NCBI RefSeq assembly: GCF_003918875.1 | Contig: NW_025766270.1 | Span: forward strand, 868,001-932,000 | Reading direction: 5' to 3' | DNA: 64,000 bases | Source of the DNA: Haliotis rubra | Taxonomy: Eukaryota | Notes under the pieces: generated by a model | The model's database searches: none | The model's input: the letters and a program-made list of their open reading frames with translations, nothing else | Told to the model about the DNA's origin: nothing | Part shown: piece after piece, positions 1-64,000 of the stretch | Layout of the letters: each line of letters starts with the position of its first letter | Numbering within the stretch: position 1 is the stretch's first letter | Made by a program: the position numbers and the translations under genes

Positions 1-693
1 TTGAATATTGTCATTAGCAGACAGGCAGGCAGACACACAGGTGTCAATAAAACAAGACATTGAGTTTTGTCTGTGACAGCGACATATCTATATCACAGTT
101 AGAAATTGTGTCAACGCTAAATAATGACATTGCTTTTAAGTATCGAACTGAGAAAGTGACTCGGTAAGAAGAACGTGTGGTGAAATAGACAAATGAAATT
201 ATATAAACAGTTTATTTACTGTCCTAACATATAAAAAAGCTCGCGCCTGTGAGATATCAACAAAACATTATGAAAATAGCTCACACCAAAGCCTTCACCG
301 AGTATTCACCAGACAGCCCGCTTCCTAGTTGCGCGAACCTATTTCACTGCGCACGTGCTATGAGCGCAGCCCAGCTGTTGAAACCCGTATTCCCCAGAAA
401 AGTCTGGGGAAAATTAGTGAAACGTTTGAACTCCGATTTCGCGCGTTTTTTTTCATCGCGTTATTTTTCAACTTTATAAGTTGAATTTGCATTTTTTGAC
501 GCTTTGTTTCGGTAAGACCATACCGAAAGGTATTAGAATCTGCAAAGTTGTGTTTTACGTTGCATGTGACCTTTAAGTACGACGTTAAACCCAATTTCAT
601 CTCACACCGCAAATGTTTCATATATGTGAGAGAAATGGAATCTTCAACTTTGTATCTAGGCGTAGTGAGTTTGAGTACTGCTTCACCGAGGGT

Positions 694-751
694 CTGGTGT
701 CCCCCGCCAGGCCGTGATATTGCTGGAATATTGCTAAAAGCAGCGTAAAAT
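694..751 (+). mobile_element. SINE family 1, 3' fragment
   Basis: CTGGTGTCCCC...GTGATATTGCTGGAATATTGCTAAAAGCAGCGTAAAA matches the other copies. Confidence 0.75.
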
Positions 752-1382
752 CAGTTCAATAACCCATAGCACCACAGAATGGGATGAGCGGAAGTGATGC
801 GGCCGGGACTGCTGAACACTAGCGGTGGAGTGGCCGCATCGCTGACGGCGAGAGATATTTTACGTCCGTTTCTTAGAGGGTTCATGCAAAATTTCATGGG
901 TATTTTGTTTGTAAACGTTTCAGATTTTTCATCTGTCTTAGAAGATACAAAATAAACCGCACCTCGCGTTTGTTACAAATGTACTGATTTGGGATCATTG
1001 ATGAAAGGTTGTTCAGACTTACACGTGAATGAGGTCTGTTCTCTGCACGTGGTCTCCCTGGCACGCTGTAAACGAATTCGTATTATACCGCCACGGTAAT
1101 GTTTCACTATAAGGTAACGCGATGGGTTTTGTTATTCATTGTATTTCTTGCATTTAGGTGGTTCTTAAGACTGATAAAACACCTCTCATTTTGGTTGAAA
1201 GTGTTGTTCCATATAGCTAGTGTAGACAGTTGTCAGTCCAAACCCGTATGGGTGTTCTGGCCTATGCATAACAAGTGAACACTACAGTCCGTCAATGTCA
1301 CATCTGGCACCAATTATTACGCTTAATTCGCTCGAGTATGTGTGTGTATGATGAAAATAAGTTATATGATATTTGTATCCTT

Positions 1383-1533
1383 GGGGCGGTGGGGTAGCCT
1401 AGTGGTCAATGCGTTCACTCTTTACGCTGAAGACCCGGGTTTGATTCCCCACATGGGTACAATGCGTGAAGCCCATTTCTGGTGTCCCCCGCAGTGATAT
1501 TGCTTAAGGCGGCGTAAAACTAAAGTCACTCAC
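1383..1533 (+). mobile_element. tRNA-derived SINE (family 1), full length
   Basis: A box TAGCCTAGTGG, B box GGTTTGATTCC, tail ...GCGGCGTAAAACTAAAGTCACTCAC; 13-bp TSD TATTTGTATCCTT at 1370-1382 and 1534-1546; many copies in the window. Confidence 0.9.
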
Positions 1534-2244
1534 TATTTGTATCCTTTGTCATAACTACAAAAATTATTTTTAGAGTTTTACCTCCAAAGTTAAAGGGTGT
1601 AACAGCAAATTATTGAATGTCTGTCAACTGTGATGTTGCTAAAAGCGGCCTAAAACCATACTCACTTGCTCATTGTTATCAGGTGCATATTGAGCACCAC
1701 TGATCATATGGACAGAACTGAAGTTATTATCTATAACAAAGAGACACCTCACTTGGATGATTGACTACTGTCTATACCTTTTGTCCATATAAGGACGGGT
1801 ATATTATGTTGTCGGTAAAATTTGATTTTTTCGGATAGTGTATTTTCTTTTTCAAAAGCATCTGATCTTTATACAATTGCTTGTCGAACGTAGCTTAATC
1901 CTAAGATAGCGAACTTTATGAAATGTTCAGTGGGAAGTATGTATTTGTCATTTATGTGTGGTAAAAAACAATATTTATGGATAAACAATCACAATAAAGC
2001 TTTGCCCAGAAGAACCCATATTATGGCAACCTGGACAGAATCATATCAATATATACCAAGACGATTCAACCTTCACATTAATACAGAACTGCTGCAAACA
2101 ACGTAAAACTGAAACACGGGAATCCTTGAGCCCGGGCGGCTGCACGAAAGAACGGGAGTTCACGGCCTTACTTAAGATGTCTTAATCCAGGGCTAAGCTT
2201 ATAGTCGCTTGTCATGATCCACCAGTCTCCTGTTATAATTTTTC

Positions 2245-2389
2245 CCGGGGCGTAGCTACCATTATTAAAAAAAGCCCGGGCTTACACATAATTGTTGCTA
2301 AAAAGGTTGGGCGAGCCCTCAATACTATCTAAATATATAGCTTTCCAACATATCGGGCTTACACGAAAAATTGGCTTGCTACGCGCCTG
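2245..2389. mobile_element. ~145-bp MITE (second copy, inverted, at 14816-14958)
   Basis: TIR C(A/C)GGGGCGTAGC / GCTACGCGCCTG; whole length matches the reverse complement of 14816-14958; 5-bp flanks TTTTC/TCTTC. Confidence 0.75.
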
Positions 2390-2416
2390 TCTTCTAATCC
2401 ATATTCCGGGCCGCTG

Positions 2417-2422
2417 TATAAG
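2417..2422 (+). promoter_or_regulatory. possible TATA box of the GM2A-like gene
   Basis: TATAAG about 95 bp upstream of ATG 2512; position only. Confidence 0.3.
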
Positions 2423-2511
2423 ACGTAGTGGTGGAAGTGAGGTATGCTGTATCAGGAGCAGGAGCCGCGCCAGAGATAAGATATAGTTGACGCACCCCAC
2501 TGTTCCACGCA

Positions 2512-4751
2512 ATGTCAGCAATGGCGGGTCTCCTGTGTCTAATGCTATGGTTCGGGGTGTGTGCTGCGGCTGATCTCACAAAGCTGGAATGGTCTGACTG
2601 CGGTATGTGTACTTCCTAATTGTCATGACAAAATGTCCTGTGTTAATGAATTAGCAGATGTTTGTTCCCAGCGAAATTAACCTTGAAACTGAGCAACGTG
2701 GCTTATCTGGTTGTGTTTTCTTGAGATCTTGAAGGACACCACTAGCAGGAGTGACGTTTGGTTCTAACATGTTTAGCTAGAAACTAGTTTCAGAGCATTC
2801 GGACATATACTCTCCCAAAAAAGAAACGCATCTGGGAATTTCAACTGTATTTTTATGTTTATTTTGAAACATCTTGTAGGCTTTATGAGTCAATGAAATA
2901 TAGCGAAATTGCACACTGGGAATGCAGACTTAACCGTCTTTGGCACCAACTCGAGGAAAGTCAGTTTGAGTGTCACATGGAGACGTGTGGTGGCGCTGAA
3001 ATCAATACCTCGTGTGACCACCGTGGGCATCCAGAACTGCACGGCATCGCCTCGGCATCGAACGAATAAGACTCAGAATCTCGCGTTGCCCAATCGCAGC
3101 CCACTCTGCCTGTAGTGCCTGTGCGAGTTGCTGAAGTGTCTGGGGCTGAGGGTTACGGCGTCGCACCCGTCTGTCCAGGGCATCCCACAGATGTTCGATC
3201 GGGTTTAAGTCCGGTGATCTTGAGGGCCAGGGGAGCACATTGATGTTGTGGTTCTGGAGGAAGTCTCTAGTGTGACGTGCTGTGTGGGGCCTGGCATTGT
3301 CCTGTTGAAACAACTCCCTCTGGCGATCAATGATTGGAAGGAGGTGTGGGCGTAGGATTTCGTCACAGTACCGTTGAGCTGTCAGGTTTCCCTGTATCAT
3401 CACCAAATCACTTCTCCTACGGCAGGTGATCTCTCCCCACATCATAACACTTACCCGGCCGACTCTGTCCACCTGGGGAACGCAAGCGTCGACGAAACGT
3501 TCACGTCGACGTCTGTACACCCGCATTCTTCCATCGCGTCGTTCCAATAGAAATCGTGATTCATCACTGAACCAGATTCTACGCCAATTCGGTAGGTTCC
3601 AGGCCTGAACGTTGGTGCACCATTGAACTCGATGTCGACGATGTTGTTGTAGAAGCACAGGGCCAAAATAAGGTCTTCTGGCACGTAAACCAGCCTCTCT
3701 CAACCTATTCCTGACGGTCTGTGCAGAAAGCCTCCTCAATCCGGGTATTTGTCGAGCGGTACTGGTCGCCGTAGCTGTTCGATGACGCAGGTGATGTACC
3801 CGGATGTAGCGATCCTGCGCCGCAGTGGTCGCTCGAGGTTCGCCCACTACGAGGGGGCATCTGCTACCGCATTCTGCCGGCGATATCTCTCCCAGAGCCG
3901 TGAAATGGTGCTTTGGTGAACATTCATGCGTCGGGCAACTGCACGTTGAGACTGGCCAGCCTCAAACAAACCAATGGCGATATGACGGTTGGCTTCACTT
4001 AGACGTGGCATTGTGCGTTCGTCAACAATATTCCAAATACAGTGAATAATCGACAGACAGCGATCAACCTTTTATACACATCATTGAGACTATCTGATCC
4101 CAAACTTTCACGTGCATTGCATGTAAATTGTGTATTCTGTGACACTACACGCCGAAATTGAAAATCATGCTGTTAAATACGGGTATTTTACGGATGGTGC
4201 GTTTTGTTGTGATGTTTCAAAACATAAACACCATAGGACTCATAAACAGAACAAAACATTTTGTAAAATGAATCACGTTTTAATTCATTGCTACATGAAA
4301 TTGCTATTTTCATGATGCGTTTCTTTTTTGGGAGAGTATATTATCACATTCCAACAGAACGAAATGTTTGTTGCTAAAATTATTTTTCATTGCTTACCTT
4401 GGTCTTTTTTTTCCTTCTATTTTTCTTACTTTTTTTCATGATTCTCCAAAAACATTCTTTACATGTTTAGTATACAAATTATACAATTACCTTTAATACC
4501 TATTTTTACATAAGGTGACTGTACGGCCAGTCTTCACCATAGTAACTGTGTTGTTACTAATGTGTACTGATATGGCTGTAAGTCTTCCATACAGTAACTA
4601 TATCCCAGTATTCTCAAGTATGACATGCATTAAACACAAAGATTTGGCAATCCATCTTACTTTATCATCAACATGAATGTTTAACATATTCTGCATATTT
4701 GGGCCATGTTTGAACCACATCTCTGGAGTGTGATGGCTTGTATGTGGGAAA

Positions 4752-4782
<31 letters not shown>

Positions 4783-5581
4783 CGTAAAAACAAATGGTGT
4801 AAACCTTGGTCTAATGGAAGTCCTATGTAGTCACTGGTGCTCGTGACAGAGTTGACTGAATGTGCAGCATGGACAGACACAAGGAGGTAACGCTAATGAA
4901 AATGTTATGAGGTTTTGTAGGCTTTTGGGGAAACCAGGAAGGAACAAAGACACAAAATGTATTTACATTTTTCCATCTACACTGTATTTGCATCCGTTTG
5001 ATTAAAAATGGCACACACCTACTTTGGATCCCAAACAGCTTCATTAGCTCATGTAAACAATGAAGAGTAAGTGAGTGAAGGTTTTATATCACACTTATGC
5101 TAAGACCACGATATGGCTGGATATTGGCATCTCTTGGGAAAAATCGATTTCTTTACACACAAATTATCAAGTTAATTAATCTAATTATGCGCTGATTTTT
5201 ATCAACTTTTGATATTTTATATTGTCATCGCATGTCGATGAATTACAAAACGAAAGTAGGGCTCATTGACATGCTCAACCTAATAGTCCTGTCTACAACA
5301 GAGCTGGTACGTGTGACCCTAATATTGAACTTCAGGATCCGCTTCTGGCCTCACCATCCACAAAATCGACATCACCCCAATGCCCATCGTTGCCCCCGGT
5401 GACATGCGCCTCACCATCAACGCGTCGACGACGAGGAAGCAGTTGAACCAGATGAAGTTGTCGGTGCACATGAAGAGGGATACTTTCCTTCTCAACATCC
5501 CAATACCCTGTCTGTTTCATGTCGGATCATGGTGAGAAATCCAAACAATACCAGGTGTACACACACGCCTCAACATGCTTC

Positions 5582-5624
<43 letters not shown>

Positions 5625-8600
5625 GTAAAGATCCGGGTTGCAATTGGTCGTCTGCAACCCATGCTTGTCGTAAGAGACGACTAACGGGATCGGGTGGTCA
5701 GAATCTCTGCCTTGGTCGACACATGTCATCGTATGTCAATTGTTCAGATTGATGTATCATGCTGCTGATCACTGAATTGTCTGGTCCATCACTGAATTGT
5801 CGATTATTTTCAGACCGCCGCGATATAGCTGGAATATTGCTGAGTGCGGCGTAAAACTAAACTCACTCACTCACTTGCTAAATACGTAATTAGTAATACC
5901 TCGGTTCTGTAGCTCACTCGTGTATTCGGTCAACAGTGAAAAGTACCACCCAGTAATACATCAAAAATTTCAGTCAGGAGAGCTTAAAACTGAAAATTGC
6001 AGCCTTACTAGCCACATAAAGAAACTGTGCATTGTCAAAATATTATCCCAGTTGATAAGTACGATAACAATGTCAAAGGTACATATAAACTTGAGACCAT
6101 AACAAGTCGGGAGAATTTCAATTGAAAAGTCAATCACAATGACGTCACGAGTCCACAAGCGGGACAGGGGTCAAACGACCATGTCACAAGCTCAATAAAT
6201 GGTATGTCCACCATCGGCATTGAGAACAGCAGTGCATCGACGACGCATAGAGCCTATCAAACGTGCAAGGAAGGCTTGTGGGATGTCACGCCAGGTCCTC
6301 TCAAGTTCTGTTGCAAGGTCAAGGACGTTATCTGGCGGATGAGGAAGACGGCGTAGACGTCTATCCATCTCGTCCCAAACATGCTTTATCGGGGAGAGAT
6401 CCGGTGAATTTGCAGGCCAAGGCAGTAAGTCAACGTTGTGGTGTTGCAAGAAATCCATAGCAACCCTTGCCGTATGAGGGCGGGCATTGTCCTGTTGGAA
6501 TGTTAACCCAGGGCCATGACGTTGCAGAAAAGGAATTGCCACAGGTCGAAAAATCTGACCCCTGTAGCCCACACCAGTTAAGTTGCCCTGAACAATCACC
6601 AAAGGAGTTCTTTGGCGTGCTGTTATTACACCCCAAATCATCACGGAACCACCACCAAAGCGATTCCTCTCCAAGACACAAGCCTGTGCATAACGTTCTC
6701 CCACGCGTCTATAGGCGTTGACGTCCATCACTATGGGAAATGTTAAACCTGGACTCATCTGTAAAAACAACATTTCTCCACCAAAACAAGGGTCTGCGGA
6801 CATGATTTCGGCACCACATTCGGTGAGCTTGTCGATGAAGTTGTGTCAGGATAGGCCGTATGGCGGGACGTCGTGGTCTGATCCCGTGATGACGTAAACG
6901 TTGTCGAACTGTGTTGGGGTGGATACGGCGAAGTCCTTGGATGGTTCGGGCAGTCATCACTGCAGTCTGAAACCTGTGGCGAAGATGGGTCACCCTTATC
7001 CATCTGTCCTGTCTTGGCGTTGTTACACGTGGACGTCCAGAACGTGGCCGATCGATGACGTCATTTGTGTTCTGGTAGCGTCTCACCAGTGAAGAAATGG
7101 TGTTCCGGTGGCAGTGGAAATGTGCAGTCACTTGTCGTTGAGACATTCCCCCACGGACCATCCCAATGGCCTCATGACGTTGTGCAGACGTGAGCCTTGG
7201 CATGCTATGCGTTTTAATAGCCGTTTAATTTTTTGAACGATCGCAAGGGCAGTGGTTGAGCTTTCCAAAGTGACAGTATTGTGTGGCATTCATTTGCTGT
7301 TTCTCTTTCCCGGAATGCACGTGCAACGACGTATTGCACGTCTTAAGGACGAACCCACTGACGTCACGGAAGGTGACACGTGCATGTATGCTGGATACAT
7401 GTCACTAATCTCTGAGTTTAAATCCTTATGTGTCTACACAGGTTTGATAAATTTAGATTTTAAATGTTTGTTTGCACAGTTTCTTTATGTGCCTAGTATA
7501 TTTACTCCAAACGCTAATCCAGTGACTTTTTCTAAAAAGGAAAAAAAAGTTGAAAAGAAATGACGAAATTCCATTATAAACCATACCCTTCAATGTTCCT
7601 TCCTCCAACCAGCACCTACGACGACACATGCACGCTCCTGGCGACGATGCAGAAGGAGAACTGGGCCGGCATCATGGGCGACGTCGGGCGTCAGATCCAA
7701 CAGATGTTGGCCTCGGTGGGGATCACGACGTATTGTCCTGCTGTAGTGCAAAACATCGTCCTCCAGGACTACGTGCTGAAGATGCCGGCCGTTCCCTCAG
7801 TGTTGTCGTGGTTTGCCGAGGTGAGTGTCACCTCCGTGTTGTCACATCCGTGGTGAGTGTCACCTCTTTGTTGTCTTGGTTTGCCGAGGTGAGCTGAGTG
7901 TCCCCTCCGTGTTGTCGTGGTTTGCCGAGGTGAGCTGAGTGTCCCCTCCGTGTTGTCGTGGTTTGCCGAGGTGAGCTGAGTGTCACCTCCGTGTTGTCTT
8001 GGTTTGCCGAGGTGAGCTGAGTGTCACCTCCGTGTTGTCATGGTTTGCCGAGGTGAGCTGAGTGTCACCTCCGTGTTGTCTTGGTTTGCCGAGGTGAGCT
8101 AAGTGTCCCCTCCGTGTTGTCGTGGTTTGCCGATGTGAGCTGAGTGTCCCATCCGTGTATCACACTTTATCTTACCTTCATGTAAAATACTTTAATTTCA
8201 TTGGTCAATGACGGTTTAACAAGTTTCTGTGTCACCCTCCCACGAGGGTGACAACTGGAAAAAATATTACCTCCCAGGAGGGTGACAACTGGAAAAAATA
8301 TTACCCGCTGCCACGGCAACCGCCAAGCTCTCCGCCGAGAAGCTGAAGCGCTAACAATCGTATGACGTCATAATATGACGCATGCCGTGCCCGGAGTTCG
8401 AAAACCGTTCGATCAGGTGTTTTTGTGTTTACTTTGTACAGATTTATTTTACCGACTTTAACTGCTTTATTTAAGCTATTTTATACATTGAGTGGTTTGC
8501 ACACTCAACTTAAACATAATTAACCATTTCTATAGCAGTTTTATGTTTGTCAGAATATGTTTCACTGATGTTAAAAATCCAGTCGAGAGGCAGACGCCAT

Positions 8601-10519
8601 TTTCTTTGCATGTCATATAATCGTAGCGATCTTTAACATAAAATAATATGATATTTTGTACATTTAACATGGCGGTAAGATAAATACGTTGTATGCTTCT
8701 CCCTCGGGTAATTCGGTTTGATGTACGCTTGTTTGTAGCAGTGTCACCTGAGCCGGTAGGCATACAACTTATAGTAACTTCCACAACATCCAGTTCTCCT
8801 GATTGCATTCAGATCGCTTTGAGCTTAATGAATTCTTGCGGCGTCAGGCACTTCTTTGTACAAATTCTGTGAAATGCGTGTGCTTCCGGTAGTGAAAGAC
8901 ATCCTTTTCGTGAACACCTGGTGTCATCGCTGATTTCCAGTGATCCATTCATAGAAGTTTGTAGCTATTATTTCAGTCTGCATCAAATGGAGTTTGTTTG
9001 TAAGGATAGTCTAGACTGGTACTGTTTCACACTGAAGGTCTATGTTCTTATATTCATCAACAAACACGGAAAGGTATTTTAGAAAACGCTTTCTGTTTGC
9101 AACATGAGGAAGGCGATTTCCTCAGTAATGCATCATCCTTGTTTTAGACTGACTGTTAGAATGAGTTAAGTCAATGCGAATCCGTCTTTCGTGGTATAGA
9201 TGAGCCTACCTTATTCAACCTCAGAGTGGGTTTAGCCTGCAATAACCATCAGGCCATACACATTGTTATTATACATATAGTGTCGTACTAAGTAATGCTA
9301 GCTTGGACTCGGTGATAGGGAGAGCGGTCAAACCAAGATTTCATGCATCGGTATAAATAAAAAGTATATCAAACAAGTGTTTAAGTGGGCTATAGTTACA
9401 TACAATGTTTTTAATGAACATGGGTAGATATCTCTGGTTGATGGGGCGTGAATTGCCAACTGGAACTAAAACCTTTAAACTCGGAACTTCTTCAGCCACA
9501 TATTGAACTGATGCTGTGGCTTGATGTTGGAAAATATACATCTGTTTGCTATTGGTACGTCTGTCGTCTATTATTGGTGATAGCTCGATGGCCCGATGAT
9601 CCCCTTCATTCAAGTTCGGTTCGTAAAAAAAGCATGGCTGGGTCACAAAAAGCACTATTCTTCTTGGGACCAGATAATTCAGTCACGTTGATTCCCTTTC
9701 ACCTTTTCTTCTTCTGGAGGATATGTGGATCGGGTGGTCAGGGTACCTGGTTGATTGTGTGCTATCGTATAGCTCAGTATATCAATCACTGGTTTGTTCG
9801 TTGTCGACTACCTACAGTCTGTCGTCATAATACAGTGTTATTGTTGTGTTAAACAACAAACAAACGAACGACAACAAGACTGATCCTACCTTGCTTGTTT
9901 GGCGCAATCATACCACGCCTTGTTTTGGAGAGGGAGTATTTGGACTCTGCCATTTGCATAGCTGACATTGTCTCCGTGGAATTAGTTCATCCTATAGTTT
10001 CTAATACATCTTGAAATTTGCAAGCAAGACAAGTGTTAGCAGACATAAAGTTTGAATCGAATGTCTGGGGCTGTTACTTCCCTTGTGGTCCATGGTTCCA
10101 CTTACCCGTGAAGGTCCGGGTTAGAATATTGATCTTCAGCAACCCATGCTTGTTGTAAGAGGCGACTAACGGGATCGGATGGTCAGGCTCGCTGACTTGG
10201 TTGACACTTGTCGTCGGTTCCCAATTGTGCAGATCGATGCTCATGCTGTTGATCACTGGATCGTCTGGTCCAGACTATTATTTACAGACCGCCGCCATAT
10301 AGCTGGAATATTGTTGAGTGCGGGGTAAAACTAAACTCACTCACTCATGGTTTCACCTTCTCTCCTGTACAGGGCAACTACGAGGCGACTGCCACAGCCG
10401 TGGACACAGCGACTGGGGAACAGATGTTGTGTCTCAACCTCAAGTTGACGGTGAAGGAGAAGAAGGAGCCGTGCACGGGGTGGCTGTGCGGACGTCGGCG
10501 CCGTCACAGTCAGCACTAG
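2512..10519 (+). CDS. GM2A: GM2 ganglioside activator-like secreted ML-domain lipid-binding protein, 4 exons (2512-2602, 5336-5531, 7613-7820, 10373-10519), 213 aa
   Basis: Hand-spliced with GT-AG sites and matching phases (1,2,0). Signal peptide MSAMAGLLCLMLWFGVCAAA, then LEWSDCG...IDITPMPIVAPG...IPCLFHVGSCTYDDTC...LKMPAVPSVLSWFAEGNYEAT...MLCLNLKLTV. This is the GM2A/ML-domain pattern (WxxC, PxPxxxPG, PCxxxxGSCTYxDxC, GxY). One-to-one orthology is not established. Confidence 0.85.
2808..4338 (-). mobile_element. Tc1/mariner (DD34E) transposon in GM2A-like intron 1
   Basis: Perfect TIRs TACTCTCCCAAAAAAGAAACGCATC at both ends, TA flanks, internal transposase. Confidence 0.95.
3002..4011 (-). 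pseudogene. Tc1 transposase, frameshifted near 3840-3860
   Basis: MPRLSEANRHIAIG... paired-like HTH from ATG 4011; two +1 bases in the (A)PRSGRPR linker; catalytic WFSDESRF, QQDNARPH, SPDLNPIE with 34 residues between D and E. Confidence 0.9.
5584..5622. repeat. (AC)n microsatellite
   Basis: Direct. Confidence 0.95.
5622..5875 (+). mobile_element. SINE-like element family 2
   Basis: CCGT(G)AAGATCCGGGTT...CAACCCATGCTTGTCGTAAGAG...GCTGGAATATTGCTGAGTGCGGCGTAAAACTAAACTCACTCACTCAC; homologous to 10105-10347 and shares its 3' tail with family 1. Confidence 0.85.
6006..7498 (-). mobile_element. Tc1/mariner transposon in GM2A-like intron 2
   Basis: TIRs TACTAG(C/G)CACATAAAGAAACTGTGCA at 6006-6031 and 7473-7498; transposase inside. 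Confidence 0.92.
6192..7203 (-). pseudogene. Tc1 transposase, frameshifted near 6715 and catalytic E changed to K
   Basis: ORFs 6709-7203 (HTH, RSGRPR, FTDESRF) and 6192-6803 (QQDNARPH...SPDLSPIK). Confidence 0.9.
7800..8158. repeat. 41-bp minisatellite derived from the GM2A-like exon 3 end plus its splice donor
   Basis: Unit GTGTTGTCGTGGTTTGCCGAGGTGAGCTGAGTGTCCCCTCC, about 8 copies. Confidence 0.92.
10105..10347 (+). mobile_element. SINE-like family 2 copy just upstream of the exon 4 acceptor
   Basis: Homology to 5622-5875; approximate TSD CATGGTTCCACTT / CATGGTTTCACCTT. Confidence 0.85.
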
Positions 10520-10737
10520 ATGTACGATGTCTACAACGTCAACATCGCCATCGCAAGACCAGCACATTCGTCAACATCCGTCACTTTCCGTTGTCTCTAA
10601 AGGATGGTACGAGTTGTCACACGTTACTAAATTTGATAACGTATTTATCACATCAGCTATTTCTTTTGTATTAATTAGTGTATTCACTGCGTGCCATAAA
10701 ACCGTTGGTTTTAAATGAAAGATCGGCATATAGAAAC

Positions 10738-10796
10738 AGTGAGTGAGTGAGTTTAGTGTTACGCCGCACTCAGCAATATTCCAGCTATATGGCGGG
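10738..10796 (-). mobile_element. SINE family 2, 3' fragment
   Basis: Reverse complement of the shared SINE tail. Confidence 0.75.
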
Positions 10797-11626
10797 CATA
10801 TATACTGGACAAAATAAGTTAGGGATATTGGTATTTTTATGATTTGACTCTCTGGAACCGCCAGTGTAGTCAGAACTCTGGTGATTAGTAGGCGTTTTTT
10901 GAAAAATATCATTTCATCTCGGTTTCACCCAAATATTTCCCTGATTTCTTGACGTTCTAAGAGAACACTACAAAGAACATGAGAAATGTGTTCACTTCTT
11001 TGAAATTACTGATCTCTCCATCATGACACCAAGTCCCATGTCAGCAAAACGTCTGTGATATTTTGTCTGTAACATTTCTGCAGATGTAAAATTATTTCCT
11101 ATTATTTCTGGGTGTGTGAACAAGGCTTCGCTGCAGTGTGTGAATCCACAGACGCCCATGTACGTCTCCTGAGGTTACACGTTATCCTCTCTGGATTCGT
11201 ACAGGTTTACATCAACGTAGCATCGGCGAACTCACAAGGTATTATATAGAGGTATATAGAGATATAAGGTATATAGAGAGTATTTCCGTTAAATCACGGT
11301 GTCGGTGGAAAGGCAACTTCAGTGACTTCAAACCCCACATTCAGTAGGCGGATCCATTGAAACTCTCGTGAAAACGGGTGAAAATGAAGTGTGACGCGCA
11401 TGCACGCACGCACGCACACACATACACACACCCCTACCTCCTTCTCAAGAGAGGGCTCCCCATTTATCTAAAAGCTGTATCCGCCCTTGCATTCTATTGT
11501 TGCACACTGTCACAACACAGTGATTCTCTACTGATGGCACAGTATAATTCCTCTTCGGACGTCAATGGACCCTAGCCTTCCCTAATGCCGTCCCATCTTG
11601 TCCTGGGGGATGAAAGCCTGGACTCT

Positions 11627-11787
11627 AGTGAGTGAGTGAGTGAGTTTAGTTTTAGTTTTAGCAATATTCCAGCAATATCGGCAGGGGAACCAGAATGGGC
11701 TTCACACATTGTAGTCATGTGGGGAATCGAACCCGGGTCTTCGGCGTGGCAAGCAAACGCTTTAACCACTAAGCTACCCCACCGTCC
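11627..11787 (-). mobile_element. tRNA-derived SINE family 1
   Basis: Reverse-complement A/B boxes and (GAGT)n tail. Confidence 0.88.
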
Positions 11788-12340
11788 TGCTAAGTCAAGG
11801 AAAGAAGGGTTGGACAAACGTGACTCCTTACTGTCCAGGTCACATTTATGTACTGGCGCTCAGTCATACAATCATTAACGCAACACCACTTTGAACCGTT
11901 TTTTCACCATTGTTGGAACTACATGTAATACGATATATATTACGCAAATAAGAGGATTTGTCTGTCTATCTGTTTTCTTAACACACACACTTGCCGACTA
12001 GATTTTAAAACTCTAAGAGCAGAAGAAAAATATGTTCCTATAATCACATGAAAGTTTCTCATCAATACGCTGATCTAATTCTGAGTTATCCACTGAATAT
12101 ATTCTTCATCTAATTTACTTACCTGTAATTTCTCTTTCAGTCATATTTTTGTAAAAGAAAAAAGGGAAGAGATGAAATAAACACATCATACCTATAGAAA
12201 TCAGTCAATTCACTGAAGCATTAGCGCAGCAAACCCCGGGAACCAGGCTGCAGTTGCTGCGGTACGTCATAAATCTGGGCATTGTTCAGTGAAGCGTCAG
12301 TAAAATCCCTTTGTTTCATGGCCACGATACAGTTGATTGT

Positions 12341-12925
12341 TATCCCCCGCAACGCGTTTTGCGGGGGTATTAACATGGACTCCGTACGTGCGTCCGTGTG
12401 TCCGTGCGTCTGTGCACATTTGTCTTTTCCGGAGCAGAACTCTAAAACCGTTCAATATTTCATCAAACTTGGCACATGGATAGATCTGGTGGTGTACTGG
12501 TGCCTTTTGGTAGTTTTGGTATTCTGAATTAAATATTTTTGGCCTTTCCATGGCAACAAGTTTGACTTAGACTGAAATTGGTGGTATTGCTCTTTTCCGG
12601 AGCAGAACTCTAAAACCGTAGCAGAACTCTAAAACCGTTCACCATTTCTTCACCAAACTTGGCAAATAGATTGGTCTGGTGGTGTACTGGTGCATTTTGG
12701 TAGTTTTGGATTTCTGAATAAAATATCTTTTCATTTCCATGCCAACAAGTTTGACTTGGACTGAAACTGGTGGTAGTGCTCCTTTCTGGGGCAGAACTTA
12801 AAAAACCTTTTAATACTCTGTTTCCACTTTTCTATATACACACCAAAACATGTGACATAATCATAACTCGTAGAAATATTCATGAAGAGTATTTTGCCAT
12901 TGCGGGGGATATTGGTGACTTTCTT
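12341..12925. mobile_element. non-autonomous Helentron-associated (HINE/pearl-like) element
   Basis: TATCCCCCGCAA start with short hairpin, GTCC-type microsatellite, ~170-190-bp internal tandem core repeats (TTTCCGGAGCAGAACTCTAAAACCG...AAACTTGGCA), subterminal TTGCGGGGGATA. Confidence 0.65.
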
Positions 12926-14815
12926 GTTAAAGTATACTCGGGCCCTTCAAAACTGCTCTTTCCCCATAACTGTGACAGATCGAAGATTCTCTTGGGACAA
13001 CACCTCTACAGACACCTTACAATGATGGCTTCTTTGAGTGGCATTAAGAAGTTGGTGTGATGATCAAGGGAGATAGAAGTATGGATGTATTGTGATATAG
13101 TAGTATATCCATAGAACTCTCTTCCTTGCTTACAATAATGGGACCTGTGAAGATCCGGGTTAGAATTGGTCTTCAGCAACACATGCTTGTTGTAAGAGGC
13201 AAATAACTGAATAAGGAGTTGGAGGATTGATATGGAAATGACGAAGGAACTGAATGGGTTGATATGGCCATGACGAAGGGGTTGAAGGTGTTGATATGGC
13301 CATGACGAAGGGTTCAGCACACTGCAAAGGCGTCTGATTCACTTCTGAAACACGTCATGAAGCAGACCTGGCTGATTTTGTTGAGCGATTGGTAAACGTT
13401 GATGTGACTTAGGGTTACTACTATCAGCCCAAGACATTCACTTGCGGGTCACGTTTCCTCCAGAGAAGGCAAAGTCTGGCCCCTCAGCTTGCCAGGTAGT
13501 GGCATCAGTTTTCTGTGATTCCACAAAGGAATCCCTATCGCTAGACTAGACCCTGAATGGTCCGACAATCAAACAGTTATATTAAATAGCAGCCAGTCTT
13601 CTTAGGCAAATTCATGGAAATTGCCAGATTGAATGTCGTGAGGGAAAAACACACGAACGATGTGTTGGCTCATCAGGACAATGCACCGCTGCAGTGATTT
13701 CGCCATGGCGGAAATGGCTTTGAACTCTGTACACCCCCGCATTCTCCAACTTTGGTACCGTCAGACTTTTCAGTCTCTTCTCAAACTGTCTGGCGAGTGT
13801 CATTTATTTGACAGACGTGTATGAACCTCAAGAGGAAGCTAATGTTGAAGAAAAAAATAATGTGCGAACGGCTGTAACCAAATCGTCACATCATAAAATG
13901 GTCAAAACCTTCCCGTCAATCCCCGTATGTGTGATGTCTTATTTGATCGGTAAACCAAGATTTGAAAGAAAATGCGGACAATCAACCCAAATGGACTCAA
14001 TGGGAAATCACTTGCAGCGTTGGCTGACTTTGTCCTTTGGTACGCGAGCTGCGTATATCACTCATCTTATCTGGAGCTCTGAACCCCTCTCTTCAGAGTG
14101 TCCGCTACGAACCTAGGTTTGTATGTCAACTCTTGAAATACAAAACCTAGTTGGTAGCCAGCTTCCTGTGTTATTTCACTGAACGACTTACAATTGCCTG
14201 AGGCTGAGGTGGTACCTGGTGTACAGTGTATTTGTTTTCCGGTGGTGATGACTGTTAAAAGTATTGAGTTTCGATGAGACAATAGCTCTCGTCCATACAA
14301 GCAATCACGTGAGCCTCACGTAGAGCTTAACTATAACAAAAGCACGACAAGACAAGGGTAGGGGTGCTACACTATATCCATATAGTCCTTCACCTTTTCA
14401 ATGAAAGACACCATCCATATCAACATTCTGTGAACAGTATTAAGCAATATTACAACAATGTCTACAGATGTGTTGTATGTTACGTGTGTGATACAATCTC
14501 GCCATGATGACTACCTTGACACACTAACGACTTGCCATTCTATTGGCACCCTGGCCATCTGGAGTTAATTGACATCTGCATCACTATTAGGATTATTTTA
14601 TAAACTGAATTTTTCCCTATGACCGGTGTCCCTGTGACCGGTGACCCATTAATACAACTAGCTCCAGAGAGGGGGAACCACATCCGTATCAACATTATAT
14701 AAACATTTATTAACCAATATTCAAGCAATACATCAAGACAAACACGGACATTACAGGTGAAACCTTGTACAGACCTATCTGCAGATATGTGACAATACCT
14801 TTGTTCATTTCAGGG

Positions 14816-14958
14816 CAGGCGCGTAGCATGACAATTGTTTCGTGTAAGCCCGATAGGTTGCAAAGCTTTATATTTAGATGGTATTGAGGATTTGCCCAAC
14901 CTATTTAGCAACAATTATGTGTAAGCCCGGGCTTTTTATAATGATAGCTAGGCCCCTG
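14816..14958. mobile_element. ~145-bp MITE with 5-bp TSD
   Basis: TIR CAGGCGCGTAGC / GCTAGGCCCCTG, flanked by CAGGG on both sides. Confidence 0.78.
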
Positions 14959-16030
14959 CAGGGTGGATTAAACGCATCATACAGCAAAAGGCAGATTCTA
15001 AATATAATCAGTGAACACAAACGAATAGTGATTGTTTTGTTGTGACTCATTTCTTTTCCATATATATATTCATTATATTCCGCTCAGTAGTAAGCCATGT
15101 CATGTTTAGAACTTCTAGATGGGCATTCAGTGAACACAAACGAAAAGTGATTGTTTTGTTTCGGGGTACCTCTTTATGATTCTAGTGCTATAGAAGTAAT
15201 ATCTGCTTAGTAGCTAGGTACATATCTAGAACAGATCAGGCGCTCACGGACATGTGCTGAAAATTCAAATGTGTCTTCTGTCCCCAAGTTAGTAGACCGT
15301 ACGTGGTAATCCAGGCAATTCCCACCGAACCGAGGTATATTCGGTACAATACCCACCGAACCGAGGTATATTCGGTACAATACCCAGGTCTCTGGTTCTA
15401 AATATGTACGGCCTGTATTCGTAACGCCCACGTTATACCCGACCCCAAACAAGCCACGTCCGACATGACAGGAATACCGTATAAAACCTCGATAAGTCAC
15501 CCAAATAAAGTGCTATGCAAATGTGATCGGGAACAGCCTTGTGCGTTAAATTCGTAGTAAATGACCAAGTGTGTTAAACACGTATTTTACTTGACGGTGA
15601 TAGCACGTGAAAATGGATTTGTACATATATATTCACTGTTAACAATAACATGTTCACAATAAGCATTCGAACTGTTGAACTTAAAGATTATATATCCTTT
15701 GGTACAGAGCAGAAGTAGAAGTAATATTGCTGACTGCGGCGTAAAACAATATCCAGTCACGTACTTGCTATAATAGATACGCTTATGCAATGTCTGCCTC
15801 TAATTGGAATTGTACTAACATCAAGCAGATTGTAGAAAGAGAACGTCGTTAGTCCTGACCCTGTAACTCTAGAAACCCAACCTTGAGAACACTTCCGGCT
15901 GTAACTGTGATTGTAAACAAAGGGACATTACTCCGTAACCTTGATTATTTATCCGGAACTTTGTTAATCAGCACGATTCCATAAAACGGTAACGTTCGAA
16001 TGAACGAGGTAATCTGAAGGGAACTGTGAG

Positions 16031-19000
16031 CTAGGCGGGATGGTTTATGTACATATAGATACTTTTGCAGTTGCTAGGGTCGCCATAGGCAACAACCCAA
16101 GCAATGTCATATTGCTGATGAGGATTGGTCTGACAGACATCCAACCTGTTCCACCAGGCTCCCTTATGCCACTCGGCACACGGCTCGACTGAGTTGTTGC
16201 AGTGATCCTTGGCACAGAAGTGACTCCCATCCAGGGTTCTAGCTGGGTCCCCCAGGTTGAAGCGGTCTCCGAAAACGCTATCCCCGGTGAACCCCGACAC
16301 CGACAGCTGATACTCCGAGGCCTCGTCACCCACGGAGAAGGCGTCGTAAGACACTTGTCCGGGAGTGCTGTCAAACTTCTTCAAGGACATGAAGAGTTTA
16401 CAAGGTCGGACACTGGTCAGAGCATGCACCTTCTCCAGACCCAGCCACATGTAACAGTTGGAGTGGGTGAAACCAGACTTGTAGTCGGCCCAGGGAACGT
16501 CGAGGTACGTCACGGGCTCCGCCTCACAGCCACTGATGGTTTTGTCCCTGAACATGATCATAGTAGTGACGCCATGGCATTCTATGTCAAAGGATTGTGT
16601 GGAGTTGGTCGGCCAGACAGTGTAGGTGCCATTAGGGTTACCAATATACTGGGACACGTCACTACAGTCTGCAACAGGGAAATAGTATTGTTACAGTGTG
16701 GTCATTGGTGATGTTACGTGTGGGATACAGAATGTTGGACAGAAAATTACTCAGAATATCAGTTTTGTCTTGATGGAGTATTGAGGAATGAGGACCCCGT
16801 CATGATAGTTAAGAAATCAACATCCTTGTATGCTATTACGCTATGCCAAACGGCGCCTCGGAGTTGTCCACTCACAAAGGGATACTGACCAACCTTGAGA
16901 GGCTGAAACCCGGTCAATGCACAATGGTCACATTTTACTACACAGACACACGACGCATCATGAAATTTCAAATATGGATTTGATTTGAATGAACTTGAAA
17001 ATTTCAGTCAATCGGTGTGTAAAGCACATTAAATGGATTTTTTATCGATATTAATGCAAAATGACGGTGGAGACAGCAAGAATATACTTTACTTGTTCCC
17101 CATGTCGGGGACTGACCCCGGTCGACACATCAACCACTTGCCTAACCCAACACTCAACAGTGTTAGTGCACTAAGTAAGACTGGAGTACCTTTAATCCGT
17201 GTTTCACAGCGTGTTCCGGTAGTGGAGGGCAGACAGCTGCAGGCTGGACCGACTGACGTACCGCCATTTTCACAGGTCGCCACATCTGCTTCAGTCGTTG
17301 TCCCTATTGGAGATGTTGATTCTGTTGATGGTGTCATTTCTTCTGTTGTTGATGTCGTTATGGTGTCTGTTGATGATGATGTCTCCAAAGCTTCAGATGT
17401 GGGAAGAACATCAGATGATCCCTGCATGAGACAATACCTGGTAAAGATGGCACAGAACATTCCCCTCTATCTACTCTGATGTTCTTGCTGTTGTCGGAAT
17501 ATGCGCCTTTAACATTCCGTGAAACGTATGGTGGCTGCTTTATCGCTGTATCACTCTATCGCTTTCTCGCCTTTTTATATCGCTTTCTCGCTCTGTTGCT
17601 TTCTCGTGCTATTGCTTTCTCATGCAATGATATCGCTTTCTAGTCTCGTGCTGTCGCTTTCCCGTCTCGTGTTATCGCTTTCTCGTCTCGTGATATCGCT
17701 TTCTCACTTTCTCGCCTCCGAATTTTAAGGCAAGAAGCGATGGCCCTAATCAGCCACCATAGAAACTCTAGTAGTTGTTATTAAGGTATAACTCTAAAGT
17801 TGTCCACGAGGCAGTGTATGTGGTTAGTTCATAACCGTATTGTGTTCTTGCACAGTGACCCTCCTAGAATCATCTGTCGTATATATTGATTTGCGTTTGC
17901 ATATAATTACATTCCAGTCTACCTAAGTTACACTTTTCTTTTCTTAAAACATCATGTATGCTTAAAACACATTTGTCTCTTCCTCTATAATAACACTGGT
18001 ACTCACTATGATGGATCTATCCCCGTTGTCAGGACACTGACACAATGTGTGAAGCCCATTTCTGGTGTCCCCCGCCGTGATGTTGCTGGAATATTGCTAA
18101 AAGCGGCGTAAAACCAAACTCAGTCAGTCAGTCAGTCCTCTATAATAACACTGGTACTGACTATGATGGATCTATCCCCGTTGTCAGGACACTGACGTTA
18201 TGGGCATGCTACTTTCTGTTCCGTTTGGATAAAATCAACAGCTTATCCCGTCCAACAGATGTCAAATTTCAGTTAAATAGTAACTTTAACATTTTAGAGC
18301 CCTTTCAATCCTGCTACATGAAGAAATATATAAAGTTTGTATTTTACAAAACATCCACTCCCTACAATGACATTAATGATTATAAATGTTTGTATAAATT
18401 TTGCTTCATCAAGTGTATCATATTGAAAACATAAACAACCAGTGAACAAACAAGTCACCGAGTTTGATTACAACTAAATTTAGCGAGCGAGACCTTTCTA
18501 ACCAAGGCCTCCCAAGGATGACTAGCAATAGACCACAGATCCTGCGATAAAAATATAGGAGCGAGTGTTTGGGGCCTTTTCTAACCAAGGCCTCCCAAGG
18601 ATGACTAGCAATAGACCACAGATCCTGCGATAAAAATATAGGAGCGAGTTTTGGGGGCCTTTTCTAACCTAGGCCCTCCAAGGGTGACTAGCAATAGACC
18701 ACAGATCCTGCGATAAAAATATAGGAGCGAGTTTTGGGGGTCTTTTCTAACCTAGGCCCTCCAAGGGTGACTAGCAATAGACCACAGATCCTGCGATAAA
18801 AATATAGGAGCGAGTTTTGGGGGCCTTTTCTAACCTAGGCCCTCCAAGGGTGACTAGCAATAGACCACAGATCCTGCGATAAAAATATAGGAGCGAGTTT
18901 TGGGGGCCTTTTCTAACCTAGGCGCTCCAAGGGATGACTAGCAATAGACCACAGATCATGCGATAAAAATATAGGATCGAGTGTTGGGGGCCTTTTCAAA

Positions 19001-20409
19001 CCTAGGCGCTCCAAGGGATGACTAGCAATAGATTGCAAACCCTGCCACAAAAATATAGGAGCGAGTGTTGGGGGCCTTTTCTAACCTAGGCGCTCCAAGG
19101 GATGACTAGCAAATGATTGCAAACCCTGCCACAAAAATATAGGAGCGAGTGTTGGGGGCCTTTTCTAACCTAGGCGCTCCAAGGGATGACTAGCAATAGA
19201 TTGCAAACCCTGCCACAAAAATATAGGAGCGAGTGTTGGTGGCCTTTTCTAACCTAGGCGCTCCAAGGGATGACTAGCAATAGATTGCAAACCCTGCCAC
19301 AAAAATATAGGAGCGAGTGTTGGTGGCCTTTTCTAACCTAGGCGCTCCAAGGGATGACTAGCAATAGATTGCAAACCCTGCCACAAATATATAGGAGCGA
19401 GTGTTGGGGGCCTTTTCTAACCTAGGCCCTCCAAGGGATGACTAGCAATAGATTGCAAACCCTGCCACAAAAATATAGGAGCGAGTGTTGGTGGCCTTTT
19501 CTAACCCAGGTCCCCAAAGGTGACTAACAATAGACCCCAGATCCTGCGATAAAAATATAGGAGCGAGTGTTGGGGGCCTTTTCTAACCTAGGCGCTCCAA
19601 GGGATGACTAGCAATAGATTGCAAACCCTGCCACAAAAATATAGGAGCGAGTGTTGGTGGCCTTTTCTAACCCAGGTCCCCAAAGGTGACTAACAATAGA
19701 CCTTCAGATCCTGCGATAAAAATATAGGAGCGAGTATTGGGGGCCTTTTCTAACCTAGGCCCTCCAAGGGATGACTAGCAATAGAATGCAAACCCTGCCA
19801 CAAAAATATAGGAGCGAGTGTTGGGGGCCTTTTCTAACCCAGGTCCCCAAAGGTGACTAACAATAGACCCCAGATCCTGCCACAAAAATATAGGAGCGAG
19901 TGTTGGGGGCCTTTTCTAACCTAGGCCCTCCAAGGGATGACTAGCAATAGATTGCAAACCCTGCCACAAAAATATAGGAGGGAGTTTTGGGGGCCTTTTC
20001 TAACTCAGGTTCCCAAAAGGGATGACATTCAATAGTCCACAGATCCGTATTATCAGTTACTATGGTAACCATACCAATAGGTAAACCATCTCACCTGTGT
20101 CCCAGCAGCCTCCTCCACAAAATACTGACACGTGACGTTGGGGACGCTGCCTAGGTTAGATGTTGCAGTCATCAGGTAACAGACGTCGTCATCGGGGCAG
20201 TAGACCACGCCGATGCAGGTGTTGACGCCGACACACTTGGCAAAACATTTAGTACGGGACGATGCCACCACAGACTGGATGTGAGAGAAGTTGGTCGTTG
20301 TTACCGAGTCCAGCAGTCTGTATCTATACGGTACACAGTTCTTCTCGGGTACGGGGCCAGCTTGCACACCCACAAGGAACAACCCTCCCAACATGTACAA
20401 TTTAACCAT
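16031..20409 (-). CDS. secreted fibrinogen-related protein A: signal peptide-PAN/apple-Thr/Ser stalk-EGF-FBG; exons 20095-20409, 17190-17421, 16031-16668; 394 aa
   Basis: Spliced with GT-AG and phases 0,1. PAN pattern CFAKCVGVNTCIGVVYCPDDDVCYLM; EGF CENGGT...CSCLPSTTGTRCE; FBG motifs DCSDV, GTYTVWP, WADYKSGF, WLGLEKVHALT, YDAFSVGDEASEYQLSVSGF, GAWW. Confidence 0.88.
17528..17761. mobile_element. MITE with internal ~20-bp tandem repeats
   Basis: TIR TATGGTGGCTG / CAGCCACCATA; internal (TATCGCTTTCTCGTCTCGTG)n. Confidence 0.7.
18042..18135 (+). mobile_element. 5'-truncated SINE family 1 with a 61-bp flanking direct duplication
   Basis: SINE 3' half with (CAGT)n tail; 17981-18041 equals 18136-18196 with one mismatch. 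Confidence 0.88.
18483..20045. repeat. ~80-bp satellite (about 19-20 units) in FReD-A intron 1
   Basis: Unit ...AAAAATATAGGAGCGAGTGTTGGGGGCCTTTTCTAACCTAGG...GACTAGCAATAG. Confidence 0.95.
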
Positions 20410-21984
20410 TGTCAAACCAGCGACAAGTTTCCCACATGCACAACGCACAGAATGTGAGAGCAGATGGAGGTTGCATTAACTGTATCGGGAACGGATTTCT
20501 AAGACCTGCAAGTTTCAAGTGTTAGTTAAACAACAAGAAGCTTGTTGAATGTGCAAGTTTTGATCTTATACTTAAGACACACAAAAGACTTCGCTATAGG
20601 AAAAACGTATATTTCTAACTTATAGTGTAAATGTTTCCGTTTCATGTGGACTGTTTTGTTAACGGCGTTGTCCATAGCAACAGTGATGTGAACTGGGGTT
20701 GATAGGTATATATTTTTTAATGTATTTTGCAATCGTTTGTTTTTCTAAACATTCTAAAGTGTGAAGGAGCTTATCCTTCGAAACATGTCAGCAGACTTCC
20801 GCTTGTTTGAAAACATCCAATAAAGATCCTCGGGCTGCACCAGTATGAACCGGTATGTACCATATAGACACCACTTATGCTTCTTTAGTATTCACGTCTC
20901 TAAAATCTTTAGCCATTACCTTTTGTCATTCAAGAACACAATCATTCTTTAAACTACCTTTTATCAAGTCACAGAGGATCAAACATTGTTTGATACTACA
21001 ACAATAGTGAGCCGCTATATAGACCCCATTTAAATTGTTAAGAGTCCAGGGAAGCAACATCCGTGTTCCATGTGTGTTTACACCCTAGAACACTACATAT
21101 GCTACGTCACGGCCTACTAAAGTACCCCACACATACTGATGTCTTCCCTGGGGTACCCCTTCCCTATCTCCTCGTCAGACTTTGTTTATCAAACAAGGTG
21201 TTTAGTCGGCCGCATGTTCAAATCAGTCAACGAAGTGAACATTTACTGAAGAGAGATCCAATAGTTTCCCATTTGCCCGAGGGTGGTCAATATAAAGTTT
21301 TAAAGTCCATCCATACACGTGGATATTGCAGTGTGATGTTTGTCTTTAGAGTGTTCATGACAGTGAAGTGTTAACAGTGTCATGTAAATCTTGTTCGTAC
21401 GTTACATATATCAATATCCAAGTTTCTCGTCCATTCACCATGTTGGTGATAGGTTTTGAGGGTGGGGCATTAAAATGAGTTTAGGCGTTTAGTTTACTTA
21501 GCATTTACTCAGATGTGTTCTTCAGAAATATAGCAGTTGATCGTTGATCATTAATAAGTAATGCTTTAACCATTTATTAGGGTACGAATCTTAACTCTTA
21601 TCTTGATTAGGTTGTATTTTGTGATTAATGATTTAAGCTGTTTTCTAATCATTTGAGGTCTCTTTGGTAGATTTATGCAGGGTGATTCTAAATACCCATG
21701 TAGACCTGATGATTCCATGCCGGTATACATTACACGCAGATACACATGTAATTCCTTTTTGTGTAGAAAAGAGCTAGAAATGCCTTTCCATGTTCATAAT
21801 CTCTTATCTATTATATGCTCGGTCTATATCATGGGCATGTGCTTGTGTAACAATCAAATAGTGAGGACATCAGGTTGTGGTGAGCGTATCCTGTCACAAA
21901 CACATTCAAAGGCAAGACAACTGTTCACCTCAAACACGGGAATATATTTTAGACCAAAAAAGACCAGCCTCAAACCTGAACCAT

Positions 21985-22630
21985 TGTGTGCCGACCAGCA
22001 ATGTGTCTGATGGCTACTGAGCATGACGTGACCCCTATGTAGCAACTACCTCCTCCATCATGTTTGTGTGTCGACCAGCAAGGTGTCTGCTGGCTACTGA
22101 GCATAGCGTGACCCCTATGTAGCAACTACCTGCTCCATCATGTTTGTGTGTCGACCAGCAAGGTGTCTGATGGCTACTGAGCATGGCGTGACCCCTTATG
22201 TAGCAACTACCTGCTCCATCATGTTTGTGTGTCGACCAGCAAGGTGTCTGCTGGCTACTGAGCATGGCGTGACCCCTATGTAGCAACTACCTGCTCCATC
22301 ATGTTTGTGTGTCGACCAGCAAGGTGTCTGCTGGCTACTGAGAATGGCGTGACCCCTATGTTGCAACTACCTGCTCCATCATGTTTGTGTGTAGACCAGC
22401 AAGGTGTCTGATGGCTACTGTGAATGGCGTGACCCCTATGTAGCAACTACCTGCTCCATCATGTTTGTGTGTCGACCAGCAAGGTGTCTGCTGGCTACTG
22501 AGCATGGCGTGACCCCTTATGTAGCAACTACCTGCTCCATCATGTTTGTGTGTCGACCAGCAAGGTGTCTGCTGGCTACTGAGCATGGCGTGACCCCTAT
22601 GTAGCAACTACCTATTCCATCATGTTTGTG
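21985..22630. repeat. 80-bp minisatellite, about 8 units
   Basis: Unit GACCCCTATGTAGCAACTACCTGCTCCATCATGTTTGTGTGTCGACCAGCAAGGTGTCTGCTGGCTACTGAGCATGGCGT. Confidence 0.95.
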
Positions 22631-24410
22631 ATCAGCAGCCATCTCCATGCCGCCTAATCCCCATCACCTCACTGGTGTCTGTTTAAACAACTGATCGTAG
22701 ACAGATCTGTTAACGGCCCATGAATGATGACTGTATAACCAGACTGAACTTCTGTGATGATAATCTGAATCTACATGCTTGGTGATACATAGAATCCTAC
22801 CTGACGGCCGACCTTAACGTCACGTATTGCTTGTTACGCGTGTGCTACAATCTCACCGTGATGCCCACCTTGACACAGTTACAATTTCCTATCGTATTAG
22901 CACCGTGGCCATCTGGAGTTTGTCAACATCAGCATCACTATTAGGATTATTTATTCATCGAATGTGTCCCTATGAGCGGTGACCAAAGTCATTCAATCAC
23001 TCGTACAACTAGCTCCAGGGAGAAGGAACAACAACCGTATCAACATTTCTGAAACATTTATTCAGCAATATTCAAGCCATACATCAGGACAAAGTTAAAC
23101 ACGGACAGTATAGGTAAAACCTTGCACAGACAACAGACAGCTTTGCAGATTAAACGCATAATTTTACGAAATGTAGATTCTACACAAACACAAGCGAATA
23201 GGGATGTTTTGTTTTGGTGTTGCTCATTTTGCTTCTGATTTTACATAACAACATGTACTCGTTTCTTGAACGGATGGGGACATATGATACTCAGCTGAAC
23301 AGACAGCTTGAGGCCTAGGCAGGTCAGAATTAGAATTATTAGAGGGACACTCATACATTGGTGAAATTCAAACGGGTGGCGAGATCTGATGAAAACATCC
23401 TGGAAGGAAACCCAAGATTCGACCCAGATAATTGACCCTGGTTATTTGCAGCCTGATGTCTACACTCGTGAAAACACCCGACCTGCATCTATCTGGAATT
23501 ATATAAACACAAACTTTCCCTTCCCCTCATTACTTACTTATTTCAACTCTACACCCCCCGACATAACTGAGATACCAAACTGAAATACAATTTAAACCCC
23601 AACGTATTCACTCTAATATGGGCTTACTATGAAAATTTGATCTGGAAAAAGTTGCTGTTTCCAAAATATTCAATTTTATTAAAAGAATTTAAAAATGCTT
23701 GCAAAACATTCTTCTAGTTTACAATGGTAACACAGGAAAATGTATTTGTAGGGCAATACAAATGGTCAACACGAAGACAATAACCATTATAAGCATCACA
23801 GCTGCAAATTTCAATAATCATAAATCGCCGAGGTAACGAAAAACAAACACCAAGACACAGATGTGTCTGACTGCGGCGTAAAACAATATCCACTTAAGCG
23901 ATTACTGTTGATACATGAACTCTATAACGTCTTTCCAACCAGCTTCACAGAGCATGTGTATAAATAATCGTGAACTCGGGAGGGTTGCAGTGACCAGAAA
24001 TGCGTGACAACACAAATCAGAATCGGCCTTCAGTGCGGACTGAATCATCTGACAGCAGCGAATGGGTGATTTTGTGTAAGATTTTTGTGCTTCATCGATG
24101 TAAATACATAAATAATTATAACTGACCATATTTCTTAAAATTTACTGCTGTCTTTTTTTGACATGATGACTTAAGCTTAATGTACCACAGGTAATTTCAA
24201 GCGGTTGACATTTTGTGTGGAACCGCAGTTGGTCATTTTATACATGAAAAAGGAGCTGACTGAGGTGGTCATGTTATATATTTCTGTGCTTCTTTAAGGC
24301 CAGACTATGAACACATGTACATGTAATAGCTGTTGATAGCTTAGTAAAATTTTTAAACCAATAATGTTACCATATCAGTCAATGGGAAAATATATGGTTT
24401 TGTATAACTT

Positions 24411-24510
24411 CCTGACGTCTGCTGGGAACAGTGAGTCAGACGGGTTTATATACATGGAGAAACTTTTGCAATCTCCTTCAGTGGAATCGTCAGCAAGTAA
24501 TTTCACATCG
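24411..24510 (-). pseudogene. remnant of the 3' end of a further FReD paralog
   Basis: Reverse strand reads ...GDCKSFSMYINP followed by CTCACTGTTCCCAGCAGACGTCAG, matching the CKSIYMYINHPA / CKSIYMFIYPA ends and the 3' flanks of genes A and B. Confidence 0.6.
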
Positions 24511-24670
24511 TCCTAGGATTGTTTAACGTTCTTTTCAAACAGCTTCACACAACATGCTCCAATATATACATACATAGCCGTGACACAGAGAGAGAGAACC
24601 AGAATAGAGAGAATGTGGGAAGTGTTGCAGCTCTACACTACGCCCGCTGACATCTGGCGGGAACAACGAG

Positions 24671-27600
24671 TTAGGCAGGATATATGAACATATAAATACT
24701 TTTGCATTCGTGTGGGGAACCATCAACAAGAACCCATACAATATCACGTTGGTGGTGAGGATTCTGCTGACAGGCATCCAACCTGCTCCACCAGGCTCCA
24801 CGATGATACTCGGCACAAGGGTTGGATGAGTTGTTGCAGTGATCCTTGGCACAGAAGTGACTCCCATCCAGGGTTGTAGCTGGGTCCCCCAGCTTGAAGT
24901 AGTCTCCGATAACGCCATCCCCGGTGAACCCCGACACCGACAGCTGATACTCCGAGGCCTCGTCACCCACGGAGAAGGCGTCGTAAGACAGTTGTCCGGG
25001 AGTGTTGTCAAACTTCTTCAAGGACATGTAGAGCGCGTAGGGTCGGACACTGGTCAGAGCATGTATCTTCTCCAGACCCAGCCACATGTAACAGTTGGAG
25101 TGGTTGAAACCAGACTTGTAGTCGGCCCAGGGAACGTTGAGGTACGTCACGGGCGCCGCCTCACAGCCACTGATGGATTTGTCCCTGAACATGATCATAG
25201 TAGTGACTCCTTCACATTCCAAGTCAAACGGTTGTCCGGAGTTGGTCGGCCAGACAGTGTAGGTGCCATTAGGGTTACTAACGTACATGGACACGTCAGT
25301 ACAGTCTGCAACAGGGAAATAGTATTGTTACAGTGCGGTCATTAGTGATGTTACGTGTGGGATACAGAATGTGTAACAGAAAAGTACTCAGAATATCAGT
25401 TTTGTATTGATGGAGTATTGAGGACCTGTCAAAAGCTGTCCTGAAGCTGTCAAACGGTTGTGCGGAGATGGTAGACCAGACAGTGTAGGTGCCACTAGGG
25501 TTACCAATATACTGGGACACGTCTGTACAGTCTGCAACAGTACTGTTACAGTGCGGTCATTTGTAATGGATAACGTTAGGTGGGGGATACAGAATGTTGG
25601 ACAGAAATACAAATTGAAATACCAGTATCATCAGTATCGAATGACCATGATGGATAATGCCCTGGTCTTCCCACTTTGTCTTCAAGTCACTACTGATGTT
25701 CGTTATAAGGAGTCAACCTGGAGGTTGATGACGTATGCATTGACATGTTTTGTTTTTCAGAAGACATACACGTAAGAACCGTTGTGTTCTCTGATAAATG
25801 TACTCGTAGTTAGGCCATCAAATACCGTGAAAACATTTGCCATTTACTTATTTAAGTATGACGATAGCAAGATTTGGTAGCAAGGAACACCCCAAATTAA
25901 ATGCAGTATATGTTGTAAAGTGCGACATTCAGCAGTATCTCCCTACTATGACGTCAGAAAGAAATAGGCTTGACCCATTGTATCCATGTCGGGATTCGAA
26001 TCCGGTTTGCCAAGAACACTTAACGCGTAGTAACAACCTGCTGCCTTTGAAGTCAAGGACGGTATACATAAAAAAGGATTACCTTCGATCCGGGTCTCAC
26101 AGAGTGTCCCTGTAAACGAGGGGGGGCAACTGCAACCGGCGACCATGCTGAGTGGTGCAACACCATTTGCACATGAGTTCGAAATTCCCGCCTGTGAATA
26201 TATATTTATCATCTAAAACTGTGTTCCACAGGAGATATCGCTTGTGTGAGATCAAACGATATCTCCTAGGAGATATCTAGAATATGTCGTAAATATATCG
26301 TGAATATATATTTATCATCTAAAACTGTGTTCCACAGGAGATATCGCTTGTGTGAGATCAAACGATACTAGGAGATATCGTTTTGACAGTAGATTTTGTA
26401 CAATGCTCTGACAATGCTATGACGTCATGAACTTGATGCTATGACATCGCTGCACTGCAAGTCTAATGGTAGTAGTGTTTGAGAGATGTACATTTTTCAT
26501 TGAAAACTACATAAAGAATGATTTTTGATGATAAATAGAATCTCGTTCTCTGGTCCACTGATTATATCTACAATTATATCAACACTCGTTGATAAAGGTA
26601 AAAATATCCTCGGCAAGCCTCAGATATTTGTAATTTTATCAACTCGTGTTGATATAATTGATATCAGTAGACACTTGGGTGAGATTCTCCACTTCCCCAA
26701 TTGGATCAATAAGAGGATCTTCTTTCAGATTTTAACAACCAACCTATCGTTGCTGCATAATATTTCTATTCATTAACGATTTGATCGCCTTTTTTAATCC
26801 ACAAGGGGATGGTTCGGTAGCCTAATGGTTAAAATGTTGGCTCCTCAAGCCGAAGACCCGGGTTCGATTCTCAAGACGGGTAAAAATTTGTAAAGCCCAT
26901 TTATGGTGTCCCCCACCGTGACATTGCTTAAAAACGGCGTAAAATCGCACTCAATCGCTTTCGCAACCTACGTATTTCCTGTGATGTTGCTAAATGTGTC
27001 AAGAGGGTACTGACTGGGATAAACGGAACAACTGATGATCCAAAAGGCCAGAAGTCGATGAGATACGGAAGAGTTGTAACTGTTTTCATTTTTCTCCGGG
27101 AGATCGAATTCAGCGAAAGGAAGTAATAGTACATGACAGGTTAGAATGAGTGGTCGGTTTCACGCCACGTTTAACGACACTCCAGAATCATCATGGTGGG
27201 GACCATCAGAAATGGTCTTCATACATTGTGCCCATGTGTGGAATCGAACCTGGGTTTACGGTGTGACGAGCGAACGCTCTAAAAACAGGGCTACACGATG
27301 ACCTGTAGGTGAATGACAGAAATGTGACAGTTGTGTATAATTCGTAAGAGACTCTCACCACACATGCAGATCAGTGGATGATGGTATGAGTGAGTGTTAA
27401 ATAAAGGCCGGGGTGCAAACCTAAAAAAACCCATGGGTTTCCAATGAGTCTCCCATTGGCTACCCCTCAGCAGTGTAGATGTTATCTACCCATGAGTGAC
27501 AGGACTGTAAGGGCTATGGGTGCCTGGTAAGAGTCTGGCGATGTCAAAGGTTAACCTTGGAATTTACTAAAAGAATAAACATGTGCCTTATAGTAAATGT

Positions 27601-28451
27601 CCGACAACCCTTTCACAACATATGTTGATGACTAAAGAGATTAATTTGATTAGCATATATGAAATTTCAAAGTTTACTTATTTTCTGAAAATAAAACCTT
27701 CAACACAATGGTGATGTCAGTATCAAACAAATGTACAGCCCTAATCCTGCACAGCATGGGGCCATGGGAGTGGGGAGGATGTCATTTTCACAACCTCCCT
27801 GAAATATGAAACCCTGAATGAAACTTTTAGACAACTCACAGGCTTGTTTCCCCTGGGAAACTCAAATCTGGATTTGAAAATGAGAAATATCTTTTCAAAA
27901 TGTGATTTGTAGGCTGTCTGCATACATACATTTTACAGTGAGTCTTCATAACATACTTCTTTACACTATGGCTTAATTTCATCATGAACCGGTAAGTCAA
28001 TTTTGTGATATCTACTTGAATACTGCATCGCTTTCCATCGAAAGACAGCTTCCACAAGGCAAGGAGGCCACACCCCATATGTGTATAGGTTTGAACCCTG
28101 GCCTTTAAAGCTACTGACCTGTGTCCCAGCATCCACCTTCGCATACGCCCGACACGTGTCGTTGGGGACGCTGTCAGGTGTCGCAGTCATCAGGTAACAG
28201 ACGTCGTCGTCACGGCAGTAGACTACCCCGGTGCAGGGGTTGACGCCGACACACTGGGCAAGGCATTCAGTAACGGAAGTGGTAGTCACAGACCGGATGC
28301 TCTCGGGGATGCTCTCGGGGAGGGCGTTTGTGGTCGGGGTGTGAAGTTTGTAGAGGGAGGACCTGGTGGCAGCAGCAGCTTCTACGCTGGCAGAAAGAAG
28401 GAACACCATCAACAGCGTGGAGAACACCATCATATTCAGGCAGCTTACCAT
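24671..28451 (-). CDS. secreted fibrinogen-related protein B: signal peptide-PAN/apple-EGF-FBG; exons 28119-28451, 26083-26191, 24671-25305; about 358 aa
   Basis: Paralog of gene A with the same intron phases; PAN CLAQCVGVNPCTGVVYCRDDDVCYLM; EGF CANG...CSCPPSFTGTLCE; FBG ORF 24671-25294. The start may be a downstream ATG (about 28433). Confidence 0.85.
25447..25610 (-). pseudogene. partial duplicate of the FBG exon 5' end plus acceptor region, inside gene B intron 2
   Basis: TGTTGCAG|ACTGTACAGACGTGTCCCAGTATATTGG = DCTDVSQYIGNPSGTYTVW, truncated after QPFD. Confidence 0.8.
26805..26955 (+). mobile_element. SINE family 1 (diverged)
   Basis: A/B boxes and body homology. Confidence 0.8.
27146..27302 (-). 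mobile_element. SINE family 1 (diverged)
   Basis: Reverse-complement homology including GGAATCGAACC. Confidence 0.75.
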
Positions 28452-29585
28452 CTTCAGTACACAACAGTAAGTCATGAGGACTGGAGCTCTAACTGTGGTC
28501 AACTTGCGTTTAACTTTAAAGTCAAATGTATTTATCCCTATAAATGAGACAACAGATTTTGAATACAAGACTATATGCGCATGCAAATGATAACAAAAAA
28601 ACATCTATAAAAGTTGAAAGTTACATCTGAATCATTCTTTTACGTGTGAGGAACTTTCAAGTGTTTGTCAAACACCAAATACCAGACACATCAATCGATG
28701 GGCAGAGTAGGTATAGTTCCATGATAATGTCATTTCAGTTCTAGAGGACAGTTGAGCTCAAATCTGTGGGAGACAGCCTATGGCCATTGATTGCTGTGGC
28801 TGTATAGAGAAGTGTTTGGGAAGTACATCCGTAATAACAAAGGCTGTCATATCTTATGTTACATTTTAAATTATTGATTACGCAATGTTTTGCATTTATT
28901 CACAGAGTCTGACAATATAAAAGTGGGGTCGTGTACTGTAAAATTTGGTTTAAATCTATACGATTATAATAGATGAAATCGACACGGTGGAAATGTTGGA
29001 TCTTGAATTGTCTGTCCTCTTGTAATGTAGACAATGTTTTCCTTTTAGTAGTTTTGCTGTTTGTTGAATCTACATCTTACCATCTCGATTCACATCACGG
29101 TAAGCAACTGTTTTACGTGAATACATAGCAGATCAATAGTATTCAGTTACACCGGACGTCTCGAGCATCAACTGCACATCAAGAGTACACAAGAGATTGG
29201 TCTTAAGGCTATTATATTTTGCTGACACTCTACCTGGCCCTATTTTGTGTTTTGCACTAACTGCCTGTCTTGATGAAGATATGTCTCCAAGTGGAAGTAA
29301 ATTGTCCATAAGCTTAATTACCTGTTCATAACACTTTATAACTGGATGGTAATTATGTTTGTAAAATAGGAACACCAGTTCAGAATTTTTCTGATACTGT
29401 TTATGACAGTGTATCGAAATATGGTTTGAAATTTTTATGATGATGTGTTCAAAACAGGGCAACTATATGTTCAAGAAAGACTTCTGGAACTTTACAAATT
29501 GAAGAGAGTAAATATTTCCAGAATTTTAGAATATATTACAAAACTATTTCAGGAAAGCATTAGATTCTACGTAAATGTTTACACC

Positions 29586-29745
29586 NNNNNNNNNNNNNNN
29601 NNNNNNNNNNNNNNNNNNNNNNNNNNNNNNNNNNNNNNNNNNNNNNNNNNNNNNNNNNNNNNNNNNNNNNNNNNNNNNNNNNNNNNNNNNNNNNNNNNNN
29701 NNNNNNNNNNNNNNNNNNNNNNNNNNNNNNNNNNNNNNNNNNNNN
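29586..29745. other. assembly gap (160 N)
   Basis: N run. Confidence 1.
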
Positions 29746-29761
29746 GTGTTGGTGTGTTACC

Positions 29762-29943
29762 GTTAGCGTCAATAAGGACGATCCGTCAGTAGCGTTACTG
29801 CCTCATCAATAAGATACTGCCTAGTCAATAAGATATTGCCTGGTCAATAAGATACTGCCTAGTCAATAAGATACTGCCTAGTCAATAAGAGAACTCAGGT
29901 TAGTCAGTAAGCTTATTGACTGACTTTCCTTATTGACGCTAAC
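29762..29943. mobile_element. MITE with 17-bp TIR and internal 19-bp repeats
   Basis: GTTAGCGTCAATAAGGA / TCCTTATTGACGCTAAC; (GTCAATAAGATACTGCCTA)n. Confidence 0.75.
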
Positions 29944-30275
29944 ATATATACAAATGTACATAAATATCACACCACCCACTTTTTTCACTAAGTAAAACTG
30001 GATCTTCAACCTCATAAAAATGGTGCTCATTAAAGCACATTAAATTGTTGATATAGCGTCATGTGAACGATCAGTAAGAAAATTGACAACATAAGACCGA
30101 ATTTGAGCACTAATTGAGGGTTTGATTGTGGCAAACTAAAGTTCACTAAAATCACCGTAAAATAAGGTGAAATAAGTATGGCTGCCGGGGTCGTTCGTTA
30201 CAGCAGACTCACAACACAGTTCAGAATTTCACTAATGTCGAACGCACTAGTAAGGTCCACAATGACAGCCCAACT

Positions 30276-30875
30276 CAGTATCTGATGTAACCGCTTCGCA
30301 CTTGCATAACATTTTCTACACGCCGTCTCATGCCGTCTGATTCTCTGTTGGAGGATCTGCTGCCACTCATCATGCAATACATGGGTCAATTCCTGAAGGG
30401 TCTGAACTGCTCTCACCCTGCGTCCCAAAATGTCCTACAATGCTCAATAGGATTCATGTCTGGACTTCTGACTGGCCACGGTAGTGTCTCAATGGCGTTG
30501 TGTTGGAGATGCTGAACAACAGCTCGAGCACGATTTGGTCTGGCATTATCGTCCATGAAGACTGAACGTGTGACGAGAGCATGGTTATCGAAATGAGGCA
30601 CAACAGCACCGTCCAGGATCAAGTTCTGGTACCTCTGTCCATTCAATGTCCCGTGAACTGTGATGAGGTCAGTTTTACAGTCATAGGAACAACACTCCCA
30701 CACCATGACAGATCCACCCCCTAATGAAACATCAGCTTGAAAGTTCCTCTGATCATATGCAGTCCCTCTCTGCCTCCAAAGTCGTGCCCTCCCATCTGTA
30801 TGATGCAGCAGAAATCTGCTTTCATCGGACCAGTAGATCTTTCTCCATGTCCTCAGTTTCCAGCGAGCACGTATA
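30276..30875 (-). pseudogene. degenerate Tc1 transposase (catalytic half)
   Basis: YWSDESRF, FMDDNARP, SPDMNPIEH; frameshifted C-terminus; 5' part cut by a MITE. Confidence 0.85.
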
Positions 30876-31443
30876 CAGTCGAACACCGTTGTCTCGATAT
30901 TCATGGGACCAAGAAAAATATCGAGTTATCCTGAACTTCGAGACATCCGACCAGGGCATATCATCACATATCACTATGAAGGGCATAAACATATCAAAAA
31001 ACGCTTCTCAGTATGTTTTGATTCGAAACTATAATCCGTTATCAGTAGTGTTTAGTCGTAACAGTGAGTACTTCCTAATTAAATCCTTCTTAATTAATCC
31101 TAATTAAATAACAAACAAGTGACACCTTCAACTCAATTAGCCCTAATTAGTTTACACTACCGCATCCCTTTGATTCATGCCGCACCGTGTAAACGTGTGG
31201 AAACAACCTCAGTTCAGAGGGATACTTGCCCATGAAAGGTAGGTGAATATCGAGTTTCTTTGCAAATATCGAGTTAAAAGGGTAATTTTGCTTGTTTGGA
31301 CCATGAAATTATATCGAGATATCCGAAATATCGAGACATCCGTATCGAGTTAAAAGAGCTTGAATAATGATAAATTATGAAGGATTTTGCCGGGACCGAG
31401 ATGTTAAATCGAGACAATCGAGATATCGAGTTATCAGAGTTCG
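30876..31443. mobile_element. pogo/Tigger-like MITE running into a gap
   Basis: TA|CAGTCGAACACCGTTGTCTCGATAT start; ATATCGAGTTATCAGAGTTCG at the right end; many ATATCGAG motifs. Confidence 0.65.
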
Positions 31444-31584
31444 NNNNNNNNNNNNNNNNNNNNNNNNNNNNNNNNNNNNNNNNNNNNNNNNNNNNNNNNN
31501 NNNNNNNNNNNNNNNNNNNNNNNNNNNNNNNNNNNNNNNNNNNNNNNNNNNNNNNNNNNNNNNNNNNNNNNNNNNNNNNNNNNN
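31444..31584. other. assembly gap (141 N)
   Basis: N run. Confidence 1.
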
Positions 31585-32694
31585 GCCAAACCCCAACTTA
31601 TCATCTTTGGTGATATAATATAAAGATTTTGCTGAAGGAGATGATGGAGCTGAAATTGAGGACAACTATGACTGTTCAAACAGTCACAATGAAACACTGC
31701 AGAATTGTATTTAAAGAAGTACATATGTTTACCAGGTGTTTACTGACCTGGAAGTCAAACAGCAACATTTTCGAGCAAAATATCACTGATGTTATAAACA
31801 ACAACACACAACGTGCAAAGGATAAACTACAAGAATCGAGGACTGCAAGGTTGTTGCTAAATGTTCTGGACTTTGTGTTAGTTGTCTGTGTGTATATCAT
31901 AGCCATAACCCATTTCAAGGTGGAGAAAGTTCACAGCTTGGAAACATTTCCGCAGACCTGATTTTGGATGTTCGAGTCAATATGGCCGGCGTGATCAGAA
32001 TTGGTAATGCCATTCAAGACAGCATCACCGGGAAGAACTTAGGAGATGAAGTTTAGATAACTAATGAACTTGAGCAGTTCTAGTGTCGCAGACTAATAAA
32101 AGACATTGATACTGATGTGGTGGTTAACCCGAAACATCAGTTTTCTCGCCAACAAGAATAACAGAGTATTATCAACCTATTTATCTGAATACCTTAAGGA
32201 TCTGCGTACAACATACAGGAAGTAAAGGGTATACAGCTCTTGTAATTGTTTGAGAGGCAGTCAAGTTATCTGATACAAACAACACAGTCCATATTGTTTC
32301 AGATCATACAGATGTTCTGTTTCGCTGATGCGCCAGGTCAGTCCCCAATGCCATGCATACATGAAGACAAAACCTCATACAACACCAATACGAGAAGCAC
32401 AGCGTTGGTTATCATCAGTGTCAATCGTTGGCCTTTTTGCATGCTGTTTCTGGATGTGACTATACATCTCCGGTATTGACTTTGGTAAAGTCAGGCATAT
32501 GAAGTATCATTATATCCCATTACCTGAACAGGAGTAAAAGCCTTTGGTGAGGATGATGTGTCATTGGATGACAGGGTACCTGAACATTCGAACATTCCTG
32601 CTGAACGTATGTCACCAACATCAAGAGCCTGCTACTTCCATTCCCTGCGAGTTCATCTCCAGCTCCACGCATGGTGTATGTGTGTGTGTGCGTG

Positions 32695-32810
32695 CGTGGT
32701 AAAGCGTTCGCTCGTTACGCCGAAGACCCGGGTTCGATTCCCCACATGGATACAATGATTTTTCTGGAATATTGCTAAGTGCGGGGAAGAAATAAATTCA
32801 CTCACTCACT
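32695..32810 (+). mobile_element. SINE family 1, internally deleted
   Basis: B box GGTTCGATTCC and (CACT)n tail. Confidence 0.8.
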
Positions 32811-32972
32811 CGAAGGGGAATAATGTCCACGGAAATAATTTGGACAACCTCTTGAAATCTACGATCTATGAGCTACGATGTGAGCAGGCAGCAGTGGGTA
32901 TCGGGAGTGCACAGGGATATTGTTCTTTATTATGTTGCGACCTTTCGGTATAGATTCTTCTACTGTAATAAA

Positions 32973-33103
32973 GAGTGAGAGAATTTAGTTTTACGCCGCT
33001 TTTAGCAATATTTCAGCAATATCACGGCGGGTGACACCAGAAATGTGTTTCACACATCGTACCCGGCGAGCGAACACTTAACCACCAGGCTACCCCACCG
33101 CCC
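32973..33103 (-). mobile_element. SINE family 1 with 14-bp TSD
   Basis: TSD TCTACTGTAATAAA at 32959-32972 and 33104-33117. Confidence 0.88.
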
Positions 33104-33146
33104 TCTACTGTAATAAAATTATAAGAATATAAAATAAAGAAGTTGT

Positions 33147-35232
33147 CATCCATAAAGTATCAAAGTCAAAAATCTTTATTATGCATGAAGGTCACCGGTC
33201 ATCCATACAGTATCAAAGTCAAAGATCTTTATTATGCATGAATGTCATCGGTCATCCATACAGTATCAAAGTCAAAGATCTTTATTATGCATGAAGGTCA
33301 CCGGTCATCCATACAGTATCAAAGTCAAAGATCTTTATTATGCATGAAGGTCACCGGTCATCCATACAGTATCAAAGTCAAAGATCTTTATTATGCATGA
33401 AGGTCACCGGTCATCCATACAGTATCAAAGTCAAAGATCTTTATTATGCATGAAGGTCACCGGTCATCCATACAGTATCAAAGTCAAAGATCTTTATTAT
33501 GCGTGAAGGTCACCGGTCATCCATACAGTATCAAAAAGTCAAAGATCTTTATTATGCATGAAGGTCACCGGTCATCCATACAGTATCAAAGTCAAAGATC
33601 TTTATTATGCATGAAGGTCACCGGTCATCCATACAGTATCAAAGTCAAAGATCTTTATTATGCATGAAGGTCACCGGTCATCCATACAGTATCAAAGTCA
33701 AAGATCTTTATTATGCATGAAGGTCACCGGTCATCCATACAGTATCAAAGTCAAAGATCTTTATTATGCATGAAGGTCACCGGTCATCCATACAGTATCA
33801 AAGTCAAAGATCTTTATTATGCATGAAGGTCACCGGTCATCCATACAGTATCAAAGTCAAAGATCTTTATTATGCATGAAGGTCACCGGTCATCCATACA
33901 GTATCAAAGTCAAAGATCTTTATTATGCATGAAGGTCACCGGTCATCCATACAGTATCAAAGTCAAAGATCTTTATTATGCATGAAGGTCACCGGTCATC
34001 CATACAGTATCAAAGTCAAAGATCTTTATTATGCATGAAGGTCACCGGTCATCCATACAGTATCAAAGTCAAAGATCTTTATTATGCATGAAGGTCACCG
34101 GTCATCCATACAGTATCAAAGTCAAAGATCTTTTATTATGCATGAAGGTCACCGGTCATCCATACAGTATCAAAGTCAAAGATCTTTATTATGCGTGAAG
34201 GTCACCGGTCATCCATACAGTATCAAAGTCAAAGATCTTTATTATGCATGAAGGTCACCGGTCATCCATACAGTATCAAAGTCAAAGATCTTTATTATGC
34301 ATGAAGGTCACCGGTCATCCATACAGTATCAAAGTCAAAGATCTTTATTATGCATGAAGGTCACCGGTCATCCATACAGTATCAAAGTCAAAGATCTTTA
34401 TTATGCATGAAGGTCACCGGTCATCCATACAGTATCAAAGTCAAAGATCTTTATTATGCATGAAGGTCACCGGTCATCCTTACAGTATCAAAGTCAAAGA
34501 TCTTTATTATGCATGAAAGTCACCGGTCATCCATACAGTATCAAAGTCAAAGATCTTTATTATGCATGAAGGTCACCGGTCATCCATACAGTATCAAAGT
34601 CAAAGATCTTTATTATGCATGAAGGTCACCGGTCATCCATACAGTATCAAAGTCAAAGATCTTTATTATGCATGAAGGTCGCCGGTCATCCATACAGTAT
34701 CAAAGTCAAAGATCTTTATTATGCGTGAAGGTCGCCGGTCATCCATACAGTATCAAAGTCAAAGATCTTTATTATGCGTGAAGGTCGCCGGTCATCCATA
34801 CAGTATCAAAGTCAAAGATCTTTATTATGCATGAAGGTCACCGGTCATCCATACAGTATCAAAGTCAAAGATCTTTATTATGCATGAAGGTCACCGGTCA
34901 TCCATACAGTATCAAAGTCAAAGATCTTTATTATGCGTGAAGGTCACCGGTCATCCATACAGTATCAAAGTCAAAGATCTTTATTATGCATGAAGGTCAC
35001 CGGTCATCCATACAGTATCAAAGTCAAAGATCTTTATTATGCGTGAAGGTCACCGGTCATCCATACAGTATCAAAGTCAAAGATCTATATTATGCGTGAA
35101 GGTCACCGGTCATCCATACAGTATCAAAGTCAAAGATCTTTATTATGCGTGAAGGTCACCGGTCATCCATACAGTATCAAAGTCAAAGATCTTTATTATG
35201 CATGAAGGTCACCGGTCATCCTTACAGTATCA
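33147..35232. repeat. 53-bp satellite, about 39 near-identical units
   Basis: CAGTATCAAAGTCAAAGATCTTTATTATGCATGAAGGTCACCGGTCATCCATA. Confidence 0.97.
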
Positions 35233-35738
35233 TACCTTTCGTATCATTCATCAACTTCTAAACTGCCAATCAAACAGATCGTTAAAAAAACGGTTTGCCA
35301 CGTCACAGAATCTGGCAAGTCGAATGACATTTCTGTATGGACATGTGTCATTATGCTTTGTTTATTTGTCGTTTAACGCCGGCCGTTTGTAAATGCTGGA
35401 ATCTGGACCAGACAATTCAGTGACTGACAGCATGAGCACCGATTCACAGAGTGTTGGTATACGATGATATGCATCTGTCGGCGTCTTCCCGGAATGCCGA
35501 CACCTTTTGTTTTAGGTAGGTAAAGCAGTGAAGCATGCTAATGGAAGACAATGGGGGATTAAGGGGTCATCTCCTAACCCTACGTGAGCGAAATTCAGAA
35601 AGTGAGCGAGATCTCAAAGTGTATTCTTAGTCTTGAGTGAGCGAAGTTCAATTTTTCATGATGGTGTATTGGAATAGATGAGTTAACACAACTTGGCTTA
35701 TATATAAGGTCATCATACTCTTACTCTATCATATCACA

Positions 35739-36165
35739 ATGGCTAATGTTTAAGTTAATGTACGGTTTATTGCTAACAGAAGAGGTGGTCGACGTTTAGT
35801 CAAGGGTGGCTACAAATTCCGCATCAAAAGTAGACAAAATAGCATCTATTGGACATGTTCAACACCAGACTGCACCGCAACTGTCAACACGAAATATGAT
35901 CTTGTGACTAAGCTAGGTCAGTGTCACAACCATCCCGCAGATGGTACCAACATCGCCGTAGACAGTTTTCTTTCTAATATCACGAAGACAAAACGCCATA
36001 CCTGTCACACAGATTTACAGAGAAGATGTTGGAAGTAAGTAGGAAATTTGAAATGTAACATTCATTTACCTACAAATGGTTCCGTGCCTTGGGCGAGGCA
36101 AATCTGGACGATGCTAGGTTTGCAACTTCGCCGACTATGTGATGGAGAAGTGGGTGGATGTTGTG
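35739..36165 (+). pseudogene. Mutator/MULE transposase remnant with FLYWCH zinc finger
   Basis: MANV*VNVRFIANRRGGRRLVKGGYKFRIKSRQNSIYWTCSTPDCTATV...CHNHP; later FADYVMEKWV; not in the ORF track because of the early stop. Confidence 0.75.
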
Positions 36166-36266
36166 GGCCTGTAGATGTGAGTGAGTTTGCTGTTACACAC
36201 TTTAACCTTTGGATGTAAAACTCTGAAACCAGTTAGTTTTCTATAGTTATGACAAGGGATACAAAT

Positions 36267-36442
36267 AGTGAGTTTAGTTTTACGCCGCTTTTAGCAATAC
36301 TCCAGCAATATCACGGCCGGGGACACCAGAAATGGTTTTGATTCCCCACATGGGTATCATGTGTGAAGCCCATTTCTGGTGTCACCCACCATGATATTGC
36401 TGGAATATTGCTAAAAGCGGGATAAAACCAAACTCACTCACT
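36267..36442. mobile_element. two fused SINE family 1 pieces in inverted orientation
   Basis: Minus-strand 3' half 36267-36335 joined to a plus-strand copy 36336-36442. Confidence 0.85.
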
Positions 36443-37116
36443 TCTAATGCAGCGTCTAAAATACTGCAATACTGCTCCAAATGGCATGAAAACCAATATT
36501 CTCATTCAGTGACAGTTCCAGTTTGTGCAACTATGTGGGGTTAACGTCTTCTACTGAATCTATTTTTACACTGCAGCCATGCTGAGGTTTCCTTTCGTAG
36601 AGTAATAAATAACATTTTTGTTTTATGTCTGTCTGTGTGTCTCTCTCTCGTGTCATTCATGTCTACTTAATGACATACAATAGATCATGTCAAGAGGTAC
36701 ATTTACTGATATATGTTAATTTCCTGGTTAGTTAATAGTGATTGTATTCGTAACATATGATTGTTATAATTCTTGCTAACCCCCATTTGTATATGGCCTA
36801 TGTAGTAATGTTTTTATTCAACAGGGTCTTCTTCTATATTACCCCATTGTCATTTAATGCCATCTAAACAATATATTTGCCTTTGTGGTATATAAAAGAT
36901 CACTCCGGTTTCACATGTTTATTTTTTAACAATACTAACTACACTTTGGTTCGTTTGTTTAATTAACTTTATTTCTTGAGACATTCTGTGAAATGCTAAC
37001 ATTGCAACCGGATTCCCAGTCCTCCGCAATAACAAACGCGAACCAGTCTATCAGTGACGAACATTACCGTAACTCTCCGGAATGAGCCGAATGTAGTTTT
37101 CCCACAATACCTGTCT

Positions 37117-37129
37117 GTTCCTTGACGAC
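37117..37129. promoter_or_regulatory. candidate RFX X-box upstream of CFAP69
   Basis: GTTCCTTGACGAC fits RYYNYY-N-RRNRAC, about 170 bp before the ATG of a ciliary gene. Confidence 0.4.
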
Positions 37130-37296
37130 GGTGTATGCAATATGGAGTCGTACGGCAGTGCGTGTTGTTTACGCTGACACTGTTCGGATATCAAGCGAAT
37201 GTGGCTCATTTCCAGTCTTGTCAGCATATACTGTCAAATAATAATATTCACACAGTAGGACGCGATACTGTCGGACGTCAAGTCTGACGCGGAATA

Positions 37297-40200
37297 ATGG
37301 CCGCAATGCAGACACAAACGCAGCCCATCGCCACCGGGTTGACGGGGATTTCTCCAGAAAAGACAAGGATACCTGTTGTTGCACATATCATCACAGACGA
37401 TGACATCGGCATGCTTCAGGTGAGGTTTTTCAGCAAATGACATTTGTTTACTCTTTAATGGTTTTTTCGTGACTGCGTCTTGCGAATCCCAGACGATGAC
37501 ATCGGCATGCTTCAGGTGAGGTTTTTCAGCAAATGACATTTGTTTACTCTTTAATGTTTTTTTCGTGACTGCGTCTTGCGAATCCAACTCTATGTGTTTA
37601 ATATTATCCGTGTAGTCGACAACAGCTTGTGAACATACAGACTCGTGCCAGTTATACAGTGTTCACGAATGGTGTTTCAAAGTAACAAGACATTGGGTCC
37701 TGGAAGTTTCAGATGTCTGTCTGACCCATTGAAAATTCACAGGACCCATAGAATAAAATTAAATACACATTTCAAATTTAACATTTCTCATAATTGGCAT
37801 TGAAATTATTAACAAACATAAGATTTATAAACAGCAAACAAGTGTCACATGTCACATATAACAACTTCAGTCAAAGTAGTTGTGAAATATACAGCCAGAC
37901 ACTGGGGCCGGCGGGATGTAGACTTCTGTCAGACCGTTGGCGAATCTGCCGGATTTGTCAGAGTGTCAGACACTATTCGTGAACACTGGTTATATTCGGA
38001 CACTTGACGACGTAATTTCCATACTTACATGTTATTTCAGTGTAGCATAAATAATTTTCATGAAGTGAGTTCAGAATGGATCTTTGTAAAATTTGACAGA
38101 CAAATGTGTACGTCTATGGAAAAATTAAATCAACTGTCCGAATATATCATGGGACCCTCTATTATCGCGGTAGTTAATGTTGTCGCCATCGGGATTATGA
38201 ACGGCAACTGACATTTAGCATTTTATATACATTTTCAGTTGACGGATGTTTAATCGTCATTTCTGTCACAAATAATGTGACACATAGTCGCAACTCGTTT
38301 AATACCATTGCGGCAATTCCAATTGTCTCGTTTGACCCGGAAATTGAAGCAACTCTCTATTATCGCGGTCTTGCTATTTTCTTACTATGGCACGCGGTAC
38401 AAGCAGATGACACTGTGAAACTAAGACAAGTAACGAATCTAAGTAGTTTGATCATTAAAACAAATTTAGGAATTCCATTCACATTAGTAATATGATGTTT
38501 TTAACCCAAACATCTGAAACTTCTATTCATGTGGATACAAGGTAAAAATAATGTTACAAAATATTGTTTTTCCGCCTTAAAACGTACCATACAAGTTGCT
38601 GCCGTGTGTAGGCTGAAGTTGCATAATAGGTCACTTCCTGTTATATTTTTAGCGCAGAAAATATGCAAATGACCTTATAGTTGACGCAAGATTACTGACC
38701 AAGTAAGTTTTGATTCGTGCTAGATGTGTTATGGCAGTAGGGGTCATGCTAGTTTCAAAATGTTCATGACTTACTGAAAAGATGAATGCTTTACTATTTC
38801 TACGATTAGACATGACATTCCAATGAAATAAATGACTTTTTTCAAGAGCGACGAATATATTTTACGTAATTTGCATATGTAAACAGCCGATGCAGGGCGT
38901 GTTGTTTCTGCTTTCCTGATGTTTTCGTGTGCCGCAATAATAGAGAGTCTCAGTATAACTGGCAGGGGTCTGTATTTATTACCCACATGGTCAATGTATG
39001 GGTAGTTGCGTACTAATCTTGTAAGTCAACGAGTGTCGTATCGCAATTAGGTCACATTCTGACGTAACTATTTTTTCATTCATAACAAACATGTGAATTC
39101 ATTCATTCTACAACTTAAATGCATTGTGGAAATATAAACATTGTGAACGTTGCTGTGTCGCTGTTTAATTGTGAGTCGAACTTAGACATTATATCCGTCG
39201 AAAAACATAAACGCAATGTTTCCACCAGTGATGTTAGTCGAATGAAGCAACTGGAAACCAAGAAACGAGGTGCTACGGAGAAGTTTACTGTAGGAGGCTG
39301 TACGAGGCAATGACAACTGACATGCATTGTGACGTCGGTTACCAAGGCAGTGACGTCATTACAGTGTGACGTCATGCAAATATTGTACTACAGTACAAAA
39401 CTCTTCCGCAACCTCTTTATGAAACTGGTTTTGGTTTGAAACAAAAAAAATAACAAAAATACGCTATTTTGTCAATTTAATGCATGTAAGACGTGGGTAA
39501 TAAATAAAATGCCACACTCGGTCTCATTACATACGAATTATACGAAACTTGTGACCTTCCTATGATATATCTGACCGAGCAAAAGCGAAGGACACTCGTT
39601 TAGTATAATTCGTATGTAATGAGACCTTGTGTAGCATTCTCTATGTATCACAACCCACTGAAATATGGACTATTTGAGTGTTTCTTTTACAGTAGATTGA
39701 TAGGGAATGAAACAATTAATGACTTGTGAACTTGAACTTGCTATTTATAGGTCAAGGGATATCCCCCAACTAAGTTAATCAAATTTTTTATGGTTCATAA
39801 CTTTATCTTTAATTTTTCTCTTGTGTTACTTACCGTGAAGAATTTTCTTTTGCTGTCATTTATTGTTGTCAATACCATGGGAAAAAGTACCGGAATTGTA
39901 ATTGACCAGAACTGCACTCATGTGATACTGATGTATTGGCGATAACTGTTCTCTAGCCAGTAACCGTAACCCTAACCTTAAGCTTCCCTCCGATCATGCA
40001 CAGAAAATACGTTTAGTGGTAACTGTAAAAGTAAATCTATCCTCCATTTTAATTTATAATAATTTACAGAAAATTACCATTTTGACTCATATTTATACCC
40101 CTAGTGCCTACATAAGAAGTCACCAGGTTTTGGATACTAGACAATCTGTACCCTCACAGATGCATACCCAGCCAAAATGGCTTGCATTACATACTTAGAA

Positions 40201-41803
40201 ATTGTTGTCAGATCCATGCCTGTTTTAGAGCATTTGTACTTTATTTTGCTGACCCAGACCCAAATGTGTGTGACCCGTAGCCTAATTGCTTTTAGTTTTA
40301 CCTTTATAGATCATTAAACGGGATAAAAAACATAGTTCTAATAATGTATTCAGCACTACTTACACCATGTATACATTTCTGACCTGCACAAAAAGCAATA
40401 TATTCAGTTTTCATTCACTTTACATTTCAAACATTCATTTATTTTAAATGAGCAACATTCATCATTTATGACCTTCGTTCAGTTTACATTTCAAATATTC
40501 ATGTTACATTTCCAGCTTTCATTCATTAGTTAAATATTATAGTGGGTGAATGATCAATCAAAGGAATCAAACAATGTACCAGTAACAATATTAGGTAAAA
40601 AAGTAAACTCGGTTGGCTGTGGTTGCATATATTCAAACTAGTAATTAAGTTCTTAGAAGCCGGTTGATGCAAGAGGAAGTTTTCATATTCAGTAATTTAA
40701 CTACTCGTATGTTGTTATATGAATCACAACTTTAATAAAGTTAACTGATTTTTCAAATAATATAATATTTTCATCTGGTCATTTCTGTAGTTAAAAATAA
40801 AAATGGTTAAAATTTCAAATCACATTTCCATGTTTTCCTTGTGTTTGGATTTGCTTTTATGGGTATGAGTCATCCAGTTGATTAGATACAAGTGGTTATG
40901 GGTTGTTAAACATTTGGGTACGAGTCCGTCAAAGCAGTTTGAGTACAGATGTCTGTGGGTGCAAGATGTTCAGTTTCTGTGTATTAATACTGCTGACACC
41001 CAATGTATGGAATCCTAGCACAGAAACTTGTTTGTAATAATTGTAAGTATCATATATACAGTCAGTATATACAGAGCTAGGCAAGTCAAGGATGATGAAG
41101 GATCATTGCCCTTCTAAATTATCAGTCCACAGAAGGACATATTTCGACACTTGTATTGTCAAGGATTCATTTTGTCAAGTATAATATAGAACCAGGTGGT
41201 TTATGAAAAAGTTTATTGTAAAATGTACAAGAATATGAGCTTAAAGGAAGTAGGAAGTTAAACAAGCTTATAATTGCATTAGAATTCAAGTTGGTCTTTT
41301 TCATGTTTTAAGTAATATGCATGCATAATTCCAGGGTTCCAAGCTTCAGCCTGTCAACCTTAACAGAGTCATTAAGCTGCTAACAGATCCTCACTCGGTA
41401 AGCACATCTTTATATTCCTTGAAGATCATTATTGGGATGACAGGTAGTATTACTGACGTCTGAGTGTCAGCAGTAGCTGTCGGCCAATACACCAAGCATG
41501 AGCTGTAAGGGACCGTTCATAATTTATGGCTAGGGGGGGTGATGATGATTTTTATGGGGATTCATGTACAATGTGAATGAACCCCCCTAAGATTTATGTA
41601 CAAAGTAAGTGCCCCACCCCCATCCCCTGGCGTGTCATGTACAAAATCAATGACCCCCCCACTTCCCATAATTTTTAAGCATAATGTTTTAATATTTGCA
41701 TGTACAAAATAGCTGACCCCCCCTAGAAGATGTGTGTACAAAATTGATGACCCCCTATCCTCCCAGAACAAAATGGGTGAACACCCCCCCCCCTTTAAAA
41801 TCA

Positions 41804-41846
<43 letters not shown>

Positions 41847-44800
41847 CCATAAATTATGAATGGTCCCTAATATATCAGATTTTTCTATAACAATTGAGTC
41901 CTTAGTCTTTTCTTCTGCATATAATGGCTCTATGCCTGAAACAGTTCAAGTTGGAGTAAAACTGTAACTTGCTTATGCTGTATAAGAAGTTTAAGTGTTA
42001 CTAGTAGCAATGTTCTAGCAATCTGCACTCACCTAACCTTTCAAAGTTTCAGTTTGCTAGCATGAACTTTTCATTCTGAATTCTTATCAGTTCATTTTGC
42101 TGCTCACATAATGGTAAGTATGAGTTGAGCCAAGTACATCAAAACAATGTTTACTAGACTCAATTTGTTCTGGGCCTAGATTTTTTGAAGCTCTCTTAGT
42201 GCTAAGATAATCGTAAGTGCCATACATTAACTCACGCCTATCTTAGCATAAGAGAGGTTCGAAAATCTAGGCCCTGGGACAACCTTTATTAAAAGTTAAC
42301 CTTAACTCCCATTCTTTAACATTGCACTAAGGTTACCTTAGTGACTTACGATCACCTTAGTGCTTTGTGAAAGTAGGCCCTGGACATTTCGCTTAAGTTG
42401 CTGGCTGTTCAAGTTGCTGGCTGTTCAAATTTGTATTATGGAAAGATAAGTGTTTTCATTTTTTTCTGTACTGCCCATGCTGTTACTGTTTCAGGTTATG
42501 CTTTATGATCGACATGTCCATGCCCTACAGAAGATGATTCGTCACTACCAGAAAGGTTTTGTATCCTTTGTACAGGTCCTGCTTGCACTTCATTTTGAGC
42601 ACCCTCCATTGTAGGCCTCAGTCAGGATTTGGTGTACTGTAACACTTTTAAAGAGCCAGGTTAACTATTTGAGTTGTGTTTTACTGCTGCTTGTGATATG
42701 TTGACAGGTTTTCAGGCATACTTTCCTAATAACATTGTACATTGTGATCCATACTAAAGATAGAGGTCGTTTCCATGTGGGATTACTGTCACAAAGTTTG
42801 TTGGATGATATTTCTATTAGAGATAGGATGATTTACCTATACCACAATGCATTGTGATAGATCAGGTTGCTATGCTACCATCATCCTGCATCAATTTGAA
42901 GTGATATTTTAACATATTACCCATGATTTGTGCTGTAAATTAGTCCAATGCATTTAATCCTTACATCAGTATTTTCACCAAAGTTGCAATTTATCATGAT
43001 GAGTACAATGTATCTCACTGTTATCATCCATATTTTATAAGGACTTAATGTCCCATCCTCAACAAATTAAAGAAATGTTCTGTGAGCTGAAAATAGAAAC
43101 GGTTATAATCCTTAATGACGTTCAGTTAATGAAGGAGCTAGTTCAGGTTTTCAAGATTCTCAATGTGTGTGCCGATCGTGTTGACAAGCAGCCTCTATAT
43201 GAACAGCCAATTATTGACATCCTCAAGATCTGTTCCCTTCCATACCTGAAGGAAAAGTCATCTGATGAACTGGTCTATGAACAGATTGTGGTTGAATCTG
43301 TCTCTCAACTTGGTGAGAAATTTCTTCTATTCTTGTGAAATAACAATTTGTAAATAGTTGAAAAATATTACAGCTAGACAGGTCAGCATATCGGACTTGA
43401 CTGTTCATATTCCCCAGAACATGGATTAATGTAGATGATAGTGTTTCTGTCATATGGAATATGAAATTATAACAACATCAATAACAGTTCTTCCATGCTG
43501 TCTACCAGGATGGTGTTAACAATTATACCATCAATCCCAGAGGACTGAATGTTGTGTACCTATTTGGAGTAAGTCTATACCTATTTGGAGTAAGTCTATT
43601 CCTATTTGGAGTAAGTCTATTCCTATTTGGAGTAAGTCTATTCCTATTGTACAGGTTACTTGATGAGAGTGCCAAGCACGGAGGTGAGGCAGCAGATTTG
43701 TGTCACACTGGCCAGCTTCTACTCCAAGTCCTCCAAACACCAGGAAGTACAGAGTAAGTGTTCGGGAGAGGCACTCAGTGTGCTCTGAGGAATATAGAAT
43801 TAAGCTGTGCTTGCTGAGTAAATCTGACAGTTATTTGTTCAACTTTCAAAGGCATTCTTATGATGACTTTTTTGTCACTAATTTGCAAGGATATTGAAAA
43901 CGTGATAAATTTGGGATTACACTTTCTCAGTAAAGTACAGATTCTAGTACTTATTTATTGGGTTGAATTCTGGGATTGGAACCCACACCCTCAGAGTCAG
44001 GTACCTAATCACCAGCACAAATGGCATTGTGTACTCATACTCTTATCTTGTTGATGACTGTCATTATTCAGACATTTTGGGATTACCAGGACAGATATAT
44101 CCCAATCATCCATGCTTGTTGTAAGACTAGGAGCCATCTAATGTTGATCAGTAGGACAGAACAGATCTTCTTCGACTTGACAGGTTGCATTGATAGACAG
44201 ACAGCACTCTCTTGCTCACTTACAGTTACTATTTTACATCTACTTCAGGAGTTGGAATCAGAAGGTGGTTTATCTCACTCAAGCTTCTGATGCAATAAAG
44301 TTTATGAAATATAGGGATATATTCAATAATTAATGCACTTTCTTTGTGACATTTGTAGATTTATGGACAAGCATATGCATCAAGAATTTGATGCATCTTT
44401 TCTCAAGATATGAAAAGGAGAGCAGTAGATGTTGATGAATCTGTGTATTTCAGAGCACAAGGCCTCAACAGTGGACTATAACCAGCGCATGGTGGAGAAC
44501 AGTGACATCTCCGAGACCCTCATCAAGGTGAGGAAGGAGCCTGTCACTCTCATCATCAACTCAGCACTTTCTGTTGTGTGCTTCTTATGATGATAAAATC
44601 AACCTGAGAATTAAAATTTGTTCAATGTGTTGGATATCATTATTTTCTCTCAACTAATAACTCTTGTGGAACTTAAAGCTAAAGTAATGTTAGAAATACT
44701 TGGGTTTCAACCACTATTTATTGCAAAATATTTTGTCAAGAGGTAGGGAAAGTGTATGCAATCTGTAAAAAGTCTAAAATAATTCTGCAAGGTCTACCAA

Positions 44801-47800
44801 GAATGTGTATAAGTATCTGCCATTGGTGTAATTCTTTATTTGATCTATTGTGTAGTCTCTGGCGCTCCTGGAGACTGACCTGGCTGTCAGACATGAGGTG
44901 CTGGAAGTCCTGCAGCGCTTCTCCAAAAACTCAGGTCAGTTGCAGTCATCAACTTCCACATCAACACCACTAGTCCCTTTCACAACCACATATTTACCTT
45001 CCACCCAGAACAGAACATTCCGTTTTGGATATAGTTTCTGGGTTAGTTTCTGGGTCCAGGGCAAAAGAAGCTGAACAATTCTTACAGTCATGATAAGTTC
45101 CAGAAATCCAGATCTCCAGTTTACAGGTACACATGATGTTTAGTCCTACATTAAACAATAAACTGAAAGGACATTATAAGTTATTCACTGGTCACGAGGG
45201 GAACAAGGGTTGATGTACCCTCAATGTTTCAAGGGTACATCAAGGGTACATCAACCCATGGGCCCCGAGGGACCAGTGAACAACATATTTATCTTACCGA
45301 ACACCTTAATGTTAATTTTGAATTGTTTGAAGCACGGGTACAAAACTTTTTGTAGCCATCACTAGATTTTGCAGACGACAAAAAAAAAACGATTTAGAGT
45401 TATCTCCCCTCCATCGATTTGCATTTGCAAAACATTGGTAATTTCTGTACATCATACGTTATTTAATGTTATTCGAGATAAAGAATTACTACCACGAAGT
45501 ACCAAATGAGTTCGGCATTTCCGGCGGGGTACTTAGAAAATGTTACTCGCTTGTAAGCGGGGTAAATTGAAAGTAATAGAAGAGCGCTCAGCCAATCAGA
45601 CAACAACATTTATGTGTGAGGTAAGATAAAAATAATTGTTGTGATGTTTTACATTTACCAGGTAACTGGTATGGACACACTTAGTTTCACAAAGGCACAG
45701 GTAAATTATCTGTCTGGTGCCTAATGGCGCTCATCGAAAAAAAATATGCATTTCTATCCCTGATGAGTATGAGTGATCTTGTTACAGCCAAGAACTGCGA
45801 CCAGATGTTGAGAGCAGATGGCGCCCGGCGGGTGTGTTCTCGACTCATGGATGCAGATCCGTCCGGACAGACTCTGTTCCGATCTGTAGACATTTTGTGG
45901 AATTTGCTGGAGCATGGAGACAATGCCATGATAGCTGAACAGCTCAACAACCTGGCCTGTATCAGGTGGGAATAAAGTCGTATCAAATAACAGATATTGC
46001 ATGGTTTAGGTGACAGGAAACTAGACTAATATCATGTCTTTTTCTGGTCCGTTTTGGGCGATGGGGTAGCCCAGTGGTTAAAGCTTTCGCTCATCACGCC
46101 AAAGGCCCAGGTTCGATTGCCCACATGGGTACAATGTGTGAAGCCCAATTCTGGTGTCCCCGGCCTTAATATTACTAAAACTCAACTCACTCACTCTGGT
46201 CCATTTTGGATTAGTTATAGCCTTCCTTCATGTTGCTGGAAAACTGATGAATGGGGCATTGAGTGAACCACATACAAAACAGACAGAACTCAAAACTTGT
46301 TTTTAGGGGCAAATCCATGTATAGACATGTTATACAGTATATCTCGTGTGACGGCCTGTAAAATTAATACTAGGAAAGTTTTACAAGATTGATCCGTGCA
46401 GCCTGTCATTGAAAACAAGATTAAAACTACGCGTGATATTGCTGGAATATTGCTGGAATATTGCAGACCATGGCATAAAACAAAAAACAAAACAAGATAA
46501 TATATTGAAAATGGAGATCAGCAGTAACTTTTTATGTTTTGTCATCTGCACACCAATGTCCTGGTAAACATGTTAGATGCGGGCCACCTTACTGATGCCA
46601 ACGATCTGTCGCAATGTGGTAACACAGCAACAGTAAACCATGACTCAGTCCTCTGTCTTATTGTGATGCTTCATTCTCTCTATCATCTCTGACCATCCTT
46701 TGTACAGCCAGCTGCAGGATGCCTTCATCTTTGAGCTGACCCAGGGGTACAGTCACTACGACCGCCAGCTCCGCAACGATCTCCTCATCATCGCAACTTT
46801 GGTTGCCTCACATTGTCCTGAGGCTCCATTTGTAGAGACAGGCTTCAGCAAACAGCTCACTTTGTTTGCCACCTTCCAGGAAGGTAGGTCTGGTACCAAC
46901 CAACATTCATAGTGTGATATCCCACGGTGATATACCACAAACCACAGCATGAAACAATAGATGTCTTTCAGTGGCATTTAGAAGTTGTGCATAGATGTCC
47001 AAGATATTTTTATGGATTAAACTTCTTTTTTATTCCCCTCACGACGTTTCGGGACCAAAAAAAAAGAAGTTTAATCCATAAAAATATCTTGGACATGAAA
47101 CAATAGGTTCTGAATCAGTGTTGTGATTTGTAAAGAGTTTTGATAATTAGGTAATAATTTAAACCAGAAGAGCATGGATGTAACTTCTGACACAATATCT
47201 ACACACTATTTTTAGATTCATCTACAAATGAGTTTTTCAGATTTGTTGATCAACAGGAGGTAGTACATGAAGTATAGTTTAATGAAGAGACTATACCTGA
47301 ATTATGTTAGATAGTTTGTGAGTTTGAGATAAGGTAGATTTATTTTGGCAGTAGTCAAGAGACATGCTTTGAATTTTCTGTTGGACTAAAGTACACAGCT
47401 AGTGGAAAATAATTTTCTTTTATGATTCATCCATGATTTATGTAATGTGACTACTACAAGAACACACACACTGAAACACACACACTGAAACACACACACT
47501 GACACACACACTGACACACACACTGAAACACACACACTGAAACACACACACTGAAACACAAGCACACTGAAACACACACACAAACACACACTGAAACACA
47601 CACACACTGAAACACAAGCACACTGAAACACGCACACTGAAACACACACACACTGAAACACACACACTGAAACACAAGCACACTGAAACACACACACTGA
47701 AACACACACACTGAAACACACACACTGACACACACTGAAACACACACACACTGAAACACAAGCACACTGAAACACACACACTGAAACACACACACTGAAA

Positions 47801-50800
47801 CACACACACACTGAAACACACACACTGAAACACACACACTGAAACACAAGCACACTGAAACACACACACTGAAACACACACACTGAAACACACACACTGA
47901 AACACAAACACACTGAAACACAAGCACACTGAAACACAAGCACACTGAAACACAAGCACACTGAAACACACACACTGAAACACAAGCACACTGAAACACA
48001 AGCACACTGAAACACACACACTGAAACACACACACTGAAACACAAGCACACTGTAACACAAGCACACTGAAACACAAACACAAACACACACACTGAAACA
48101 CACAAACACACACACTGAAACACACACACTGAAACACACACTGAAACACAAGCACACTGAAACACACACTGCACACTGAAACACACACACTGAAACACAC
48201 ACACTGAAACACACACACTGAAACACACACACACACACACTGAAACACACACACTGAAACACACACACTGAAACACAAGCACACTGAAACACAAGCACAC
48301 TGAAACACACTGAAACACACACACTGAAAACACACACACTGAAACACACACAAACAAACACAAGCACACACTGAAACACACACACTGAAACACAAGCACA
48401 CTGAAACACACACACTGAAACAAACACAAGCACACTGAAACACACACACTGAAACACACACTGAAACTGAAACACAAGCACACTGAAACACAAGCACACT
48501 GAAACACAAGCACACTGAAACACAAGCACACTGAAACACACACACTGAAACACACACACACTGAAACACAAGCACACTGAAACACACACACTGAAACACA
48601 CACTGAAACACACACACTGAAACACACACACTGAAACACAAGCACACTGAAACACAAGCACACTGAAACACAAGCACACTGAAACACAAGCACACTGAAA
48701 CACAAGCACACTGAAACACACACACTGAAACACAAACAAGGGACAGAAGGCTTATTCTGGTTGACTGGGGAGAGTTACCTTCACATGAATGTGTGCTGGA
48801 AAGGCCAGCTGCTGCTGTAGTAGCACCGATAATGGGATGAAACATCATAAATCATTGTGTATCAGATACTTTTCTATTTCCTATAGTCAAGGCAGAGCTT
48901 CATCTAGTATTACATACCAAGTGCCTTTTTCTGGCAAATTTGGAAGAAAAATGTGATATTGTTCAAAAATTGAATTATTTTAATGCTCTTAATGACTGTA
49001 CACAATGTATGGCTAGGGGGGTGATGATGATTTTTATGGAGAAGCAGGAACAATGTCGAAAACACACACACACACACACCCCAGTTTGTGTACAAATTAA
49101 GTGACCCCCTTCCCCCTGCATATCATGTACAAAATTGATGTACCCCTACCTTCCCAGAACCATCTCTCCACACACTACCCCCACCCCCACCCCCACCCCA
49201 CCCATCTTAAAATCACTCAATTCTGAAGAATAAGGAAACATCAAATTCACTTTTGGAATTTGTCTTTTGCTGTAGATTTTGAGCCAGATATATGCCACTG
49301 AGCAAGTCTAGATAAATCACTGCAATGGTTTTACATTTTTCTAGCACTGGTTGTGATATTGCATCTTCAATCACTCCTTTTCTTTACAGTCAAGTCTCAC
49401 AATGCACTGGTGAAGCACCTCAAGTTCTCCACGAACCATGAAGATTTTGAAATGAAGAAAGCCTTGTTTAATGTTCTTGTGATGCTGAGCCGTGATGGAG
49501 CAGTCATTCCTGTAAGTACACCACTAGGCCCACACTGTCATTGATGCAGAATTTGTGTGAGTAACAAAAGTCTTACCAACAAATGTGTCTTGGATGAGGG
49601 TCCGAACTCTTTAGTTTGTGAGAAATGTAGGAATGTCCTTTAGATATTCTTCTTCGGTATATTCATCTAGCAAGTTCACTGAGAGAACACCAATGCTTAA
49701 TATCAAAACTCATCCTAAAGCATCATTGTCTCTGTGTTTATGTGCCATATCTACTGCTGAGGGTAAGGCCAGACTGATATCATATGCTGCCTACCTTTAA
49801 TGTACCTGATGACCTTGTTTTCTACATTTCAACATCATCTGGCAGCCATGTTTTGAGTCGTAAGCAATATGCGCAGGAAGGAAATAGTGCAGGAAAATAT
49901 CTATATTTTATTTCATTCATCATCTATCTTTGGGTTGAGTTGTAAAATGTTTGATAAATGATTTGCATCTTATTTGACAGATGTTATCGGAGGGCCATCT
50001 TCTACTGGCATTGTTCTCCTACGTGCGAGCCAATGACAAGGTGAGCGGCCCACGGGAGTGGACCCCAGCTCAGTTTGAGGAGCTGCAGCTGCTGGCGATG
50101 GGGTGTCTGTGTACGCTGTGTCCGCTGATGCTGGAAGACTACATGACCTGTCAAGGCAGCACCAGACTTCTCCTGCTGCTGGAGTGGTGTGTCGGGCCAG
50201 GTAAAATACACCAGTGTTACCTTCCTTATAACAGAACAAATAAATATGTCCTCCTCAGCATTATTCTACAATTCTATAAGAACACAATGAATTAATGATT
50301 CATCCTCATGTGGTATGAGTTGTCTACAGTGCAGACATTGAAACATGTTTAATCATGTATTGTCAAACTGTGTATGTCTTCTGACTTCATACGTTTTCAG
50401 AATGTAGTGTTTACTCTTGTTACAATGAGGTAGGTTGCACCTCACAGACAATGTAAATACTTGGATTTGTGTTTAAAATAAAGTTGTCTATAATAAGCTA
50501 GTGACATGTTTCACAATTGTTCATGAGATAATCGAGAAAACAACAGATGTTCTTGATCATCCAAAATCACTTAAGATGAGGACATAGGCAACAGTACTAC
50601 ATTTAAAGAATATTGATAGTAAGCTTCATTATGAGACATCCAAATCATCTATTCTTAGGGTAAGAAAAACTTTTATTCACACACATATTGCTGTCATAAA
50701 AATACAGTGTCTGCTGAGAAATTTTTTTAATATTGAAAAAGTATTTCACAGATTTTACTCTTTGATATCTTCCAGAGGACTTTTCCGGTCATGGTAACAG

Positions 50801-53800
50801 TTTCCATGGTAGTGGTGGCCGTGGCAACAAGAGGGCCCAGCTGCGACAATGTCTGCGTCTGATGAGAAGTGTAGTGTCCACAGAGAATGAGATGGTTCTG
50901 CAGGACATGGCTGACCAGGGGGCAGTAAACCAGCTCATAGGTAAACCAGAGATACTCTGGGTATTATATGTAGTTGTGCAGAAATATCCATACACATCTG
51001 CTCACAGCTATCAGCAAACTGGCTGGTGCTAAAACAGCGTATAGGGTGAAACCATTCAGAGCTGCCAGCTTGCTGGTCAGGAACTTGCAACACTTTCACA
51101 AATAGATTATCACGGTGAAAACAACTAGATTGCCACCAAGGGAGATAACTGTAAATGATCAAGCCACCACAGTTGATGGATCATGGTTCAAGAGAATGAT
51201 TATTCAGTCTTACCATATATATTGGTTGTGAACGTTTTACCAAGAAATGAGAATTTGTTTTCGTTTGTCAGTTACATAAACATCGTGTTTGTTAGGATAC
51301 AATGTGATTCATATTGTGTCGATTTTAATGGTCCTAGAACTCACCTGCATGATTTGTGTAAGAGTGCTCCAAATTAACATTAATATAGATTATGTGTACG
51401 ATTGCTTCAGGTATACTCAATGCTGCATTTGGCCCGGGAAAGGGTCAAGATGATGTGATTGGTATTGAGATGCAGTCGGACATCTTGTTCATTCTGTCTA
51501 CATTGTGTGATGGGGACATGCACAGAAAGGTAAGTACTCACCTGAACAAATGTTGGAACAAAATACTTTATTAACTGCATCAATTGACTCCAGAAATCAG
51601 AAGCTTTAATACTTTAAATACTGAATGTAGTGTGATATAGTTGTGTGTGTGTGTACTTCTGTAGATAACCATATAACTGGGAGAAGGCATGTTCCTTATC
51701 TGTATTTCCTTTGTACTTTATTTTGTTATGATTGGTTTGTGTGCAGGAGTTGTTTGGCAACCAAGGTGTGGATATTGTTGTGGAGTACCTCAAGACCAAC
51801 ACCAAGCTGCTCAACAGTGGACTGGGACATCACAGACTTCTCCTGGCAGCTGTAGACTGTGCCTGGTGAGTCACCTGCAACATGGCAGCCGCCACTCATA
51901 GACATTGACCACAGGTCTATAACAATGTGTAGTTAATCACCTTCATAAACCTGATTAGATCTTGATCTCTTAAACCATAAACAATACATTATTAGACATT
52001 CACAGAGTTTGTGTTCCCTTTTGTATATCTATGATGAATATGTTTATTTTACAATGTAAACAAATGTAAATTTTCAAATTGTATAATCTTGATTAAAAGA
52101 CAACAAAACTTAAGTATGTTACTCCTTTTGTGATTAATCAGTCAGCAAACTGGATTATTTCATCAATGGAAAGACCAAACAAGAGAGTACTTAGAGTCAA
52201 GGTATGTCTCTGTTGCAGGTGTGCTGTAGTGGGCTGCTACTCCACAGAAGACTACTTTCTGGAGAGAGAGGGTGTGTTCCTTCTGGTGGACCTTCTTGAG
52301 GTCTGCCCAAAGAACATGCACAACCTCATCCTGGGCTGCCTGCTGGATCTATGTGAGAACCCGAAGACAGTGAACCATGTGCTCACCTGGCGGGGCAAGA
52401 ACAATTCCACAGCAGCTCACCTCCTGTGTGAAATATGGAGGGCAGAGGAAATGGAGATCGGGGCACGCAGGGATACCCATGGGGCTATCACAGGTGCTCT
52501 ATACATTTTGTAGCCTGGTCATTAGGCTTTGAGGTCTGAATGAGCATTCTTTGTAGGTTCATAACTTTCCACTAACTGAATGTATTCCTTTGAGTGCCAA
52601 GGGCCCGTTTCACAAAGCGATCATAATGCTAAGTAGATCGTAACTCCCTTACTTTAACATAGACTTTCAACAGCGCTACGAACGGGCCCCAGGACAAGTG
52701 AGGCATGTGTGAAAACATCATGTAATCTGCTGTATTTTGTTCCATACCCGTGTTCAACATTTTCACATTAATTGCATTCAGCTCTCCTAAATTTTCTATA
52801 GTTCAGTGCATTGCCATGGTTTTATGTTTGTCAATTACACTATAATACTACATTTTGGCATGTCTGCAGATATCAAGCGTCCTCTAATGGGACAAATGCA
52901 AGCAGAGCTTGGTGTTATTCCCCTACCAGCCAGATGTCCCAGTCAGTCAATCGTTGACGTGTACGAGAACATGCGAGCCAAAATCTACTCTGTGTTCTGT
53001 AAGATTGGCTTCACAGACCTGCCTGGACTCTGTGTAGAGGACCATGTGACTCTCACCATCATTGAGAAATACCTCGACTTCAAGCAGGGTGAAGTATGGA
53101 CTGAGATCATCACAGAGCTTGAAACAGAGAGGATGCGTCCTGTTACTCCTGACATGGAGGCCATTGAGGCTATATCTCGAGCTGTGGAAGAGCGAGCTGC
53201 AATTGTGGCCAGCACCCAGGTTGAGCTGCTTGAGGCCCAGAAAAACCAGGATATGCTGGATGAGCAGGAGTTTTATGCAGAGGTGAGGGAATATCAGATA
53301 TTTTTTGAGAGGTGAGGGAATATCAGATATTTTTTGAGAGGTGAGGGAATATCAGATATTTTTGAGAGGTGGGGAATATTAGATATCTTTTTGAGAGGTG
53401 GGGTAATGGGAGCAGATGTTGTTGGAAATTTGAGGGGATAATAGCAGATGTTGTTGGAGAGGTGAAGGAATACTTGCAATATCATAAAGCCCATATGAAG
53501 ACAAACTATTAGTCTATTATGTACTAATGCGCCTTCCTCTCCAGAATAATTCTGATTAGATAACCATAGTTCAATGATGACTGTCATATGTTTAGATTCG
53601 AGAGAATCACCGCCAAAAGGAGAAGGCTTTGAGTGACTTCTCGGACTATGTGGCCCGCACATCCAATTACAGCCTCCTGAAGGTAAGCAGATCTATCAGC
53701 TTATTTCACAAAGGATCAAAATGGCATCATAGTTTACAATTCAGTTCACTTCAGTGCCACATCGTCATATGAGCGAAATATTCTCAAGCACGACGTTAAA

Positions 53801-54628
53801 CCCAATTTCACCTCACCACCTCACTTCAGTGCCATAGTTTGCATTTTGAAGGAATCTTTTTTGGATTAGTCATTCCTGTTTATATTGTGTGTATGTTTCC
53901 AGGCAGCCAAGGAGAGGCAAGAGATCTCCATTGATGCTTCAAGGGTACAGGGTGGCTACAAGAATGCGTAAGTATAGAAAATAACTTATTGGATCATGCC
54001 ATTTGGCATAAGCTGTTCTGTTACGTGTCAGGAGATTAAACTATTTCAGCATTATAGCAGGACCGTTGGTGATATAAGGGATGGCAACAGGAAAATCTAT
54101 TTTCAGCGGAAAACTTAAGATTGTGTCATCGAGTTGAGGGTTTCTCAATGGATTTAGATGATTCACAATTGAACAATTTGAAATAAAATCCACGGAAATC
54201 CGCGGATCAGTGGAAAATTGCCATCCCTGATATTGGTGTTATAATTTTTTATTTTACTTTTTTCCAGGGAAACATTCCACAATACAGACCTGCAAAATCT
54301 TCAAACTACAGTGAGTACACAGTTGTCTCCCTTTGACCAGTGCTTGGAAGCAATGCAAAATTGAAGCCTTTAGTTACTTCTGTATCAGTCACGTGTCAGC
54401 ACACATAGAACTGCATTTTTTCATTTGTTTTGAGAACAATATATTGGCACCTTTTATGTTTGCATGCTATCACAATTGTTCACCATTATGTTTTGTTACC
54501 AGACATTCAGTGGGCGGCACATCGTAGTGGAGAGCACCCCGGTCAATCTGGCCCAGGCCTCTCTGACAGCATATGACCCCAACAACCTTCCCAACAAGAT
54601 CCTCATACAGAAGCATCTCACTATATGA
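37297..54628 (+). CDS. CFAP69: cilia- and flagella-associated protein 69; 20 exons: 37297-37419, 41335-41397, 42495-42560, 43126-43312, 43655-43753, 44454-44527, 44856-44934, 45788-45965, 46708-46883, 49390-49511, 49981-50200, 50776-50940, 51411-51529, 51747-51865, 52219-52493, 52870-53282, 53596-53682, 53903-53967, 54268-54310, 54503-54628; 932 aa
   Basis: All exon phases join into one 2799-nt ORF. Recognisable CFAP69 segments: IPVV...TDDD, PVNLNRVIKLL, QVFKILNVC, KICSLPYLKEKSSDE, LFRSVDILWNLLE, SHYDRQLRND, EVKSHN, EDFEMKK, AQFEELQL, ENMRAKIYS, KYLDFKQGEVW. Confidence 0.93.
37394..37585. repeat. 96-bp tandem duplication spanning the CFAP69 exon 1 donor
   Basis: CAGACGATGACATCGGCATGCTTCAGGTGAGG...TTGCGAATCC twice. 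Confidence 0.92.
41509..41867. mobile_element. PIF/Harbinger (Tourist-like) MITE
   Basis: TIR GGGACCGTTCATAATTTATGGC / GCCATAAATTATGAATGGTCCC, TAA TSD; partial copy near 49009-49215. Confidence 0.82.
42172..42273. mobile_element. short foldback MITE
   Basis: GGGCCTAGATTTT...AAAATCTAGGCCC; a related element with GGGCCC ends lies at about 52601-52689. Confidence 0.65.
42561..43125 (+). other. U12-type (minor spliceosome) GT-AG intron 3 of CFAP69
   Basis: 5' site GTATCCTTT; branch TCCTTAAT at 43109-43116, ending 9 nt before the intron end; no polypyrimidine tract. Confidence 0.85.
43559..43648. repeat. 21-bp tandem repeat (about 4 copies) abutting the exon 5 acceptor
   Basis: CCTATTTGGAGTAAGTCTATT. 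Confidence 0.9.
46055..46195 (+). mobile_element. SINE family 1
   Basis: A/B boxes, body and tail. Confidence 0.85.
46995..47096. repeat. perfect 37-bp inverted repeat with 28-nt loop (Penelope-like terminus)
   Basis: ATGTCCAAGATATTTTTATGGATTAAACTTCTTTTTT and its reverse complement. Confidence 0.85.
47461..48735. repeat. compound microsatellite (ACACACACTGAAAC / ACAAGCACACTGAAAC)n
   Basis: Direct; source of the spurious C/V/F/S-rich ORFs. Confidence 0.97.
53280..53405. repeat. 29-bp tandem repeat seeded on the CFAP69 exon 16 donor
   Basis: GAGGTGAGGGAATATCAGATATTTTTTGA, about 4 copies. Confidence 0.9.
53760..53820 (+). mobile_element. 5'-truncated retroposon tail (family 3) with 14-bp TSD
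   Basis: ACGACGTTAAACCCAATTTCACCTCAC, also at about 575-608; TSD TCACTTCAGTGCCA. Confidence 0.65.
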
Positions 54629-55061
54629 TTTCACTGCAGGTAATGTTGTCCAGAAAAATTCTCAACGAGATCAAAAAGTTTTTATATTTCTGCTATTAGG
54701 GTTATTGACATTTGGCAAACTCATAAATGTATAAAATAGTTTCTAATTTTTTTATTACAGATCAAAAGAAACTGTGTGAAAAGTAAAGAAGAGGAGGTGA
54801 AGTATCTGTGATACATGACAGTTTTGTCAGCAGCTTTGTAAATATATGTGAATAATAGCTGTAGGAATGCTGTAGTGTCTTCTGGAAAATGATACCCTTA
54901 CAATATGAAAACTGAGGATATATTTGTTTCACCATATAAATTTATCTTTGTTAAGTGTGAAAATCTGCTTATCAATTATGAAAAAACCCAACTGGTTTAA
55001 GTTTGAAACTATTTGTTAAAACGGAAAGAATCCTTGTATTTGTTACAATGTCAGTGTACAT

Positions 55062-55067
55062 AATAAA
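55062..55067 (+). terminator. candidate polyadenylation signal of CFAP69
   Basis: AATAAA followed by T-rich sequence, about 300 nt into the putative last UTR exon. Confidence 0.55.
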
Positions 55068-56989
55068 TAATTTATAACAAACCCTTGTTTACTTCATTCT
55101 GCAATTTATTCACGATGTTGTCTGAACATGCTTCCAGTCAGTCCCTAAACATGTGAACATTGGCTGTCACCTTCCGACCACACCCACACAAGCTGGAGGA
55201 GTAGGAATTTACTGGACCATAAAGCAAGCTCATGAGAAAAAACTGTTAAATGAGAATCAATTGAATTTGTCCATTTTGAAATATTGCAGCCAGGACATTG
55301 TGATTTGTCTAATTGCTCAATGACTGTTAAACAAATCCAACTCCTCCTGTGTCCTGACTGAATGGGTCGGATCCTCTTCCTCTTGATCTACTGACTGGAT
55401 ATACTGGATGATAGACATGTGCCATTGTCACAGTTGAAGGAGAAGCACCAGAAGGGGGCCATTTTCAGTCAGGATTCTGGTGAGGGTTATAGACACCAAG
55501 GCAGGTACATCGGTGGTGGCTCAGAAAATACCAGTAAGTGGCACTCCATGACCGATCCAGCTGCTCATTACCTTTCTGATTACAGAACTACTGACATTGG
55601 GGCAAATTATTAGGATTTATTATTGATATAACCTTTAACAACTTTTGCTTCTATACTATTCAGCATTCATATTTCTGAGCCAGCCACCTATGGTTATAAA
55701 TAGCTAGGTTATATACACTCTAGATCTATTTGATCGACCATCAAGTATCTAACACTGAGAAAATGCTGTATAATGGTAGAATACATGAAGGGTAAAACAT
55801 ACATGATAAAACTTCAATAATCAACATGATATATACTAGATACTACTGTGTGTCGGGAATCAACATTGTGCTAGGACTATCAACAGAGTAATGCTCAACC
55901 AACAGTCTCCACACAACCTTTGGTAACAACCCAGGGACTGACCACAGTGATCGGAAGACACAAGCCTCACTGTCTGTAAACCTGGTCTACAAAAAAAAAC
56001 AAAACTACCGACTTCTGATTCATAAGCTCTCATCACAGCTGTGTAATTTTTTCCCGTCCATGAAACAAATTTGAAAATGTTTTCTTCATTATTAATTGAG
56101 CAATAGATAATACTGTTCTAGAACAAGCACTCTGAGGACATTGGTACAAAATATATATAGCTTTCTCCACCCTTGGATTACGTCTTACACCTACAGATGT
56201 TTTTGGTCAGATGTGTTTTGATGTTGATCTAAGCTGGTCATGAGTAGACAAAATAGTTTGTTTCTTTTACACATGGGGGATGCTTTTTGTTGCAGTCAGC
56301 AATATTACAGCTACGAGCCTCGTACATCGTGGCAGTAAGACAGTAATAACCATCGATGTACAATGACACACAGTCAGGTGTAACAACCTGATGCTTAGTT
56401 CTTACGAGTATGGTGTGTTCAGTCCACTGACATACATTGTCAGCTGTGTAAAAAGACTACTGGGGCAAGTTCCCCCTCTTGTAATAGTAAGCTGCTACTG
56501 TAATCCCCACATCATTCTTCTACTGAGGTTTAATCAAGACTTCAGTACGGAAACTCATCACAACTAAATAAATGCATAAAAAGTAGGTCCATAAATTTGC
56601 ACTTAATTTAAGAGTGGAAAGAGAAAATATAAATAGGTCTCTCCAAATCATAGATAATGCAAGTAAACTCTGGACAGAAAGCCCGACTGGAATCCTGGTG
56701 TGATCAGTGCATAGATCTAACATAGAGTTGTAAAATGGGCAACCACGGCACAGTAAAGGTGATAATACCTAGAGACAGGCATGTACATATATATTCTATA
56801 GATACTCCCGGTCTGTTGTATACAGATCACATAGTACACACTGGATCACAGACAAGGGACTCCCTGGGTGACAGATACATCCATACACAACATCTACAGC
56901 ATTAAGTAATCAGTGCAGACACAGGGCAGGCAGGTACCGGAGCTATTACAACCTCTGGAATAGGCAAACACAAACAAACCTGTTCCACT

Positions 56990-59260
56990 TAACTAGCCAG
57001 GGTTGGGTAAGCTAGGTAAATGTTTGACCATCAATATAACTTGTTCTAGTTAACTGCTTGGGTTGGTAAGCTTTGTTTAATGTTTGACCATCAATATAAC
57101 TTGTTCTAGTTAACTGCTTGGGTTGGTAAGCTTTGTTTAATGTTTGACCATTAATATAACTTGTTCTGGTTAACTTGTTCTGCTTTGTTTTAACCATGCT
57201 TGGCTTGGGTTGGTAAGCTTTGTTTAATGTTGGACCATTAATATAACTTGTTCTAGTTAACTGCTTGGGTTGGTAAGCTTTGTTTAATGTTGGACCATTA
57301 ATATAACTTGTTCTAGTTAACTGCTTGGGTTGGTAAGCTTTGTTTAATGTTGGACCATCAATATAACTTGTTCTAGTTAACTGCTTGGGTTGGTAAGCTT
57401 TGTTTAATGTTGGACCATCAATATAACTTGTTCTAGTTAACTGCTTGGGTTGGTAAGCTTTGTTTAATGTTGGACCATCAATATAACTTGTTCTAGTTAA
57501 CTGCTTGGGTTGGTAAGCTTTGTTTAATGTTTGACCATCAATATAACTTGTTCTAGTTAACTGCTTGGGTTGGTAAGCTTTGTTTAATGTTTGACCATTA
57601 ATTGTAAACTTGTTCCATTAATATTAAACTGCTTGGGTTGGTAAGCTTTGTTTAATGTTGGACCATTAATAATATAACTTGTTCTAGTTAACTGCTTGGG
57701 TTGGTAAGCTTTGTTTAATGTTTGACCATCAATATAACTTGTTCTAGTTAACTGCTTGGGTTGGTAAGCTTTGTTTAATGTTGGACCATTAATGTAACTT
57801 GTTCTAGTTAACTGCTTGGGTTGGTAAGCTTTGTTTAATGTTGGACCATTAATATAACTTGTTCTAGTTAACTGCTTGTTGGTAAGCTTTGTTTAATGTT
57901 GGACCATTAATGTAACTTGTTCTAGTTAACTGCTTGGGTTGGTAAGCTTTGTTTAATGTTGGACCATCAATATAACTTGTTCTAGTTAACTGCTTGGGTT
58001 GGTAAGCTTTGTTTAATGTTGGACCATCAATATAACTTGTTCTAGTTAACTGCTTGGGTTGGTAAGCTTTGTTTAATGTTGGACCATTAATATAACTTGT
58101 TCTGGTTAACTGCTTGGGTTGGTAAGCTTTGTTTAATGTTGGACCATCAATATAACTTGTTCTAGTTAACTGCTTGGGTTGGTAAGCTTTGTTTAATGTT
58201 GGACCATTAATATAACTTGTTCTAGTTAACTGCTTGGGTTGGTAAGCTTTGTTTAATGTTGGACCATTAATATAACTTGTTCTAGTTAACTGCTTGCTTG
58301 GTTGGTAGCTTTGTTTAATGTTTGGACCATCAATATAACTTGTTCTAGTTAACTGCTTGGGTTGGTAAGCTTTGTTTAATGTTGGACCATTAATGTAACT
58401 TGTTCTGGTTAACTGCTTGGGTTGGTAAGCTTTGTTTAATGTTGGACCATTAATATAACTTGTTCTAGTTAACTGCTTGGGTTGGTAAGCTTTGTTTAAT
58501 GTTTGACCATCAATATAACTTGTTCTAGTTAACTGCTTGGGTTGGTAAGCTTTGTTTAATGTTGGACCATCAATATAACTTGTTCTAGTTAACTGCTTGG
58601 GTTGGTAAGCTTTGTTTAATGTTGGACCATTAATATAACTTGTTCTAGTTAACTGCTTGGGTTGGTAAGCTTTGTTTAATGTTTGACCATCAATATAACT
58701 TGTTCTAGTTCTGCTTGTTAACTTTAATGCAATATAACTTGTTCTAGTTAACTGCTTGGGTTGGTAAGCTTTGTTTAATGTTGGACCATCAATATAACTT
58801 GTTCTAGTTAACTGCTTGGGTTGGTAAGCTTTGTTTAATGTTTGACCATCAATATAACTTGTTCTGGTTAACTGCTTGGGTTGGTAAGCTTTGTTTAATG
58901 TTGGACCATCAATATAACTTGTTCTAGTTAACTGCTTGGGTTGGTAAGCTTTGTTTAATGTTGGACCATTAATGTAACTTGTTCTAGTTAACTGCTTGGG
59001 TTGGTAAGCTTTGTTTAATGTTTGACCATCAATATAACTTGTTCTAGTTAACTGCTTGGGTTGGTAAGCTTTGTTTAATGTTTGACCATCAATATAACTT
59101 GTTCTAGTTAACTGCTTGGGTTGGTAAGCTTTGTTTAATGTTTGACCATCAATATAACTTGTTCTGGTTAACTGCTTGGGTTGGTAAGCTTTGTTTAATG
59201 TTGGACCATTAATGTAACTTGTTCTGGTTAACTAGCCAGGGTTGGGTAATCTATGTTAAA
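56990..59260. repeat. 60-bp satellite, about 37 units
   Basis: AATATAACTTGTTCTAGTTAACTGCTTGGGTTGGTAAGCTTTGTTTAATGTTGGACCATC. Confidence 0.97.
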
Positions 59261-60683
59261 TGTTTGGTAGGCTTTATGAAATGTGACAAAATAATTCACA
59301 ACCATTCATTAGGACTTGAAAAAGTTTCATTAATATGTATTAGTTTCATTTTCATTGAAAACATCCAATTAGTATAATTGTTTGAACCATTTTACAGTAA
59401 CACCAAAAAGTAACAAACACAATAGATGACATTCTTATTGAAACGTGGATGAAGCTACCTGCATACTTGTATCATTTCCAGCCCAGCTGCATGGAATGTG
59501 CTTCACCTAACCCTACACATACATGTACATATTGGGGGTTTCTCTTTTTCAACAACCAAATTTGGGGTGATAGCATTTTTGGGTCCCAAGGGCTAAGTAA
59601 TGGCAGCAACATTCATTGAAGATAACGTCTTGAAGGCTCACAGGTTTACAGGCTTGTAAATTCATTGATGGAATATGCATGGTTCTATTTTATTCAACGC
59701 TTATGTATATGTTTGATTTGTTGATTCAGCACTTGTGTAGGAAGTAATCCTCCAAGAATGATACTATCTGTGGCTAGCTTCCAAGTATCAGCAGTGATCT
59801 TCAGCACTTAAACGATAAGTAACCCAGAAACAGACTGGTTAATAATATATATGTACAATTTCAACAATTAAACATTTTCTTAATAAAATGAGATAAAATT
59901 ACAGGTGGAATTCTTATAAAATGACATTTACCTATCTGAAACTTGATCTGTATATTACAAAGTCAAGGTGCAAGATTGCATGGTGTGTTTCTAATTTTAT
60001 CCCACTTGATTATATTGTATTTAACTAATACATGCTGTGTAGGTTAAAAAGTAGGCAAATGTCATCTCTTATCGGTATACATGTAGACCATGTTTCTGTT
60101 TATCACTGAGGATTAAACATACTTTGAAGTCTTAATGAAATCAAACTGCAATATGCTAAACAGCACATTCAACATAGAGTGTTGACACAACGTGATCTTG
60201 CACACTTAATAAACCATTTTTCTGGGCAGTGAATCCATCATACCCCACTGAATCTTGACCTCAGACTTACAAGAGTGTTATGACTGCTTTGTGCACATGG
60301 GAGAAGGTCTGAGATAAGTGAGTGTAAAATTGGCTCCTTTATATACTGTCTGCACTGTGCTGCTATTCATAGTGACCTTTTCATGGAAAGGGATGTTTCA
60401 TCTGTGAGATGCATGTAACATTTGAGTTCACGTGATTAACTAAGGTCATCATGTACTTGGAATCAGAATCATAACACTACAGTGAGCTTGTGGGTTTCAT
60501 CACCTTTTGAATTTACCAGATACCAGAATTTACCTCCAGATTTTCCCGCTGATGATAATGCTAGGCTGATAATGTGCCAACAAGCTAAGGCAACGTGTAA
60601 CACTTGCTATGATACAGCACATATTAGGAATGGACTTACAGGGGGTTCTCAAGCTAACAAGGTGGTTCATGGATACATATGTA

Positions 60684-61994
60684 CAGTACAACCAGAAATT
60701 ATTGAGAATTTAAGATTGTAAAGATTTTTATTTTTTTCACTCATTACTCACGTATTAAATGTGAATATTAGCAGAACATAACTCCAGATTCAAAGACAGG
60801 TGAACAGTTAGTATTTTGTCAAGTCACCATGGGCAGCAATGCTGGCAGCAATGCTGGCTTCAATGCGGCGGGGCATACTACTGATCAAAGAAGTTAGAAA
60901 GTCGTGGTCCATGCTGTCCCAATATCGGACCACCTCTTCTTTCATTTCAGCAATATTTGTCAGATTTTTCTTATTGACACTTTCCTTCATAAGTCCCCAA
61001 ACATTTTCTATTGGATTTAGGTCAGGGCTATAGCTTGACCAATCTATAAATGTCCTATTTTGAGTCCAAAACCAGGCCTGTGAATGCTTTGAACGATGTT
61101 TTGGGTCGTTGTCCTGCTGGAAAATCCAAAAATTTCCATAGAACACGTGAGCAGATGGAAGTAAATGTCCCTCAGGAATATCTGTTTATCGTTCACTGTT
61201 CATATTCCCTTCAAATACACAGAGGGGTGTTGCCCCTAACACAGATATGCCACCCCAAACGTTAAATTTCGGACTGTACTTTGGGCGCTGATACAAAGGT
61301 TTTTCAGTTTGTTTGGTCCAAAATTTCAGTGTATTAGGAAACAGCCACACAGAACTTTCATCTGAGAAAATCGCATTGTCCCAGTTAAAATTTCTATGCT
61401 GTAAGCACCATTTCAACCTTCGCTCCTTTTGTTCAGGTTTCATGATCGGTGATGGAATTCCTCGACTTTTCTGCCAAACCATTGCATGCAGCTCAGTTCT
61501 AATTGTCTCCTTACAGACAGCCACAGTTCCTCTATCAATCATATCCAGCCTTAAGTTTTCTAAACTCCTTCGTTAGTTTTTAGAAACAAGAATACCAAGC
61601 CACCTCCTGTCACCGACAGTCAATTTTCTGGGCCTACCTGCGCCTCCCTGGTGCTCAATGCCATATCCATTTGCAATATTTTTCAAAACACGATAAACAG
61701 TGGACAAAGGGATACCTGTTCTACTTGAAATCACTTTAGCTGATCTGATGTCCTTGTTATAATGATCTAAAATCAACTTCATCTTCTCTAAATCATCCAT
61801 CCTGAGGATCACTGAAAATGTCGTCTGCTAGCAAGTAAACAAAGGGGGATAACTCTTCACAAACTAATGAAAAAGGATTAACGGAGTTGTCTCTCTTGAA
61901 TGAAACCAAGCACTTGATAGCTGGTCAAGGTTGTTTATACTAGAAATCCAATTAAACATATTCCTAAAATTCTGAATAATTTCTGGTCATACTA
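60684..61994 (-). mobile_element. Tc1/mariner (DD34E) transposon, degenerate
   Basis: Imperfect 28-bp TIRs CAGTACAACCAGAAATTATTGAGAATTT, TA flanks. Confidence 0.9.
60808..61800 (-). pseudogene. Tc1 transposase broken into three ORFs
   Basis: GAGRPRK, FSDES, QQDNDPKH...SPDLNPIE (34 spacing). Confidence 0.88.
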
Positions 61995-62699
61995 TAGTGA
62001 CTATAGATGTTTGGATAGGTTGATATGTGTGAGTACATGAAAAAGTTTTTAGCTATTTGGTCTGCTCTAATCCAAGCAATGCAATCTGTTATATTCATAC
62101 CTGATTGTGGCTTAAAGCAGCCAAAGTAGAAAATCAGTCAGGTCAAAGCAGGAACTTGGTCTTCCCTGGATCAATGTTTTAACCTGTCACACTTTTAAGC
62201 TTACAGTTTAAGGATTTTTTCCTTACCAAACAGCTCAATCCAAATATAAATAAATTTGTGGAACTAATATATTTGTATGTCATTTGGCATAAAACTGTGT
62301 TTGGTAGGTCGATTTAGTGGAAAATTTAGTGGTATCATTTTAGCAGGGTGTTTAGCATTACAGTAAATAGTATATATATATATATTTACTGCTGAGAATA
62401 TCTTTAGGAGTGTCATAGTTACAGCAATAACTGTTTTCTGAAGTTCAAGTGTCTTCTCCTTTTCCAAATCCTGCATAAGTTAAGAAGTTAATCAGTTTCT
62501 AGAAAATGTTAATATTATTTTCACTCCAGTCAGTGAAATCTGCAAACCAAACATTTGAACAGAAGCAAAGACTACAATATTGTATGACTTCTTACACAGT
62601 AGTGGCTGGAGGGGACCTAACTTGCAATAGGGGAAGGTAATGTTTGACGTATCAGACACATTAAGGAATCAACACAACAAACAGAGCAGATGTAAATAA

Positions 62700-63170
62700 A
62701 GATGGAGAGGGACAGAAAGATGGGGAAGATGTATGGAGACAGAGAAAGATGGGGAAGATGTATGGAGACAGAGAAAGATGGGGAAGATGTATGGAGACAG
62801 AGAAAGATGGGGAAGATGTATGGAGACAGAGAAATATGGGGAAGATGTATGGAGACAGAGAAAGATGGAGAGGTTGTATGGAGACAGAGGAAGATGTATG
62901 GAAATAATGGAGACAGAGAAAGATGGGGAAGATGTATGGAGACAGAGAAAGATGGGAAATATGTATGGAGACAGAAAGATGGAGGACGATGTATGGAGAC
63001 AGAAATATGGGGAAGATGTATGGAGACAGAGAAATATGGGGAAGATGTATGGAGACAGAGAAATATGGGGGAAGATGTATGGAGAAAGAGAAAGATGGGG
63101 GACGGCGTATGGAAATAGTGGAGACAGAGAAAGATGGGGAAGATGTATGGAAACAGAGAAAGATGGGGGT
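62700..63170. repeat. ~29-bp purine-rich minisatellite
   Basis: GATGGGGAAGATGTATGGAGACAGAGAAA. Confidence 0.95.
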
Positions 63171-64000
63171 GATGTGTGGAGAGTGAATAAATCGTGTCGC
63201 TTGCATCGTCAGTTACTGTAAACATTCCTTAACAATGAGCAATGAATGCATCACTCATATCCATGGTAACTGCAGTTGCATATAAAAATAATTTGTGGGT
63301 ATGATATACACATGGTCTAGATCAAATTCAACAATGAATACTTATAATCATAATAATAACATCACAAGTGACTGTACTCCCTATATGGTGTATGTTGGAT
63401 GATTGACAAGTATATATCTGAGCTTGCATATCTAATGAATAGCAGCATACAGTTGGACAACCAAACTGCCTGTAACCGAGGGGAAATATCCATGTTTAAT
63501 CAAGGCATCTGATACCAAATACTATGTTTTTAAAAATATAAACACTTGTATCCCAGAAGATTTGATAGGATCACTGTTTAGAATTCCCAATATTGTTGGT
63601 ACCAGTTGCCCTTCGCATGTCCAGAAGTCCCAACAGTGTGGCTGCACTGCAGCTTGCTATATTATAGAACACATCACAGAATTTCACAATGGTTTACACT
63701 ATATACAACACTCGGTGATGAATGGTGCTGAACTTAGATGAAGCTCTCATAGAATGTACAAGAATAAAGCTCTACACTCACAAGGCTGAAGCCCCCACAG
63801 AAAAATCAATGAAGTTTCCCCAGCTGCATGCTCAAGACAGAAGCTGGAAACCTCGACAACAAAGCAGCAATGTTTGTCTAAGCAGCTGTTTGGAGAACTT
63901 ACACAGCTAAATATCAAGAAGCCTCATTGTTTAACTCTTCATATTGGAATTTAAGCATTTTCTTTGAAATAGTAAGTTCTACAAGTTACATGATCTGACT

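What the first reader, a model, noticed from the sequence alone, without database searches (positions are those of the whole stretch)
10451..10519. GM2-activator-like protein ends in a peptide-hormone-like tail: KKEP-CTGWLC-G-RRRR
Seen: after the last ML-domain strand (MLCLNLKLTV) the frame continues KEKKEPCTGWLCGRRRRHSQH*. Known: vertebrate GM2A stops shortly after that strand, and Gly followed by a basic cluster is the convertase plus PAM amidation signal. Inference: processing would leave an amidated 6-residue disulfide loop (C-TGWL-C-NH2). It could stay on the lipid carrier as a membrane or receptor tag, or be released at the upstream KK as EPCTGWLC-amide. That would make a lipid-binding protein that is also a propeptide.
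Basis: partly seen in the sequence, partly recalled or inferred. Interest (0 to 1): 0.72.

Follow-up and report, generated by a model that had tools for sequence, protein, structure and literature searches.

The report
Abalone lipid carrier with amidation-type tail
An expressed abalone gene for a GM2-activator-like lipid-binding protein ends in a short tail whose cysteine loop and glycine-plus-basic processing signal recur across molluscs, which suggests that the whole protein, not a free hormone, ends in an amidated hydrophobic tip.

Summary
Window 10373-10519 (+) is the last of four coding exons of a secreted GM2-activator-fold protein of 213 aa. It reads on past the last beta strand into KKEP-CTGWLC-G-RRRR-HSQH-stop. 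A spliced RNA contig joins exons 2, 3 and 4 exactly at the predicted borders. The Haliotis rufescens orthologue keeps the tail: within it there are 4 synonymous changes, 0 replacements and one codon indel after RRRR.

The tail is not a one-off. In 24 of 30 tail-bearing mollusc homologues (chiton, bivalves, gastropods, cuttlefish), a hydrophobic or aromatic motif is followed by Gly. After the Gly comes either the stop codon (with 0-2 basic residues) or at least 3 basic residues plus a short, unconserved extension. This is what convertase, carboxypeptidase and PAM processing would require. Tail cysteines are always 0 or 2. Nemertean and brachiopod relatives, and the canonical abalone GM2A-like genes, have no tail.

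The upstream KK is not conserved, so release of a small peptide is unlikely. My best reading (about 0.55) is that the mature carrier ends in ...CTGWLC-amide. This is inferred from sequence only; no mass spectrometry data exist. I rate it a new variant of a known kind.

The parts
2512..2602 (+). Coding exon 1: ATG, signal peptide, the conserved W-S-D-C motif and the first base of a Gly codon. The donor GT is at 2603-2604.
   Evidence: Sequence read. tblastn of P0066 residues 4-33 gives 93% identity. The paralogue's exon 1 was found by tblastn.
5336..5531 (+). Coding exon 2, the first half of the beta cup. It enters in phase 1 and ends with TG before the donor gtgaga.
   Evidence: Pfam ML domain PF02221 at E 6e-4 on this exon alone. 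RNA contig piece at 5335-5530. P0066 is 88% identical.
7613..7820 (+). Coding exon 3, the helical insert and strands. Its first base completes the Cys codon started in exon 2. The donor is GAG|gtgagt.
   Evidence: RNA contig piece at 7612-7818. 65% identical to the paralogue on C2600. The profile of this exon found 62 relatives.
10373..10519 (+). Coding exon 4: the last two strands plus the tail and the stop codon.
   Evidence: The RNA contig piece at 10371-10636 follows exon 3 directly in the contig.
10472..10489 (+). CTGWLC, the putative 6-residue disulfide loop.
   Evidence: The identical motif occurs in a distant paralogue on C2445, in scallops, Patella and cuttlefish. Tail Cys count is always 0 or 2.
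10490..10504 (+). Gly plus RRRR: a putative amidation donor and furin-type convertase site.
   Evidence: Gly followed by at least 3 basic residues in 16 listed proteins, counted with this window's gene and its C2445 paralogue, from about 11 lineages. Gly followed by stop or 1-2 basic residues in a further 14. In the tail, 0 replacements against H. rufescens.
10505..10519 (+). HSQH and stop: a short extension that would be discarded after cleavage.
   Evidence: The only indel in exon 4 against H. rufescens is the His codon here. Extensions differ in length and sequence between lineages.
10520..10636 (+). 3' untranslated region, minimum extent.
   Evidence: The RNA contig of X17 reaches 10636 (table 8).

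Best explanation
This is an expressed four-exon gene for a secreted lipid-binding protein with the GM2-activator beta-cup fold. It belongs to a mollusc subfamily that has added a C-terminal module: a small Cys-x4-Cys loop or a plain hydrophobic stretch rich in Trp, Phe and Leu, then Gly. After the Gly comes either the stop codon or a furin-type basic run and a throw-away extension. Inferred pathway: a convertase cuts after RRRR in the secretory pathway, a carboxypeptidase trims the arginines, and PAM converts the exposed Gly. The mature 20-kDa carrier then ends in ...CTGWLC-amide. The uncharged hydrophobic tip most likely helps the carrier dock on membranes or partners, or caps its lipid pocket. 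It stays on the protein and is not released as a hormone. Shown: the gene model, expression, fold, and conservation of the motif and of the Gly context. Inferred: cleavage, amidation, the disulfide and the role of the tip.
For: Gene and expression. Fold: the model of orthologue P0066 has pLDDT 89.5; the best Foldseek hits are human and mouse GM2 activator, E 1.5e-14, TM 0.85; the profile against PDB gives E 2.5e-28. Tail conservation. The processing logic is internally consistent. Every protein with an extension after the Gly has 3-5 basic residues, and every protein that stops there has 0-2. The state after the Gly (stop or basic run) is mixed among related lineages on the tree, for example Pinctada against oysters, chiton against abalone B, and caenogastropods against limpets and abalone, while the Gly is kept. 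Purifying selection: 4 synonymous and 0 replacement changes in the tail against H. rufescens. The mollusc carboxypeptidase and PAM are described as similar to the vertebrate enzymes, and the same signal is used to predict amidated mussel peptides (PMC5577615). The copper monooxygenase family is present in this genome.
Against: There is no protein-level evidence for cleavage or amidation. Six tailed homologues lack the Gly context: the abalone paralogue on C2600 with its H. cracherodii orthologue, octopus, Ruditapes, P0026, Solemya and one chiton copy. Amidation is therefore dispensable in some lineages. PAM substrates are mostly small peptides made in regulated-secretion cells, and the expressing tissue is unknown here. 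I had no model coordinates, so where the tail sits relative to the lipid pocket is not known. One search shows the enzyme family, not PAM specifically.
Confidence: 0.55

Rival explanations
1. The tail is not processed. The Cys loop and polybasic run act as they are, for example by binding anionic membranes or glycans, or as a sorting signal.
For: Basic runs of 3-5 residues are kept in abalone, limpets, scallops and oysters. Scallops also conserve the residues after the run.
Against: At least 11 homologues end in Gly with no basic residue at all, and two more have only 1-2. The basic run is therefore not the conserved element. Extensions after it are unconserved between orders, and the only indel against H. 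rufescens lies there.
Confidence: 0.18
2. Convertase and carboxypeptidase trimming occur but there is no amidation. The protein ends in a free C-terminal Gly that is conserved for a structural reason.
For: The same conservation pattern as for the best explanation. Sequence alone cannot tell Gly-OH from an amide.
Against: A terminal Gly placed 0, 1 or 3 residues after the last Cys, or after Cys-free motifs, has no fixed structural position. Peptidyl-Gly in the secretory pathway is the known PAM substrate (established knowledge; PMC5577615).
Confidence: 0.15
3. One reading: cleavage at the upstream KK also frees EPCTGWLC-amide as a signalling peptide, so the gene is both carrier and prohormone.
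For: KK lies 3 residues before the loop in both abalone orthologues. A Tegillarca-like clam has KR directly before the loop.
Against: No dibasic site precedes the loop in scallops, Littorina, Batillaria, Dreissena, octopus or Pecten B. The lysines sit in a charged linker right after the last strand. The motif occurs on no other gene of this genome. A mollusc neuropeptide catalogue does not mention GM2.
Confidence: 0.07
4. Artefact: read-through into non-coding sequence, or a dead gene copy.
For: None found.
Against: A spliced RNA contig, an intact frame, the annotated orthologue, a synonymous excess and phylum-wide conservation.
Confidence: 0.01

Closest known systems
Vertebrate GM2 activator protein (GM2A; PDB 1G13, 1TJJ, 2AGC)
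   Same: Signal peptide, four coding exons, the beta-cup fold (TM 0.85), profile match at E 2.5e-28, and three of the four disulfide positions invariant.
   Different: The vertebrate chain ends 2 residues after the last strand. The mollusc subfamily lacks one Cys pair, has a longer helical insert encoded by exon 3, and adds the 10-25 residue tail. Whether it assists glycolipid hydrolysis is untested.
C-terminal amidation signals of mollusc secreted peptides: cone-snail toxin precursors ending Cys-Gly-basic (from my memory); mussel myticalins (PMC5577615)
   Same: Gly followed by basic residues and a discarded extension, read by convertase, carboxypeptidase and PAM. In cone snails this gives a disulfide-bonded Cys-amide end.
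   Different: Those precursors yield peptides of 10-40 residues after an upstream cut. Here the Gly sits at the end of a folded domain of about 170 residues with no conserved upstream cut.
Canonical tail-less GM2A-like genes of the same genome (three copies on contig C2013)
   Same: ML-domain exon 2 (29-32% identical), a vertebrate-like Cys pattern in exon 3, and the same exon 4 start.
   Different: In the one copy whose exon 4 I located, exon 4 ends 5 residues after the last strand's Leu-Thr with no Cys loop, Gly signal or basic run (L018).

Membership tests
GM2 activator / ML domain (PF02221) | Sequence match to the family model or to solved GM2A chains | tested here: met
   The profile of 25 homologues, including the orthologue, against PDB gives GM2A chains at E 2.5e-28. 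PF02221 is precomputed on P0066. Window exon 2 alone scores 20.5 bits, just under the 22.7 cut-off.
GM2 activator / ML domain (PF02221) | Beta-cup fold | tested here: met
   AlphaFold model of orthologue P0066 (about 91% identical to the window protein), pLDDT 89.5. The top seven Foldseek hits are GM2A, then NPC2. The joined window protein itself was not folded.
GM2 activator / ML domain (PF02221) | Four conserved disulfides of GM2A | tested here: inconclusive
   Six Cys columns are invariant in 25 sequences, matching three pairs by position. The fourth vertebrate pair is absent, and the tail adds a new pair.
GM2 activator / ML domain (PF02221) | Cofactor activity for glycolipid hydrolysis, or lipid transfer | not testable with these tools
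   Needs biochemical assays.
Amidated peptide precursor (prohormone type) | Signal peptide and C-terminal Gly followed by basic residues or stop | tested here: met
   Signal peptide in exon 1. The Gly context is conserved in 24 of 30 tails.
Amidated peptide precursor (prohormone type) | Conserved basic cleavage site upstream that frees a small peptide | tested here: not met
   KK is present in abalone only. Most lineages have no dibasic site before the loop.
Amidated peptide precursor (prohormone type) | Amidated product detected | not testable with these tools
   Needs mass spectrometry. No paper in the library holds the tail strings.

The most novel reading that the evidence does not exclude
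The gene is dual-purpose. Besides carrying lipid, the precursor releases the cyclic amidated loop as a signalling or defence peptide in at least some lineages, namely abalone with KK and ark clam with KR before the loop. The tailed subfamily would then be a previously unseen source of mollusc bioactive peptides.
Probability: 0.08. Interest if true: 0.85.

Novelty: new variant of a known kind. Interest (0 to 1): 0.58.

Why it matters
If the mature protein is amidated, this would be a phylum-wide case of PAM acting on a folded lipid-transfer protein rather than on a small peptide. It would also give a simple chemical route, removing the terminal charge, for tuning how a beta-cup carrier meets membranes. 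GM2A-like genes are among the most highly expressed transcripts of mussel digestive gland (PMC5549309), so the modification would concern an abundant protein. The claim is cheap to test by re-searching existing mollusc proteome data.

Tried and rejected
1. The same tail on unrelated genes. The loop pattern alone is no commoner than its reversed control (57 against 49). The loop plus Gly and two basic-like codons occurs only at this locus. Four loop hits on C2445 at about 2.27 Mb lie in a non-coding tandem repeat with stops.
2. The word-index protein search cannot take single exons because of its length window. I therefore used the exhaustive profile search with exon 3 of two paralogues, then full-length hits as queries.
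3. The exons were searched by reference, and orthologue P0066 stood in for the fold.
4. Runs of two related organisms (X2, X7) cover exon 3 only in part and say nothing about their tails. I could not see the contig letters inside the tail.
5. No model coordinates are returned, so the position of the tail relative to the pocket could not be examined.
6. One search shows an expanded copper monooxygenase family, but I did not single out PAM.
7. Literature: no paper links GM2A-like proteins with amidation in substance.

Full report
**Observation.** After an acceptor cag, window 10373-10519 (+) reads as one frame of 48 codons plus TAG. The frame holds the last two strands of an ML-type domain. It then reads KEKKEP, CTGWLC (10472-10489), Gly (10490-10492), RRRR (10493-10504), HSQH and stop.

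**Gene model.** There are four coding exons on the + strand.
- Exon 1, 2512-2602: start codon, signal peptide and the conserved Trp-Ser-Asp-Cys.
- Exon 2, 5336-5531.
- Exon 3, 7613-7820.
- Exon 4, 10373-10519.

All borders are GT-AG and the phases fit. The Cys codon split between exons 2 and 3 restores a family-invariant Cys. The product is 213 aa.

Two results confirm the model. The annotated Haliotis rufescens protein P0066 ('ganglioside GM2 activator-like', 214 aa) aligns to all four exons at 88-94% identity. An 815-nt contig of run X17 lies on 5335-5530, 7612-7818 and 10371-10636 as adjoining pieces of one record (table 8). That contig is therefore a spliced RNA that includes the tail and at least 117 nt of 3'UTR. 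The window is thus from another abalone species. Its genome is 1.38 Gb.

**What the protein is.**
- Exon 2 alone touches Pfam ML domain PF02221.
- A profile of 25 homologues hits solved GM2 activator chains at E 2.5e-28. The vertebrate chain ends two residues after the aligned last strand.
- An AlphaFold model of P0066 (pLDDT 89.5; about 72 over the loop region and 52 at the very end) matches human and mouse GM2 activator best: E 1.5e-14, TM 0.85 on the target.
- Six Cys columns are invariant, which corresponds to three of the four vertebrate disulfides.

**The tail is a family feature.**

Within this genome:
- A distant paralogue on C2445 ends CTGWLC-S-G-RRRR-LA.
- A close paralogue on C2600 keeps a CTDWFC loop but has no Gly signal.
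- One of the three canonical GM2A-like genes on C2013, the only one whose exon 4 I located, ends without any tail.

Elsewhere:
- Gly, then 3-5 basic residues, then a short unconserved extension: abalone A and B, Lottia, Patella, four scallops, a second Pecten gene, Ostrea, Saccostrea and Crassostrea.
- Gly followed directly by stop: Littorina, Batillaria, two transcript-derived snail proteins, Mytilus, Dreissena, two Potamilus genes, Pinctada and a chiton.
- Gly-Lys-stop in an ark-clam-like protein, and Gly-Arg-Arg-stop in cuttlefish.

In total, 24 of 30 tailed mollusc proteins carry this signal. The residues before the Gly are always hydrophobic or aromatic: a Cys-x4-Cys loop, or Cys-free GWLL or GFLF. 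Tail cysteines number 0 or 2, never 1, which fits a disulfide within the tail. The six exceptions still end in hydrophobic residues, sometimes followed by basic ones. Nemertean and brachiopod relatives, Pomacea and Argonauta have no tail. On this sample, the module therefore arose within molluscs.

**Why I read it as a processing signal.**
- A basic run long enough for a furin-type cut appears exactly when there is something to cut off. When the frame stops at the Gly, 0-2 basic residues are present, which a carboxypeptidase alone would remove.
- On the tree, the well-supported clade B (99/97) mixes Gly-stop and Gly-basic forms. So do gastropods and bivalves in the remainder. The Gly is kept while its downstream context changes repeatedly.
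- Between the window and H. rufescens, the tail has 4 synonymous changes and 0 replacements. The single indel removes the His just after RRRR. The intron and 3'UTR flanks are strongly diverged.
- PMC5577615 describes the mollusc carboxypeptidase and PAM as functionally like the vertebrate enzymes, and applies the same rule to gill peptides.
- The copper monooxygenase family is present here, although I did not single out PAM.

**What is not supported.** Release of a small peptide needs an upstream cut. The KK of abalone is not conserved in most lineages, and the motif is found on no unrelated gene of this genome. A free hormone is therefore unlikely as the family's purpose.

**Mechanism and limits.** Most likely the mature carrier ends in the loop with an amidated Cys. 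The uncharged hydrophobic tip would serve membrane or partner contact, or cap the lipid pocket. Cleavage, amidation, the disulfide and the role of the tip are all inferred. No tool gave model coordinates, no tissue is known for the RNA runs, and no paper in the library mentions these tails.

**Verdict.** This is a real, expressed and conserved feature: a new variant of the GM2 activator family. The amidated-protein reading is testable by re-searching existing proteome data. I score interest at 0.58.

Noticed in passing
window 7854-8158: A 41-bp minisatellite of 7.4 copies at 94% identity. Its unit repeats the last 21 nt of exon 3 together with the GT splice donor, so seven spare donor sites follow the real one. 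The RNA contig uses the first donor, at 7820/7821.
   Followed up: partly
window 3005-4071 (-) and 6195-7224 (-): Tc1/mariner-type transposase remnants (DDE_3 and Tc3 HTH domains) sit in introns 1 and 2. The copy in intron 1 has a 319-aa open frame. The H. rufescens orthologue spans about 4 kb against 8 kb here, so the introns have grown by insertions.
   Followed up: partly
window 5588-5981 and 10119-10330; also 1327-1500 and 11575-11860: SINE-like repeat copies that read as recurring pseudo-peptides. They reach very high summed depth in RNA contigs of all four runs. One copy ends only about 40 nt before the exon 4 acceptor.
   Followed up: no
G000 contig C2013, about 663-781 kb (L009-L011, L016-L018): Three tandem, more vertebrate-like GM2A-like genes. 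A vertebrate-like Cys pattern was seen in the exon 3 of one copy (L017), and a tail-less exon 4 was found in another (L018).
   Followed up: partly
G000, many contigs (C558, C1158, C2121, C2183 and others): About 40 exon-level matches to the copper type II monooxygenase C-terminal domain, in clusters, which suggests a large expansion of this enzyme family.
   Followed up: no
G000 C2445:2267595-2270672 (L013): A tandem repeat whose unit happens to encode the same six-residue loop in one frame, but with stop codons around it. It is non-coding and unrelated.
   Followed up: yes

Follow-up and report, generated by a model that had tools for sequence, protein, structure and literature searches.

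Two tandem units encoding predicted secreted PAN, EGF-like and fibrinogen-like modules in the abalone Haliotis rubra

Results

Organization of the locus

The window, a stretch of 64,000 nucleotides of the Haliotis rubra genome (contig NW_025766270.1, positions 868,001 to 932,000), contains two three-exon units on the minus strand, gene A at 16031-20409 and gene B at 24671-28451. Introns in both are of the GT-AG type and connect compatible phases. The exons, and a partial exon copy in the second unit, are as follows.

20409..20095, minus strand: gene A exon 1, with the ATG, a hydrophobic signal and a PAN/apple domain (7 Cys); donor CAG/GTGAGA, phase 0
17421..17190, minus strand: gene A exon 2, a 49-residue stalk followed by a 4-Cys EGF-like module; entered in phase 0, left through a phase 1 donor
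16668..16031, minus strand: gene A exon 3, the whole fibrinogen-like domain (FBG) and the stop codon
28451..28119, minus strand: gene B exon 1, with start codon, predicted signal peptide and PAN domain (6 Cys); a further in-frame ATG lies upstream at 28475
26191..26083, minus strand: gene B exon 2, the EGF-like module alone, without a stalk; canonical AG and GT sites and phases
25305..24671, minus strand: gene B exon 3, fibrinogen-like domain and stop codon, open frame
25449..25540, minus strand: incomplete second copy of the start of an FBG exon (first 27 codons) that has a separate acceptor and lies within intron 2 of gene B (tblastn, blastn)

The spliced translation of gene A comprises 394 aa and matches RefSeq XP_046569279.1 (Haliotis rubra, 'angiopoietin-2-like X2') at every residue, exon 1 being identical to residues 1-105. 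Its stalk is rich in Ser and Thr (51% of the 49 residues). An orthologue of gene A is present in H. asinina at the syntenic position, which includes the ML-domain neighbour. Exact-protein look-ups of XP_046569279.1 and XP_046569278.1 in public assemblies gave no match. In gene B, all splice sites are GT-AG and the phases are as in gene A, leaving an open frame of 358 aa. The exons of gene B were searched one at a time and were joined only in a local script, as a frame check.

An earlier note on this DNA had assigned one module to each exon, namely signal peptide and PAN, stalk and EGF, and FBG. The exon limits and phases, together with the Pfam, profile, fold and PDB searches reported below, bear this order out, and in RefSeq gene A and paralogues are indeed modelled with exon 1 spliced to the FBG exon. 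For the middle exon, the EGF-like module applies to both genes, but the stalk only to gene A.

PAN and EGF-like modules

The PAN assignment, on which the proposed architecture depended, was recovered by Pfam, by profile search and by fold search. PAN_1 (PF00024) scores 23.4-29.6 bits for the two window genes (25.8 bits for A exon 1, 29.6 bits for B), against a curated Pfam cut-off of 21.4 bits, and only 15-19 bits in the paralogues on other contigs. Six PAN cysteines are invariant across the family. A profile built from eight PAN domains of the family retrieved 66 proteins out of 1.84 billion. All eight of the matches from outside Haliotis that were scanned with Pfam are PAN_1 proteins, most of them multi-repeat; the profile led to no FBG-bearing relative outside Haliotis, the matches there being PAN-repeat proteins without FBG. 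The AlphaFold model of the gene A PAN domain has the order beta-beta-alpha-beta-beta-beta at a middling pLDDT of 63. When this model was used as a Foldseek query, nearly all of the top 50 matches were PAN domains (TM 0.5-0.64, E about 0.01), led by plasminogen, HGF, SML-2 and Eimeria PAN.

The EGF-like module scores 13-17 bits in the Pfam EGF families, below their cut-offs. The family profile of the module matches the EGF domains of Notch1 (E 3e-10) and factor VII (E 1.7e-6). Four of the six cysteines are present, C1 and C3 being missing and the position of C3 occupied by another residue. Judged by its cysteines, the module is EGF-like and would lack the first disulfide.

Direct reading identifies a hydrophobic N-terminus and no later hydrophobic stretch in both genes, and the proteins are predicted to be secreted. 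Pfam scans of the exons and of XP_046569279.1 detected no Ig family, unlike in a strict FREP (IgSF plus FBG), and there is no Pfam match to collagen and no Gly-X-Y run in the sequence, unlike in a ficolin. The cysteines total 21 in A and 19 in B.

The fibrinogen-like domain

Fibrinogen_C (PF00147) scores 77.6-82.6 bits in A and 84.8 bits in B (cut-off 22 bits). In the PDB, the FBG profile of the family matches angiopoietin-1 (E 3.5e-18) and FIBCD1 (E 9.2e-18), and gene B exon 3 matches FIBCD1 (E 3.9e-17). The canonical cysteines (DC...C, and, in the P subdomain, C...GxWW...C) occupy the same alignment positions as in FIBCD1 and angiopoietin-1. They do not vary among 13 copies, and their pairing is predicted. 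The extra cysteine pair pointed out in the earlier note (SGC...SNC-YMW) is likewise invariant, in 13 of the 13 copies compared, and the short, divergent C-terminus is confirmed as well: it lacks about 10 residues that the nearest ordinary FBGs have, the pocket loop included. A second extra pair (F-C-AKDH-C) sits on the calcium loop, where the alignment of FCAKDHCNNS to TKDRDSDHSENN shows a deletion of the second Asp, so that one calcium-binding Asp is gone. Gln replaces the His after the second cysteine. In alignments with FIBCD1, angiopoietin-1 and the nearest ordinary FBGs, neither the D-x-D calcium loop nor the His/Tyr/Tyr-Ala acetyl pocket is conserved. The roles of these residues are those seen in the published FIBCD1 and TL5A structures. 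Without them, the proteins are less readily likened to known FReD lectins.

The best FBGs from outside Haliotis are at most 35% identical, and keep GGGWTV, FSTPDRDND, a longer C-terminus and canonical motifs that are absent here. The FBG subtype is known so far from Haliotis only, and it is in this respect that the lineage specificity proposed earlier holds.

Family size, gene conversion and selection

Both units are real, but the pair described in the earlier note is part of a larger set: the family counts about 20 units in this genome, with tandem arrays on two other contigs, at least 14 units on one of them and more on the other. The mirrored spacing of copies hints that one of these contigs (C2526) may be a haplotig of another (C2233). 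Divergence has split the PAN exons into three types or more. Database annotation records PF00147 only, misses the PAN domain, and uses the names 'angiopoietin-2-like', 'ryncolin-1-like' and 'slit homolog 1-like'.

Gene A and gene B share a single long, well-aligned stretch, found by blastn of the two units.

16012..16787, minus strand: 88% identical to 24652-25424, covering exon 3 and about 120 nt of intron

This tract is sharply bounded around exon 3. Between A and B, dS amounts to 2.4 in exon 2 and to 0.48 in the PAN exon, compared with 0.09 in the exon 3 tract. Across the family, FBG codons 1-175 have a dS of 0.09-0.30 in every pair, and the PAN exon ranges from 0.05 to above 2. In the PHI test, none of 2000 permutations reached the observed value, and 51% of the site pairs failed the four-gamete test. 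The stretch at 16012-16787 is likely a gene-conversion tract, and these patterns show mosaic evolution, in which the PAN exons diverge and the first 175 FBG codons are homogenised by gene conversion. The family is a clean example of such mosaicism at the level of exons: the PAN exon varies from copy to copy, and the FBG exon is kept uniform.

The paralogs had been thought to differ most in the C-terminal ligand-binding region. Inside the FBG exon this is correct (63% identity over the last 35 residues, 84% before), but the PAN exon (52% identity) and the stalk (a 44-residue indel) differ more. The description of the family as diversifying finds no backing, with a homogenised FBG core and an FBG omega of 0.2-0.6 family-wide; omega is about 1 solely for A versus B, with few changes and no significance. 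Branch counts are 18 nonsynonymous to 1 synonymous for A and 12 to 3 for B, where neutrality would give about 3.7 to 1. A claim of positive selection was considered and rejected: for A the counts are suggestive (one-sided binomial about 0.07) but not significant, and gene conversion confounds them.

Discussion

One gene or two

RefSeq isoform X1 (XP_046569278.1, 408 aa) consists of gene B exon 1 and gene A exons 2-3, and isoform X2 of gene A exon 1 and the same exons 2-3 of gene A. Because X1 joins the PAN exon of B to exons of A, and because the database search found gene B exons 2-3 in no protein (the best match to exon 3 is only 82% identical), B is a putative independent gene. It is conceivable, if somewhat unlikely, that there is one gene and not two. 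The PAN exons would then be alternative first exons spliced onto the EGF and FBG exons of A, with the EGF and FBG exons of B as skipped relics in a long first intron. The annotation of X1 and X2 matches this arrangement exactly, and it would fit with an FBG exon of B that is represented in no database protein, with the decoy acceptor and partial FBG-exon copy just upstream of B exon 3, and with an omega of about 1 or above on the B branch. The partial copy (25449-25540) is 91% identical to the H. asinina orthologue of gene A, and a frame that reads through it is terminated where the real exon 3 of gene B begins. However, exons 2 and 3 of B are open, with canonical sites and the right phases, and all other units of the family are self-contained PAN-EGF-FBG triplets. 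A B-like PAN exon on a contig from another sequencing run, presumably of another abalone, is followed within 1.5 kb by EGF and FBG exons of its own. Moreover, omega is equally high on the A branch, so that B is not singled out, and tandem duplicates can be merged by computed gene models. Canonical poly(A) signals are absent within 800 nt past the stop codons of A and B alike, and are therefore uninformative about B.

Gene B could also be a young pseudogene that is open by chance, with gene A alone functional, which we consider improbable. The missing database protein and the decoy acceptor are compatible with this view, as are the omega of about 1 for B versus A and the loss from B of the N-terminal PAN cysteine that is present in A and in other types. 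Against it, the PAN exon of B is used in a RefSeq model and has the highest Pfam score of the family (29.6 bits), and the three exons are open over 358 codons. Synonymous variants common to B and to copies in the arrays argue for continuing exchange, not for decay.

RefSeq isoform X1 also hints at a different use of the locus, and perhaps of the arrays, in which divergent phase-0 PAN first exons would be spliced to either their own or a neighbour's EGF-FBG exons, with gene conversion keeping the FBG core constant. Such mix-and-match splicing would yield a set of varied PAN heads that share one FBG body, and we know of no description of a variable-first-exon logic for FReD proteins. We give this scenario very little credence.

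Possible function

The explanation that we favour, and hold to be reasonably probable, is that the locus comprises two units, arranged in tandem, of a family that has expanded in Haliotis and encodes small secreted PAN / EGF-like / atypical-FBG proteins, which would be soluble, two-headed, lectin-like binders. Such proteins would act extracellularly in FReD-like pattern or glycan recognition, and the specificity of each copy would be set by the variable PAN head and by the variable C-terminal tail of the FBG. An odd number of cysteines in either protein would allow disulfide-linked pairs. As far as can be judged from alignments, calcium-dependent binding of acetyl groups, as in ficolins, FIBCD1 and tachylectin 5A, is improbable, since replacement or deletion has affected one calcium-binding Asp and the residues of the pocket. 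With these hallmarks lost and two cysteine pairs gained, ligands predicted by analogy with ficolins would be wrong. The roles put forward in the earlier note, in immunity, mucus, shell or gamete recognition, are candidate functions.

The proteins may instead not be lectins, but structural or adhesive parts of extracellular matrix, mucus, or egg or sperm coat, which bind proteins via PAN and FBG. The poor conservation of the FReD-lectin calcium site and acetyl pocket would be expected in this case. PAN domains bind proteins besides sugars (compare factor XI, plasminogen and HGF, all three among the fold matches), the stalk of gene A is mucin-like, and the best PDB profile matches are angiopoietins, ligands of a protein receptor. 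Nevertheless, recognition families typically form large tandem arrays in which pseudogenes and gene conversion occur, the proteins contain no repeat, transmembrane or polymerising domain, and no tissue link is at hand. We regard a structural or adhesive role as unlikely. Three points are of modest value: the PAN domain that database annotation had missed, the altered FBG subtype with its consequence for ligand prediction, and the mosaic evolution of the exons. The family may be of interest for work on abalone immunity and on disease in aquaculture.

Comparison with known systems

The architecture itself is not new. PAN, in some cases with EGF, and FBG are known together in the literature and in databases, and gene A is annotated, so that the architecture claim is of little importance. 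The combination had been called unusual. That view has to be given up, because PAN/Apple FReDs are reported in Biomphalaria and Lottia, according to Lu et al. 2020 (PMC7588048), and because 11 of the 30 nearest named ESM Atlas clusters contain PAN_1 and Fibrinogen_C. The architecture is thus widespread, which is one half of what the earlier note named as grounds for refutation; as to the other half, our literature search found no functional characterisation of it, and no publications on abalone PAN-EGF-FBG proteins.

The closest parallels by description are other gastropod PAN-FReDs. According to the same source, Bg179/FREP1 of Biomphalaria glabrata (Lu et al. 2020, PMC7588048; Adema et al. 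2017 as cited there) and some FReDs of Lottia gigantea (Gorbushin et al. 2010, as cited in PMC7588048) bear PAN/Apple. These proteins share with the abalone proteins the N-terminal PAN/apple, secretion and the FBG at the end, Lottia being compared by description. Bg179 differs in that its PAN and FBG are separated by IgSF and a coiled-coil interceding region, where the abalone proteins have a single cut-down EGF. The 11 ESM Atlas clusters come from Mollusca and Cnidaria, and one cnidarian cluster combines PAN, EGF and FBG. According to the cluster summaries, they have the same Pfam families, are similar in length (325-398 aa) and reach feature scores of 0.87-0.94 when compared with the gene A protein; the shared domain order and homology are presumptive. 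As the abalone PAN profile finds no FBG-bearing relatives outside Haliotis, shared descent of the fusion with the Lottia or cnidarian PAN-FBG proteins is neither supported nor excluded.

FReMs, which combine EGF-like modules with FBG in Littorina and Biomphalaria (Lu et al. 2020, PMC7588048, Fig 3 legend), resemble the abalone proteins in the EGF-like module directly before the FBG and in the lack of collagen and coiled coil. They differ from the abalone proteins, in which a PAN domain lies upstream and the only EGF-like module has four cysteines in place of six. FIBCD1, ficolins and tachylectin 5A resemble the abalone proteins in the FBG fold (E 1e-15 to 1e-18) and in the two canonical disulfides. 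In contrast to them, the abalone proteins lack a collagen or coiled-coil stalk and the GGGWTV motif, their calcium loop is flanked by two new cysteines and has one Asp deleted, the His after the second cysteine is changed to Gln, and the Tyr-Ala pocket loop is deleted. Finally, angiopoietins, after which gene A is named in RefSeq, rank first when the FBG profile is compared with the PDB. Identity is about 30%, however, and the abalone proteins have no coiled-coil or superclustering region. The name 'angiopoietin-2-like' reflects similarity only.

Two neighbouring three-exon units

Two three-exon units, A and B, lie head-to-tail on the minus strand of the Haliotis rubra (blacklip abalone) window, between positions 16031 and 28451. 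Each devotes one exon to one module, in the order PAN, EGF-like and fibrinogen-like (FBG) domain, and all introns of both units are of the GT-AG type. The tandem arrangement described in an earlier note on this DNA is thus borne out.

Exons of units A and B, and a partial exon copy (window positions)
20409..20095, minus strand: unit A exon 1; ATG, hydrophobic signal and Cys-rich domain; donor CAG/GTGAGA, phase 0
17421..17190, minus strand: unit A exon 2; 49 residues with 51% Ser/Thr, then C-x-N-G-G...C-x-C...T-G-x-x-C-E; ends in phase 1
16668..16031, minus strand: unit A exon 3; begins with (D)CSDV and runs through to the stop
28451..28119, minus strand: unit B exon 1; plan as in unit A exon 1
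26191..26083, minus strand: unit B exon 2; plan as in unit A, without the stalk
25305..24671, minus strand: unit B exon 3; plan as in unit A exon 3
25449-25540, minus strand: partial FBG-exon copy inside gene B intron 2; first 27 codons and about 70 nt of intron, with intact acceptor

When joined by a local script, the exons of A yield 394 residues that agree letter for letter with RefSeq XP_046569279.1 ('angiopoietin-2-like isoform X2'), and those of B an open frame of 358 residues. Most of gene A intron 1 is occupied by an 84/166-bp tandem repeat (84-bp unit x18, 18495-20004), which also occurs in the matching intron of the H. asinina orthologue (positions 10246-10901 of the H. asinina stretch, L026).

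RefSeq isoform X1 (XP_046569278.1, 408 aa) couples exon 1 of B, from an ATG at 28475, to exons 2 and 3 of A. The B PAN exon could accordingly be an alternative first exon of a single gene, which we consider rather unlikely. Such an arrangement would fit with the FBG exon of B being found in no database protein, and with the partial FBG-exon start, equipped with its own acceptor, just upstream of B exon 3. This partial copy shares 91% identity with the gene A orthologue of H. asinina; were it spliced in, the reading frame would meet a stop codon where the genuine B exon 3 begins. However, exons 2 and 3 of B are open and have correct splice sites, and all other units of the family are self-contained triplets. 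Moreover, in a contig of another sequencing run, presumably from another abalone, a B-like PAN exon has EGF and FBG exons of its own within the next 1.5 kb. Two separate genes seem the more probable reading, with B as a putative gene of its own.

Identity of the three modules

Assignment of the FBG domain is straightforward, with Fibrinogen_C scores of 78-85 bits and matches to FIBCD1, angiopoietin-1 and tachylectin 5A at E values of 1e-15 to 1e-18. The PAN domain is supported by Pfam, by profile search and by fold search. PAN_1 scores 23-30 bits in A and B (cut-off 21.4). A profile built from eight PAN domains of the family retrieved 66 proteins from 1.84 billion representatives, and the non-Haliotis matches scanned with Pfam were all PAN_1 proteins (8 of 8), mostly with multiple repeats. 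The AlphaFold model (pLDDT 63) has the order beta-beta-alpha-beta-beta-beta, and its best 50 PDB matches are nearly all PAN domains, at TM scores of 0.5-0.64 and E values of only about 0.01; they include plasminogen, HGF, the Sarcocystis lectin SML-2, an Eimeria PAN module, AMA1 and factor XI.

The middle module is EGF-like by profile match (Notch1 EGF repeats, E 3e-10; factor VII EGF1, 1.7e-6), but it is cut down, and the Pfam EGF families stay below threshold. In the alignment, position C3 is not a Cys and C1 is missing upstream, so that the module is predicted to have lost the C1-C3 disulfide and to keep C2-C4 and C5-C6.

Surroundings of the genes

In H. asinina, unit A and the ML-domain neighbour have collinear counterparts; the stretch compared ends where the orthologue of B would begin. 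Upstream of the gene A orthologue, the sequence collinear with the spacer between B and A in the window is interrupted, at L026 3822-6409, by an inserted reverse-transcriptase gene (RVT_1, 831 aa).

Other features of the window
3002-3847, 6192-7203 and 30413-30904, minus strand: Tc1/mariner-type transposase remnants (Pfam DDE_3, HTH_Tnp_Tc3_2), flanking A and B
21984-22630: 80-bp minisatellite between genes B and A; 8 copies, 95% alike
47461-48738: (ACACACACACTGAA)n array, 1.3 kb
52806-53315, plus strand: exon match to cilia- and flagella-associated protein 69, C-terminal ARM-repeat region (Pfam PF21049, 135 bits)
57203-59264: 60-bp satellite, about 34 copies

The minisatellite accounts for a series of similar short ORFs, and the (ACACACACACTGAA)n array and the 60-bp satellite for strong GC- and AT-skew spikes in base composition.

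A large family with a probably homogenised FBG core

The two paralogs of the earlier note turn out to belong to a large family, with arrays on two other H. rubra contigs, C2233 and C2526. Together, these contigs carry 17 full-length open copies of the FBG exon and many fragments (75-85% identity), as well as about 23 copies of a second PAN-exon type. Within 150 kb of C2233, PAN, EGF and FBG exons recur in this order in at least 14 units, of which several are broken. RefSeq models of array units from H. rubra and H. asinina join the modules in the same order; their PAN domains reach only 15-19 bits in Pfam, and their stored annotation is PF00147 alone. Three FBG copies are mirrored in spacing between C2233 (909-925 kb, minus strand; 5.5 and 8.6 kb) and C2526 (520-535 kb, plus strand; 5.7 and 8.3 kb). 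The two contigs may therefore be related as haplotigs or by inverted duplication, in which case a total of about 20 units could be an overestimate for the family.

The exons of A and B differ greatly in divergence. The PAN exons are 52% identical (dS 0.48), exon 2 has a 44-residue indel (dS 2.4), FBG codons 1-175 are 84% identical (dS 0.09), and the last 35 FBG codons 63% (dS 0.64). At the DNA level, the units align well over 776 nt only (88%), which correspond to exon 3 and about 120 nt of the preceding intron. Across the family, dS for FBG codons 1-175 is 0.09-0.30 in every pair, even where the PAN-exon dS is saturated, while pairs with near-identical PAN exons (dS 0.05-0.13) have a higher FBG dS. 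Of the 52 codon differences between A and B, 13 occur in both states in the array copies. The four-gamete test is failed by 51% of informative site pairs, and none of 2000 shuffles exceeds the observed value in the PHI permutation test. These patterns are most simply explained if gene conversion, or exchange at the exon level, has repeatedly homogenised the FBG core, while PAN exons and FBG tails diverge.

Omega is 0.2-0.6 family-wide and about 1 between A and B, with 18 nonsynonymous to 1 synonymous changes on the A branch and 12 to 3 on the B branch. The A-B value is suggestive of the diversification that had been proposed, but it is not significant and is confounded by conversion.

Comparison with known fibrinogen-related proteins

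The architecture, which had been considered unusual, is neither unusual nor new. A PAN/Apple domain was confirmed in the Biomphalaria FREP gene Bg179/FREP1 (Lu et al. 2020, PMC7588048); according to a statement in the same paper, some Lottia gigantea fibrinogen-related proteins are known to have PAN/Apple domains, and EGF with FBG ('FReM') is a standard category there. Fibrinogen_C and PAN_1 also co-occur in 11 of the 30 nearest named ESM Atlas clusters (Mollusca, Cnidaria), one cnidarian cluster adding EGF. The PAN-EGF-FBG combination was thus already known, and gene A already annotated. The family PAN profile retrieved no FBG-bearing relative outside Haliotis from the 1.84 billion representatives. 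The original interpretation is partly supported: the three-module genes, with predicted secretion, stand; the unusual architecture does not, and diversification is not supported. The features particular to Haliotis, as judged from the sequences, are the altered subtype of the FBG domain and the mosaic evolution.

The abalone FBG domain is, by its sequence, an atypical subtype. Its closest non-Haliotis counterparts are at most 35% identical and retain CDMETDGGGWTV, GFG..EGEHWLG, FSTPDRDND and a long C-terminus. In the abalone subtype, the GGGWTV block is replaced by GVTTMIMFRDKTISGCEAEPVTY, and the extra Cys pair noticed earlier is present, in HSNCYMWLG. Both features, as well as the changes in the calcium loop, acetyl pocket and tail described below, show no variation among 13 copies and recur in a H. 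cracherodii fragment (52% identity).

The functional roles of the calcium-loop and acetyl-pocket residues are known from the published structures of FIBCD1 and TL5A (tachylectin 5A). The abalone domain reads FCAKDHCNNS at the calcium loop, which lacks one calcium-binding Asp and is flanked by two new Cys residues. The second canonical Cys is followed by Gln, whereas acetyl-binding lectins have His, and the C-terminal tail is shortened by about 10 residues and lacks the loop that bears the Tyr-Ala of the acetyl pocket. The A and B proteins are predicted to be secreted, two-headed, lectin-like binders, whose ligand binding probably differs from the calcium-dependent, acetyl-group type that characterizes FIBCD1 and TL5A.
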